From Trichodelitschia bisporula (taxonomy: Eukaryota): a stretch of 64,000 bases of DNA. The translations under genes were made by a program, and so were the position numbers. Positions 1 to 64,000 of the stretch are shown here, piece after piece. The stretch lies in NCBI GenBank assembly GCA_010356995.1, contig ML996697.1:182153-246152 (forward strand), in the 5' to 3' direction. Numbering within the stretch: position 1 is the first letter of the stretch; each line of letters opens with the position of its first letter. The notes beneath the pieces are model-generated. The model worked only from the letters and a program-made list of their open reading frames with translations, was not told the DNA's origin and ran no database searches.

Positions 1-496
1 AAACAACGACGTCCCCAAGCCGGATGTCGGCTTTTGCGCTCGGCACACCGCCTCCGATGCCGACCAAGACGCCGAATTGAACCGAAGTGAAAGTTAACTT
101 CATTTGAGCAACCGCCGAGGCCGCCGAGTTTGTGCCCGTCAGTCCCAAGACCATGATGACCGTATTGTGTTCGCCAACGCGGCCGAGCGTGTAGCTATTG
201 GGATCGGACGCGTCCTGGGGAAGAGGTTGGTGCTCTTCGTCGAGCATCTCCTGGGCTGCTGCAAGTTCAATGTCAAGCGCGCAAATCCACCCTATTGTGT
301 AGTCTTCGTGACGAGGTTGGCGGGTTGGCTTTCTGTTGGTGGTTCTCTGGAGGGCAAGTGGTAAGGCTGAGGTCTGGCTGACATTGTTCGCGGGGGCAGG
401 TGTGGTGGTCTCACCAGTAACAGGTGAGGAGGGTCGTGAAAGACTGGAAGAGGCATGGAAGCGGTCCCGTGTCGGGATCCGCTTTGCAGGTGTCAT
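1..496 (-). CDS. 5' part of a PNP_UDP_1 (purine/uridine phosphorylase-like) domain protein, typical N-terminal effector of fungal NLRs; runs off the left edge
   Basis: Manual translation from the ATG at 496 is open to base 1 (absent from the ORF track because there is no stop in the window): ...HEDYTIGWICALDIELAAAQEMLDEEH...DPNSYTLGRVGEHNTVI...GTNSAASAVAQMKLTF...FGVLVGIGGGVPSAKADIRLGDVVV, the characteristic fungal PNP_UDP signature. Confidence 0.92.
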   Translation of the reverse strand, partial: MTPAKRIPTRDRFHASSSLSRPSSPVTGETTTPAPANNVSQTSALPLALQRTTNRKPTRQPRHEDYTIGWICALDIELAAAQEMLDEEHQPLPQDASDPNSYTLGRVGEHNTVIMVLGLTGTNSAASAVAQMKLTFTSVQFGVLVGIGGGVPSAKADIRLGDVVV

Positions 497-2837
497 CTTG
501 GAAATAATGATGCTAGTCAAGAAATTGCGGACTTGTGAAAATGCAAGGAGTGGAACTGGAGGTTAAAGGCGAGGCTTTGGGGCTTCGAGCTGAGCTCAAC
601 TGCGGGGCAGAATGCCAAGAATGAGGCTGTGAGCTGTCGGGCGCGGAGAGGAGGACGAGATGGGAGACACAGCCACATGCTACGGGGCATCAAGTTCTCC
701 TACCAACTGATCAGTTCATAGACGAAGACTTCACTGGAGGACATACCCGGTTGTTCATCCATGTTGCACCGCCCGCGCTACTTGCGTCGTCAATGCCCGC
801 GTCGTAGGTGCTGTATGGGATATCGAGACTGACCGGGGCTCGAGCATAAACAGGCTCAGGAGGATGCCGGGGTGGCGGTCATGGTTTTGGGTGGGAGTTT
901 GGCAGCGCAGTGAGGGACAGACGGAGCATACAGACTGTTCTGATGGAGGAGATATGTTGAATTTGTGGCGGCAACCTGGGGTGGCTGGAGCGGAGCCAGG
1001 AGACAGGGGTCATCTCCTGGCGAGGTATATAGTCAGCTCACTTCCCACTGTTAGTCAATTAAGCAACTCAGTCATGTTCACACTTCATTTTAACAAGATA
1101 CGTAGTTGATTCTGTGGAAGAGGTGGCCGGATAATGTGTAAGATGGGTGTTAGCAAGCGTCCTGGTGCTGGATTAAAGGCTCGATTGGAGTTGAGCAGAC
1201 GACATCATATCAGTCATATTGTATCGGGTCTTCAGCGCGGGACTCGAGAAACATACAGTATCGTGGAACAATTGAGCCCGCGAGAGCGTGCGGCCATTCC
1301 AACGACGAAGGAAAGGCCTCATCCCCATCGAGAAGAAACGATTGTCCATCCTCAACTCCACAACTTGTCGTCAACAGACCAACATTGGCAAAAGGTTGAA
1401 GTGATAGACGGCGCCTAGCTTCCCCTCGAACTAGCCTAGCGGCTCCTCCCGTCCATCAAGCGGCCCAATGTGGCCCGTATCCATCGCATTCCCGGCCTCG
1501 CAAGTACCCCATTCCACCACCCCTTCGTTTGCGAATAAACCGCGCCCAGCTTCCCCTCGTCAGATGGGCTATCGGAAATCACCTAGGCATACCCGCAGCA
1601 AGTCACGCCGCGCAAAGCCTTACCTATCAGCGTGTCGCTTCCCGGTGTGCAACCCTTCACTGGCCACTACCCCACCGCCGCTCGCACCTACACGCAGCCG
1701 CCCTTCTAGCAACCTCTCCCGCTCAGCCCCTCCTGCGGCCTGACGGATAACCTCTACTACTACCAGTCTACTACCAGCAGCTGCAGCAACTCATCCGGTG
1801 GACGCAAACAAAACTACCCGCAGTTCCCGACCCCCCCGCAGCACCGCCGAAACCTCCGCCAGTTCGTGACCCTCGTACCTCCCTACTCCCACTTCGCGTC
1901 TAGGCGCCCACAGAACCCACGCACACCCACGTCCTAACCCTAACCCACCGTGGCTTCGTCCATAGCACTGGTTCCCCCTCGGAAGTCAGCCTAATCACCG
2001 ACGCCACCTCCCTGCTGACCAGCATGCTGCCCCTCCCCCCCGAAACGGCTCCTCCCGCGCACGCCGTACGAAATTCGCGCTCCCAATATCTGACGCCACG
2101 AGCGTGTGCTCCCCGTGCGGCACATTACGGTCGCCAATCAACTTAACGCCCACCAACAAGCCCTCGTACGCCCCCGTCCTCATCCGCCAGTGCGCCCGAC
2201 ACGCCCGCCTCAATGCCCCACGCGAGCCAAGTAGGCAGTCTGTGCTCGGGCAGCGTGGCTGCTAGGGCGAGATCAGGCGAGATCAGGCGAAAAGGTAGGC
2301 GAGGCAAGGGGTAAAGCGAGAAGAAGAAGTGGGTGTCATGGGAGTAGCCCAAGGCCCCCATTCCTTCTCTCAAGCAACGGCCATGTTGGAGCCTCAGGCT
2401 CCAACCAGGCCGTCAGCCAATGCCGGGAGCTCAGTGCCTGGTAAACGTTTTACCCGGCACCGGCACCCCAACAAACCTAAGGGGCTCGCCCTCACCAATT
2501 TCTTCCCTCTTTATAGCAATCAACTTGGTTATGTCTCGCCCCATTGCCGTGAGTTTTTCATGCCGTGCGGTCCGCTGACACCGACTTAAAGTATCTACTT
2601 AGTAGTGGGCGATTTTTCAGCCTTGAGAGAAGGTGAGCGTAGTTTTGCGTCGACATTGGAATTGGGGGTGGAAGCTTAGAGTTTGACTCGGGGGGAGTGG
2701 TTGGGGATATTTAAATCAGACCATTAACCAGTTTACGTCCCAGCTCTCCTCAAGGCCATCTAACGAAGGCCCTACGTAAGGCGTGTAACAACGCCATATT
2801 TGTCTTCCCGGAGGCTTTTCAAAGTTGAAAGATATAA

Positions 2838-3600
2838 TTGAGAATTCCATTACCGAGCGCGCTTAATGCTGATAACTTTTATTGGACAATATTCGCCAAT
2901 GCTGATGACAAAGCACTCAAAGTGCTTGGTCCAGATACGGAAATTTCCCAAGTCGGAAACGCGGATGTAGGTGCAGTCTCCGACCTATGGCCGTATGTGC
3001 CAGTCTTTGGCAAAGGAGCTAACAGATCCAAATCATTGATGATCTAAAAGATCAAAGTATGGAGCAAGGCCGCCACCAGTAAGAGCATTGGGCTAGGGTT
3101 CCATTACTGATCTTGCTGGTACTAGAGCAGGCAGCACGAGATATCCTGTCTTCTGTACTGAAGCCACGTGTGAAATGCTCCGACAGTACCGACGGATTTC
3201 TTTGACGGCCTCGAAGCACACGAAAGGGAGGTGATCCCTTGACACGCCTGTGGGTTCAAGCTTCTGCGCAAAGTATGCACGCACTTCAGAATAGTCTATG
3301 CTTGTCTAGATGGCCTTGATGCGCTGAGAGATGCCCGCAAGCTTCTCCGGTATCCGGGAGATCGCATGCATGGAATCCTTCCTTGCGGATATTTCTCACC
3401 GGTTGAATACTTCCTCGCATTCAGTCTTCAGTCCGAGGCCAACTGAACGGGTATCACAGCACGACCGAGGCTCGTGATGGTTACTTTCGGTTGCTTGTAA
3501 ATCATGAGATAGCCGCTGACGATAAGCGGCCAGATGAGATGAATGCTCACCCAGAACTGCGTTATCTCGGAGAGAGTCGTAAGAGCAGCCGGCGGAAGTG
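2838..3600 (+). pseudogene. Degraded NACHT-type NTPase (NLR) relic
   Basis: Fragments in different frames but in NACHT order: LWPYVPVFGKG (2985, decayed Walker A region), EQAARDILSSVLK (3125), KLLRKVCTHFRIVYACLDGLD (ending 3320, Walker B-like), FRLLVNHEIAADD...EMN and ERVVRAAGG (3485-3596); interrupted by stops and frameshifts. Confidence 0.55.
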
Positions 3601-3657
3601 GAAGCTTAATCCTTAATCGTTGTACCCTTTGTTAGGCGCTGGTTCAGGCGCTGGCTG

Positions 3658-3827
3658 CTCGTCTAGATACGTGTATGGGCCTTGATATAGTCATATACCC
3701 ACTTGTTGCGGACTCGAGAAATAACAATGACTGCGCCTGGCTGGTCCAAGCAGCAGTTGTAAGTGACGCGGCCATGATAAGTGGGTATACATAGCAATAT
3801 CAACGCCCATACGCGTATCCAGACGAG
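3658..3827. mobile_element. ~170-bp foldback / MITE-like element with ~50-bp imperfect terminal inverted repeats
   Basis: Left arm CTCGTCTAGATACGTGTATGGGCCTTGATATAGTCATATACCCACTT versus reverse complement of the right arm CTCGTCTGGATACGCGTATGGGCGTTGATATTGCTATGTATACCCACTT; no coding capacity. Confidence 0.6.
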
Positions 3828-4632
3828 GCCGGAAAAGGTGGCCTCAAATGCATGCGGCTATGTCTAGAAAGGCGGAGGCGGTAAGGCTGTTGGAGTCTCG
3901 GAAGAGCTCCAAGATAACCAGCTTCCGAGAAAGCGCACAGCGAGAAAGATGGACTGTCTATCTTCGAGCAACTGGATGTCCAGTTAGTTTTTTAGTCCCC
4001 TCATCAGTATTTGGGCCCTTTGAACCTCCGAGTCATCATGGGCCTCATCGCACCGAGAGTACACCATCCGCCATCATCTGCAGCTCGGCAGGGGATCGGA
4101 GTACGTACTTCACATTCCCATCAAGCCTCAACAAGCGTCGAACATACCGGCAGATCGACCCGCACCCTGCATCCATGGAACAATAATCGAAGCCCCCTCC
4201 CGCAATGATCCAATCCCGCGCAAAAATGACGTCTAACCATCACGAAACCATTACCCAACGCCCCGCCACAGCAGTCACGAACCCCTCACAAAAAATTTCA
4301 CCTCGCGCCTGCCGTTCCAATCATACCCGGCTCACCGCTCCCCGCACAAAAAGCTCCCCGCACCTGACCCGCCAGCCTCGCTGCCCGCGTACTCCGCCGG
4401 CATCGCCCTTCCGCCCTCAGGGCTCACGACGTCAAAAGAAGCTCTCACGCGCCCAGCCCCCCCGCAAGCTTGACACATAGAACCTCATGCTGACCAATAA
4501 AACCGCAGGGCAAGGCGGGAGGGCAGGCGTGGCGGCGCCGCATGATCGGCGCGGGAAAGGCGAAAGGCACGCATCACGGCTTTGCGCAGATTTTTTGCGG
4601 GGGATTACGTAGGAGGCAAGAGGCGGGGGCGG

Positions 4633-4670
4633 AGGGGTTTCCGCGGAGAGGGGTGACACGAGTATATAAA
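4633..4670 (+). promoter_or_regulatory. Two STRE-like AGGGG motifs plus TATA box upstream of a small ORF
   Basis: AGGGG at 4633 and 4649, TATATAAA at 4663-4670, about 120 bp before the ATG at 4791. Confidence 0.5.
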
Positions 4671-4790
4671 GCGAGTTCACGATGGGGATTTGGGGGGGGC
4701 ATTGCAAGCTGCACCTTCTATCGATCAACTCAATTGACTCAGAATACATCAACTAGTTCTACACTTCGCTGTCTATTTTTTAAACCAGAA

Positions 4791-4964
4791 ATGTCCGGCC
4801 AGACCGCAACCCGCCGCATCATCAACCTCTTCCCCGACCTGCGCTCCGACGCGCAGAAAGCCGCGGACAAGCACGCGTACGAGCAGAGCCTGGCACAGGG
4901 ACACAAGGAGGCGGCTGAGCTGGAGAAGTCGCCGCGGTCGTCGACGCAGACCAACCGCTCGTGA
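4791..4964 (+). CDS. Putative 57-aa small protein
   Basis: MSGQTATRRIINLFPDLRSDAQKAADKHAYEQSLAQGHKEAAELEKSPRSSTQTNRS; GC3-rich codons, upstream TATA box and AT-rich leader. Confidence 0.55.
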   Translation: MSGQTATRRIINLFPDLRSDAQKAADKHAYEQSLAQGHKEAAELEKSPRSSTQTNRS

Positions 4965-5396
4965 AAGGTTCGTCATTCCCTCGCTGATGAAGCGACCTGG
5001 CTAACAAGTTCAGACCCTTCTTCCACCTTGATGTTCTGATTGAGATTCGCAATTTGGTTGGGAACTGGGCTTTGAAAAAGTTTCGCTGTCGTTTTGTCAC
5101 AAGGGACGAGTTCTTCGGTGCGAAGTAATGCTAGTAGTAATTGAGACCACTACGGGGCCACGATGTCGCCGAGACCGCACTTCTTCGTGACCGCAGTGTG
5201 CAATTCCCGCCGCCGCTTAGTCGGCGGGCGAAAGCTATGGACTCCGTGTGAATTGAGCGTTTGCTGCGCTGAAGCTTACCCACTTCTGCGAAAGCCAATT
5301 CTCACGATCCCCTGTATTCTCCCTCGACATCTTCCTTTTCCACGTACCCTCATTTACCAAGTTTTGAACACGATCATCAACCACAAAGATCTCCCC

Positions 5397-6883
5397 ATGC
5401 TTGCTTCTCAAGTTCCGACCTTCGCTCCTCGCTGGGTGGTATTCTCCTTCTCGTATGTTATGGCCGTGATTTCGTAAAGGGGAAAGATACTTATGAAATA
5501 GATTGAGCGTCATCGCAATGGTGGTAACTCGGCTGTCCGTTGCATTCCTGGCCTCGACTGACGATCCCGTTTTGCCCCTGACGGCATACGGGCATTCCGA
5601 CAAGAACTGGCTCCTGTTCGTATTCGGGTTTATCCTGTCTGTTGCGCTGGTCACACTGACGGACTTCATGGTAAATGCTCCCCGAGTCCCCTGGAGACAA
5701 TGGACCTCGAAAGTCTTCAAGCAGGCCAGGAAGCGCAACTAGCTAACACTCGCCAGCGTTGGAAGCTTTTCAAACCTCATGGCATCGTGGCTCCCGGGAA
5801 CTATCGTGTTGATCTGATGCGCATTTTCCGCTGGTTGTTCTTCTTTGCCGAGCTGCTTGATCCTCTCCACACAGTCAACCTCGCGCGTGCCGTGAGCTGG
5901 GACTGGATCTTCTGGGTCCATACAGGGGTGGCAGGGCTCGCAGTTATGCTCCTGGACGTCATAGCACCGGGGCCGGCACAGGGGGCGCGCCCAGGATTTA
6001 AAGGGAAACTGTTCCTCCGGTGCCTCCGGTTCTTCAAGTACACGACGTTGCTGGCCTTCGGGGCGACGATCGTCTACAATCAGGCTGGCCGGAGCGTTCC
6101 GTTGATCGTCTTCGCTCTCATCCCGGTCACATTGGCGGTTTCGGTGGCTTCGTCCATCGCAGTCTCTCAGCGCAAGAACCGCCCACAGAACGTGAAGACA
6201 AAGAAATCGGTGTACTCGAAGAAGTTCCAGTCGACGGTCCTGATCTTTCTGTAAGTACCCTGAGCTTTGGGCGCCAACGCTGACCCAAATTAGGCATGGC
6301 TTCTTCAAGGGCGCCGTGGTTTACACCGCGACAATGGTCTACGCCAAGAAAGGCAAAGCGAGCGGCAGCGGTCCAGCGGTTTCGGCGGGGTCCATTTTGC
6401 GCGACAGCCTTGTAGGCCTTGTCGCTGCAGCGTGGCTGCGGATTGACCATGGACCTGCTGTCTGCAATATTATCAGCGGTTGTCTTGTTCTCGCAGCAGT
6501 GGGCGTCCTGAGCTTCGGCTCAGCTGAAATGGGAGTTGTCACCTGTTGGGTGTATCCCGCCCTATCCGTTACATCCCTCGATATGATGACTTCTGTCGTA
6601 TCAATCGAGGATTGGGGTAAGCGTGCTGAAGTCCGAGTACTGATTGCGCTTGCTAACGAAAGAAGATTCCGTTGCGGCTGCAGCCAACTTCTTTCGGATG
6701 TTAGGTGTATGGGCGGCTCTCGGGATGCATAGGACGCTCGAAAACTGCGTTGTGATGCCAGGCCTGGTGTCACCTCCCGTCGTCCCGGAATACGATCTGG
6801 AAACGCGCATGGCCATCCTTCTAGGGCCCGCCTTCGCAATGGTTGCCATTGCGACTACCATGTGGGCATTGAAAGAGGGGTAG
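5397..6883 (+). CDS. Multi-pass membrane protein, divergent MFS-like transporter (5 exons)
   Basis: Frame-consistent GT-AG introns 5453-5501, 5671-5756, 6251-6293 and 6617-6662/6665 join hydrophobic ORF pieces; many TM-like segments; C-terminal SVAAAANFFRMLG resembles MFS helices. Confidence 0.65.
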
Positions 6884-8648
6884 GCAGTTCTGTTTCTTCG
6901 GCTTGGCCTTGTGGGTTTGCTCGACGAGCAGCGGTGAGCTCATACGTGTGCCTTTCTAGAACTCCGTAGTAGAGATAGATCAATGGACGTCTGTTATGCT
7001 TCTTTGAGGGGTGAAGTGCTTCCCAAAGCACCGGATCAGTAATAACAAGCTTCAGTAGCCGATTAGAGCATGCATATTCTGCCAACGCCCTGGACTTGTT
7101 GTGAGGTGGCACAGCTCATCTGACAGCTCGAGTCCAGAACGAGTCCATGTTGCATACGGTCTCCACCAAGTCAGGATATCTTTTCATCTGCGGGCCATGG
7201 AGGCCATGCGGACTTGTTTGGAAGCCAGATGGCGCTTGTGCTAAATTCCAGACCGCGAGCTAGCAGTACTTAGCACGACAGCAAGGCAAAGCTTATTCGG
7301 ACGGTAAAACAACTGTCTCCACATAGGCAACCTCAGGTTTGGACCCGTTATCGATACCGCCAGGGACGGCATGTCTTCACGTGAAAGATACGAAGCAATA
7401 TGGAAGAAGGCCATGAACAAAGCTAACGCGATGGAAAGAGGAAGGTGAAAGAACTCGACCTGATGCGGAATGCGATGTCAAGTTGTCATGTCAAGGTTTG
7501 TTCAATAGAAGGGAAGGTCGGAAAACGAGGAACAAAGGCCGGGCAGGCAGGGAGTTGACGTAGTGATTGGCTGATCCACGTCATCGCATACGCGGATACG
7601 GCGAAGATGCGACTCCCGGCCCGCAGTGGTCCCTGTGGTACTTTCAGCGGGGAGTAGCAACAAGAGGGTGTGAGGGACGTGTGGGAAGTTATGGGAACTG
7701 GAAGGCTGTGGGCCATTCGAATCCCTTTGATCCCCAGCTTTTGCTAGAAAGAAGACTGCAAGCGACCATGGGCTACCCGAAAAAGTCATATCACCCACCC
7801 TCAGCAAAAGTCGCGGGGATGGGGAGACATCACTTTTTCGATTGGTCCTTGGGCGAAGGAGGGAGAAGGAGGAGGGAAGGGGGGGAGTGGGTGGGGGACA
7901 CGCAGCCGAGACTTGCTCAGCCTCCTCCCCTAATTTCCGCCCCATTATTCTTTCCTTGGGCCTTGGGCGCTTTTGACGTGCAGCAACCACTTGAGGGGGA
8001 GGGAAGATGGAACAAGGTCAATTGTAGAACTAAACTGCACAACCATCATCATCACTTTTGCACCACTTTGCAATCAATAAGAAGCGCCTATCGACAGAGA
8101 TCTCTCCCCACCAAAAACCTTTCAAAGATCGTGCATTGCTGTGTGTTTATTGGCGCGTCCCAGGGTGGTTTGAGACTGACACGGCATCATCATCACTCTC
8201 GCACGCCCGGGTTTGGCGCTTCCCGCAGGGCCGACTTCCCCTTCTTTTCTCTCCCACACCAGTTCGTTCCACTCACACCCTGTCACTCTTCTCATCCTAC
8301 ACTCGCACGCCCCCAATCCCCCCTCTCTCAGCCCTCAACTCTCTCACCTCCGCCAAGGGTCAAACAACAACTTCCTCCTTCAACAACCAAGAGCGATCCT
8401 CACCTTCGCCACCCACCTTCGTTTCTTTCTACTACTCTCCGCAACACCACCATCGCAGTTCGAAGTCTTGCGCCATTGCACCACCCTCGACTTCGCAAGC
8501 CACAACGCCGAATTCGCTCTTTGGCCTGCCGCTGGTTTGGCTCCATCGCCTTGCTTGGGTGCTCGTCTGAGTGCCTCCTGAACCCTTTCCACGCCCCCGA
8601 CCTCCTCTGGTCGCGCGCAATCCAACTCTCCTCCGCTTCACCACCATC

Positions 8649-10934
8649 ATGCGTCGCTCGCTCATAATGTCGCCCTTTACGCTACTACTAGCGATCCTCT
8701 CCGCCTTCCTACCTTTCGCTTCCGCCCTCCGCTACATCGAGTCGAACTCGCTCAACCCGTGCATGACGAACTCAAGCTTCTCGGCCACCCTCTTCCACGT
8801 CATATTCACACCAGACAATGGCACGCTTTCGGTCAGCATCAACGGTGTTTCGCAAATCTCGGGATACGTCAAGGTCGAACTGCAGGTGCTGGGTTATGGC
8901 TACTCCATTTACCACGACACCATCGACCCATGCTCGGACAGCACGCTCAAGGGATTGTGCCCCATGAACACGGGCCAGCTCAACTTCCCCACCAACGCAC
9001 AGATCCCTAAGGATACGGTCAACAAGGTCCCGAGTACGTTTTGCGTGCCTTCGTAGCTTTGGCCATCGCTAACCTACCCTAGATGCTATTTACTACATTC
9101 CCGATCTCGATGGCCGTGTTCGCGTTTGGATTAACAGCACGGAAGGAGTACCGCTGGCCTGCGTCGAGGCCGAGCTCGGCAATGGCAAAACGGTCTACCA
9201 AAAAGGTGTCGCATGGACTGTTGCCGTCATCGCCGGCTTGGGGCTCGTCATATCCGCCATCACATCTGGCCTCGGACACTCCAACACTGCTGCCCACGTC
9301 GCGTCGAATGCACTGTCGCTCTTCGGTTTCTTCCAGGCCCAGGCCTTCATTGGCATGACTGCCGTCACCACTCCCCCGATTGTCCGCATGTGGACTCAAA
9401 ATTTCCAGTGGAGTATGGGTATCATTCGCGTTAGCTTCCTGCAGAGGATGGCGACATGGTATCAGCGCGCGACTGGAGGCACTCCCTCACGGCTCCTCTC
9501 CACACTCGCTACCACCTCGGTTCAGGTCCAAAAGCGTTCGCTCGACGTGGCCAACTTCCTTGCGAAACGCACCAACAGCCAGACCACCAACGCGGAGAAT
9601 CTCAAGACCCTCTCCGTCAAGGGCATCAGGAGAGTGGGGTTTGTCGCCAGGATTGAGCCTACCAACATCTTCTTCACTGGCTACATTTTCTTCATCATCT
9701 TCGTTCTGCTGGTCGTGCTTGGCGTCGTTGCCTTCAAGTACATCTGTGAGGCTCTCACCAAGTCGGGCAAAATGAAGCAGGACAAGTTCCAGGACTTCCG
9801 GAATGGCTGGACGTTGGTGCTCAAGGGCATACTGTTCCGCATCGTCCTCATCGGTTTCCCCCAAATGGTCGTGCTCTGCTTCTGGGAAATGACGATTCAC
9901 GACTCCGCCGCCGAAGTTGTGCTTGCCGTCTCCACCATTCTGGCTATGATCGCTATCCTGGGCTGGGCTGCGCTTAAGGTGTGGCGCATTGCGCGTCGCT
10001 CCATCGTGATGCACAAGAACCCGGCCTACATCCTCTACTCCGATCCGAAGGCGCTCAACAAGTGGGGTTTCCTCTACGTGCAGTTCAAGGCGACGATGTA
10101 CTACTTCATCGTGCCCGTCCTGTTCTACCTCCTCATCAAGGGCATGTTCATCGCATTCGGCCAGGGCAGCGGCACCGCGCAGGCGGTCGCGCTCCTTATC
10201 ATCGAGGCGGCCATGCTCATTGCCGTCAGCGTCATGCGCCCGTACATGGACAAGAAGACGAATGCCTTCAATATCGCCATTGCTGCGCTCAATTTTTTCA
10301 ACGTCGTGCTCCTGCTCTTCTTCTCTGGCATCTTTGGGCTTCCTGTAAGTTACCCCGTGACGTCACCTTGGCCCACCCTGACTTTCTCTAGACCCTGGCC
10401 GTTGGTATTATGGGCGTGCTCTTCTTCGTCGTAAACGCCGTGTTTGCCCTGGTCATTTTGCTCATGGTCATGTGGGCGTCCGTCTGGGCCATCACGTCCA
10501 AGAACCCCGACACCCGCTACCAGCCGATGCGTGACGACCGCGGCAGCTTCATCAAGTCGCAGACCAACCTCGGCACCACCGAACTCGACGCCCTGGGCGC
10601 CACTGCGCGCGGCGACAAGGCCGGCGGAGCCGGCTTCACGGAGCGCAAGCGCATGGATTTGGATGACGAAGAGGACAGCTTCTCTTCGACCAGCCAGGTT
10701 GGCCAGCGCGGAACGGGTGGCTGGGTGCCGCCGCGCAGCCCCGTCGAGCCGCCGTCGGCTCCCATGCTGCGCAATGACGTTAATGGCGCTGCGAGTCCGA
10801 TATTTCGCAGCCAGAGCCCGGCGCAGGCCGGCGGCGTGGCCGCACCGTATAGGCCTGGGAGTGGGCAAAACGGCGCGGCGGCGTTTAGGGCGCAGAATAA
10901 TGCTAGTCCGTGGCAGCGGGGCGTCGGGTATTGA
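8649..10934 (+). CDS. FLC/TRP-like (flavin carrier / Pkd2-like, ML-like N-terminal + TRP domain) membrane protein
   Basis: Exons 8649-9033, 9083-10344, 10392-10934; signal peptide, lumenal LCPM motif, GFFQAQAFIGM, WTQNFQWSMGII, HKNPAYILYSD...LNKWGFLYVQF, KNPDTRYQPMRDDRGSFIKS, SPWQRG. Confidence 0.93.
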
Positions 10935-12043
10935 TGCGGTTGTTCGTTATGTGGGTTAATGAGGAAAGCGCGCTTTCGGCACTTAAAAGGTCAGCATCAG
11001 ACGGCGTGAGAGCTGTTGTGTTCAGTGTATAATTTCGTACATTGCTTACTTTGTTGGGGGTGGGGTTATTACTTTGATTTTGTTTTACTCGGGCGGGTTT
11101 GGGCGGGGCTGCTGGTGTTGCATGACATCCTCGTTGTTATCTTGGTTTCTTGCGTCTTTCCACGGTATGGGACCGTCGGGCTGGGAATGTTTGTCATTTG
11201 TATCCATTCGTCGCGGGTCCCGGGGACTGGCACATTGTCGGTTATGTTCTCCGGGCGCTGAATCCGAGTGGAGGTCCATGTTGCCAGGCGTTTTTTGCCA
11301 ATTTCACACACGGTCTTTGAACATACTTGAAGTGGGGAAACTCGCATACATTTGCGGTTTTGTCAGAGGCGTTTTGGGAGCTAGGGTAGCAGGGTTGCCA
11401 CTCTTTCATGTGTTTCCCTTGCTGAGGCTGGTGATGAGGCTGGAGAGATATTGTTTTGTACTGTACTCTTAGGGGTCAGAGCAGGGCCTGTGAAGGGGTA
11501 ATGTGCGTTGCGTTGGATGGGCCTCGCCTCGCCTTGTCGTTGCCCGCTGGGGGGATGTTTCGTAGTGCAATAGAGCCGATAAGGCGGTTGGGATACTTCT
11601 GCTGAGATGTGTTCTTGACTGTGATGAGTGAGGGCTAACGTTGGTTGTGCAGGTCGTCTATTGTACCGGTTCTCGATGTGGGGGCAAGGCCTCTTTGGTG
11701 TGCATATGCGTGCGGGGGGGTCTGGTATTTGCTGGCGTGTGTCTTATGAATGGATATACTGTATCTCCTGCAACCGAGTGGCTTATGCGGGTCTGTGATT
11801 GTAGGCGAGCATGTGCATGGGATATGGCATATTCAGAGTCTTCTTCCGAAGACGTATATTTCAGCACCCAGTACGGATTATGAATCTAGATATATCCCAG
11901 AAAACTTGCATGGTGCAGCTACCAGAGCCCCGCAAAGCAAGATATCGACCTCAGCCTAGCAGCATAGTCCATATTTCCAAGCGTGGTTAAGCAGCAATGC
12001 GTAGGATTATGTATTTAGATTCCGCACAACCATTCATCAAATA

Positions 12044-12139
12044 TCCGGTATGGTCTATCGGCTAGGATCACCCGCTTTCATTCATGAAGCAGCTGTGTAC
12101 AGCACCGGGTAGGGCCGGGTTCGACTCCCGGTACCGGAA
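12044..12139 (+). tRNA. tRNA-Glu(TTC) with 24-nt intron (12081-12104)
   Basis: Acceptor stem TCCGGTA/TACCGGA, anticodon stem ACCCG/CGGGT, anticodon TTC at 12077-12079, intron after position 37, T-arm CCGGG-TTCGACT-CCCGG, downstream T-run. Confidence 0.95.
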
Positions 12140-12794
12140 CTTCTCTTTTGCACTTTGGTGTATATTTTTTTGCTCTGTTGTGCTGTCCGGCGCAATGGGA
12201 TTGTGGGAGGTGGGCTTAAGATGGAATGGAGGGGGCGTGAGAAAGCGCTGGAGGACGTTGAGAGCGCGGGGTATGGCAATCTACCACAGCTGAATTTTGT
12301 CATCGTCATCCGTGGTGTGGGGGATCGGCTCGTTAAGCGGCTCTTAGGGTCGGCCATCTACCGTATGTCGTCCAACGTCTGGTGATGTCGTTAACCAGGT
12401 GAGGGGAGGCAGATGACGATTCGGTGATCTTAACTGGCAAGCTAAAGCTTTAGCTGGTTTGCACCATCCACACTAGCTAAGAGAATGAGTAGCGAATATC
12501 AAGATCGTTTGCCGTTAGACTAGGCTTGAGCATGATAGTCGCCACTGGGATTGATATGCCTTTTGCAGACGGCTTGACAACAGTTTGCTCCTCACACACG
12601 AAGCGCAGCAATTGTGAGCTAGAGACCAACGAAGAGTCAATCGTGCCAGGCGTGTCACTGCCCAAACTCATGAAATTTCAGCCCATATCTAAGCCTACTC
12701 CATTTATCTCACGATGACAGAGATCCATAGAAAAGACCTAGCCCGCAGCAAACGCTAAACCGACATCAGACACCCCCAGAAGGGTTCGCAACTA

Positions 12795-13335
12795 CTACTT
12801 CTTCTTGCCATAGGTCTTCGGTTCGCCGATATTCTTGCCGCGCAGATGCACACGCAGCACCTTCTCCATATCGATGAGCACCTTCTCATTCGGCGGCGCA
12901 GAGCCACGCTCGAAATCCGCCACAATGGTGGGAGTCTGGTTGATCTTCGTCGCCAGATCGCGCTGCGTCATCGGCTGGCCCTTATCATTCTTGGCCTCTG
13001 AGCGCGCCTTCTTGATCGCGTCGCCCACTTGCACGCCGATCGTCTTCGGCTTCACGATGTCGTCGGCCCGGTCTACCTTCGTGAGGTGCTGGCCCTCGGT
13101 GCCGCCGCGCTGGGGAGATGTTAGAAGGGTGATTAAGAGAGGGTGGTGGGGATGAGCCCTGGAGTGTACGCACCGAGTTCGACCCGCCGAACTTCTTCTC
13201 CGTGTTAATGTCCGCGCCCTGCCGCCGCGCGGCGTTGAGCTGCGCCTCGCTGCGGATGACTTTCTCGCGGGAGGCTGCAGCGCCGCCGGCACGGGCCTTG
13301 CTCCCAATCTTGGTGACCGTGTCCCAGTCGTCCAT
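12795..13335 (-). CDS. MBF1: Multiprotein bridging factor 1 (HTH coactivator), 158 aa
   Basis: Exons 13335-13174 and 13109-12795; [13 protein letters not shown]...LNAARRQG...[11 protein letters not shown]...[10 protein letters not shown]...LRGKNIGEP. Confidence 0.96.
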
Positions 13336-14051
13336 GGTTGCGGGTTGAGGGGCTTGTGTGGGGATGTGGAAAGACGGTGTGGGTGGCGGGAGTGAGGGGA
13401 AGGGGAGCTGAGGACTTGGTGAGTGTGGGGGGTGGATGGGTGGACTGGTGTTGTTTGTTGAAGAGTTGTGCTGCTGGAACGGTGAGTGGGGGGAGCTTCG
13501 TGGGAATATATACCACGTACGGAGGGTCGGGGGCTGTGGCTGTGGAGGGGGATGCTGATGTGTGCACTTGGTGAGTCGACGGCCGGAGTTTGTGCTGAGC
13601 TCTCTGAGTGGCTGAGCGGGGGCGATGTACAAGTTTGGACACCCCGATTCTGGCGCCTTCTCCCAAAGTGGCGGTGGCGGCCTTGTCGCCTGGGGCTGAA
13701 GGGCTCTTTGGCTGCAAACGACTTCAAACAACTCAACAACCGGTGATGCGGGCACATCCTAAGCCCGTTGCCTGGCTTGTCAGCCTCGTTGCACAAAATC
13801 ATCAAGGGTCTCAAAAGAGGTTTGTTGGTTCTCATTGTCAGGTTCATCTAAGAAATAGCATGTACACTGGACAACACCAGTAATGCATGAGTAACGCCCA
13901 TATAGTGTATCCCAGCCTGCAATTTGAAGAATGAGGGTAACACCGCCGTATCCCCACTTATGGGGCTCATCCAATCCGCAATCAAGAATCTAGCCTCAGG
14001 GAACAAGCAGCCTTGCCACCCACTTGCCGGAACATCAAGCAACCAACAGCA

Positions 14052-16435
14052 CTATTCGTCAATCCCCAACGCCTGTGTAGCCTTCAGGTACGTATCCCAG
14101 GGCGTCAAGGCGCCGAGCGCCCGCTTCATATGCGCATTACAGAGAGTCAATCCATAGACATAACTGGCGTTCACCCATCCAAAACTGTCGAATCAGCATA
14201 CGTCAGAGCAAAACAAGACGAAGACGCTTACCCTTCACGCGGCACACCCTTGAAATCGGCTCCTTGGTTTCCATACTCAGCTTCAACCCTGTGCGGATCA
14301 ATTTCTCGCGTGACGTTGTACTTCTCCACCACAACTCCGTTGAAATCGACAAAAGCCTTTGTGACCATGTAACACCACCGATAGGCGAGACGCTGTGCTT
14401 CCTCTTCGAAGCCGTACCGCTGGAGACCGACCCAGGCGAGCATCTGCTGTGGTGCCCATCCGTACGGGTAATCCCACTGCCGGTTAGGACGGTCGATACC
14501 AACGGGCCCACGAGACTCCTCGGTACCCGACACCAGTCCACCGAAGACTTCAAGCTGGGGAAGGGCCTCGCTGACGAGCACTGCGGCTTGACGAGGAGTC
14601 GCTACGCCGGCCCACATCGGCCAGAAGGTTGTGGCACTCTTGTACTTCGTCTGCTCCTGTTTTACCGTGTTGTAGTCGAAAAACATACCAGCATCCTCGT
14701 TCCAAAGGTACTTTTCCATTGCAATGCGCCGCTTGCGTGCTCGGCGATCCCAGGAGGCAGAAGTTTCGAAATGGCCATCTTTCATCTCCTTGGTACGCCA
14801 TTCAGCAGGAATAACAAGCTTGTCCTTCCAGAAGGTGCGAATGCAGCGGCCGATATCGGTTTCATACTTGTACAACAAGGAGTTGAGGTCAACGGTCGCA
14901 AGATCAGCGCATACCTTCTCCAGACGGTAGGACGTGTCGTGACCGGATTCCCGAACGGCCCTATCATGCATGAAGTAGACATCCAGCTCGGGCTCGTCCA
15001 CTCGGCGGTGATTGTACGCATCCACGAACTCGGTGAACGTCATGTTGTGTTTCTTGGCGTAAGGTTCTAGGACATGTACAAAGTGGGAAGCCTCCGTCTC
15101 AGGTGGCACGCCAATTCCGCCAGGACGGTATCTCGAGAGGCCGGTCACGGGGTCCAAACGCGGAGCCGACATCCAGACCGAGTAATACTCCTTGATTGCC
15201 GCCAAAATGGCCGTTTTGAAAAAATCCATGGCGTCGGGTTCATGCTTGATGCGTTCGTACGCGCGCAAAGCCATGTCGGTTAGAAAAGGAGGCTGCGATC
15301 GGCACAGGTAGTACGAGCGATTAGCATTGAGGATCTTGCCATAGTGCTTGATGCAGAAGCAAAAATTCTGCACCATCGATTTGACCAAATCGACCCGATC
15401 ATTGACGAGCAATCCTAAAGACTCCATATAGCTGTCCCATCCGTAAAGCTCGTTGAAGCGGCCTCCAGGCACGACAAATGGCAGACCACGCAAATCTTTC
15501 GAACCGTCTGCTTTTGTGTACTCCTCCATAGCAACCGCAAGGAGACCGGGTGCCTCGTTCAGATCGCGCACGTAGTCGTCGTTGTCGCATGCATCGGCCA
15601 GCCAACGGACATCCAGGCGCATTTCCGGATGCTGCTGGGCAATTTTCGAGTAGTATTCATGCTGCTCCGGTGCTCCTTTAGGAATGTAGATGCGAGGACG
15701 CGGATCCGGTGTCCAGTCCTTTGGGTCCCGACCGACGAGTGCGATATTCGAGCCATCGATCCGACGAACCAGATTGGGCCAGAAGTGATCCTTGACCAGC
15801 CTCGAGAGACGGCTGACGGGATTCTCGTTCAGTCTAGCCTCGTCGAGAATGATGCTCTTGCGGCCAAAGTCTTTCGCGAGCGTGAGCTCCTGCAAGAGGT
15901 TCGACAGGAGGTATGTGCCCCGCACATCGAAGCGGTTATACCCTCCGGATGCAGCGGTTCCCAGGGACAGTACCTATTACAAAGGTCAGGAGCCAAGGCC
16001 TTGCCAAAATAGCAATTGGGCTCACTTTTGGACCCAGATCTTCAATTGTGATCTGCTCGTTCCTGTCCGTATCCTCGCGCTCCAGTAGCATCTTTAGCGT
16101 TTCATTGACCGGGATAAGGAACTTGCGGGGCTGGGAGCTGTGCTCATCTGGCAAGATCAATATCTGAAGTGCTGGGACGTCGGAAAAACATACCGTGGCT
16201 CGATCGCCTCGAGGCATTCTTGAGGGCTGTCAGCTGCTGGTTGCGCACAGCGGAGTCAATTATCTGTGAAGGTTAGCACGTACTGCGAGGACGCCTGCAG
16301 GGCTTGACACACCGAAGAATATGTCCGGACCCGGGCATTGCGTCCTTTGTGTGATTCCCCATAGTAAATATGGGCAGCAGACAGAGGATCGAGGTCAATT
16401 GTGGGCTGCCGATGGAGAGGCAACTGTGAACCCAT
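14052..16435 (-). CDS. NTH1: Neutral trehalase (GH37, Ca-binding N-terminal region)
   Basis: Exons 16435-16313, 16263-16194, 16147-16026, 15973-14232, 14184-14052; RVRTYS and RRSSH PKA-type sites, [12 protein letters not shown]a-binding loop, [44 protein letters not shown]. Confidence 0.97.
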
Positions 16436-18634
16436 CGTGGGGTTGTCACCGGAAGTTCCGTCAATGACGTCGGTGGTTGGCTAGGGTGCGCTAGCGATGG
16501 TTGGTTGCGGGGAGTGGAGGATGCTCGCAAAGTTCTTATACGCGTGTGCGAATTTGTGAAGACTGGGACTGTCACACAAAGGCTGTCGAAGGCGGGTGTA
16601 ACGGAGAACAATGTCTATCGGAGTGCAGTGGGTGGGGAGCCGTGGTGGTATGTAGGTTAGATGCGTATTTTGGCGGTAAGGACAGCAGTGGAGAAGCGGT
16701 TGGTGGGGACTATCCTAGGAATCTGTGTGGCAATGATGCACCTAGCGCTTGGCAGCAGTGCGTGGGAGATCAGTGGGGTGGTTGTTAGATTGAATGGAGG
16801 ACGGGGACGGAACGGGTTCGGTCTTAGGGTAGGGTCTAGCTACGTATGCGCGTGGTGAGATTCTTTTGCTCGAAGGTTCCGGAGAGAGAGGATACAGCTT
16901 TATGTGCAGAGGAGGGCGCAAGAGAAGACGGTAGGTATTTTAAGGGCGGCGGGTGGGCGGGTGAAGAGAAGAGTGGAGAGAGGGTGATGAAATGTACAGG
17001 TAAGAAGGGCATGACGATGGCGATAGGACCCAGTCCTTCCTAGCGTGAGCCAGGCAGCGGCAACTCGCTTTGCTGGAATGCACGATGTGTTGCACGGGAA
17101 CAAAGAAGGTGCGCCTGCCGCTTGGTGGGGGAGTCGTGGGGCAACAATGGCAACTGGTGGGGGGGAGTGAGCGAAATGCTGTGAGGAATATCAGCACCGG
17201 AGCGGGATCTCCAGTTCCATCCTGCATCATACATCATACATCGCGCTTTTGCTCCGCTCTCCCATCACTATCCAAGATAGGATAGGTACTGCTGCTCATT
17301 GCTCCTCATAGGTGCTGGAACGCTGTACTTGCTGCTTGGTCCCTGGGAAGGCGTGGAACAAAGGAGCAATGGGATCCCATGGCCTTGAGGGCTACCTGCA
17401 TAGCACAAGCTGTTGAGAATAGGTTATCCTATCCGATCTTGCTTAGAATAGGATTAAAAGCCATGGCTATCCCTAAATCCGATGCAAGCCTTCGCCTGTA
17501 CCCTCCATCAGACCGTTACCCCAGTTCTCTTGAGGTTAAGAGACGTTACTGGCTTGTCTTGCTTGTCAACCCACGACCCCAGGTTGACCTAAGCTGACCC
17601 AAGCGCCCGCTCAAGCACTCAGGGACCAACAACACGATCCAATGACTCTCATCATCACCGCTCCATTCAAAAAAGCTTCAGGGTCGCGTGCAACCATCGT
17701 GTGCACGACATGCTGGCCATCAGGGCCTGGCCGAATCACTGATCACCAGTCCATTTGGACTTCGAGGCGACGTGGGGGGCGCACGCGACTCTTTTGTGCC
17801 TCTCCGGACTCCGGCCGCTTCACAAAAGCCACCATGATGCCCTTCCCGTTCTTCGTTTGCCTTCCTGAACGGGCTTGAGAGTGGGCAAGCCATCGTGCAC
17901 CCACGCTCTGGATTGCCCCGCACCCTTCCCGTTCGCCTCACCACGATGGTTGCTGCAAGCGCGGGATGAAAGTGGCATGATTGGGGGCGGCAAGCGACAA
18001 CAGCGTGCACTCTGTACATGCGGAAAGGCGGTACGTGTCGCTGCACATGCATCGTGAATTGGCCAATTCCACTGGCTAATCATGACAGCACTCCGTGAGT
18101 CATGCAGATGCCTGTCCATCAATCTTCCGGAAGACTGTTGCATGCTGTTCTAAGGTCGTAAAGTCACGATGCTGACATCTTTCAAGCAACAACGTCGCCC
18201 AGAATGGAGGCTCGTGTACCCAATTACAAATCTGTCACCTAGTCAGTTGCTTTCGCCCACTTTCCCGCACTTTGCTCAGCGTCTGCAAGGCCTTATCTTC
18301 ATTCCACGATCGCGAATTTGCTGAAGATACCTGGGGCCTTCAACTAAGGAGCGGCCTGAATGCGATGCAAACCACAGCGGCCATGCCCCAACGTCCAAAG
18401 CGGCGACAACCACGCATAGTCGAGTTCACGAGATATTCGGCAGCTTTCTGGTTCTTCAGTAACTTGATTTTGGGGGCACATGCGCACTACTCTACAGGAA
18501 AGATGTGTCCTGTCTATGGAACCGCGAGAAAACAAGCAAAAGTCAAATACGAACTTCGGCCATTAAATCCATAGCTTGAAAGGCGCACAGCTCGACAGAA
18601 ATGCAACCCGAGGCAACCAGTCCCACAGCGCAAT

Positions 18635-19226
18635 CTATTCCTTCTTACGACTCCCATTCAGAGTGCGCTTCGCCAAACGGGTCTGTCTTCGAACTCTCTG
18701 CTTCCCATCGGCCACAGCCTCGCCGAGGCCCTCTCCTGCCCGCGAGTACTCAACGTGCGCTCCATCCAGCCACCTTTCCTGGACAGTGTTCGGATCTCCC
18801 TGCTCAATTCCGTGGTCCTTCATGTACGTCCGATCTAGCCAAGGTTGGGGGCTATCAGTTGGGCTGCAAGCCCTGAACCGCTCTAATGGGGTGGCTCCCG
18901 AAGATTGTTGAGCGGCAGGATCCCAAAAGGAATTCCAAACCTTGTTGAGCTCTCTCCGAGACTCCTCACTGGTATACAGCATTCTGTCTGCTTCCAGTTC
19001 TTCGTCGGTCTTGAATATGCAAGGCTCGGAATCCGGACGGTGATGGGCAAGATATGCCCCGGAAGCCTCATTCAGTCTCTCCACTCGAGCGAGCTGGCTC
19101 ACGTAGGCCTGCAGTGCTGCTTGTTGTTCCTGCCGGGCGTCAAACAGAACTCAGCAATGGCCCTGACAGAGTGCTTACCTCAGTATAATCCTCCGCCTCA
19201 ATGATCTCGGGCTGGTTGTTATTCAT
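18635..19226 (-). CDS. Hypothetical protein (~180 aa, 2 exons)
   Basis: Exon 19226-19179 (MNNNQPEIIEAEDYTE), GTAAGC...CAG intron 19178-19130, in frame with the 155-aa ORF; basic C-terminus; no recognised family. Confidence 0.6.
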
Positions 19227-22200
19227 CGTACCGACTGGGTTTTATATGAATGAGATGTTGTGAAGGTGTACAGCTGGTACACTGTTGTAAGTACTTCTAT
19301 TCTTCTTGAGCTCCGTCCTTGTACTTTTTTGGGGTTGTGTTGTCGTTCGATACTGGTGGCGAAGTGTCTATGACTTCACTGTTAGTCATATCACTTCTGC
19401 TTTCTGCGCTTAAACACCAACCGCTTCTGTTATTGGCCTACGTTTCTGTCCAAGGCAGTAGGGTTATGATGGCGGATTTTGTGAATGCTGCTTGCTTCAG
19501 TCTTGTCCTGCAATGTCAATGACCGACTAACCCGTGGCCAGATGAATGAGAGTTCTCGAATCGCAATTGCCTACGGATAGGCTCTGTGCAGCAGCGGCCC
19601 ACCTCACGCTTGTAGAGAGCTGGGGATTGGTGACAAGTAAATGGTACGAAGTGCTAAACTGGACAGTAAGTTCGCCCGCCGCGGGGTTTTGAGGATCCAA
19701 TGCACGGCCAAGGTGTGAAGGGCTGCGGCGCACGATGATTAGGGCGTTGAACCTGATTTGCAACTGGGTGGAAGAATGATAACTAAGAGGCGTAGCGGGA
19801 GGAATTGTGAGGTCTGAGAGCATAATGCAGATATGGGCAGAGACAAATACTTATGTACACTCTAGGATATCGAAGCAATGGCCCCAGGTTGGGCGAAACG
19901 GAAGACGGCTGTCAACTGCGCAACTGCAGACGAATGATGCCTGGAAGTAGGAGCACTGAAGCGCTTCATTTTCCTTTTCCTTGGTTTCCTGCCTTGCATT
20001 CCCCGCGATACTCGACGCCCTCCTTTAAGGACCACCACATCGGCCCAAAGCTCCCACGGCTCCCTACCGATATTGCCGATCAGTATCACGCACCGACATC
20101 CGACAGATTATTTCCCGGCAGAAACTTGTGGCGTTTTTCGGGACGCCACAGCCGTCGACAAGAGTCACATGGGGTTAGATGTGAAACATCGCAGCGCCAC
20201 GATTTGCACCCAAGGCCTCGCGCTCGCAACCATCTGAGGATGCGATTCACACTCGAGTTAACTTCCGTACTCGAGACGTGACCTGCCAAACGGCCTCTAG
20301 ACTTCCTGCCCACTTCATAGGAATCAATGCATTCTCAATGCCGTGAGCTAAAGATGCGCTTTCTACTCCTCATAATCGCACGGTTGGCAAGGCTGGGACT
20401 AGAGACACGGGCCAACGCGATAATACGGTAGAAGGAGCGGCACGGAATCACCAGCCCGACCGTTGGCTAGAATTGCCTGATTAGAGTTGCCTAGCTGCCC
20501 GTAGAGTTTTCGCCCTGGCCGCGGCGTTACCTGACCGTAGTGTTACGTGAGGAAGGAGCAACTTCGCACGGCACTTTTGCAACTTCAGCTGCGAGCACAT
20601 CAGAACTGCCCGGGCACCTCGGAGAAGTCCGGCTCTGCATCCCAACCCTCACATCACATACTGTCGAGTACCATCGTCATCACTGTCGTGCGCACAGCAA
20701 ACGTTTTATCCATTGGCGCGGGATTCCTTTGCTGCAAGTTCAGTAAGGCGGGTTGGATGCAGTTGAAGACGGAACCAGCTCTTCCGCTTCCCCGGACGCC
20801 CTGGAGTGGTAGCACGATCTCATCATTGGGAGACATGAGGCTCAATCAACCTTTGGGACCATCAAGTCGCTCGGTAAACACCACAGCTTTGCAAGGCGGC
20901 GGTCAACTGACACTCTCGTGGTGATGATATCACCAGCTGGCCCATGTTGTCCAACCCGATTTGCATTTCCAGGGCCAATGGCAGCATTCAGGCGCGAGCT
21001 CTGTTTGCCAATCGGAGCGCGATGTCTATTTGCACTGATAAACTTCATCTACATTTTGCCCCCGAGTCAGGAACCATACAAGGGCGCTAGTGAAGCAGAG
21101 TTCACTTCACTTGCATAAGCCCTGTGCAACAACATAACCCCTTCCTCACGTCCCGTTGTCGTGCTTCCAAACTCGATTTCATCGTCGGACTCCGGGATTG
21201 CATCCGCTTCCCCACGAGCCGAATCCTCTGTACAACCGTTGCGCCCCGCAGTTTAGCTGCAGAAAATTGCCCTGCCGTGCGGTGCTCCCACGAGTTTGAT
21301 CCTCTTGCTCCCGCGTGGTGCCGGCAAGTACAGCGACCAAACGGAAACAAAGCTTCCGCAGCCGTATCCAATCACAAAATCAATATTTCAGAGATCGGCA
21401 CCACCACCTAGTAGTGCCGATACCACATGATCTATCCGTGCTATCTTCACCGACCCGCAGCTTGCAAGGTCGGCACGGCCCTTGAACGATCCGCCCGGGC
21501 CCTAATCCGACAACCGTTCGCTGTATTTCCAGGCTGAACAGTAAGCCTGAGCGTGATGATCCATGGGGAAGCGCGCGCTTGGCTTTCCAAATCAAGCTAA
21601 AAGGAAATTAACGATTCAGCCTTACTCCACCACAATGCACATCATCCATCACTCCACATCGTTTCCCCGTCAGACATTCTAGAAGTCTCTTTCCTCTCCG
21701 ACGGGTCCTACCGTAAATGGGAGTGTCTACCGTGCCGTAGGTCCACCTAACTTAACCGGATGAAATTCCCGTAGGAATGCCATGAAGGTCCTCCACAGCG
21801 CGAACCTCTCTTCTAGAAAGTGAGTTAACAGGCCCGATATCATGCCCCTGCTAAAGATGGCGAATCTCCTCGACACCGCTCTTTTGCTTCGAACAATTGG
21901 TCCCCGGGCGTCGTTCCTGGCACGCACGGATGAGATATCGTCCTATCAGGGAACCATGCAACCACCCGGACCACCTGGCAATATTATTTCAGCACCGCAC
22001 TGGAGAAGAAAGCGTTCATCACCTCAAAGATACCTAGGACTAGTTCTTGAGTGGACTGGCAAAGTGATCACAAGACGCTTTGTGGAAAAGTGTTGGGGAT
22101 GAGGCCGGCCTTTGGCGTCCCCTTGGTCTCAAGGGTCCGAGGGTCCTTCCGCGCGGGAAACCCGACAATGCCAGATGAAAGGCGCATTCATGCAAGCCGC

Positions 22201-22353
22201 GAGATGACTGGCTGCCGCATCTCTGACGTGTCGCTGTCTCCGCACGTCACTAATTTACATCCGTAGGGTACTACTCGTATGTATCGGCCTTGAGAAGTAT
22301 CACGTCTTGCTATTGTACGGTACTACTACGTATGGCTCGTGCTGGCCACGTGT

Positions 22354-22430
22354 GGAGGTGTACGTGTACCTCGGAGGGTGTACGTGTACCTAGGAGGGCA
22401 TACGCGTACTTAGAGGGTGTAAGCCTACAA
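22354..22430. repeat. Degenerate ~20-bp tandem repeat, about 4 copies
   Basis: GGAGGTGTACGTGTACCTC / GGAGGGTGTACGTGTACCTA / GGAGGGCATACGCGTACTTA / GAGGGTGTAAGCCTAC. Confidence 0.7.
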
Positions 22431-22529
22431 GGACTCCCTCCCACCTTCCATACCACAGCACCACACATTACATTTGCCAGCAAACAACGCCAACACAACG
22501 CCTTTGGCTGATGAGCCACATTCTGCACA

Positions 22530-24194
22530 ATGCCAAACTCAGAGCCCCTTCGTCAGCTCAAATAAGCCGTCCCAGATGCTTCCACTGCTCCCTACGTGCC
22601 CTCCGAGCTGGAAGCGGACCTGTACTTCTACGGGTTCTCGAACAGGCCGGCTCTCATTGCTCGCTTCAGCTGGAACATTTGGGCGAGGCCCTAGGGTCCC
22701 TGGCCCATACTGGAGCCCAATAGCATGGTCGAACTCGGCCCTCACGCCCTCACTGCCGTCTGGGAGGAGATTGTCAGTCCCGCCTTCGCTCGTTGTCTCG
22801 ACGAGAAGGGGTCCAGACATACACCATGACCCCCGTTCGCATTGCTACGGAGTCCTTTTACAATGATAAGGGAGAGAAAGTGCAACCTGACTCTCCCACC
22901 GTCGTTCTCATAGGAGTCCCGCCTGACTCTCTCACCCACGAGACTGGCATCGAGGTAGCCGTCGCGTGCCGTAACATCCTCATCGAAAATTCTCTCTACG
23001 CCGTCCACGTCGAGATCAAGGGTTCCACGCCCACCCTATCTGCTAGTCTTTACAGGCCTCTCCCTAGGTCTTACCTTCTTCACCGCAGCATGGCACCTTT
23101 CACCACTTGCGTTGGTCTCTCCATCTGCAGCGCCAATATGACTTACTGCAAAGGGACGGCAGGCTTCTACTTCGTCGACTCTACGAAGCCTGGAAAGCTC
23201 TTTCTCCTTACTGCCCGGCATCTTTTGTTCTCTCCCGACGAGGAAAAAAACGAGCTGTACGTCTATGAGGGGAGTGCGCCGCAGAGGAAGGTAATGTTGC
23301 TAGGACAGCATGCCTTTGATGAGAGCGTCAAGGCCGTCAAGCGGGAGCTCAGTTATCTGGAGACCCGCCTCTCCGAGCTCGAAGAAATTGAGACTACGGA
23401 GTGGCTTGCTAGTTTGAGCGAGACGGATCGCGGATACGAAATAGCCGCAATTGAGGCTGAGAAGAAGAGGGTAAACAGGGCGATTCCAGCATTAAAGAAA
23501 TTGCTCGACGAAGTTCTCCGAGACTGGGAGAAGGAGCAAAATTGTGTTATTGGCCACGTCGTCTTGTCCCCGCCCATCAGCTTTAACGTCGACAGCAGCG
23601 GATATACCGAAGATTGGGCCATTGCTGAAGTCCACGACACCATGATCTCCGAGGCTAAGTTTGTGGGGAACGTCATCCAGCTTGGCTCCGTAGGCAGGGA
23701 CGATTTGGTATCTTGGATGTGCCCGAGCGACACCAGTCCGCTTCCCTTCAAGTACCCCTACACCGACCTCCTCCGCATCTCGAAAAAATCTCTGACGACG
23801 ACATGCTCAGTCCTCCTACGGGTACTAGAGCTAGAGATGGGGACAACGAGGAGGTGACCATGGTCATGAAGAATGGAAGGCCTCGGGCCTAACTGTTGGC
23901 CGCCTCAACAACGTCCGTTCGGTCAATCGCTATCACTTCCAGGGACAGCCTACCGCGTTGTCGAGGGAGATAGCCGTTCTCTCTCGTGGCCAGTGGTCTT
24001 CTTTTTCTGCGCGGGGAGACTCCGGTTCTATCGTGGTTGATGGTGTGGGCGGCGTCTGTGGTGTCCTCACTGGGGGAGAGGGATGCGATGGACGTTTGGG
24101 CGTCACCTTCGTCACCTCCATCAACTTCCTCTTCAAGCGCCTCGAGAACAATGGCTACAACGCCAACATCTTCATCACTGCAGATGACCTCTGA
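22530..24194 (+). pseudogene. Disrupted fungal trypsin-like (GDSGS) serine-protease-domain gene
   Basis: Reconstructed frame has in-frame TAA (22563) and TAG (22692) and frameshifts near 22809, 23786 and 23879; motifs LLTARH, EDWAIAE, GLTVGRLN, FSARGDSGS give a His-Asp-Ser triad order. Confidence 0.8.
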
Positions 24195-27100
24195 AGGCCG
24201 TACTCTGTTAGTTGCCCCAATCCAGTCATGCCTTCTCTAATGAAATGCAGGCCTGTACGTTGGGTGGAGAAACCGTGGTAATCAGGCTAGCTAAGGCGTG
24301 CCCTTAGAGAACATTAGAACTTAGAGAAAATAATATAATGTTTATCCTTCGCACCCCCTTCTGTCTTTGCCTGCCCGTCATCATGTGCTATGAACTCGTC
24401 GTTAGCTAGTGTAGGATGCGGAAGAAACAAGCCACCGAAGTTTAATTCAAAGCGAACACAAACTGCGCATCGGCCAACTTGAAAAGGAGTAACCGACGGA
24501 AGGTGTATGTTGGCCCTACACTAACGAGCACCATGATTTGGTGCATCCAAGGTCAGGCGGTAAGCGTTTCCAAACCGTTCTTGGCATGGAACTCGTCAGA
24601 AGCATTTGGCTACAGGCCTTATCGTTCCATCGAAGGGCGGGAGAACTCCGCTGTTTGAGGTGGAAGATGTGCGGAGATCAGGAGCGGCTGAAGAACGGAC
24701 CCGGTTGGCTTCCAGTGTGGCTGATCTCAGTCCACTCACAGGACAGAAGACGCGCAGAACTCTTGGAAATCAATTTCCACCTTTACTTCCTGTACTCTTT
24801 ACAGCAACGAAATGGTGCCCGAATACGATATCAACATGGCTGAAGAAGAGAACGACCAATGGACACCATGCTCCGAGCCGGTTGAAGGATTCACGGCCGC
24901 CAATTTCTGTCGTTGGGCTCCTCATGTTTCGACATTTGACGTTCACCCGTCTGCCCACTAAACGCAAGCCTCGCGCGGCAATACAAGCGCAGTCTGTTTC
25001 GGATTGCAACTCCAAGGCCATGGTAAGGGAAATTGGCTTAGTTGTGGGAAATCACAGGCCCGCGTTGTCTCCCATTGGGTCACCACCTGGCGCCAAGTTC
25101 GAATTTGGACGACGCTTCCATCCATGCTTCTTGTTTTCCAGCCTTGTCAGCCAACCAACGAAACAATCGGCATTGGCCGTCAATCCTGGACGCCCTTGTG
25201 CTACCTGTCCAAGCACGGAGTAGAAGCCATTAAAGCTGCTGCAGCTTGCAGGAAGATGCGCACAAGATCAAGAGAGGGTCATGGCTGACGAAGTCCCATT
25301 GTGGGCTTTCGAACTTTGCTTCCGGCATACCCAATGAACTCTGGCTAAAGGATCCAATGTGTCTCACACTGTCCAATTAAGGCACTTACCGCAAACACAC
25401 TTGATTGAAGGTGGCCTTGTGCGACCTGCAAAGCCGCTACTTGTACATGGCCCCGAGACCAGGCATGTGGGCTCAGGATCTATGACCCGTTCTTTTGCTT
25501 CCTTTTGGACTAATTTGATGGGGACAATTGCTCCGTATCCTTGCAATTCGCATGGGTTGTATGGAGCACCTAAAGTTGCACGGCAACTTTCAGCTCGCGC
25601 TTCTGCTGTTGCCGACCTCGTTCTTGGATGAAGATCTGCTAACTGCCGGCCTCTGGTGCTCGGTACCGCTGGAGAGGTTGGGCGAAGAGACTTGACCGCT
25701 ATTTTCCCACTTTGCTCGGGCCCTTAGCAGAACTCCAGATACCTGATGGGAGCAAGGGTCAAGGGGCTAACCCCTCTATGGACAAAGGGGATGCACCGGG
25801 AGAGCAGTCCACCCTTCCTCAACGCCCTGGGGATGTCAGGCGCTCCGCGTTGCTTAGCGGGTTGGTTTTGTGGAAGGAATTATATTGGCAGGCTTGTTTG
25901 CATGGGATATGGTGCATTCTTGTGCTGTTTGGTTGGGACGGAACTCTCACTCAGTTGCCGATATCATACGCAAATGCATGTCTCATGCTGTGTTACATAG
26001 GCACGCGTACTCTGTGCTACATTCTGCTCCTACGCCCAATCTTATGAGATTGTCATCGCCATATGCCGCATGGACTCCTCCTATGGCAGTCGACTTTCTC
26101 TGATCATAGATGCAACCATTCCATTCCCGGGATACCTAGAGCGACATGGTTAGCGCGCAAGGCCTTTGGAATTCAAACTCAGGCTCAGATACGGATCTCC
26201 ACTCTCTATGGTGGCATTGCAAGTTGGTACTTCGACGATTATTGGCTATTTGGAACTCCCAGTGACCGTACCAGATGGTGAGTGATGTGACTCGCCAAGC
26301 TATCAAGACGCCAGGAGTGTGCATACGCCGTTGAGGTATGCTATATATTTACCGGGTATTCCGATGCGCAGGTTCGGACTTTGTCCCTTCTGTTTTCTGT
26401 TCAGCTCATACGTCCCGTGAGTAGTTGCGTTAGCGCGTCGTACATCATAAAGTCTATTCCAATTTCCAGTCTATCCAACAGCCGGCACTTCATTATCCAG
26501 CACCCTTGTGAAGCGCTATCTCGTCCAGAGCATGCATCTGCGCTGCGGGGCGTCAAGAGCAATATCCCTCACCAACATGCGAACGCCTAACCGAGCTCGA
26601 TCCGAACACCCAAGAACAGGTCATCGGTGCCTCCGACGGTACCCAAAACCATCGTGACAGGTTCGCACCCTTGGTATCACCACCCAAATAACGCACCCCT
26701 CCCCCGCCCGTTACACTTCCCCGCTCATCACACACTCCCCCACCGCTAGCGGGCCGGTAAAGTGGGTTCCCGCACCCGCCATCCAGGCGCCTGGGACCGC
26801 CCTAACCATTCACACGGGCCGCGAACGCCGCCCCGTCACCGGCCGCTAGCAAATCACAGGCCTCGTTCAGCGCCACTTCGTTTCAGCCAGGGAGGGGCCG
26901 CCGCCAAGACTGCCCCACGGCGGGGGGCATGCCTTGGCTAGCGAGGGAAGTATTGAAGATTGGCTGGCGAGGCTGCGACCTGCCGCTACGCCGCTACACC
27001 GCCGATGCGGCCATGATGCTGATGTCATGCAGTGTATCTGTCAGCTGGCGCGCGCTGGAAACGGCGGTGAGGCGCGTAGCGCGGATTGGAGTGCGTGCCT

Positions 27101-28030
27101 GTGAGGCCGCCTTGTGGGGCGCGGGGTGGCGGTTCCGGCGCCGTGCTATCGGTGTTTTGACTCCTATGTTGTGCGCCTGGCGTGGGGATTTACCGGTGGA
27201 GGAGGCAGGTGCGCCGGGCGCCTGGTGGGTGGTATTGAAGGTGAAATCGCAAGCCAAGGTGAGGGGCGGTGGATGGGGATGCGGGGGCGCGTGGGGGGAG
27301 GGGGTATTCCGGAGGATTGTTTCGCAATGCGTGAACTTGGGTTGGGGCCGGCTGTAGATAATCCGGCGACGCTGAGATGTCAATAGAGGAAAGAGATCGG
27401 ACAGCTTGGCAAAGAGAGTAGATACGCCTTCAAGCACGTTCAGTCTATTGCTTGTGGGGCGACTTGGGAAGTCAAGATCGAAGCTTTCCGATCTGAGTCT
27501 CGATGCCGATGTTAGTGGGGCATGGTCCAAGCACGTAAAATGGCAACGAGTGCAGAGTGAATGTATGAATGAAGAATGAGATCGGAAGAGAGAGATGAGC
27601 GACGGGGCCGCTCGCATCCGGGTACATTGTTCGTCCATATCCTCCAGTGTTCCTTCCGGCTTCTCCCTTTGCCACTTCCCCGGTTAGGTATGTTCCTTCC
27701 AAGATCATTGATGCACCTTCCAAAGTTATAGATGCTCCTTCTCCACCTCAGCATCAGATCTTCTGCCAACACTTAGGCTTTCGGATGCTTTTGAAAAGCT
27801 GAGGCTGACTTTTAGGGTGAGTGATGGCGAGGAGTTCAGGTACCGCGCATAGAAGCGCATATCAATTAGAAGGGCGGACCTCCAAGAACAGCGGTTAAAT
27901 GCTCATGTCTCATGGTTACTAGAATCGTCCCCGCTGGTGACTGATCGGCTCGGAACTCAGTCCGACGAAACCACTGTTCCAAGCAGCGGAAGACATCCAA
28001 AATATGTCCCTAAAGGAGACGTAACCCTGT

Positions 28031-28148
28031 ACATACGGCCACAGGTTGTAGAAAGCACCAGTCCCCGTCTGCTCACTGAAGTTAAGCTGCAAACCGGTCG
28101 ATTAGTAGTTGCGTGGGTGACCAGCAGCGAATCCCGACTGCTGTATGT
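28031..28148 (+). rRNA. Dispersed 5S rRNA gene
   Basis: 118 nt, ACATACGGCCACAGG...GTTAAGC...TTAGTAGTTGCGTGGGTGACCAGCAGCGAATCCCGACTGCTGTATGT; terminal helix ACATAC/GTATGT, followed by a T-run Pol III terminator. Confidence 0.93.
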
Positions 28149-28659
28149 TTTTCATCTTTTTACCTGAATGCTGTGCCATCATTATCTTTTTGCTCGGCGG
28201 TCATGCTGTTTTATCGTCATGCCAGGGACACAGGTTTGAACCACCATGTTGCCTACGTGATAGCAACTGCCTCATGCTACTCCTTTTCCGAGTGTCAAAG
28301 GCCTGCGGGCATGGCGGATGTAAATTAGATCGTCATGGAATGTTGCAGCCAGGCCCAAGAAGAATTTCTTTTTGGATTTACGTGGCTCCCCTCGCCTCCG
28401 CCGGTGCCAGGAGAAGGGGGTATCGATGGGTCACTCCCCTCCATAGGTTAGGAAGCCCCACCGACCCATTACTCCTGCAGAGGCTCCATAGGAAGTCGCG
28501 TCTATTGCTCAGGCAGCAGCTATCCCTAGAGATGGCATTCACCCCCCAGGTGTAAACACCAGGGAGAGGATATGTAGCCACCTCCCGCTCAATTAGCCTG
28601 GCTCATTCATCCGCTTTCTCCATCTCGCACTAGGGTTTCGTACTTCGTGCCAATAGCCG

Positions 28660-28952
28660 GCGACTTCCCTCGCGTTGGCTTGCGACTTACCTTGCAGTTG
28701 CTTGCGACTTCCCTCGCAGTGGCTTGCGACTTCACTCGCAGTGGCTTGCGAGTTCCCTCGCAGAGGCTTGCGATTTCCCTCGCAGTGGCTTGCGANNNNN
28801 NNNNNNNNNNNNNNNCTCGCAGTGGCTTGCGAGTTCCCTCGCAGAGGCTTGCGATTTCCCTCGCAGTGGCTTGCGATTTCCCTCGCAGTGGCTTGCGAGT
28901 TCCCTCGTAGTGGCTTCCGACTTCCCTGGCAGTGGCTTGCGACTTCCCTCGC
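28660..28952. repeat. 22-bp minisatellite (consensus CTTCCCTCGCAGTGGCTTGCGA), about 12 visible copies, spanning a 20-N gap
   Basis: Units directly visible; N run at 28796-28815. Confidence 0.95.
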
Positions 28953-31900
28953 CTTTTTGGGTGATGAACTGTCTGGCCCGAACGAAAGATCCTAATGTGC
29001 GGAGGCCCGTCACCTCTTCAGGGACCGACTGGTCCAGTAGGAGTTTGTTTGCCTTCCCCGCCGAGCACATAAGATAGGGGCTGTCGTCGCAAGTACAGCA
29101 CGCCGGTATCCGAATGCGGTCTTGATAGTTCGAGAGTAACACTCCGTCAGTCATCTCTAGAGCCCATTCGGTCCATTGACCGTCCCCCTTCCTTACCCTT
29201 CCGGCCTTGATGAGAATAACCGGGCGTCGTCTGTCCATCGCCATGCGCCTGCTTCGTACAGGCAACCCCTTCAGTTCTCTCGTTTCTCGTCGTGCTCGCG
29301 TCCGCCCTTGCCACCATATTTTGACCGCCCCTGCTGTGTCTAAATTGCATACTGAGACAGCAGTCGTTGGGGCCGGTCGTGACTGTCAGGGTGAGGCTCA
29401 GTGCGTCATTCACGTCCTCCATTGCCACTTCGGATTGCTTTATAGGCACCAGAAGTCTCCATTAAGTCTTCAGGAGGTTCACCAAGGCTGTTTTAAGCAT
29501 TGTCCGCCGCAAAGATGCTCCGGGAATCGGGTCCGCGTCCACTGAATGATGATGGTGCGTGCCTCTTGAAATGGGGTGCCTCGAATGTCCCTCGCAGCAT
29601 TGTTTCCGCAGTGATCCCCGTTTGTGGCAGTGCCTCGAATGTCCAGAGAACCGAAAGGGTCGAGTCGATGGTGGTGTTTCAACTTTTGAGACCACAGCGA
29701 AGCCCGCCATGCCATTCCATCTGCAATTGGGAAAACAAACCACAAACGAGTGTCCATTCTTTCACGTGCGCACCCTTTCCTGCACCAGTTTTCCTCCGTG
29801 GCGACTGTTGCTTCAAGAGCTATCGTGAATGGCGTGACTTCGGAGACGTTGCTTATGGTATGGAGATGAGGCCCGGAAGTGTTCAGGCCGCGGAGGACCC
29901 TCCACCTCGACCAGAAGTGGGACCAGATGATTCTCGGCTGCACAGGCGGCCTAGACCTGGTGGTAGATGTCCACAGCCGGATATGCCACTGGCCGGTTGG
30001 TACGGCGATCTGCGAAGCGGAAGGACTGTTTGACAACTTCCCAGGAGGGATACAAAGCCTGGACCAGTGCGGTATCCATGCCCGGAAAAGTGCTTTCACG
30101 CAGGCGGTGATGCTAGGAGCTGACGGTATCGTGAGATGGAGATGGGCGGCAAAGATGCGGCGGAGCTAAGGCGACGGAGATGTGATGAAGGATGATGCGG
30201 AGAGGGTCCAGAGTATACATCCAGACGTCTTGACTTCACGTCTCACGCTTGTACCTCTTTGAAAAGGGCATAGGTCGTGCTGAAGTGTAGAAGTGGGCGT
30301 GCGAGAAGGCGGTGGGCCAGTCGAGGGGGTTCGTCATATTCACTAAACATGTCAGCGGAGACAGAGAATGTAGGTCGTGCAGAATCTTGCATTTTCAATC
30401 TGCCTTCCCGTCCGCTTTGACTCCCTTCTTCTTTTTCTTCTGCTGCCATGCCCACAAGACCACTTTCTTCGGAGGAAGACGAAATAGCTTCTCGGCCTTG
30501 ACAAGCTTGAAGGGGGGGGAGGGATAGAAATCCGGCATCCTCCATGAATAGCTGACATATCCAAGAGCAGCCGCTCGTAGGGCATAAGTTCCGGCGTAGT
30601 GCTGCGACTGGGGTATTGCAAGTCCATGGAAAGACAAAACGCTGATTGCGGAGGACCTGTTCCACAGACATGTATTCTGAGTAGCTCGCAGCTGCTACGA
30701 ACAGTTGAGGCTGGACAGCGACGCCGACTGGAAGCACCCTTCTTCTTTTTGCAAGTGTCCGGCTTTCACACGACGACGGAGCATATCCAGCTCAGCCTCT
30801 CTCGGCAGAGATTCCGGTCCGCACTTTATTTGGCAAGACAGTGTGATGCTCCTCTTCCATTGTCAGCGGCCCATGAGCGCTCCTGACATAAACCGCATCC
30901 GTTGTGCGTACCGTGATGAGCGACGAACACAACGCATCCCTGGCAGGCTTTCGACGAAGCTCCAGAAGCTCCTGGGGCCGAGTTCGCTCTGAAATGGGAC
31001 CTCACTCCTCCTTGCGGCCAACTTGCGCCCACAGGTTCTACTGAATCTCCAATGCCTCGACAAAGTTGCTGGAGCAGGCTTGCCGACCGCTGGATTTCCC
31101 GGTTCAGCCTCTCCAGCGCTTGATCTCGCTTTTTGGCGGCCGCAAGACTTGAGCTCGGTATGTCGTGATTACTGATTTGAAACCAAATGGCTTGCGTAAG
31201 CAGGTAGGCGACGGCTAATAGAGCCCCTATCCGATATCCCACGATAGCGAGGATCGACTTTTGGCTAGTCCGATCGGAGCCATGGCAAGAGCGGTCTACC
31301 GTGACAGCGGGTGGCAGATGCGATTGCCTCAGGTAGGATCGAAGAGACGCCACCGCGCACCTCGCGCCTTCCCCTCCTCGATTTGGACAACGAGCCCTGA
31401 CACCACAACCCACGGGAACAGCTATAAGGCAGTATTTTCACCGAGGTCGACCGCTTACTTTGTTTTGCTGTTGCCTCCCGAAGATACAATGCTCAGTAGA
31501 GATCGATCGGCCGACTGATTACCCGCAAGGCTGCCTGGGAAGTGATCGGGTTAGAAGGTAGGGCGGCAGCTGAGAGACTCGAATAGTCTAATACGGCAGT
31601 CGGGCTTGAAAGTCGAGAAACGGAAGACGACGTCAGGAAAGTGCAGTCTGACGGCAGCGTCGGAGCATGTGAAGGTTCTCCGAGAGCTCTGAGCCGCTCG
31701 TTCCACTGAGTTGGTACAGACCGCCTGCTACTTACCTCGCTTACGAGTACGCGTCCGGCCCACACTGTGGCGGCTGAAGGAACTCAGCTTCCGGAGGCAA
31801 CCCCGGTTCGGTATTGGGGGCCATAAAGCTCGGAAAATATCATGCTGAGTAGGGTACCTCTGACTTATGTTGCAAGTAGCAGGTGTGATACCTCCAACAG

Positions 31901-34900
31901 AAAGTGTCCTCCACCATCGGCGGCTTCAAACGCAACAAAACAGCGCAGTACTCAAATGCCTTTCGAACCACAGTAAACTGACTCCGCCGTGCCGCACATT
32001 CACAAAACTGGACGTGTGAAGTCGGAGAAACGATGGTGCGGGGGTAAGCCATGCTGGAGGCTGGATAAGAGTCTAGACTTTGATCGCCGTCGAGCCCGCT
32101 AAACCCGAATAGCATCGGAGACTTTTCTGATCGCTTGTACGAATCAACACGCGTCTTGAGCAGCTGATTGAGACACGTCAGCCGATACGAAGATATGAGT
32201 AAGAAGAATCGTCATCATCACGTTCAAGGCGTACGATGGTATCTGTCCTCACTTCCGCCTGGCCGAGCTCTTGCAGTTCTGGGTTTGCCAAAGTCTGAGC
32301 TTCTGGCATTAGCGCATACCGTACGTTTCCGTCGACCTGGCACCAGAGCTGCGAACAGCTGCTTGGCAAGCCCTAAGGCTCGGAACACCGTCCGTGGGCG
32401 CCGAGAAAGATGCTCGTTGGTGCGGTGTGACCATCTGAGGCGCTCATGACTTCGTCTTTGCTGGGCGTTGACCGACGGAAACCACGCCATCCGTACTGCG
32501 GCGTCCTGCCACAGTGAGGCTGCTATCATCATCACCAAAGCCGTACGGTACATCAAGTGGACCTGATGTCGAGAGAAAAGGAAGGCTGGTGCACAGGATT
32601 CGCGCATCGGCCAATAAACAGATAAAAAGGCGAGCTACCTCTGTGGTGCGATGAGCCGAGATTGTTGGTGATTGGTCGTCATTCGACAGGCTCGCGATCG
32701 CATCAGGCCATGATCTTTGTTTCCTGCAGACCTGGCTGAAATCTGAAGAACGTGGCTGGTTCTGGGTAGCTGCGGCCTTTTGCGCTGATGCAAGTGTTAG
32801 CCCACCTTGTGAGAAACTTTCACAAGCCCATATTGCTTGTGGGCAATGGAGGATAGATAATCCATGTGCGAAGGTGCGTCAACCGGCATGGCTTTTCCAA
32901 GAAGGATTTGAGAAAGAGAGGGCTGGTGGTCGTTCAAAGTGTGACGAGAAAGAATGAGCATGATCGAGATGAACCGGGGGGTGTAAAAATCAGGTGACTC
33001 TGGTTGCGGGGGAAGTGACCGTGGTGACGTTCGTGACGATTTCTCGACGGTCAAAGGAAGGAGCAGAAGTCCCAACGGATGCAGAAGTTGGAAAGTGCTG
33101 AGGGGCTTGAGAATGCGACTTCTCCGCCCCCCTGCAGAATGGGATTGCCGTCGACGATTCAAGTAACGGTGCACCGGGTCCAAACCAACACTTTACCATC
33201 TTTGACGCCCACCGAGCTGCCGTTGGCAGCCTCGCCGTGCTTTGCCGTTCTGCCTCCAACTTGTTCCAAAGTCCAGCTTCGGCTCCAGACCCGCCGCCGG
33301 CCGATGTCCTGATTCGACGCAAACCCTGCACATGGCTTGCTCACGGCACACCACGGGGATGACAGCCCGGCGCCTGTCGCCAGGCACACAGCAGCCGCCG
33401 CATCTAGAACAATTGAACGGCCTGGCCAGCTGCAGAGAACAGGGCCACTACTCGTAAGGCGGGTCCACCCGGAATCGCCGACGAGCGGGAGATCGATCAT
33501 GATCATGGCCCCATCTCATCGGGGGGAGATCATCAAGAAAGCTAGGTGATCGGAATGCAATTCTGCGCGAAAAGCCATGCCGTACGTAATATGTCAAAGG
33601 TTTCCGGAGGCTAACCGATGTCCCCGATGTCACCGAAATTGCCCATGGCGGTCGATACCCGTACAACCCCGGGGAGGCGGGGAGCGGGGTTGGGATTGGA
33701 CGGGGAGGGGTGAGGCTGGGGTTTCGGTGGGAACCTCGAAAGGAATCCGAGCAACGTGGTTACCTCCACTTGCAGAATCCTTCCCCTCTTCCCCTCCGCA
33801 TTGCAAGCACTGCAAGAGGCTGGAGTAACGAAGCTGCGGATACCGGGTGCACACGTGGTGAATGGTGGCGCCGGGTCGCGTGTTTCCTGTGCAACTTGGA
33901 CTGCTTCCGACTGCCATTCAGGTCCAAGTACGAGTACAGTACATCCGCACCGTTTGGCAAGCTAAAACAGGCTCAAGTCTTACCCTCCTGATAGACCTTT
34001 GAAGGAAGCTGCTACGTGCGGTACTCGTATAGGGCGAGAGAGGCGCCAGAGGAGAATGGAATGGCACTTTACTCACTTCAATATACGAGGTTGGAAACGG
34101 AAGAGCCCGCAGCCGGCTGTCGGTGCTGGGGCTTACTGGTACAGTAACAGACATGGGGAATGTTCAGAGTTGCATCGGTGGCGGAGCTCAATGCTTGGTA
34201 GGTATGTGGTGCCGAGGCCCTTTGCATGTTCGAGACCTTTTGGGCCAGCATGTAGGAACTTCCCGATGGAATAGGCGCAGGAGGTTTAGTGCTCCATGGT
34301 GCTCTAGCGCTCTATTTCCATTCCTCCCGGAGTCTCAACAATGTTCGATGCGGGCCACATGCGAGCCACATGCAACGGGGACCTGGACACAAACGCATGA
34401 AGCTTGCGAACTGGGAATAAGCTCACTGAAGAAGAAGAAAAGAGGAAGGAATCCGAATCTCCCTATCGTCGCTTGAGCTTCTTGACCGGCCAAGGTGGTA
34501 TCTTTTCCTTCTTAACGTACGCACAATGCAAAGTCTCGGTGAAAGCTCCGCAGAATTACGCATTTTCACTCATCAGGCCATTTCCACCCCTCCCCCACCC
34601 CCAGCCATTCCACCCACACACTCCAAAACCCCTCCCCCTTCCTCATCCCCGCTCCCTCATCGCCCTTTGAACGAGTATCGTAGTATGCACAAGCGCATTT
34701 GTAGGCGTCTCTCCGATGACCGTCTCACTCACACTACCCCAAATTTAATCATCCACCCCACATTGGCACCCACACTCTATCCCCTTCTCATCCCTTCAAC
34801 CCCACTCCCACCCCTCCCCCAGCTCGCATAACCGCCGTCCGCCCTTCTTCTCCGCTCTTCGCCCCCTCTCCTGACATTCGACTCAAGACAACGTGCTCAG

Positions 34901-35243
34901 AGTAGTGTTCCCCTCCCCTACCAGACCCCCTGCACACCTAAACTTCGCCGCTGGCCTAGACTTTTCTTATTTTCGAGCGCGATCTAGCTAGTGGTATCGG
35001 CACTTTCCTATATCACCCCATCTTGTCCACCATGCCTTTCCCATGCCCGCCCTTCCACGTCATGACGCGATTTGCTTGCCCGTCATCATCCCCGCCTGCG
35101 TCTAGAATCAAGTTTAGACTCATCGTATGTCGAGACGTTTGAGGCTTCCCTTTCCTACCTCTGATCAGCTACGCCAGATCGTCGGCAGATCGGCACATAA
35201 TCCTTCTGGAAGGAAAAAACAAAGAAAATCATACCCTTGATTG

Positions 35244-37845
35244 ATGAAGATGGTGCCCTCTGCTTTCCTGTCGGAAAGGCTCGCCAGTCTCGGGCTGGCG
35301 CAGTACCTCCCGGTGCTTGCGGAAAACGGGTTCGATGATTGGGACACGGTGCTTGACATCACCGAGGAGGACCTGCAGACGTTGGGCTTCAAGCGGGGCC
35401 ATCGTCGCGTGCTCCAGCGCGAGATTGCCGCCCATCGGGGCCAAGCCTACCCCTCCGTCGTTCCCCCCACCTTCATCGACGTCACCCAAAGTCCAGGCTT
35501 CAGTGCGTACAACACCGGCACGAGCACAACGGCTACCAGCTCGGCGGAGCCAACCCCATTCGAGAAACCGCAGCCACAATTGCCTAGCGTCACAACTTCC
35601 TCGGAAACCAGCCAGTCCACCAAACGCTCCAAACGCCGCTACCGATGGCATCCTCGGCCAGACCCTCATGCTCCAAAGCGTCCCAAGACGGCTTACGTCA
35701 ATTTCGCCGACCACACGCGTATGGATCCTACCGTTGTGGGGCTGTCGTTTGTCGAGATTGCGCGCGAGGTCGGCCGACGCTGGCAGGTCATGAATCCGGC
35801 GGAGAAGCACGCGTGGGAGGCGAATGCTGCCGTGGCGCTGCAGTACTACGAGAACCAGATGGAGGAGTACCGCAAAACCGACGATTACCGCAAGTACCAG
35901 GATTACCTAGAGACCTTCAAGAAGGCGCCGGGAAAGTCGGCACGGGAAAAGATGCGCAGTCCGCAGCCCGGCCAGCCGAGCATCTCAAGCACCGATCCCG
36001 GTATGAGCCCTGTGCTGCGCCGATCCGAGTCGGTGTGTTCCCGCGACAGCCGTAGAATCTCCCCGGATTCGCCACGTGACCATGATCATTCGGTCGGCCA
36101 AAGGGACCTCTCGCAAGCATTGAGCAGGGCTTTGGGCGAGCTCACGCAGCTGAGACAAGAGTTCAAGGATGTGCGGCCGTACGATGCACATGAGCTATTG
36201 CCGCGCGAGCTGGCAGCGGCCACCATCCGGAATCTGCATACCGGACTGGGCAGCTTGATCTTCATCTACAGTGACCGACAGGCCGAAGCTCTGCTGGACA
36301 GCATTTACGAGCAACATCATGGCGCGCCGGATGCGCTCACCCTGGCGGAATTCTATCTCGCGCTGGCACTGGGCGGCTCCTCTCCCATGATGCCGGACAA
36401 CGTAGTTGACAAGCTCTTCGTATCTGCATGCGGCATGATTGAGAACGGGGCGCTGCGAGACACGACCTCATTGGGAGTCCTGCGGGTCTTGCTTTGCTTA
36501 TGTCTGTATGCGTTGCTAGAAGAGGGAGATGGCCCGCCTCGTGCGTTCATTGGTAAGTACATGCCACTTCACGCATGTATCAATCCCACTGCTTTCAAGC
36601 ACAATGCTTATTCCGACAGCTGCCGCTTTGAACATCGCCAAGTTCCGATTCCCTCAATTTCCAAACGATGAACTAGGGAGAGCTTCACAAGAAGAATGGC
36701 GCAGAGTGTACCGGTCGTTGGTGTTCTTGGAATGGTATAGTCAACACCGTCGTCTCGTTAAGCACCTCTAATCGTCCAAAGCTGGATGTCCTACTCCCTA
36801 AACTACCCATGCAACGTCCACAGTCACATCAAGGCATGTCCATCACAATATAGTCCAGCCCCCTAAACTAACACCCCTCAGAACGTCCTCCCTCAACCCT
36901 CCACCTGCCCCACCCCCCGCCCACCCCCCCCCCCCCCCGCCCCCACAGACACCACACTTCAAACCCACGCCACCCACACCGCCCCCCCCCTCTCCGACAT
37001 AAGCAGCGCAACCCACCCCTCCTCCCCCCCCCTAACCCCCGACCACCTCCGCTGCTTCGCATCCCAACTCTCCGCCTGGACCGAAACCCTCGAACCCCCC
37101 CTCGCCCTCCCCTCCCTCCTCTCCCCCCCTTGGCGCCCAACCCTAACCCCCCCCCAAACCCACGCCATGCTCCTAATCCACATCCTGCACCTCACGGCAA
37201 CAACCCTCCTCTACCGCGCCCCCCTCCTCTCCGACCACCGCCACCTCTCTGCCCCCTCCTCCCCCCTCCACCCGCGCTTCGACACGCACCTCCAACCCGC
37301 AGACCACGCGCAATGCCGTGCGGAGCTGGACCGCGCAACAAGCACCGCAGCCCAGGTCCTGGAGCGGCTCAACGACGCCCCCGCGCTGGAACCGTGGTGC
37401 TTCCTCCTCATGTACGTCCCCCACCCCTCCCCCCCTCCCCTCTTCCCTCCCAAACTAACCCCCCACCAGTCCCCTCGCCTTCACCCTCAGCACCTCCACC
37501 CTGCTCCTCTCCACCCTCCCCGGCCCCGCCCACCCCCCAATCCAAACCCCCCTCCAAACCCTCCGCCTCTTCAGCACCGACAAAACCCTCGCCGCACGCC
37601 ATCTCAACGCTTTAGACCCTTTGTACGCACTCCTCGCCCCGCGCGCGCCGCCGACTCCCGCGCCCCCTTCGACGAAGCAGAAAATCTCGATCCATGACTT
37701 ATTGCAGAGCGAGCCGGTTCCCCAGGCTGCGCCGACGCCGCCGCCGGCGGGCGCTGCGAGGGATGTACTGAATGCTGTGTTGGGGCTTGTGGGTGTGCGG
37801 CGGGAGGGGGTGAGGGCGAGCGATCCGTATCCTACGCCGCCGTAG
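35244..37845 (+). CDS. SAM domain + HMG-box + fungal-specific transcription factor (middle homology region) protein
   Basis: SAM: LASLGLAQYLPVLAENGFDDWDTVLDITEEDLQTLGFKRGHRRVL; HMG: PDPHAPKRPKTAYVNF...FVEIAREVGRRW; MHR-like: EEWRRVYRSLVFLECWMSYSLNYP, LSAWTETLEP, LLYRAPLL; introns 36553-36619, 36734-36781, 36834-36881 (GC-AG), 37412-37469. Confidence 0.85.
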
Positions 37846-38298
37846 CGCTGGGGAGAGGGGCTTGGGATATGCCGCATTTGAGCGGGGTAATTGCGGTCTG
37901 GGGTGTTTACGATGTTGTGTACCTCCCCTAGCCAGGAAGGTTGAAGCCCCATGTGGCGCTAGTGGTACGATCTGATACTGATCAGAAAAAGTGAAGCCCG
38001 CCGTGAGGCTTTCACCACTGTTTTTGCACTTTTGCGCCACGTGCATTAGGCTAATTGTAGAACAATAATTACCATTTGGACTACAGACATTAAACCGACC
38101 TCAACCACCCTTGATCCGCCGTCATACGTTCTATCATGCCAATCGTGCGATGCCGCACCCAAACGCCATCCACGTGATTATGTACAATATTTACCCCAAT
38201 CGCGGGGCGCACACGAGAGCGAATACGAAAATCCGCCAGAAGGACGTAGGGGTATTAACCGTATTACCCGTTCCCGGTCCTTAATGCGCCGAAGTCGA

Positions 38299-39710
38299 TT
38301 ACAAAAGACAGAACCCGACCGCGACCGCACCGCCCAAGCCAGCTAGAACGTGTCCGACGCTAAGGGAATTAGCATCGCCCTTCTTGGTGCTCGTGGCCGA
38401 GGGTTGGACACTACCCGACGACGTCTTGGTAGCATCAGCCGAGTTGAACGTCTGCCCGACGCTGGGGAGCACGACATTGCCCTTGACCTCCCAGACGCCG
38501 GGGGTGGCGTCAGGGCAGGGTGGGGGAGTGAGGGTGGGCTTGTAATCCGCGGCCTTGATGGAGCTAGGGCTGACGGTTTTCCACTGGTTGGCCAGGTTCG
38601 AGAAGTCCGGCTGGACGGGGATAGGGGTGCCGGAGCGGGGGAAGCCATCGGGGGGCGCGCCGGGGGAGGACGCGTCGACCTTTGCGCCGTAGGAGATGAG
38701 GCCGTAATGGTTCGATTCCTCGATCCATTCGTAGATGATGGAGCCCGACCAGTAGGGCGACATGTCCTTGCCGAAGATGGCGCCTTGGTCGCCGAAGTCA
38801 CGGGGCGCGACGGTGTTGCACCCGGTCTCAGAGAAGAAGATGGGGACGGGGTACTGGGTGACCATGGCGTTGAGCGCCGAATAGCCGGAGCCGGCGTAGG
38901 TGTTCTGGCCGCACCACTCGTAGGCGTTCAAAGCGAAGAAATCGATGGACTCAGAAGAATTGCTGCCGCATGTGAGGTAGTTCTGGAGCATCGGGCGGAG
39001 CGTCGCAATATCCGCAGCAGAATAGCCAACGGGAATGTTGCGGTATTTCTTCCTGTCGCGGTACGCCTTGAGATCGCGAGTCGCAGCCTTAACGTACGGA
39101 GCTGCGACGGAACCGTTGCCTGATGCTGTCAGGTAAAGTTTACGAAATGTAGAAATCAGCCATACCAGTAGTGAGCACCTCATTTCCGATGAAGAACCCA
39201 GCGGTGTTGTCAAACTTCTGGAATTCATCCATGACCTTTTGGAACTCTTCAAGCTGTGTAGCGTTCCACTGCGGCTTGTCCTGCTCGATCTGAGTGGTGA
39301 ATGTGTCCAGGTCCAACCACAGGTAAATGCCAGCGTCGGCGAAAGTCGACATGCAGGCCCTGTGGTCACCACTCGGATCGACGTGGTAGACGCGAATAGA
39401 GTTGGCGCCCAGCTCCTTCATCAGCGCAGCATCCAGCTTACACTGGTTATTGTCGATGAGTGGATCGTCCGGGACAAGCTGATAAGCGACGCCTTGGAGG
39501 CGATGTTAGTTAATGACCTAGGGGAAACCATCGCACTATCTCAAGCCGCAAAGGCTGCGATCAACGGGCAATGAGGTACTAACCCTTGACGAAGAACTGG
39601 TTGCCATTGCTGTCAAAGAACTTGGAGCCCTTGACGGAGATGGTGGGAATTGCGGCTGCGGTGCTCGCAAGAATGCCGACCGCACCAGCGGCGAAAGTGG
39701 AAAAGCGCAT
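38299..39710 (-). CDS. GH72 1,3-beta-glucanosyltransferase (Gel/Gas family, no X8 domain), predicted GPI-anchored
   Basis: Exons 39710-39584, 39492-39166, 39119-38299; signal peptide, FFVKGVAYQ, ELGANSIRVY, FFIGNE, NAYEWCG, PIFFSETGCN, Ser/Thr tail and hydrophobic C-terminus. Confidence 0.96.
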
Positions 39711-41249
39711 AGCGAGATGTATGGCGCAAAGAAGCTGTCTATGTTCACGGTACGAAAGCGACTATTCGGAAACTGTTGATTGAAGCACTGGGCCGGAGAT
39801 GCAAATGCGCGCGATGAGGGCAGCTGGCTGATAGTCGCGCCTGGCAAAAAAAGAAACGAAGGATGCAATCTACAAGAGCGAAGGTGGGATCAGGATGCAG
39901 GATCTCTAGGACGCGCACCAGGAGAATCCAAGCAACCCAAGCACAGCGAAAGACAGCGACGATGAGAGGGGAGGAGGTGAGGTTGGAAAGCACAATGAGG
40001 TTGGGGAAGTTGGCTTTTGGAAAGAAATGAGGGAAAGTTAGATCGGGGGACCTTATCCCGTCATATCGACAAACAAACGGTCCGTGCGCCTATCAAAGAC
40101 GGCTTTTCGCCAAGGTGGGATGGGACGAGGTTGGCTGGAGGGGAAGCAGCAAGGCATTGGCTAGTACGGTAAAGGCGGGCCCCAAAGTGCAGCGCAAAGT
40201 AAAGCGAAGCAATGCAAAGCAAGGAAAACCACCCGCAGCTTCAATAATGGTGCAGAGCTTGGGGCTGCAGAATCGCGACGGCAACCGGGGCCAACCTAAC
40301 CGAGTAGAGAAAGCGGATATATTTCCTTGATTGTTTCTGGCGCTGGTTGCATCCTCTTGTCTTTTACGCCTCTCTCTTTGCTAGCTCGCAAAGGGGAGCT
40401 TTTTCGTTCTCCTGTTTTCATCTCTTCCAAGGAACTACCGAACGGTAAAGAGCATTTGACAGGGGAGTTCCAATGGCTTTTCTTGCTGGCAGTCGGCACA
40501 GCATGGCTTTATTCAAGTCCAATTGTAGACCAATGGATCCTGTGGATGGGTCGGCTCCAGCTTGGCCGATGGGTTGACGAAGGGAGATAAGGGCTTGGCT
40601 CTTGCGCGGCCCGTTGTCTGGTATCGAAAGCGTGGCGGCGAGGGTGGCGGCGAAGGTGGCGTCTTTGGTGGCTTGACTTCCCGTTCGCATCCCCAGAAAC
40701 TTGGCTGTGGGTCTCAGGTCCAAAACTGAACTTCATCTTTCAGGTCCACCACTCGTCATCAACCCTCGTCTCTCATCAATGCTCTTCTAACCCATCATCG
40801 TCTGAAACCATTTGCGACGTCACCACTACTCCCCAACAGTACCACTTGGCACAGTTTGCGAGAGAAGCACGAGACCAAATCACTAACTTTCACCGAGAAC
40901 AGCATGTGTGCTAGTCCTAGTCAACGCCCACTCCAAGGCGAGTCCAAACACCGTCTTAGACACGGCATGGAGAGTTGTCCAACGTACAGTTCACCACAAA
41001 GGGTCCAACCGGGATTGCATTGTTGATGTGCGTGTGAACATATGCAGGGTACAAGTCACTGTTGCACAACTTTCTGTCATGCGGTGTCCCCGCTCGGCAA
41101 CGGTGCCACACATTGCACCGCAGACCTCAACGACACACAATGCCACCAAGTCACCGTCCGCAGTCCATTTGAAAAAGCCATAGAAACAACCACAGAAACA
41201 ACCACAGCTTCGTGCTAGCTGCCCTGGTACACCACATTCAAGCCGGATT

Positions 41250-42002
41250 CTAGCCCTCATCCTTCCTCGAAGGCTCGGATACAGGCTTGTCGTCTTCCTG
41301 CTTTAGCGCGTTCAGCATCTCCTGCCATGCGCCATCCCACGCACCCAAACTCTTTTGCGTCGTAACTCTCTCTTTTGCCCACTGCTCCTGCTCCGCAAGC
41401 CTGCGCATCAGCTTCTTCCGCTCAAACCGCATCTTTCTCAGTCGGTCTCTAATCGGCCTCCCTAAACTCGGCCACGAAATCGGGCACGCTGGTGCAGTTA
41501 TCTTTCCAGGCAGGTGCCGCGCCGGCCCGGTGCCCGAACCACTGTTGCCATAGCCGGGCGTACAGACCGGCGGCCCATAGCCGGCCGAGTAGCGGATTTG
41601 CGCTGGCAGCTCATGGTGCACCCCGGGTGGTGTTTGCAGCGGCGGATTTACAGGGCGTTGCGGCGTAATCGGCGGTGTCTCCATCATGCGAATCGGTAGC
41701 CTCCGCGGCGGTGTCTCATGAGGTGGCTGGTGCTCGGAGAGAGCCGCCGCCGGCAGGTTCGCAGAGCTGCTAGGTGGGCGGTTCATCTGCCGCGTGAAGG
41801 GAAATGTAGTCGGCCCGTGGCCGTCTCCGTGCCCGCTCAGGAGGATGGGATCGATACAGTCGTCTGGCGGTCTGTGGCAATCTTGCGGCGCAGTCAAACT
41901 CCTAGGCATGCCGCAGAGTGTGCATCTATCTTGCTGACCATAGTGAACCTCGTAGCACGAGGAGCATCTCCAAGCGGGCAGGGGATGCATCTGATGCTGC
42001 AT
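41250..42002 (-). CDS. Hypothetical protein with RanBP2-like zinc finger, Pro-rich middle and C-terminal coiled coil
   Basis: First ATG at 42002; WRCSSCYEVHYGQQDRCTLCGMPR; C-terminal RDRLRKMRFERKKLMRRLAEQEQW helix. Confidence 0.65.
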   Translation of the reverse strand: MQHQMHPLPAWRCSSCYEVHYGQQDRCTLCGMPRSLTAPQDCHRPPDDCIDPILLSGHGDGHGPTTFPFTRQMNRPPSSSANLPAAALSEHQPPHETPPRRLPIRMMETPPITPQRPVNPPLQTPPGVHHELPAQIRYSAGYGPPVCTPGYGNSGSGTGPARHLPGKITAPACPISWPSLGRPIRDRLRKMRFERKKLMRRLAEQEQWAKERVTTQKSLGAWDGAWQEMLNALKQEDDKPVSEPSRKDEG

Positions 42003-42700
42003 ATTCCGCTTTGGGAAGGAGCGGCCGCCCGGCGCTGGGGAGTTATATACCCGCCAGGCGACAGGTTTGAGTATCGTACGAGCGGTTTGGCGGTGCGTGG
42101 TTTGGTAAGGAATTTGTTGTTCTTTCCCTTTGGCCTCCGGTGTTTCAATCGCGCTTGCGTCAGGTTGAGGGGACAAGGTCGTTGTTTTGCTTTTGTCCTT
42201 TCAGGCGACTACCTGGGGCTTTGAGCGATATCTTGCCTAATAGTGTTTTGGTTACGCCCTTCAGTCAGTATGGTTGACGAATTTGTAGGATCTGTCTAGA
42301 ACGCACGTAGTACGTGGTATGAAAGGCGCCGGCCTTCTCTCCTCCGCGAGTCAGTTCTAAACCACCTGCCATATGCTTTGGGAGTGCCCTCCTTGGAACT
42401 TTCTTGTCTTCCTGAACTTCTGGCCTCAGCCTTGCTGAGGGATATTCCTCGATGCAGCGCGGCGGTTGAAGCTTGTACCAACAGCTCAGCCTTATGCTTC
42501 CCTTCACAATCGCTACTAGACAAGAGAGCAAATGCCAAATGGCTTGGTCGTAGCAGAAGCACAGAGGGAGGAAAATACAAGGCGACTATAATCACCATTC
42601 TTCCCTCCGCATCTCCGAGCGCACAGAATGTTCATGTCATATTTCACCCAATGCCTACATTTACCCATTATACCTTCAAACATCTCCAATCCATCCTCAC

Positions 42701-43691
42701 TCACCCAAAAACTAAAGCCCTAACCTCCACACTCTCCCTCTCCGCCTCCCACCCCTCCGACCTCGGATCCACAAACGCCGTATGCGGCGCCCGTCCCCCA
42801 GTCTCACTATCAAAGCATTGCAACGCCAGAACCTCCCCCCGGACGGGATCCATCCCACTCCAATACCACCACTGCGCCTCGGGATCATACCGTATCTGCG
42901 CCGTATACCCCGTCTTCGTCGGATACCTATGCTCCACCGCAACGAGATTATCCTCCTTGAACGTCCGCGAGTCGCCCACTGCGAGCGGGAATGTAACTAC
43001 CGGCCGCAGCGGGCGCCAGATGTTGATTAGCCTAACCCGGCCAGCCTGTAGTGCTGGCACGTCTTCGGCGGGTAGATGCTGCGCCACGCGCGCCAGCGCC
43101 GCTTCGGGCGTTTGGTCGATGTGTGCCGTGAGCACGGGCCCGCGCTTTGCGCCTTCCTGGCTGACGCGGTGGGTGTGGTCGAAGATTTGCACCCTGTGCG
43201 CGCCCGGGCACAGCTTGAGCAGCAGGGCCTCGACTTCGGGGTAGTACTTCCGCTGCACCGCCCCCTCGTCGCTCCAGTCCGCAGTCGTCATACTCGTGCT
43301 CACGCCGCTGATAGGCAGGAAAGACTGCTCGTCCAGCGCGACCTCGCCTTCGTGGCCGCGTACGTCCCGGATGAGCACTTCGTGCGATGCGCGGGTGAAG
43401 TTGCGCTGTGGGACGCCGGCTGGGGGGTCGTAGACGAAGTTGTAGGGCTGGAGCGGGATTAGTGGGGAACGGGTAAATCAAGAGGAGGCGAGGCTAGCGG
43501 GAGACGGGTGAGGGGGCGGGGCTTACGGTGGATCCATCTTCCGGCGGATTGTAGTAATTGATCGTAGCCTTGACGTCGCCGGCCGGTGCGACGAGGGGCA
43601 CAATGTTATGGCTCTCCGTCGTAGGCGCCGTGTGTGCGGGCTCGGCCTGGAGCTGGTGCGCGGGGGTCGGGGTGGGTGATAGAGCGGACAT
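42701..43691 (-). CDS. AsaB/CmcJ/GA4-desaturase-like putative oxygenase
   Basis: Exons 43691-43527 and 43447-42701; YYPEVE, IFDHTHR, AHIDQT, INIWRPL, PLAVGDSR, WWYWSGM, PHTAF, RESVEVRALV. Confidence 0.9.
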
Positions 43692-44418
43692 GGTTACGTG
43701 TACGGCGTCGAGAAAGCAGTAAAGTCAATGGATCGATATACGTGTATCCGGTTCAGATCTCGTGGGTGACCCACCACGGCCGCGAACCCGTCTTATATAC
43801 CCCCCCACTTCCCGGTCTTACTCGGTCTGATTTGAAATCGCCGCGACAAAACACGGTTCGGCCGTCCGATCACTTTCGGGTGCTGGATGGTACGTAGGGC
43901 GTGCGTGTTGCTTGGGTAAGCTGCGTCCGAGGATGGTCGATGGGGCGAATTGGACCCCGCTCTCGCAGTCTGTGGGCGAATGGGTGCGCGCTGCGGGTGG
44001 CGGGGATCATGACGCCATATGCAGGGCCGAGGGCGTGAGGTTCGGCGTCAGGTGATTGCGCGTTCGGGGGCGGGTGATGGTGCAATTGCCGTTGTGTGGC
44101 GGGTTTTACACGGGCTTGTCGGTGCCGGAAGACGTGCGGACACTGTCTGAGGGATTACAACACCCACGTTGAGAGATAATGGGTCCGTCACCTCTGAGCG
44201 ATGGAAGTTAGCCGGTGCTGTGCTCAGTACTGTGGCTAGACATCAATCCCATCACGGAGCTAAGATTATCGTTAAAGAAATCAGATTTCAATTGAACGAA
44301 CACCTCCTTTTCCCTGCGCACAATGACTGATCTCGCAGATACAAGTATACATAAAGAGGCCATCATCGCGAGGTCCAGAAAGCAACTCTCCAACCGCCCA
44401 TGCGAGTCTTGGAGAGCC

Positions 44419-45183
44419 TTAATTCGAGTACCTGCTCTCAATCTCTGACGTCGACTTCTCCATGTCTAAGTGATCCGGATCAACGCGCCACTTCTCCTCC
44501 GCTTCCATCCCCAGAAGGTCCCGAAGATACGAAATACTAGCGCGGAAATACATCTTCCCGAGTCCATACGACCAAATATAGTCCCTCCTCGCCTCGAGCT
44601 TCACCAATAGTTGCCAAAACTGGTTTATATCCTTCACGTCCTCCCCCGCCGCTTCCAACATCTCAGCTCGCCTCTCGATGGCCCTACAGAGCACCTTGTC
44701 CATCTCGCGATAAGGCTGTGCCGTGCGTCCATTCCCTATCGCACCGAAGGTCATATTCCCGTACACCTGCTGCGCGATTGCGAGCATAAGTTCCACGGCG
44801 AGGTCTGGCTTGGGTTCGATAATCGCGCGTACTATCGGCAGCAACCTGACAAACATCTGGGCAAGCTCACTGGCGTCCGTGGCCGGCTCCTTGTCACCCT
44901 TGGGCAGCAGGGGTGCGTAGCGAGTTCTGAAATACCCAACGATTTTCTCAATGAGGGCCAGGGTGTTATGGTACTCTTTCTCAGCGAGTTGTTCGAGGGT
45001 GGGCGGCGGCGGCGACGGGCAGGTGCAGGTCCGGCAGTGCCTCAGGCGCTTCTCTTTGTCCTCGGGGTCTTCTGTGAGCTCAATTGCTGGCGAGAGGGAT
45101 CGCCCGAGGATGGGGTCCTCTTTGGGGGTAAATGTGGGGATGAAGGGAAGCTCAACTGGCATGGGAAGATTGACTGGCATCAT
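44419..45183 (-). CDS. Hypothetical alpha-helical protein, 254 aa
   Basis: Long ORF with natural protein composition, N-terminal HCRTCTC motif; no recognised family. Confidence 0.7.
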   Translation of the reverse strand: MMPVNLPMPVELPFIPTFTPKEDPILGRSLSPAIELTEDPEDKEKRLRHCRTCTCPSPPPPTLEQLAEKEYHNTLALIEKIVGYFRTRYAPLLPKGDKEPATDASELAQMFVRLLPIVRAIIEPKPDLAVELMLAIAQQVYGNMTFGAIGNGRTAQPYREMDKVLCRAIERRAEMLEAAGEDVKDINQFWQLLVKLEARRDYIWSYGLGKMYFRASISYLRDLLGMEAEEKWRVDPDHLDMEKSTSEIESRYSN

Positions 45184-45870
45184 GATGATGAGGGTGATTG
45201 AGGAAAGGATGTAGTGGGGTGGAGAACGGAACAGTGGTGAAGGCCTTAGTCAGATGGACCCCGCTGGGGAGGGTGCAGTTGGTAAATATGCGGCCTCGTG
45301 GTAGTGCTATTCGTCTCGTGAGACGCAGCAAAAAGTGATCAGTGTCGTGTTGGGTACAATCGTGAAGAATGGATTGATGTCGATGTCGATGTTGATGTCG
45401 TAGAACTCAGTCGAGAAGAGATATAAATGCGTCTACCGGGTCGGAAGTGGCTCAGATGGGGCCGGTGATCAGGCGAGTACATTTCCAAATCCTGGAAGCT
45501 ACGGCCGAGCTTGGGGAAGGCGCTGTGCAGGTTGTCGGAAGGACCGGTGCATGGTAGAGGGCGAGAAGGTGTCCCTTGCGGGACGCGCGTCCGAGCACGA
45601 GGTAAGAGGGACGCTTTTGAAGGAGGCGTACCGGCTTCTTCGAGGTCAAGTATAGAGGAAGTGTTGCACCTTCGACATCATTTGATGCGAATCATCGACG
45701 AGAGAGGTCTTATTACGAAGGAGCAGTTTACGGTAAGCTGCTACCCATATCGAGTATATTCACGCTGGGGTCACAGCAGTCTAACGAAACCGACGAGTTC
45801 GGTAATGCGGACTGGCTTCTATTCTTTCGGCTCCACTTCTCCGTCATCCTCATCATCGTCATCATTAGTT

Positions 45871-48140
45871 CTACACTAATGCGATTAGACGCCGGCATGG
45901 GCTTGCTGCTAGCCATGCCTTCTCGTTGATCTCGCCAATATTGACCCTTCTGCATGTCCCATCGCTATGCCGCTCGAGCTGCAGTGCCAAAACCATTGGC
46001 ATAATGTCAGGGATCTCATCAATAGCACGTCTGGCGATGAGGGCAAACTCATGTGTGCCATTATCGTATCCGCCGGATTCCCAGTGCTCATCTAGCATTT
46101 GATTGGTATTTCCAATGACATTACCCGTGGCATCGAGGATGTCCGGATTTCCCTTGATGGTGGAGTACAAAGTGCTTGGATTCCCTCCACGCAAAGTGAA
46201 CGTGGCAGTGTCCGTCCAGAAGAAAATAACATATTCATCGGGATATTCGAAGAGGGACCCAGCGGCAAGACTTGGCAGTTGGGAAACGACGTTGTCCCAG
46301 GTCACCGGATCGTCGATCACGGACTCTTGGGAGACTGGCTCGATGGTGAGCGGATCGCTCTTGTGGACATGGCATCTGATGTTCGGGTTTTCGGTCTCCA
46401 ACCTCTCCTTGCGCACACCGACGTTCACCTCTCCAATCCACCCCATCCACGACCAGCTTGGGAATGTGACGCGCCCGTGCTTTGAAGTCACAGGCAAGGT
46501 CGATAGGACTGCTCGCCGCTTCTGCCCGGTGAAGGTATCCCATGCCATGCCAATGTCGAACCGGCTCCGCGGGATTCCCCAGTGAAATTGCTCGCCCGAG
46601 ATGCGCTGAAAGGCTCTGGTGATGCCGGTGAACGCATCACTGATATCACCCTCGAAGGAAAATTGCCGTTGGGTAAATCGTCTCACCAAAATCTGATACT
46701 GGCTCCAGGTCCTCTCGGATGAGTCGCCGACCTCGCCAAAGTTTAGAAACGTGCGTTGTACGGTCAATTCGTTACCAAGGCTGGAGAAGGAGCGGAACCT
46801 GGGCTCCGAAAGCTCAAAATAGGATTCCTCGCAAAATGCCGCTTCCATGCATCCCCAGTATATTTGCTCAGACGTGAAGACCAGTGCACGGCGTGAGAGG
46901 GCTCGCTCCTGCATTGTCCACCCCCGTCGACCCCACATTGTTGTATCGGTGTAGTGACCGCCGCTGAGGATGTTGGAATATATGGTCGTCATGAAGGATA
47001 ACCCATCTCTGAAGCCTGGCTCACTGCTGCCTGGCTCGATCACCACTATTTCTTGCTGCAAGAAGAAGCGAGTGTTCGGTCGGAGACCTGGTAATCCGGC
47101 GGAAGCGTCGGGGCCCGCGGCGGCCACGATTGTCAAGTATGCGGCGCCGTATATGGCGTGCATGTTGGAGATTTGCACGACTTTGTCGGCGTCGCTATCC
47201 TGAAGGATGCAAAGAGCGTCAACCCAAATATATTCAATGCCGAGTTTCAGGGCCAATTCCCGGGCGTCTGAGATGGTCAAAGCAACCGACTCGTCCTGGA
47301 GGGCTCCTGGCTTTTGAAGCTCTTCGATGTTACCGCTTGTTGCCTTCAACTTTTGCGATGCGCCCCATACGTAGCTGAGGGCTGCATATTTGACCGTGTC
47401 TAGCTTCACGGAGTCCATCGTCACGACGCATTGACGGTTGGTGTCAATCATGCGCACGCTGGATACCCTACACTGTATCAGTCACAAGCTCTGACATATC
47501 GTCAAACTTACAGAAACTGATCAGACTCTTCAGAATCTCGGCAGAGCTGGTGGCACTCTTCTGTATCGCAAATACGAATCCACTCTCGAATCCAATCCAG
47601 GTTGGCAACAAGCGGTCTCCGCCGACCGCCAAAGACCATTTGATCAACATCTGGTCTTGGGTCCCGAAATGACCCGTCTACCTGGACGGAAAGGGCTCCA
47701 ACGTTGCAAAGTTGGAAACAGTCGTCGAAGTACCCCTCTGGATACCAGGAATAGTCTTCGCCATCGACTGTCAGTGTCACCTGAAGTCGCCGGACAGCTA
47801 AGTTTTCGTGTTTGGCGAAGGAGAACCTCCCATATGCATGGCGATAGAACGTTACGTGGAATTCCTTTCCGTCCAATGATGTGCCTTTCTGCAAGTCGGT
47901 GACACCGCGTCTTTCAATCATCTGCCAAATCAAAGCACATAGGCGACATCTGTGCGTCCGGTCTTTCAACTCGGACAGCAGCCCGACTATACGGCTTGGA
48001 GTGTACATCGACTTAAACGGCGGCAGGTCGTCTCGAGAATTTGCATCTTCCAGGACAGCAGAGAGATCTGAAAGAGTTGGGTATCGGAAGGCCTGGAATG
48101 GGATTTGCTGGCAGATGGTGCACAAGGACGGCGAAGCCAT
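45871..48140 (-). CDS. HET-domain (heterokaryon incompatibility, PF06985-type) protein, 741 aa
   Basis: Exons 48140-47512 and 47467-45871; YAALSYVWG, TISDA, YIWVDALCILQD, MHAIYGAAYLTIVAA, RRGWTMQE...LSRR, FPSWSWMGW; N-terminal CxxC pairs. Confidence 0.93.
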
Positions 48141-48731
48141 GTTGGACGGTGAATGTCTGAAGATTCTCAGCGAAATTTAACCCCATATTACGAATACATC
48201 CACACCTTTATACGGATGTATGGCGAGCCTTTTGCCTAATCGACTCGTTGTCAAGACCGACTTGAGGCCGCCCAAGCTTGGCCTTGGAGGGGTCAAGATT
48301 GCAGCCACACTCGACGTTCCGGTGGCTAATCACAGGTTGTCATTGCACCGCCCAGTACATGCGCTTGTCACCGACTGTGGCGATGCTTCTTTTAACACCA
48401 TGTGATGGCATGCGGAACGAAGACACCTAGAAAAGCAAAGTTTCCACGAAAAAAAGGAAGCGATGGTCTACCGCAGTTCAAGGAGCCGAAGTGACAGACT
48501 CCCCATTTTCTATGAGCATTAAGTTACCGTACGCCCAGTTATGCTCAACTCCGCAGCTGAACCCCGATCCATCAAGATTATAGGCACCATGCGCCGCCCA
48601 TTGCCCCGCGGCACGCTGATGATTGTACTCTCCCATGCATCCCTCGTTGCGCCTGCCCGAATGGAGAAAAAGCCCGCACATCCAGCCTGTTCCGAGAACG
48701 CCGAAACCCCTTCCGAAAGTCGCCAGGGCCG

Positions 48732-50845
48732 CTACTGCTTGGTAGGAACCCGGCGCAGCACAAAAACGGCAACCTCGATGCCATCCGTTGGATCGGGACC
48801 CTCGTAGTTGCGCTTGTTCAAATCTTCGATGAACTGAACCGTCAGCGCCTCAGCAGAGACATGCTCCTGCTGGCGCTCTGGCAACCTGACCTCGCGGAAA
48901 TTATCGACCGAGTTCCGCCACTGGTGCGAGTGGACGGGACTCGGCCCGGGCCGCACAGTGGTCAAGCGCGTTGTGAGGCCTTTGCGGAAAGCGGCGGTGA
49001 TATTGGCCCGTTCCTGGTGCGACCACCACTGTATCCAGTCCCTTTTTTGCAGGCGTACCACATCAGTGTCCTCATAGACAACTTCCAAGACACCCCCACC
49101 CGCAGTTTGCAGCTCGCGCGCAAGGTCGGCGATGCCTGTTGCCATTTGCGCGAACTCGGGCATGGGAATCAAAACGTTCATTCCGTTGTCAATGGCTGCG
49201 GCCGTGTCGCTCGGAAGCGTGTGCGTGGTAACGAGCTGGCGGAGCAGGGGCTCGATAAGGGGCTTCAAGTAAGATTTGGTAAAGGTTGTGGCTCCAGTTT
49301 TCGTCGGGTACATGAAAACGAGAACTCCATCGTCCGTTAACTCACAGATACGGTCCTTCAAAAACGAGTTCTTCGAGTCGACACTGAATAGATCCGCAAA
49401 CTCCGTTTCGGAAGATGGGGTAATGTAGCGCTCAATGACGGTCCAGTTCATGGAGCCGGGCGCGACGGCTGGTCGAGCTCTGAAACCGTAGGGAAACGGA
49501 TTGTGGATATGTTCAGGAAGTGAAAGCGGAGCCAGCATGTTGTAAATGCCTACAGTTTGGTTCAGTGAATCCGGCCCATCAATGGCTCCCATCCCCGAAT
49601 GCAAAAACCAAGGACGCGGAGGTTCAGCCGTGAGGCCTTGACCGGACATTCCATGGCAGACATTAACGGCTCGCGGCCTTTTTGACGCCGCGATATGGTG
49701 CAGGAGGTCGACGCACGCTGGAGGCGTGCAATCTTGGCCCGACAGGCCTGGCAAGCTGTGTGAAAAGACTGCAAGAACTGCTCTCTGCTGTTGCGAAAGG
49801 TCGTACACGCCGGCGTTCACTGTAGTGGAGTCAAGGGACTGCTCGAAGGCACGTACGGGAGGATATTAGGGGTCTTACGCATCGCATTTTCAGCTACTTT
49901 AAGCCAAGAGGCATCGCCGGAGCCTGGACTACGATCCGATTGACGGCCTTTAACAAGCCGGGGAGGTGTAGCGTCAGGGGACATGGCGCGATTGAGATGT
50001 GAAGTAGGAGTGGAGCTGCGGTCGCGAGTGGTATCTGAAGCGGGAGTGGGGGTGAGGTTGCGGTCTGGAGGTGGCGATGTTGGGATTTGGACGGGTACCA
50101 CAGCTTTCGGAACAGATGGCGATGTGCCCCAGTTGAGCTCCCTATCGTCGGATGGAGGTGTTTGCGGACCTTGAAGGCGCTGAAGTGAGCGTTCGATTAG
50201 ATATGCAGGCGCAAGGCTTTGCTGCGATGAAAAACAATCGTCCCCCAGTTCGTCGTCAAGGTGGCCACGGAAACGTGATGTTCGAGCAGAGAAAGCCGCG
50301 CCCCGCGAGTCGGCAGCGATATAATGGGTAGGCAATGGGGCCCAACGAGTAAAGCCGGGACGGCGATGGGCTGTCGCGTTCACAGGTATCGCCGAGCGTA
50401 CCGCCGAGTGTGCCGCCGAGTGCGTAGTCGTCACCTCACGATGCTTGGAAACCGAGCTGACAAAATGGGCTTGCGCTTCAAGCGGGTCCAAGTAAATTCT
50501 GTCTTTTTCGCAACCAGAGAAGATTGGTGTCGTTGTCTCTGCTGTTGCCCAAGTGGATTCGCGCAAGGACTCGTTGACGTCGGTCTCGCGAACTCTGCAA
50601 CCTCTGGACACTGAGACTTCCAAGGGTGCAGCTTCATTTTCCGAGGCTGTAGAGGTGCTTGACTCTGGCTGGCTTGCTTCCGTTAATGCCCCTCCCGCAG
50701 ACTCTACAGAGAGGAGTTTCGTCGTTTGAAAATTCTGGAGAACTGGCAGATTGTGGCAGGCGGGAGCGAAGGATTTTTGCATCACTGGGCTGCTGTTGAG
50801 ATCTGCATAAGGCGTACGGCTACCTTGAGCATTGGCTGTACGCAC
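48732..50845 (-). CDS. Hypothetical fungal protein (Ser/Pro-rich N-terminal half, globular C-terminal half); 5' exons unresolved
   Basis: Two ORFs joined in frame by intron 49878-49820 (GTAAGA...CTACAG); C-terminal half IERYITPSS, FMYPTKTG, IEVAVFVLRR; an acceptor CAG just upstream of 50845 implies further upstream exon(s). Confidence 0.75.
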
Positions 50846-53800
50846 CGCTGATCATAGAGAGGAGCTGGTAAGTGACCTGACGTTCGACGGGTGATATGCT
50901 GTGAGCTGCTAACTTCATATAGCGAGATGTCCACGGGCGAAAATGGCCCACTTGTGAGCAACAGGTGAACGTTTAATGACCACTGGGCTTAGGAGCCATA
51001 AGAGGGGAAGAGTAGATGGCCAAATGGTCTAGGCCTTTGAGGACGAGGAGGGGACGGGCTTTTGTCGGCCTAGAACGCCGTCCAAGCAACGTTAAGTTTG
51101 ATGAAAAGAGGTAGGGTAAAGGAGGTGGGGAGCGACTTTGACTTGAGCAGGAGAATCAGAAACGGTTGTGACTGTTACAACTCTTTAGTAGAGTCGGCCA
51201 CCGCAGTCGCTCCAGCAAAGAAGTGAGAAGCGAGTGGAAGGATCGCAGTCCAGAGTCCAGTGTACCCTCTTCAGTTCTCACATGAGCCTGGGCCGGACCG
51301 GCCGAGAGTCTGCACAGCTGCTTGGGTTCAGAGGAGGGGAGGGAAGGGGAGGGGGAGGGGAGACGAGGGGTCGGCAAGATGGAGATGCAGCGAGCGGAAG
51401 CTCCCTAAGAAGAGCCTTCCAACGGCCGGACACGATGGACATGAGGGATGAGTGGACGGGTTCGAGGGAAGAGACTGCAAGCAGAGGTTTTTGGAAGCCC
51501 AGAGATTCGTTCTGTGTGCCAGTCCATGCCTCACCAGCGGTCCCGAACGTGAGTATTCCCTGCAGTCCCAGGCAACCAGCAGGTTGCAACTGCAGTGCAG
51601 AAGCAATGGATAAGCAGCAACAGCAATACTTAAAGGGACGGACGCAGTAGAGAAAGCGGGTAGTTTGAAGGATAGCAAACAATAAAAGTGAGTAATGGAG
51701 AAAACGACGTGCGGAGTGGGAACGAGAGCCGACGAATTAGGATGGATGTGCAAAACGATGCCCATGAGGGGACAATGTTACCATCAAAGGTCAGAGCAGT
51801 GGACGAGAGGCCAGAGTAGTCGAGAGGGGCCGCCCGTCGGTAGCAGTTAGTGGGCCCTACTACAGTGAGGGTCCATGCCCGCTAATACCACAGTAGGGTA
51901 CCGTAGACAACATAGGCACTCGCAACCCTTCATATATCTCCGATGGAAGGTAGCAAAGGGCTGGATACCGCAAGTGAAGCTCTCCCACACCATCCCCTCC
52001 TCCACCACTCCCCTTCATCATTCACACCATCACCACCGCCGACGAAGTACTCATCCACTAGCAAGCCTGCAGTGTGGGTGAGTGAGCTGTGGCTGCACGG
52101 CCGGCTGCCACGGCTACCAACCTGCTGCCGCCGCATAAGGCCTCGACCGCGATGGCCCAAACCTCTCCACATTCCTGCAGACAGCAAGCCAACCCCACGT
52201 CGGTCAGTGGAGAGGCGTGGCTTGGGACAACCTTTGAACCACACCGCGTCCAGCCGGCCTCTAGGATTGGTTCGGCTGCTTGTGCGCGGCCGCTGCCGTT
52301 GTCGCCCTGTCGGACCTTGGGGACGATTTTGTGTTGAGATTTCCGATGACCATAGTAGTAAAACGCCATCATCTTATTTTTGGAATGATATGGTTCGATG
52401 CTGTTTCCGCTTGAACGTCTAGCCGAATAGGAAGCCTTGGACCCACGAAAAGCCACAGCCGCCACGCGCCATTCGAGGCGGGGGAAACACAAACGAATTA
52501 GCTGGCCGTAATACGTAGTAGTTTTCTTTTGAGGGGGGAGGGCATGATCGAAAATCGAGATGCTCAGCACAATCATTATTTTGGTGATCGTCGTCCAAGA
52601 AAACTGGTGCTCTTTGGCCCGAGTCGAGGTTGCAGGGTGGGCCGTTCCTAGCGGGTTAGACCCGACGTGGGTGCAAAAAGCCATCGAATGATATTGGAAT
52701 GTTCACCCGCCTTCATACCCATCCTGAGGAACAACAAGTAGTTCCAACCGAGTAAAAAAATGCCAAAAAGTCTCCACATGGAGTTCCTGGACTTCTCGAT
52801 GGTTGCAAGGGCCTGGATTGTCCATATGGGGAATGGAGTACCGGTACGGCTACCGAATATGAAATGAGGCGCCAGCACCGTGAATACCATAGCACGGGTA
52901 ACGGAAGTCCGAGCTCCCGAGGAAATACCGTATTTCTGAATCGATTTTCTCCGATAGGATAAACGCCCACCTGTTCGGCTAGGCAAAAGAGTTCTCGACT
53001 CCCCATCGGAATGTAAGCCGCCCATGCCCTCCTCCAAGAACGGGTGAATACGTACCTCGCCCACACACCACCACGATACTACGTGGAAGGAGACAGAAGT
53101 GAAATGAAAGGGGTTAACTGCTCTCATCCCTCGCGCGCGCACAGTTGTGCAGCTCGTGTTCTGCTTCTGCTGGGTCGGCAGGTCGCATAACGTATCCCAC
53201 TCTTGTGACATGTCCGTGGCCGGGTCGGAAGCGGTCCAGACTCTCAAAGCCTGGGGACGCCAGTCAAGATGCAGAGGGCCAGAGGGACAGAGGGACAGCT
53301 GGGGATCCAGACGCTCGTTCTGTAAGACCGCCACTTTACTCTTCCTCTCCAACAGATCTAACCACTGGCGTAACCGTTAAGGGACCCTTGCAAAGCATTG
53401 CTCATCGTGGTGTGGTTGTGCGTCGGAAAAGCGGGCTTATCTCTTCGCCTGTGGCATGGGCGTATGCTTGCCAACGCCTTCCGTGTCGATGGGATGTCAG
53501 AACTTCCATATTGAACCATGCCAAAGTGAAAAGGCTTGCAAACTAATGCCATGATCGCGTTTAGCTCCACGATCAAGATGTGTGGGGAGACGTCGGGAGT
53601 TTTCTGTCATTCCGACCCCCCTTGCTGACCTTGATTCCAACGCGCGCGCTCACCGCGACGCCACGACGCCACGGCAAGCGGACTTCAATTACCGATGGTA
53701 ACCTCGCTGGAGATCAGAGGGGAATGCGCTCGACGTCAGCTATCGAGAAGTTGGGGGAGTCACGCGAGTTGACTCGCTTCCGTAAACATCCGAATCACGA

Positions 53801-55152
53801 CATCATGTACCGTTCTTCAGCAGCTTACATCTCATAGTTGCATCCAAAAGGCGCACTACTTTCTCGGCGACTCCTCTCCATCTGACTAACAAGATGTCTC
53901 TTGTCGGGCTTTTCAGACTATCGCAACACTCCACACCCACGACACCCTCTCCCGTTCGCCGAGACGTGCGTGCAGCAGCGTTTCCATGAGCCCGAGGGCC
54001 ACCTGGAAAGGTCATGGCCGCCTCGTGTGAGGGTCTTTGCGGACCAGGACGGCCACGAGTTTTTCGGGTGGCCCTTGACCCACTGAGCCCAAGCCCATGG
54101 CACTGCAGGTGATGCTGCATTGCTGCACCTCGAGACACAGCTCCTTCGCTCGATCTGTCGTGCTGCGTCCATACCCTCAATTTTCGCCTCAAACTGACCA
54201 ACTATTGAAGCGATTCAGGCAGGGCGTGTCGAGCGGGCCACGGAGCTGGATCCGCATATCTTGGAAGGTGCGTCTGCGTCCAAAACGCAACCGGACCGGA
54301 TCGGATTCGGATGGCAATGCGAAGTTGAAGGTAAGCCGAACAGGCTGACCCGAATCTCAGCTTCGACTATTCTCAAATAGTATAAGGTTGCTATCTGCAG
54401 CATTGCTGCCGATATACGCTGCTTCTAAGCTCATGAGTATCTGGGTGAAAGAAGCCTTTTCGGTCCCGATCTCCAGATCACCTCCATGTCTGGTGAGCTA
54501 CTGTTTACATAGCTTGCCACTCTTGCCCATCCGGAGGCCAAATGAGTGGATTGAATCCACAGAGAGACGCTTTATTGGCTTGGTGATGAATGAAAGAGGA
54601 TCTTTGCGAATGACTCGAACTGAATAGATCTATCGCGTCGACCATCGATGAGCCAAACGATCGACTCATCCAACCCCGGATTGCCGTTGTGCTTATGACT
54701 CCAAGCCGTCTATCGTCACCGGTCAGCTCAATGCGTATTGGAGATGAGGATTTCTTCCCCACAACTTGCGCTGGTCTGTCATGCCATTCACCGCTCAGAT
54801 AAGCCCCCACATGGAAGGTTAGGCCTACCAGCCACTTGTGGCTGCCTGCCTGGCGTCGATATGCGGAGTACGTACGGTACATGCTATTTTAGCTCTCGGC
54901 AGCGTCAAGAAATCCTCTCATACTACAGTACCTTCCTGTTCTGCTCGATACGCGGTGATTGCTTCAGGGTTACCGCTGCTGGAGGAATGACTGGACTAGC
55001 AAACTCATCGACTCATTCAGACCACAAAGGACCCGACTTCATCGCCCCGTATCCCTATCCTAACACTCGCACTTGCTTATTTGTCTTTAGACGCTATCTG
55101 GGTCCATATCAAACATTGCACGTCGACTACACTCCGTGGAATAGCTGACAAC

Positions 55153-58100
55153 ATGGCAGCTCAGGAGATCCAAGATTTGCTCATCATGGTGGATGCCACC
55201 GCCTCCATGTCGAATTATCTCAGAGCGCTGCAAAAGTCGCTTCCTCAAATCCTCTCCATATCTGCACTGACTGGCTGCTTCTCTCGCATTGGAGTGCTCG
55301 CGTACCGGGATTACTGCGACGATAACCTGCTCGAGTGGTCCGGATGGCTCAACTGTGATGCAGCGCCGGGGACTGCGCAGCCGAACCTCATTGCATTTGC
55401 CAATAACCTGTATGCGGACGGTGGAGGCGACGCGCCAGAAGCCACGAAAACGGGGCTCGCCCGGGCGTACCAGGAGATGCGGACGGAAGCATTGACGATC
55501 CTTCTATTCTACACCGATGCCCCTCCTCATGTCCCGGCCAATAGTGGCCCGTACTCTAACCATGCCTCCGAGCTGCGCGCACTCAATACAGAGGGAAGCT
55601 TTGGAGGTACTGGCCACCTCTTTGCGGACTGGGTATCGGCATGTCGAACTCTTCGGTATGGTGAGAAGAGGGCGAAGGTATTTTGCACCCTCGCGCCGTG
55701 GATGGGCGGCAGCGACTGGGGCTACTACGCGTTTCTCTCCACCATCACCGGCGGGGCATGCTTCTTCCTCAAAAACGAAAACCCGGTCACCATTTCGGAG
55801 GTTACTATCGGCGTGCTTCTCGCCTGGATGGGTGTCGAAAAGGCTGGGGCGGAAGAGGTCAAACTCTCTGCGGATATGTCTCGATATATTTCCGTCGATG
55901 ATATCAAGAATATCCAAAACGAGGAGGACAGCACCGCAAGCAAGTTCTTTGTGGCCAAGAGCTACTCAAGGTCCAGCCAGTCAGTTGGAAGCAACACCAC
56001 AAGGATACAGCTAGCCGGAGATGTAATGAAGAAACACCTGCCGAAGAAGTCGTCGCCGCTCCAGGACTTTGCAAAGAGGTATACCACTGATGAGGCTTAC
56101 AAGAAGATTGTGGCCACTCAGCTCAGGAAGATTATTGAGCATGACGTTCTCGCAATCTCGCTGAATCCCGTCTTTGGCAGCCTCTGGCGTGCCGTGTCCA
56201 ATGACCGCACGAATCCTGACCGGGACGAGCTCATTTCGGCCTTTGGCCTCGCTGTGGAGCGTATTGATCAGGGTGAAGAGAAGCAGAGGATGAAGACCTG
56301 GCTTGAGCAGTCTTATGACTATACTGCGGAAGTTTTGGAACTCATCGAATTGGTCCCGGTCGACCAACGCTTCCCATGCGTTTTCTTGGATCCAACACTT
56401 GATTTCGCTGCTGCGCCTTCCAAGGATGAAGCGGACGAGGAAGAAAACGACGTCCCCATCACCAAGTTCCGGCGCGATGAGCTTTTGGAGATTGGCCGCT
56501 CTTGCGATTACCGAATTCTCCGCAGGCTCGGCAAGATCCTCACCCAGCTCACTTTCGTGAATTCCGCGGACCAAATGCCGGCTCACATTGCGAGCATGGA
56601 CGACAAGGACGTGCCCAAGATTCCGCTGGCTCTTGCCCACTCAGATTACAAGCGGAAGTTCTGGGGTATCCTTTTGCACGTTGTGGTTCCGGGAACCATG
56701 CTGGGCCCTCGTCCGGCGACGTTGTTGGCGGCGCTGAGCCTTCATCTGGGGATCCGGCCCCTCGAATCCGCCGCAGTCCAGCAAATGCTCGCGTGGCGGG
56801 ATAAGTGGAATACTCTCGAGATCCCGGAAACTTGGAATACTAGCTGCCTCAGCCTACTTTTGGATGCAGACCTTGCGTACACTAAACTGCGGGACGAGGC
56901 CCGTCCTGTTGCGGAGGGAAACCCGAAAAGCCTCCTAAAGCCGAGTGACCGCAAGTTGTTCGAAATCTTGGTCTCCTACAAGCTTCTTGAGATGAACATG
57001 CTCACAACATTGTCGGCTAAAGTCGGTTGGACCCCGGACAAGACGCCGATGGCGATCGGCCCGCTCGTTATCTGCAAACGCTGCAAACTTCCCCGCTCAG
57101 TCACCATCATGGGGCTCAATCAGGCCTGTGGACTTTGCCTCGTCAAGGACTGGGGTTCCGAAGAAGTCCGCCAAAAGTCGCTCGCTCGGCGCGTCAGCAA
57201 AGATGATACTGAAGCATCCACGGCGATATGGGTGGAATGCGCCGATCGAACCTGCCGAGGCCAGTATGTGGTTTACAATACGGAAGCCTTGAATGTCAGG
57301 GCCAAATGCCACTACTGCAGGAACCAGCAGAAGGCGCCGTTGCTGGAATGCAAGAAGTGCCTGAATCACATGATCTATCCCGACAAATACCGTCCGGCCG
57401 GTCTCGATGTCTCGAAGTTCCACTGCGTGGCCTGCACAGTCGGGTCCCCTACCTCCATCATCGACGTGGAGACCACGGCTGACGAACTCACCAAAGAAAA
57501 TGGTACAGCCTGGCTCCTCATGAACCAAAACCAAAAGATCGCAGAGCCCTTCTCCAAGCGCACCCTCTTCCATGTCATCTCCACCGCCGGCACCGCCGAT
57601 TTCGCCACTCTCGTCTCCCTCTTCCCCCCTACTTCAACCCCACTTACCCTCAACCGCAAGCCCATCCACAACACCCCCGCCCTGATCGCCGAACTAGAAC
57701 CCTGGATCACCCGCCGCCGCACCCAACGCTCCACCTGCAGCCTCTGCTTCACCTCCCACCGGCCCGCCGATCTGAACGCCGCCTGCAGCCGCCGCGGCTG
57801 CTCCCAGCCCATCTGCCGCACCTGCCTGTCCTCCTGGTACGGCCTCAACAAACCCGGCAGCATCATCAACCCGTCCGCGCTGACCTGTCCCTTCTGTCGC
57901 CGGCACCCCGCGCCCAAGACGCTGACCGCGTACGGCATGGGCATCCACACGGTGGGTGATCTGCGGACTGCGCTCGGGGAGCGTGGCGAATGGATCCATG
58001 CCTGGTGCGCGCAGTGCGGGTTTGCGCGGAGGTTTGCCGAGCGTGCGTGTGCACGGGGTGCGCCGCCTGAGGTGCGGGGTTGGGTGTGCGAGGGGTGTGT

Positions 58101-58452
58101 CGAGGAGAATGCGCGGGTGGCGAGGGAGGAAGCGGAGCGGCTGGAGGTGCTGGCGCTAGCAGCGCGAGATGATGCTGAGGCTGCGAGGAGGGCGGAGGGG
58201 GCGCGGAGGGCGATGGATAGGGCGCTTGCAAAGGTGCCGGTTTTGGAGAGGAAGAAGTGTCCCGAATGTGGGATTCAGACGGAGAAGGCGGGTGGCTGTC
58301 ATCATATGGAGTGTTTTTGTGGGACACATTGGTGCTGGTTCTGTGGGGATAAGCAAGACTCGGCTACGATCTACGAGCACATGGACCGGAAGCACGGGGG
58401 TATGTTTGCAGGAGAGGCTGGATATGGGAGTGATGACGATGATGATTATTAG
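55153..58452 (+). CDS. Intronless 1099-aa vWA + multiple zinc finger + RING + RBR-type RING2 (Rcat) protein, putative E3 ubiquitin ligase
   Basis: MIDAS DATASM, GGGDAPEA, YTDAPPH; CxxC clusters; RING CSLC..C..C..CRTC..CPFC; C-terminal CPECGIQTEKAGGCHHMECFCGTHWCWFC. Confidence 0.88.
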   Translation: MAAQEIQDLLIMVDATASMSNYLRALQKSLPQILSISALTGCFSRIGVLAYRDYCDDNLLEWSGWLNCDAAPGTAQPNLIAFANNLYADGGGDAPEATKTGLARAYQEMRTEALTILLFYTDAPPHVPANSGPYSNHASELRALNTEGSFGGTGHLFADWVSACRTLRYGEKRAKVFCTLAPWMGGSDWGYYAFLSTITGGACFFLKNENPVTISEVTIGVLLAWMGVEKAGAEEVKLSADMSRYISVDDIKNIQNEEDSTASKFFVAKSYSRSSQSVGSNTTRIQLAGDVMKKHLPKKSSPLQDFAKRYTTDEAYKKIVATQLRKIIEHDVLAISLNPVFGSLWRAVSNDRTNPDRDELISAFGLAVERIDQGEEKQRMKTWLEQSYDYTAEVLELIELVPVDQRFPCVFLDPTLDFAAAPSKDEADEEENDVPITKFRRDELLEIGRSCDYRILRRLGKILTQLTFVNSADQMPAHIASMDDKDVPKIPLALAHSDYKRKFWGILLHVVVPGTMLGPRPATLLAALSLHLGIRPLESAAVQQMLAWRDKWNTLEIPETWNTSCLSLLLDADLAYTKLRDEARPVAEGNPKSLLKPSDRKLFEILVSYKLLEMNMLTTLSAKVGWTPDKTPMAIGPLVICKRCKLPRSVTIMGLNQACGLCLVKDWGSEEVRQKSLARRVSKDDTEASTAIWVECADRTCRGQYVVYNTEALNVRAKCHYCRNQQKAPLLECKKCLNHMIYPDKYRPAGLDVSKFHCVACTVGSPTSIIDVETTADELTKENGTAWLLMNQNQKIAEPFSKRTLFHVISTAGTADFATLVSLFPPTSTPLTLNRKPIHNTPALIAELEPWITRRRTQRSTCSLCFTSHRPADLNAACSRRGCSQPICRTCLSSWYGLNKPGSIINPSALTCPFCRRHPAPKTLTAYGMGIHTVGDLRTALGERGEWIHAWCAQCGFARRFAERACARGAPPEVRGWVCEGCVEENARVAREEAERLEVLALAARDDAEAARRAEGARRAMDRALAKVPVLERKKCPECGIQTEKAGGCHHMECFCGTHWCWFCGDKQDSATIYEHMDRKHGGMFAGEAGYGSDDDDDY

Positions 58453-58646
58453 GTCCCCGGGCCGGAAGTAAGTAGGTCTCTCCTGCGGACATGGTTCTCA
58501 TGAATAGTTATGAATCTTCTTGGTATACATGTTACATGCCTTCGTGACGGAGAGGCAGCAAGATGCTCATTTCTCCCTGGTTACTCGCGCCTAATGAGTT
58601 TCGCTCTAGAGGGTATCTTAACACACGCCCAATGCCAACAACATGA

Positions 58647-60278
58647 CTACGCCCAAACCCCCAGTCCCCAACTTCCCCTCTCACCTGCTGCCCCCGACAC
58701 GCCTCTCACTCCAGGTCCCATACTCTGTCGCTGAGGAACAACGCTCACATCCTTCTTCGCAGCCGACGCACCAGCCAGTCCGTGCTGCAGAAAGCGCTCC
58801 CTCTCAATCTCCACAACGCCTCGCACACGGTTATTGACTACCAAGCTGGCGCCCGCCCACGCGCCCAACGACTCGACCGCGCGGATCACACCCTCGACTG
58901 GAGGGGGCGAGTGCTTCATGTGCAGCTGCGAAATCTTGCGCATAATAGGATCGAATTCTCGATCCATGTTACTTTCAGAGTTTGAGAGAGTACCATCATC
59001 GTCCGGGATGGCGGAATAGCTGATTGGAGCGGATTTGGCTGTCGAGGGGTGGGAGAGACTGCGGGGATCTTTCTTAGTGGAACCATAGTTACGAACCGGG
59101 GTCCAGCCTCGCTTGTCGATGAGTGCCTCGAGGTCGGCGAGCAGGCGCCGCTTGATACCCGGAAGTTTGGAGACGCCACCGGTGATGATGATGCGGGACA
59201 TGCAGACGCGGCGGACATCAACCGGAAGGTGGAGGAGAGTGTCATACGTGAGTAGGGGGAGCGGCAGATTGTGGTCGTCCAGGTCATGCTCTGCAGCTTC
59301 TGGAGCAAAGAGAGCCAATTCCGCGGGATCGGAGAGACGATCGAATGATACATCGAGGGTATTTGGGTAGTGTGAAGTCGGGAAGGGTATTTTTATCTCT
59401 TTGCCATGGCCTTCTGGTCCGGCACCACAACGGCACCAGCCTATGCGCGTCATAACCTCTTCAATCTCTTCGAATGTAAATTCATCCTCTGATACGTCCC
59501 CCGCAGCGGCTGTGACATTGCGCAGCTCCTGATGTAGCAGTGTTCCAAACTCTTCACTAAGCGCTTTTCCAGCTCTCACAGAATGACGTTGGTGAACCTC
59601 GCGGTACTCATAAACGGCAGTTGCAGTGGTCTCTTCCCAGCCGATATCGATGACCAGTGCAGAACGTAGTCCAGCGGCGGTGGTGGCCATAACGGCTGTG
59701 GGTAAAAGCGTGATGGTTTGCGCCTGGACTCCATTGAATACGCCTCCAAGTAAGACAGAAAGTAACGGCTTAGGGAGTGAAGACGGCACAACCAGGGCAA
59801 CTCTTCTCGTCCGATTGTCCAGCAGGAAGTACTTGAGCTCCGCTTCCCGAACCAGTCGCTCAACCTTGTCCTCCACCAGCCCCAGGTCCAGGTCTCTGAT
59901 GTCCATACGCCAAAGCTCGTGGTCCCATCCCCAGGTTTCGCCGCTTCCCAATGGCCGGTGAGGGGGCTCGTAGTCGATGGCCCATCGCCTGTAGTCTCCG
60001 ACCCGACGCTCTAAGTCCGGGCTGTATTTCGTGGAGCATCGCGGAGAGCTCTCGCCTGCAAAGCCAGCCTGCATGCAGCGTGAGCCAAGCTCGAAAACCA
60101 AGAGATTTTCTTCCTCGCTACGGTAGCCGCCAGCTGGTGAGCCGTATAGTCCAGATATGGATCGGCTGAGAGGGGTATGTGGGGAAGGAAGCGAGCCCAA
60201 TTGTTGTCCTGCGGCGGTAGAAGGGCGTAAACGACTGAGAGTCGACTTGCGAACATCGTAGCTCGGAGTACTGGCCAT
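58647..60278 (-). CDS. ARP10: Actin-related dynactin subunit (Arp10/Arp11, Neurospora RO7-like)
   Basis: Actin-fold motifs FELGSRCMQAGFAGESSPR, ALVIDIGWEET, LPVDVRRVCMSRIIITGGVS, SLGAWAGASL. Confidence 0.88.
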   Translation of the reverse strand: MASTPSYDVRKSTLSRLRPSTAAGQQLGSLPSPHTPLSRSISGLYGSPAGGYRSEEENLLVFELGSRCMQAGFAGESSPRCSTKYSPDLERRVGDYRRWAIDYEPPHRPLGSGETWGWDHELWRMDIRDLDLGLVEDKVERLVREAELKYFLLDNRTRRVALVVPSSLPKPLLSVLLGGVFNGVQAQTITLLPTAVMATTAAGLRSALVIDIGWEETTATAVYEYREVHQRHSVRAGKALSEEFGTLLHQELRNVTAAAGDVSEDEFTFEEIEEVMTRIGWCRCGAGPEGHGKEIKIPFPTSHYPNTLDVSFDRLSDPAELALFAPEAAEHDLDDHNLPLPLLTYDTLLHLPVDVRRVCMSRIIITGGVSKLPGIKRRLLADLEALIDKRGWTPVRNYGSTKKDPRSLSHPSTAKSAPISYSAIPDDDGTLSNSESNMDREFDPIMRKISQLHMKHSPPPVEGVIRAVESLGAWAGASLVVNNRVRGVVEIERERFLQHGLAGASAAKKDVSVVPQRQSMGPGVRGVSGAAGERGSWGLGVWA

Positions 60279-60440
60279 CGTTTACCCCCCGCTGGCGGTA
60301 GTGGTGGTGAAGTTTGGTGTTAGTGAGGAGCGGCAGCGAGGCCGCGAGGTGTCGTTGTGCAGGGGCCAAGAGCATGCGCAGGGATGTAGCATGAGTTCGG
60401 ACCAAAAAATCGGCGAACTCTTGGCGTCGAAGCTTTGATC

Positions 60441-60474
60441 CTAAAAATTTGTTTCCCCCAATTCTCCTCATCGC
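60441..60474 (+). promoter_or_regulatory. RRPE-like and PAC ribosome-biogenesis motifs in the shared ARP10/NOP58 promoter
   Basis: TAAAAATTT at 60442-60450 and CTCATCGC (reverse complement GCGATGAG) at 60467-60474, about 85-115 bp upstream of the NOP58 ATG. Confidence 0.6.
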
Positions 60475-60557
60475 ACAACTCGGATCAGCGTGGACAATCC
60501 TCACCGCCATCAACGCAATCAACGTCCAAGGGAGCTTTTGCAGCAGAATCTCTCGAA

Positions 60558-62297
60558 ATGGCGCCCCTTTTCCTGCTCACCGAGACCGCTGCAGGTTATG
60601 CCCTTTTCAAATCTACCGATAAAAAGCTCCTTGAGCGCGCCGATCTTGCAGACGTCGCTCAGGATCCTGTTCAGACTGGAAATGTGTACGTGAACGGCTT
60701 ACGACAAGTCAATACCTAGACTAATTGGTCTTCAAACAGGCTTAAGCTCAAAGATTTCAAGAAGTTCGACACCGCGGCTATCGCGCTGAGCGAAGCTGCT
60801 GCAATTGGCGAAGGCAAAGTGACGCCGTTCTTGGCCTCGTTCCTGAATTCTCTCAAGAGCGAGAAGAAGGCTTCGCTGGCCGTTGCTGATGCGAGGCTCG
60901 GCAAATCCATCAATGCGCTCTCGGAGTTCTCCATCAAGCCTATCGTCGACGCCGCAACTGCCGAACTACACCGCGCCGTGCGGCAGCACATGTCCGAGCT
61001 GCTCCCGCAGCTGACCCCCCAAGACATCTCCACCATGTCCCTTGGTCTGTCGCATTCGCTCTCGCGCCACAAGCTTAAGTTCTCGGCCGATAAGGTCGAT
61101 ACCATGATCATCCAGGCCATTTCATCCCTAGACGACCTCGATAAAGAACTTAATACGTACGCTATGCGCGTCAAGGAGTGGTACGGATGGCATTTCCCGG
61201 AGCTTGCGCGCATCATCAACGACAACATCGCATATGCGAAACTCGTACTCACTGTCGGCATGCGCCAGAACTTTTCGTCTTCGGATATGTCGGACATCCT
61301 CCCCGAAGAGATTGAGGGTGCCGTCAAGAGCGCCGCCGAAGTGTCCATGGGCACGGAAATCACCGACATTGATCTGGTTAACATCCAGGCCCTCGCCGAA
61401 CAGGTCATTGGCTTGAACGAGCTCCGCCAGGATCTGTCGAGCTACCTTACCTCGCGCATGCAAGCTATTGCGCCCAACCTCACCGCACTCGTTGGAGAGC
61501 TTGTTGGTGCTCGGCTCATCGCTCACTCTGGTAGCCTTATGAGCCTCGCCAAGAGCCCCGCCAGCACGATCCAGATTCTAGGTGCCGAGAAGGCGCTGTT
61601 CCGCGCTCTCAAGACGAAACACGACACGCCCAAATACGGTCTCATCTATCATGCCTCGTTGATCGGGCAAGCGACGGGCAAGAACAAGGGTAAGATCGCT
61701 CGCGTGCTTGCTGCGAAGGCTGCCCTCGGCGTTCGTGTGGATTCACTCGCCGGCTGGGGGGCGGATCAGGAGAACGCCAACAAAGAGGCGACCGAGGAGG
61801 AGCGCTCCGCTATGGGCGTTCAATCCAGGATTTACGTTGAGAACAAGCTACGCAAGCTAGAAGGCCGTCCCATCAACACCAAGGGTGCCCTCAACGCCAA
61901 TCTTCAACCCGTTCAGCCCGGCAAGTGGTCAGTCAAGGAGGCTCGCAAGTACAACAAGGATGCCGATGGTCTGGCCGGTGATGAACCTGCTGCTGCCCTT
62001 GCAGACCTCTCCATGACCGATGCGGCGCAGGCGGGTGCCGAGGAATCTTCTGATGAGGAATCCGAGGACGAGGAGGAGAAGCCCACTCCCAAGGCCAAGA
62101 ACGGCGAGATCTCTGAGAAGGAGCAGAGGGCGATGCGCAAGGCTGCTAAGAAGGCCGAGAAGGCAGCGAAGAAGGCTGCTAAGGAGGCAAAGAAGGCCGC
62201 TAAGGAGGCAAAGAAGGTGGGCGCCGGTGACAAGCGCAAGCGTGATGAGGATGCCACGACCCCAGAGAAGAAGAAGAAGAAGAAGAGCAAAGCGTGA
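60558..62297 (+). CDS. NOP58: Nucleolar protein 58 (box C/D snoRNP)
   Basis: Exons 60558-60685 and 60740-62297; [67 protein letters not shown], Lys-rich tail. Confidence 0.96.
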
Positions 62298-62963
62298 GCT
62301 TGCATCGCACTTGAGGGGTTCTATGGCGTTCGGGCATGGGCTTGTACACTGGGATTGTGGTATTACTGGCGTGAAGGCGTGACACTGGATGGTGGCCTTG
62401 GTGTTTTCCAGCCAAGGGACAAGACTTGTCCATAGGAGTGGTCATAAATTTAGTAACTTCAGTATCCAAACGCATGTTCACTGTGCCTCGTTTAATGTGT
62501 TTCGATTGCATAGCTTCCGAAGGGCACTGATTCCCTTAGATGGGCGTGTTCGCGGGCAGCCTGTCACCCGCAGTGTACCAAGAATAATGGCCCATGGTTG
62601 GCGTAGGGACCAATAGGAGCGCTTCTCTCCATCACCTCAACACAGAATTCTTTCGAAGATTGACTCCGCGACGCCTTTTTCGATATCTTTGCTTTCCACA
62701 TCGCTGACCGAACGGAAAGATGCTTACAGTAGTATGTGAATACTGAACCTTTCGTATTTATAGTCTGACTAGCTCGTAAAAGATTTTAATCATTGGCCCA
62801 TGAACTCAAGCTCGGCCGAACACCACTTGAAAGTCCAAGTGTGATATTACGTTGTATATCACGGTCCCATTATCGCGTTGTGGGAGTGTCTCGAAGGACA
62901 GCATCAACCCGCCAAAGACTTCCTACCTTTTCGTTTCAAGCCTCAACTAATCCGCCACCAACC

Positions 62964-63550
62964 ATGCTGGCACGCATCACCTACCACTCCTCCATCTCAT
63001 CTCTAACGCATCCAGATCCTCGACCCGGGCACCCAGCCCCTCAGCAACGCCGAAGTCCTCGCCCACATCCAGTCTCTGGATGCAAAGTACGCGCGTGATG
63101 GCCGGACCGAGACGATTCCAGACAACCTACGCAAAGTGATGCGTGACGTAAGTACCTTACCTACCCCCCTCCCCCTCACCTAACCCGCAACCGCTCCCTA
63201 ACGCGCCCCAGGTCAAGTCCATCCTCACGATCCCAACGCAGCCCACTTGCCCGGTGGACACGGCGCCGCTGGTGACGGAGGCACAGAAGGCCGCTGCGCC
63301 GACATTCCGCTCTGAGCGCGTGTTCGCCGCGCTGGCGAGGCGCCTCCGCGCGAAGCCGTTCTCGCTCCTGCCTGCAGAGATCTTGCAGGTGTTCAATCAT
63401 GTGCCGCGGTCGCGGACGGAGTTGACGATGATTGTGCAGGAGGGAGAGGAGCGGTTTGCGGAGGAGGTTTTGGATCAGTGTCTCGATGTCATCAGGGAGA
63501 TTATGGTTGAGGGGAGGGGGCTGGATGTCGTTAATGGCAATGGAGTATAG
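62964..63550 (+). CDS. RPC17: RNA polymerase III subunit RPC17/C17 (Rpb4 family)
   Basis: Exons 62964-62969, 63016-63147, 63212-63550; ML-ILDPGTQPLSNAEVLAHI...LLPAEILQVFNHVP...IVQEGEERF; first intron is GC-AG. Confidence 0.75.
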
Positions 63551-64000
63551 GGTTAGGTGCTGGTAGCGGGTTGGACTTGTCGACGTCCTACTGCTACGTA
63601 CGTACGGATGTACTGACGATGGATAATGCCTATGTGTCCACAATGCCATTTCCCTAAAGCCATGTCTCCTCAGAGCAGCAAAAACCCCCGGTCTTAGATC
63701 TCAGTGCATAAACACAACCACACGAGCAACCTTAATCCCACCGATCACCAAACCCATCATTCCCTCTCCCCATCGGAGACGGCCCCAGCCCCGAACAATC
63801 GTAACCTTATAACCCGCAGCACCTCCGTAAAAAGTCAAAAAGCGCCGCAGTCCGGGATCCTGGATCTCAATCCATCGCCAATACCGCCTGTCGCCCAGCG
63901 CAACCCAGTCTCAGCTGCTCCCCGCGACTCAGTGGCTCAAGGAGGCAACCAAACCTTCTAGCGCGCTTCTCGAATCTCCTCCCGCCACGATGTAAGCACA

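Follow-up and report, generated by a model that had tools for sequence, protein, structure and literature searches.

The locus analysed here raises the question of whether a single long reading frame of Trichodelitschia bisporula, which combines a vWA-like N-terminus with zinc modules and a RING-like C-terminus, encodes a working ubiquitin ligase, how the gene came into this genome, and whether it serves in defence. We analysed it within its window, the whole stretch of 64,000 nucleotides of contig ML996697.1, together with its homologues in fungi, oomycetes and giant viruses.

Reading frame, transcript contigs and public gene model

The analysis at the nucleotide level starts from three features:

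55153..58452, + strand: complete coding ORF of T. bisporula, 1099 aa plus stop, uninterrupted from ATG to stop
53630..55152, + strand: what seems to be an extended 5' leader, interrupted by a GT..AG intron of 56 nt and containing 15 upstream ATGs
58147..58278, + strand: 132-nt 'intron' of the public gene model, here coding (aa 999-1042) as judged by transcript contigs and conservation

An in-frame stop lies just upstream of the ATG, the stop-to-stop frame starting at 55000, and the start Met coincides with that of the homologues in a 20-sequence alignment. All motifs quoted in an earlier reading of the sequence, including the Cys codon at 58297, were found in the translation of this one frame, and such a set is far more than chance would provide. 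In the transcript contigs of runs X1 and X2 the ORF is continuous, while the short introns of the neighbouring genes are skipped. Both runs come from the same sample of the same study, and their RNA nature is presumed only. From these spliced-looking contigs, the gene appears to be transcribed. One contig of run X2 joins 53630-54327 to 54384-57672, which places an intron at 54328-54383 (± 3 nt), about 770 nt 5' of the ATG. The plus strand of the leader contained no long ORF in the ORF listing, and the leader is only apparently part of one transcript, a single contig being no proof of a single transcript. The gene had been described as single-exon, which holds for the coding region only, as the mRNA appears from the contigs to carry the leader intron. 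Its neighbourhood had been called intron-rich, which proved overstated: the neighbours do carry short introns of 53-64 nt, yet the adjacent actin-related gene is a single ORF of 543 aa.

The protein of the public gene model (P0002) lacks exactly aa 999-1042 of the window protein, 44 residues which include the invariant C1036-P-x-C1039 of the Rcat domain. The excised segment is present without a gap in the contigs of both runs, and with its donor GTGCTG and its length of 132 nt it is unlike the RNA-supported introns of the window (53-64 nt), although a minor spliced isoform is compatible with the contig evidence. The public model for T. bisporula cuts into the predicted catalytic domain, and its correction may be worthwhile; misleading automatic names of homologues ('dihydroxyacid dehydratase', 'itt1') may likewise merit correction.

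Domain architecture and the RBR module

Along the protein, we distinguished the following parts:

55153..55827, + strand: vWA domain, aa 1-225, with MIDAS-like D14-x-T16-x-S18, D93, E96, T100, D122 and H126
55828..56052, + strand: poorly conserved linker, aa 226-300, where the columns of alignment A2 are least conserved and contain 14-23% gaps
56053..57027, + strand: strongly conserved middle region by its conservation profile, aa 301-625, its fold assumed to be helical
57058..57447, + strand: three Cys4 zinc-ribbon-like modules, aa 636-765, with 12 conserved Cys
57724..57912, + strand: RING1, aa 858-920, with eight invariant Cys (C4C4) in the block C862-C915
57985..58110, + strand: reduced IBR-like module, aa 945-986, with C952, C955, C966, C979 and C982 conserved
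58111..58242, + strand: variable charged Ala/Arg/Glu linker helix, aa 987-1030, with 76% gaps at aa 1001-1025 in A2
58252..58395, + strand: Rcat/RING2, aa 1034-1081, with C1036, C1039, C1049, H1051, C1054, C1056, C1061, C1064, H1076 and H1081
58297..58299, + strand: TGT codon of the predicted catalytic Cys1049, aligned with the Cys of GGC-x-H in the parkin Rcat
58396..58449, + strand: acidic C-terminal tail ending in ...SDDDDDY, its composition kept in the family

By sequence comparison, the N-terminal domain is a vWA domain with a conserved MIDAS-like site that is predicted to bind a metal ion. The motifs DATASM, GGGDAPEA and TDAPPH lie at aa 14-19, 90-97 and 121-126. The Pfam model VWA_4 reached 22.1 bits on the window protein, under the cut-off of 27, and exceeded it in homologues (P0155, 38.2; P0178, 29.2; P0012, 28.0; viral L028, 34.8 bits). 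Searching the PDB with a domain profile gave the integrin beta-3 beta-I domain as top match, modest at E 3.9e-4 and aligned over the whole domain, with its DxSxS, DAPEG and TDAKTH opposite DATASM, GDAPEA and TDAPPH. Membership of the vWA family is thus based on the family-model match via orthologues and on the full-length profile alignment to integrin beta-I domains. Of 65 aligned sequences, 63 retain the full set D14, T16, S18, D93, E96 and D122, and all 65 have D93, E96, D122 and H126, which supports the earlier proposal of an N-terminal MIDAS vWA domain.

The middle region contains invariant alignment columns at N338, W345, R346, H509, R520, W552 and E559, and searches of Pfam, PDB and Atlas with aa 301-625 gave no relative. 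A match to VMAP-M8 (vWA-MoxR-associated middle region) was at noise level (E 0.12, in 1 of 17 sequences). The three CxxC-pair zinc modules of the earlier reading were all recovered (C641/C644 with C659/C662, C696/C701 with C719/C722, and C733/C736 with C758/C761); their 12 Cys are invariant in 17/17 sequences and, across 65, either invariant or conserved to 90% or more, and Pfam and PDB searches with the modules returned no significant match.

The C-terminal third had been read as an all-Cys RING-like domain, a degenerate IBR-like Cys cluster, a charged helix and a RING2 with GGCHHMEC, and we located each of them. RING1 has C-x2-C and C-P-F-C at its ends and an atypical middle spacing (C-x4-C-x4-C versus the usual C-x-H-x2-C); it matched the RING domains of TRIM32 (E 2.4e-5) and FANCL (E 1.9e-4). 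Conserved in both the 20- and the 17-sequence alignment are L864 (L/I), W895 and F914, which would be E2-contact-type positions, as in c-Cbl-type RINGs. The IBR-like module keeps five of the usual eight zinc ligands; because only these five Cys are conserved, the canonical eight-ligand C6HC pattern is absent. Nevertheless, positions 94-186 of the profile, comprising IBR and Rcat, aligned to parkin 222-318 (E 1e-10) with the IBR segment opposite the parkin IBR. By our reading of the 20-sequence alignment, the charged linker is found in 13 of the 20.

For the Rcat domain, Pfam IBR_2 scored 28.9 bits at aa 1034-1065, above the gathering score of 27, and the best PDB sequence matches of the window protein were the Rcat domains of parkin and ARIH1/2 (1e-6). 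The family RBR profile matched the Rcat domains of parkin (E 5.8e-12) and ARIH1 (E 8.7e-10), was collinear with the whole RBR of ARIH1 (profile 4-180 to ARIH1 183-379, E 6.7e-6), and was also collinear with CUL9 2069-2277 and RNF216 7-201 (both E 1.3e-3). The order and spacing of RING1, IBR and Rcat place the predicted protein among the RBR E3 ligases.

The Cys and His residues of zinc modules, RING1, IBR and Rcat are invariant or near-invariant in the 20- and 65-sequence alignments, and C1036, C1039, C1049, H1051, C1054, C1056, C1061, C1064 and H1076 of Rcat are invariant in 20/20 and 17/17 sequences. The sequence-only reading had made conservation of the catalytic Cys and His in homologues a test of itself; of the 231 homologues of at least 900 aa, 225 retain the Cys-x-His core, as do 17/17 fungal and viral sequences. 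Among the six exceptions, P0125 has the Cys but Ala for the His and five lack the end of Rcat, and they may be cut-off gene models or genuine losses. This conservation bears on whether the module could be a catalytically dead scaffold, that is, an RBR-like zinc-finger array binding ubiquitin or an E2 without forming a thioester. The degenerate IBR and the atypical ligand spacing of RING1 would fit such a scaffold, but the constraint on the Cys-x-His core and on all Rcat zinc ligands (225/231 and 17/17) is a pattern like that of an active site, and we regard the scaffold as very improbable.

With ARIH1 (HHARI) and parkin, the protein shares the collinear RING1-IBR-Rcat, the GGC-x-H motif and the Rcat zinc ligands. 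It differs from both in that its RING1 is all-Cys with longer loops, its IBR has 5/8 ligands, its chain ends about 45 aa after Rcat, and it lacks an Ariadne domain, a UBA-like domain, a Ubl and a RING0; in place of the known regulatory domains it has approximately 855 residues made up of unrelated N-terminal domains. Assignment to the Ariadne subfamily was considered and rejected, as the alignments to ARIH1 and ARIH2 do not extend past the Rcat and no Pfam match was obtained outside vWA and RBR. The names 'ariadne-like' and 'itt1' of some homologues are automatic database names.

Family distribution, descent and the defence question

Full-length relatives occur throughout the Pezizomycotina and in Basidiomycota, chytrids, Blastocladiomycota, oomycetes and one bdelloid rotifer. 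The family thus extends across filamentous fungi, including genera with plant and animal pathogens. Giant viruses, where the earlier reading had advised looking, indeed contain it: 11 metagenomic contigs carry full-length members, on one of them with flanking genes for a VLTF3-like protein and a family B DNA polymerase, and no named isolate was recovered in this search. These viral copies provide an evolutionary handle on the exchange of ubiquitin machinery between virus and host. A likeness to Mimivirus R811 exists by automatic name, one fungal homologue being called 'putative ariadne-like RING finger protein'; the literature searched contained no paper text linking R811 with Mimivirus.

In the tree, Sordariomycetes, Eurotiomycetes and Basidiomycota are each monophyletic, and the window protein is sister to that of the Dothideomycete Mytilinidion (SH-aLRT 93) within a Dikarya clade that has a support of 100. 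The window gene has a GC3 of 0.695, and its RSCU correlation with its neighbours (r = 0.76) lies inside the neighbours' own range. Nine of the 14 near-full-length homologous loci are intronless, and the remainder have introns at differing positions. Because the tree agrees with fungal taxonomy, codon usage is native and intronless loci are common, the horizontal or retro-origin that had been raised from the lack of introns is not supported; as judged from these comparisons, the gene is vertically inherited in fungi. That it was recently acquired or retro-copied, and has its coding region in one exon for this reason, we consider extremely unlikely. The family is patchy at great depth, from fungi and oomycetes to a bdelloid rotifer and giant viruses, so transfers probably happened somewhere in its history; however, the nearest relatives of the window gene are other Dothideomycetes, its composition is native, its transcript contigs contain the 5'-leader intron, and the adjacent actin-related gene is likewise one ORF.

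No study of the vWA-RBR family was found in the literature searched. It is an old, conserved and unstudied RBR subfamily, not a lineage oddity or genome-specific novelty. The word 'novel' used of it earlier has to be tempered because databases already name many members automatically as 'RBR-type E3 ubiquitin transferase'.

The earlier reading had further placed the protein in a ligase 'system', plausibly in defence. Comparison of the neighbour genes between homologous loci revealed none in common, and hence no conserved partner or island; a multi-gene system is therefore not supported. A sensor-coupled defence ligase, in which the vWA domain would recognise a non-self target and then trigger ubiquitination, appears improbable to us. 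It would agree with a gene in virus-host conflict, as the 11 giant-virus contigs with full-length copies might suggest, and with the noise-level VMAP-M8 match (E 0.12, 1/17 sequences). Some 8 kb upstream there is also a HET-domain gene, but genomes of this kind contain many HET genes and its closeness carries little weight. Against a defence role, the PADLOC search gave 0 families at E up to 0.1, which is weak evidence because its library was built for prokaryotic systems. Immune receptors are typically expanded and hypervariable, whereas this family evolves conservatively, with 49-57% full-length identity across classes and each of the 39 named species represented once in the homologue listing. 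Moreover, a conserved partner gene or island is lacking, and the rest of the window holds ordinary core genes (trehalase, GH72, a Nop-domain gene). A universal single-copy housekeeping distribution, named beforehand as an outcome that would speak against the proposal, is approached by the one copy per listed species, but the family is not universal.

Predicted mechanism and its control

RBR ligases work by a two-step mechanism that is a hybrid of the RING and HECT types. An excerpt of PMC8631298 summarises this mechanism. We think it probable that the T. bisporula protein is an intact member of the RBR subfamily described above, which would transfer ubiquitin via a thioester on Cys1049, hold a ligand by the MIDAS of its vWA domain and have been inherited vertically. 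RING1 would recruit a ubiquitin-charged E2, ubiquitin would pass to Cys1049 of Rcat as a thioester with the assistance of His1051, and from there to the substrate. The metal-ion site of the vWA domain (D14, T16, S18, D93, E96, D122) would engage a ligand or the substrate through an acidic residue of that partner. Specificity may be set by the vWA domain, the conserved middle region and the three zinc modules, and the same accessory parts probably gate the RBR module, as in other RBR ligases.

RBR ligases form a small class, with about 14 members in humans and two in baker's yeast, and in each member studied, control lies with the protein's own accessory domains. The vWA-RBR subfamily would therefore present a new case for RBR regulation, and its accessory set of an integrin-like MIDAS vWA domain, a conserved middle domain and three zinc modules is unprecedented.

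The plant RGLG proteins have a simple C-terminal RING and are not known to be RBRs with a catalytic Cys. Sequence searches gave no relationship of the window protein to them, and its vWA domain is closest to integrin beta-I domains. In an excerpt of PMC7155146, the vWA domain of the plant E3 RGLG1 is presented as ligand-binding; RGLG1-5 resemble the protein proposed here as cytosolic E3s whose MIDAS vWA binds a ligand or substrate and adopts open and closed states (PMC7155146). Rea1/Midasin offers another parallel, suggestive for an E3, as its intracellular integrin-like MIDAS binds ubiquitin-like domains according to an excerpt of PMC6624252. With integrin beta-3 itself, a DxSxS-type loop, a D-x-x-E loop and a TDAxxH strand are aligned, although the match is weak (E 3.9e-4) and the first Ser of DxSxS is Thr in the window protein. 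The vWA domain is here predicted to be intracellular and fused to a ligase, and in contrast to integrins and Rea1 the protein has neither hybrid or PSI domains nor an AAA+ motor.

The window protein contains no membrane segment (KD19 maximum 1.49) and no N-terminal signal sequence, and is predicted to be soluble and intracellular. Directly after Rcat comes a tail whose composition is conserved while its sequence is not: a net excess of at least 4 acidic residues in the last 25 aa occurs in 195 of 212 homologues, 159/212 end in D, Y, E or W, an aromatic residue stands within the last three positions in 112/212, and six of eight giant-virus copies have the acidic tail. MIDAS sites bind carboxylates, including the C-terminal carboxylate of a chain in the complement C3b-factor B complex, and accessory domains generally keep the RBRs studied so far in an autoinhibited state. 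Refining the main reading, the acidic tail might act as a pseudo-ligand in the metal site of the vWA domain and keep Rcat from RING1, the enzyme being activated once a true acidic ligand or altered Mg/Ca drives the tail out. All of the tail features listed would suit such self-gating, which we nonetheless rate as possible but not likely: 17/212 homologues have no acidic tail although their MIDAS is almost never lost, and acidic tails are common and may have other roles, such as solubility or binding of basic partners.

A wider version, which we judge rather unlikely as a whole, is an RBR ligase gated by metal or ligand, in which the tail would plug an integrin-beta-like MIDAS. This site would respond to shifts in divalent cations or to an acidic ligand, for which a ubiquitin-like domain, as bound by Rea1, is one possibility; an integrin-style open/closed switch would be relayed through the middle region and release Rcat. 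Giant viruses would then have captured this switchable ligase repeatedly, reprogramming host proteostasis.

In TFIIH, the p44 subunit consists of a vWA domain, zinc fingers and a RING-like domain. The window protein resembles p44/Ssl1 in layout only, Cys4 zinc modules standing between an N-terminal vWA domain and a RING-like domain at the C-terminus, and differs in that p44 is not known to have an IBR/Rcat. Pfam and PDB searches gave no significant match of the window protein to Ssl1, and in a feature search of the Atlas, archaeal vWA/Ssl1 clusters came up with low scores (0.75-0.76).

The predicted vWA-RBR ligase and its domains

Translation of the ORF at 55153-58452 (+) from its ATG to its stop codon recovered both the single 1099-aa frame and all motifs quoted in the sequence-only reading. 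The vWA motifs DATASM, GGGDAPEA and TDAPPH are located at aa 14-19, 90-97 and 121-126, respectively. Neither a membrane segment nor a signal peptide was found by sequence analysis of the protein, and NCBIfam returned 0 matches for it.

Features of the window protein (domain bounds by conservation profile; Pfam matches as marked)
aa 1-225: vWA
aa 79-125: Pfam VWA_4, 22.1 bits, below cut-off
aa 226-300: variable linker
aa 301-625: highly conserved (middle) region
aa 636-765: zinc modules
C641/C644+C659/C662, C696/C701+C719/C722, C733/C736+C758/C761: three paired-Cys modules
aa 766-857: segment between zinc modules and RING1
aa 858-920: RING1
aa 861-917: Pfam FANCL_C, E 0.023, 15.4 bits
C862...C915: RING-like block of eight Cys
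aa 945-986: IBR-like module
C952...C982: five-Cys block
aa ~986-1030: Ala/Arg/Glu-rich stretch
aa 987-1030: charged, variable insert, 76% gaps at aa 1001-1025
aa 1034-1065: Pfam IBR_2, 28.9 bits, cut-off 27
aa 1034-1081: Rcat
Nucleotides 58297-58299, + strand: TGT codon of Cys1049, in the GGCHHMEC motif
C-terminal, after Rcat: acidic tail

The PDB sequence matches of the protein were the Rcat domains of parkin, ARIH2, ARIH1, HOIL-1 and RNF216 (best 1e-6). Domain sub-alignments were built from the window sequence, eight uninterrupted metagenomic fungal loci and eight viral loci (17 sequences). The resulting RBR profile (A8) matched the parkin Rcat (E 5.8e-12), parkin IBR+Rcat (E 1e-10) and the RBRs of CUL9 and RNF216 (E 1.3e-3), while its RING1 part matched the TRIM32 RING (E 2.4e-5). 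It also aligned collinearly with the whole ARIH1 RBR (profile 4-180 to ARIH1 183-379, E 6.7e-6). Because of the Rcat and this collinear match, we assign the protein, as judged from its sequence, to the RBR class; its IBR is reduced and its RING1 all-Cys. Membership of the Ariadne, parkin, HOIP/HOIL or RNF216 types was rejected because the protein has no accessory domain of any of these types. The best PDB matches of the vWA profile (A6) were the beta-I domains of integrins beta-3, -8 and -6, which aligned domain-wide (E 3.9e-4) and placed integrin DLSYSM, DAPEG and TDAKTH opposite DATASM, GDAPEA and TDAPPH. The predicted vWA carries a beta-integrin-like MIDAS region.

No significant relative of the middle region (aa 301-625) was present in PDB, Pfam or the Atlas (Atlas query aa 290-635), nor one of the zinc modules with aa 766-857 in PDB or Pfam. 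The sub-threshold matches of these parts were VMAP-M8 (E 0.12, 1/17 sequences) and Zn_ribbon_12 (5/17, E at least 0.033), and their PDB matches all had E >0.06. Comparing the internal zinc modules, RING1, IBR and Rcat by hhalign gave no clear relationship either way.

The established part of this analysis comprises the architecture, its conservation, the distribution of the family and the finding that contigs which skip the introns of neighbouring genes run through the ORF without a break. By analogy to the RBR family, RING1 would bind E2~Ub, and the ubiquitin would be passed to Cys1049 with the assistance of His1051 and then to a substrate. From what is known of vWA and MIDAS domains, a divalent cation in the vWA may hold an acidic residue of a ligand. 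Precedents are the vWA of RGLG1, a plant E3 (PMC7155146), and the MIDAS of Rea1, which is reported to bind UBL domains much as an integrin binds its ligands (PMC6624252).

The six key MIDAS-like residues (D14, T16, S18, D93, E96, D122) are intact in 63/65 sequences of the 65-sequence alignment (A2), and D93, E96, D122 and H126 are present in all 65. Of the 231 homologues retrieved with a length of 900 aa or more, 212 match a strict Rcat pattern. Among the 19 misses, 13 do carry the GC-x-H core, representing either CPNxxC variants overlooked by the pattern or a cut gene model, so the core is kept in 225/231. Another five are divergent or truncated at the C-terminus, and the last (P0125) keeps the Cys with Ala replacing the His. 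The acidic C-terminal tail is a further conserved feature, one that the sequence-only reading had not flagged: 195/212 homologues carry four or more net acidic charges over their final 25 aa, 159/212 end in D, Y, E or W, and 112/212 have an aromatic residue among the last three positions. Speculatively, this tail might act as a pseudo-ligand of the MIDAS and autoinhibit the predicted ligase.

Gene model and transcripts

The top database match of the ORF is a 1055-aa hypothetical protein (P0002) from Trichodelitschia bisporula (Dothideomycetes) itself, which lacks residues 999-1042 and is otherwise identical. The DNA of the missing residues (58147-58278) is an in-frame GT...AG stretch of 132 nt. 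Without it, the protein loses a portion of the linker helix as well as C1036-P-x-C1039, the Rcat's first zinc pair, which is invariant in 20/20 and 17/17 aligned homologues.

We compared the window region 50000-64000 with contigs from two public sequencing runs (X1 and X2), which stem from one sample of one study and whose RNA label is a guess. Because these contigs skip short introns of the neighbouring genes (50792/50846, 53001/53055, 60685/60740 and 63147/63212), they behave as spliced RNA. The ORF is covered gap-free, by X1 over 54384-60361 and by X2 over 53630-54327 joined to 54384-57672, plus 57759-60290. Whereas the RNA-supported introns of the window measure 53-64 nt, with donors GTGCGT, GTACGT and GTAAGT where the joint can be placed exactly, the annotated intron at 58147-58278 is 132 nt long and has the donor GTGCTG. 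The uninterrupted 1099-aa ORF is therefore likely to be the real product, and the public gene model a mis-spliced annotation error. A minor spliced isoform lacking 58147-58278 may exist and would be compatible with the contig data.

A 56-nt intron (GT..AG, about 54328-54383), also evident from these contigs, lies upstream of the ORF in its apparent 5' leader, so the mRNA of the ligase gene is itself probably not intronless, with the reservation that a contig may not equal a single transcript. The apparent leader (53630-55152) is at least 1.4 kb long and contains 15 upstream ATGs ahead of the start codon; it may serve to control translation, or it may be an independent non-coding transcript from upstream that was joined on during assembly.

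Distribution in fungi, other eukaryotes and giant viruses

A database search with the window protein yielded 479 proteins at E <=0.001 among 8000 scored candidates. The best 120 of these, its own gene product aside, share 49-57% identity over 92-100% of the length. Named species among the matches listed belong to the Leotiomycetes, Dothideomycetes, Eurotiomycetes and Lecanoromycetes, with one entry per species (39, counted by hand). An exhaustive search of representatives gave 2095 matches at E <=1e-3, including 340 at <=1e-30. Among the named distant members, those of the Sordariomycetes are from Trichoderma, Colletotrichum, Podospora and Verticillium. Others occur in Basidiomycota (Auricularia, Serendipita), Chytridiomycota (Borealophlyctis), Blastocladiomycota (Paraphysoderma), Oomycota (Aphanomyces, Saprolegnia) and bdelloid rotifers (Rotaria), and no name from Saccharomycotina appeared among the matches listed in any homologue search. 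The family is patchy at great evolutionary depth. Members outside the fungi include P0237 and P0316 of Rotaria socialis, on contigs of up to 455 kb, and P0269 of Saprolegnia parasitica; the rotifer and oomycete members suggest an old horizontal spread beyond fungi.

The homologues carry automatic names such as 'RBR-type E3 ubiquitin transferase', 'dihydroxyacid dehydratase', 'itt1' and 'ariadne-like ... R811'. Nothing on a vWA+RBR family was found in the freely accessible main texts searched. The novelty originally proposed for this E3 needs qualifying: the family, which is real, widespread and uncharacterised, can already be seen in databases.

A scan of prokaryote genomes with a single pattern from the alignment of early-diverging fungi (A3) detected no full-length vWA-RBR relative; its only matches were two bacterial proteins with eukaryote-type IBR/Rcat domains outside the vWA family (L032:1627-3351 and L033:1603-3171). 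The pair consists of a Parendozoicomonas protein with an IBR only and a protein from a Dependentiae MAG with ankyrin repeats and an IBR, and they look like RBR-like proteins from host-associated bacteria.

Giant viruses, which the sequence-only reading had named for comparison, did yield relatives. Searching viral sequences with the Pezizomycotina alignment (A1) recovered none; scanning IMG/VR with A3 gave eight full-length homologues, and a second scan brought the number to 11 distinct contigs (L024-L031, L042-L044). The eight viral contigs examined have an AT-rich sequence (24-35% GC), and their ORFs lie close together. On L026, the homologue has a poxvirus VLTF3-like gene (1835-2956) on one side and a gene for a family B DNA polymerase (7587-8699) on the other, and other copies adjoin genes for topoisomerase IA, topoisomerase IB or an SNF2-RING protein. 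No named giant-virus homologue was among the six matches to A4, and the single 36-kb viral fragment searched had no match to an NCLDV capsid. The viral proteins keep DxTxS and the Rcat core, and 6/8 have the acidic/aromatic tail. Pattern matches to GGxDxxE and TDAPPH occur in 5/8 and 4/8, respectively, and D93, E96, D122 and H126 are invariant across the 17-sequence vWA alignment including the viral copies. In the trees these copies are split between two or three positions, but an AU test did not reject viral monophyly (p = 0.095), so their apparent polyphyly is not established.

Origin and genomic neighbourhood of the gene

From the lack of introns, a horizontal or retro-origin had been considered possible. 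In a 45-row tree with clades of Sordariomycetes (support 95), Eurotiomycetes (99) and Basidiomycota (98), the window protein falls at the unresolved base of a Dothideo-/Leotio-/Eurotio-/Lecanoromycete group. A 21-row IQ-TREE analysis placed it beside Mytilinidion (support 93) within a Dikarya clade (support 100). The GC3 of the gene is 0.695, and its codon usage correlates with that of its neighbours (r = 0.76) inside their own range. Nine of the 14 near-full-length metagenomic loci are one uninterrupted ORF; the remaining five, which come from two organisms, are interrupted by introns whose positions differ. Tree position, native codon usage, intronless relatives and the apparent intron in the 5' leader all speak against a foreign or retro-copied gene, and nothing suggests a recent transfer or retro-copying into the T. 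bisporula genome. The 45-row tree also contains a class-crossing clade of Venustampulla, Stictis, Agyrium, Venturia, Halenospora and Cudoniella (support 100), which may point to an ancient duplication or to gene transfer inside the Pezizomycotina.

Neighbouring features in the window
12044-12140, +: tRNA-Glu(TTC), 97 nt, probably intron-containing
28031-28149, +: dispersed 5S rRNA gene, 86.9 bits
35241-36671: SAM+HMG-box ORF
45871-47481, -: HET (heterokaryon incompatibility) domain ORF, 536 aa stop-to-stop, Pfam E 3.6e-28
58647-60278, -: convergent actin-related-protein gene, single 543-aa ORF, Pfam Actin 1.1e-18

With a Nop-domain gene, GH72, trehalase and a TRP-like channel as further neighbours, the ligase gene is surrounded by ordinary core genes. 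None of the window neighbours stood beside a homologue at any of 23 metagenomic loci, and the loci share no neighbours among themselves beyond near-identical contigs and the related pairs L003/L004 and L010/L011. With no neighbour conserved among these loci, the gene stands alone, and the candidate 'system' of the sequence-only reading is not supported. PADLOC, a library of prokaryotic systems, gave 0 matches for the protein, and the gene is unlikely to be a defence system. The HET-domain gene lies about 8 kb upstream.

The actin-related gene lies only 194 nt downstream of the ligase stop codon. A scan of 58400-58700 for promoters and terminators, with bacterial models applied to fungal DNA, found nothing. 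One transcript contig spans both genes, and their 3' ends may overlap. Farther away, at 36001-38000, the window has a local GC peak (0.619) with a strongly negative GC skew (-0.27), adjoining the SAM+HMG-box ORF.
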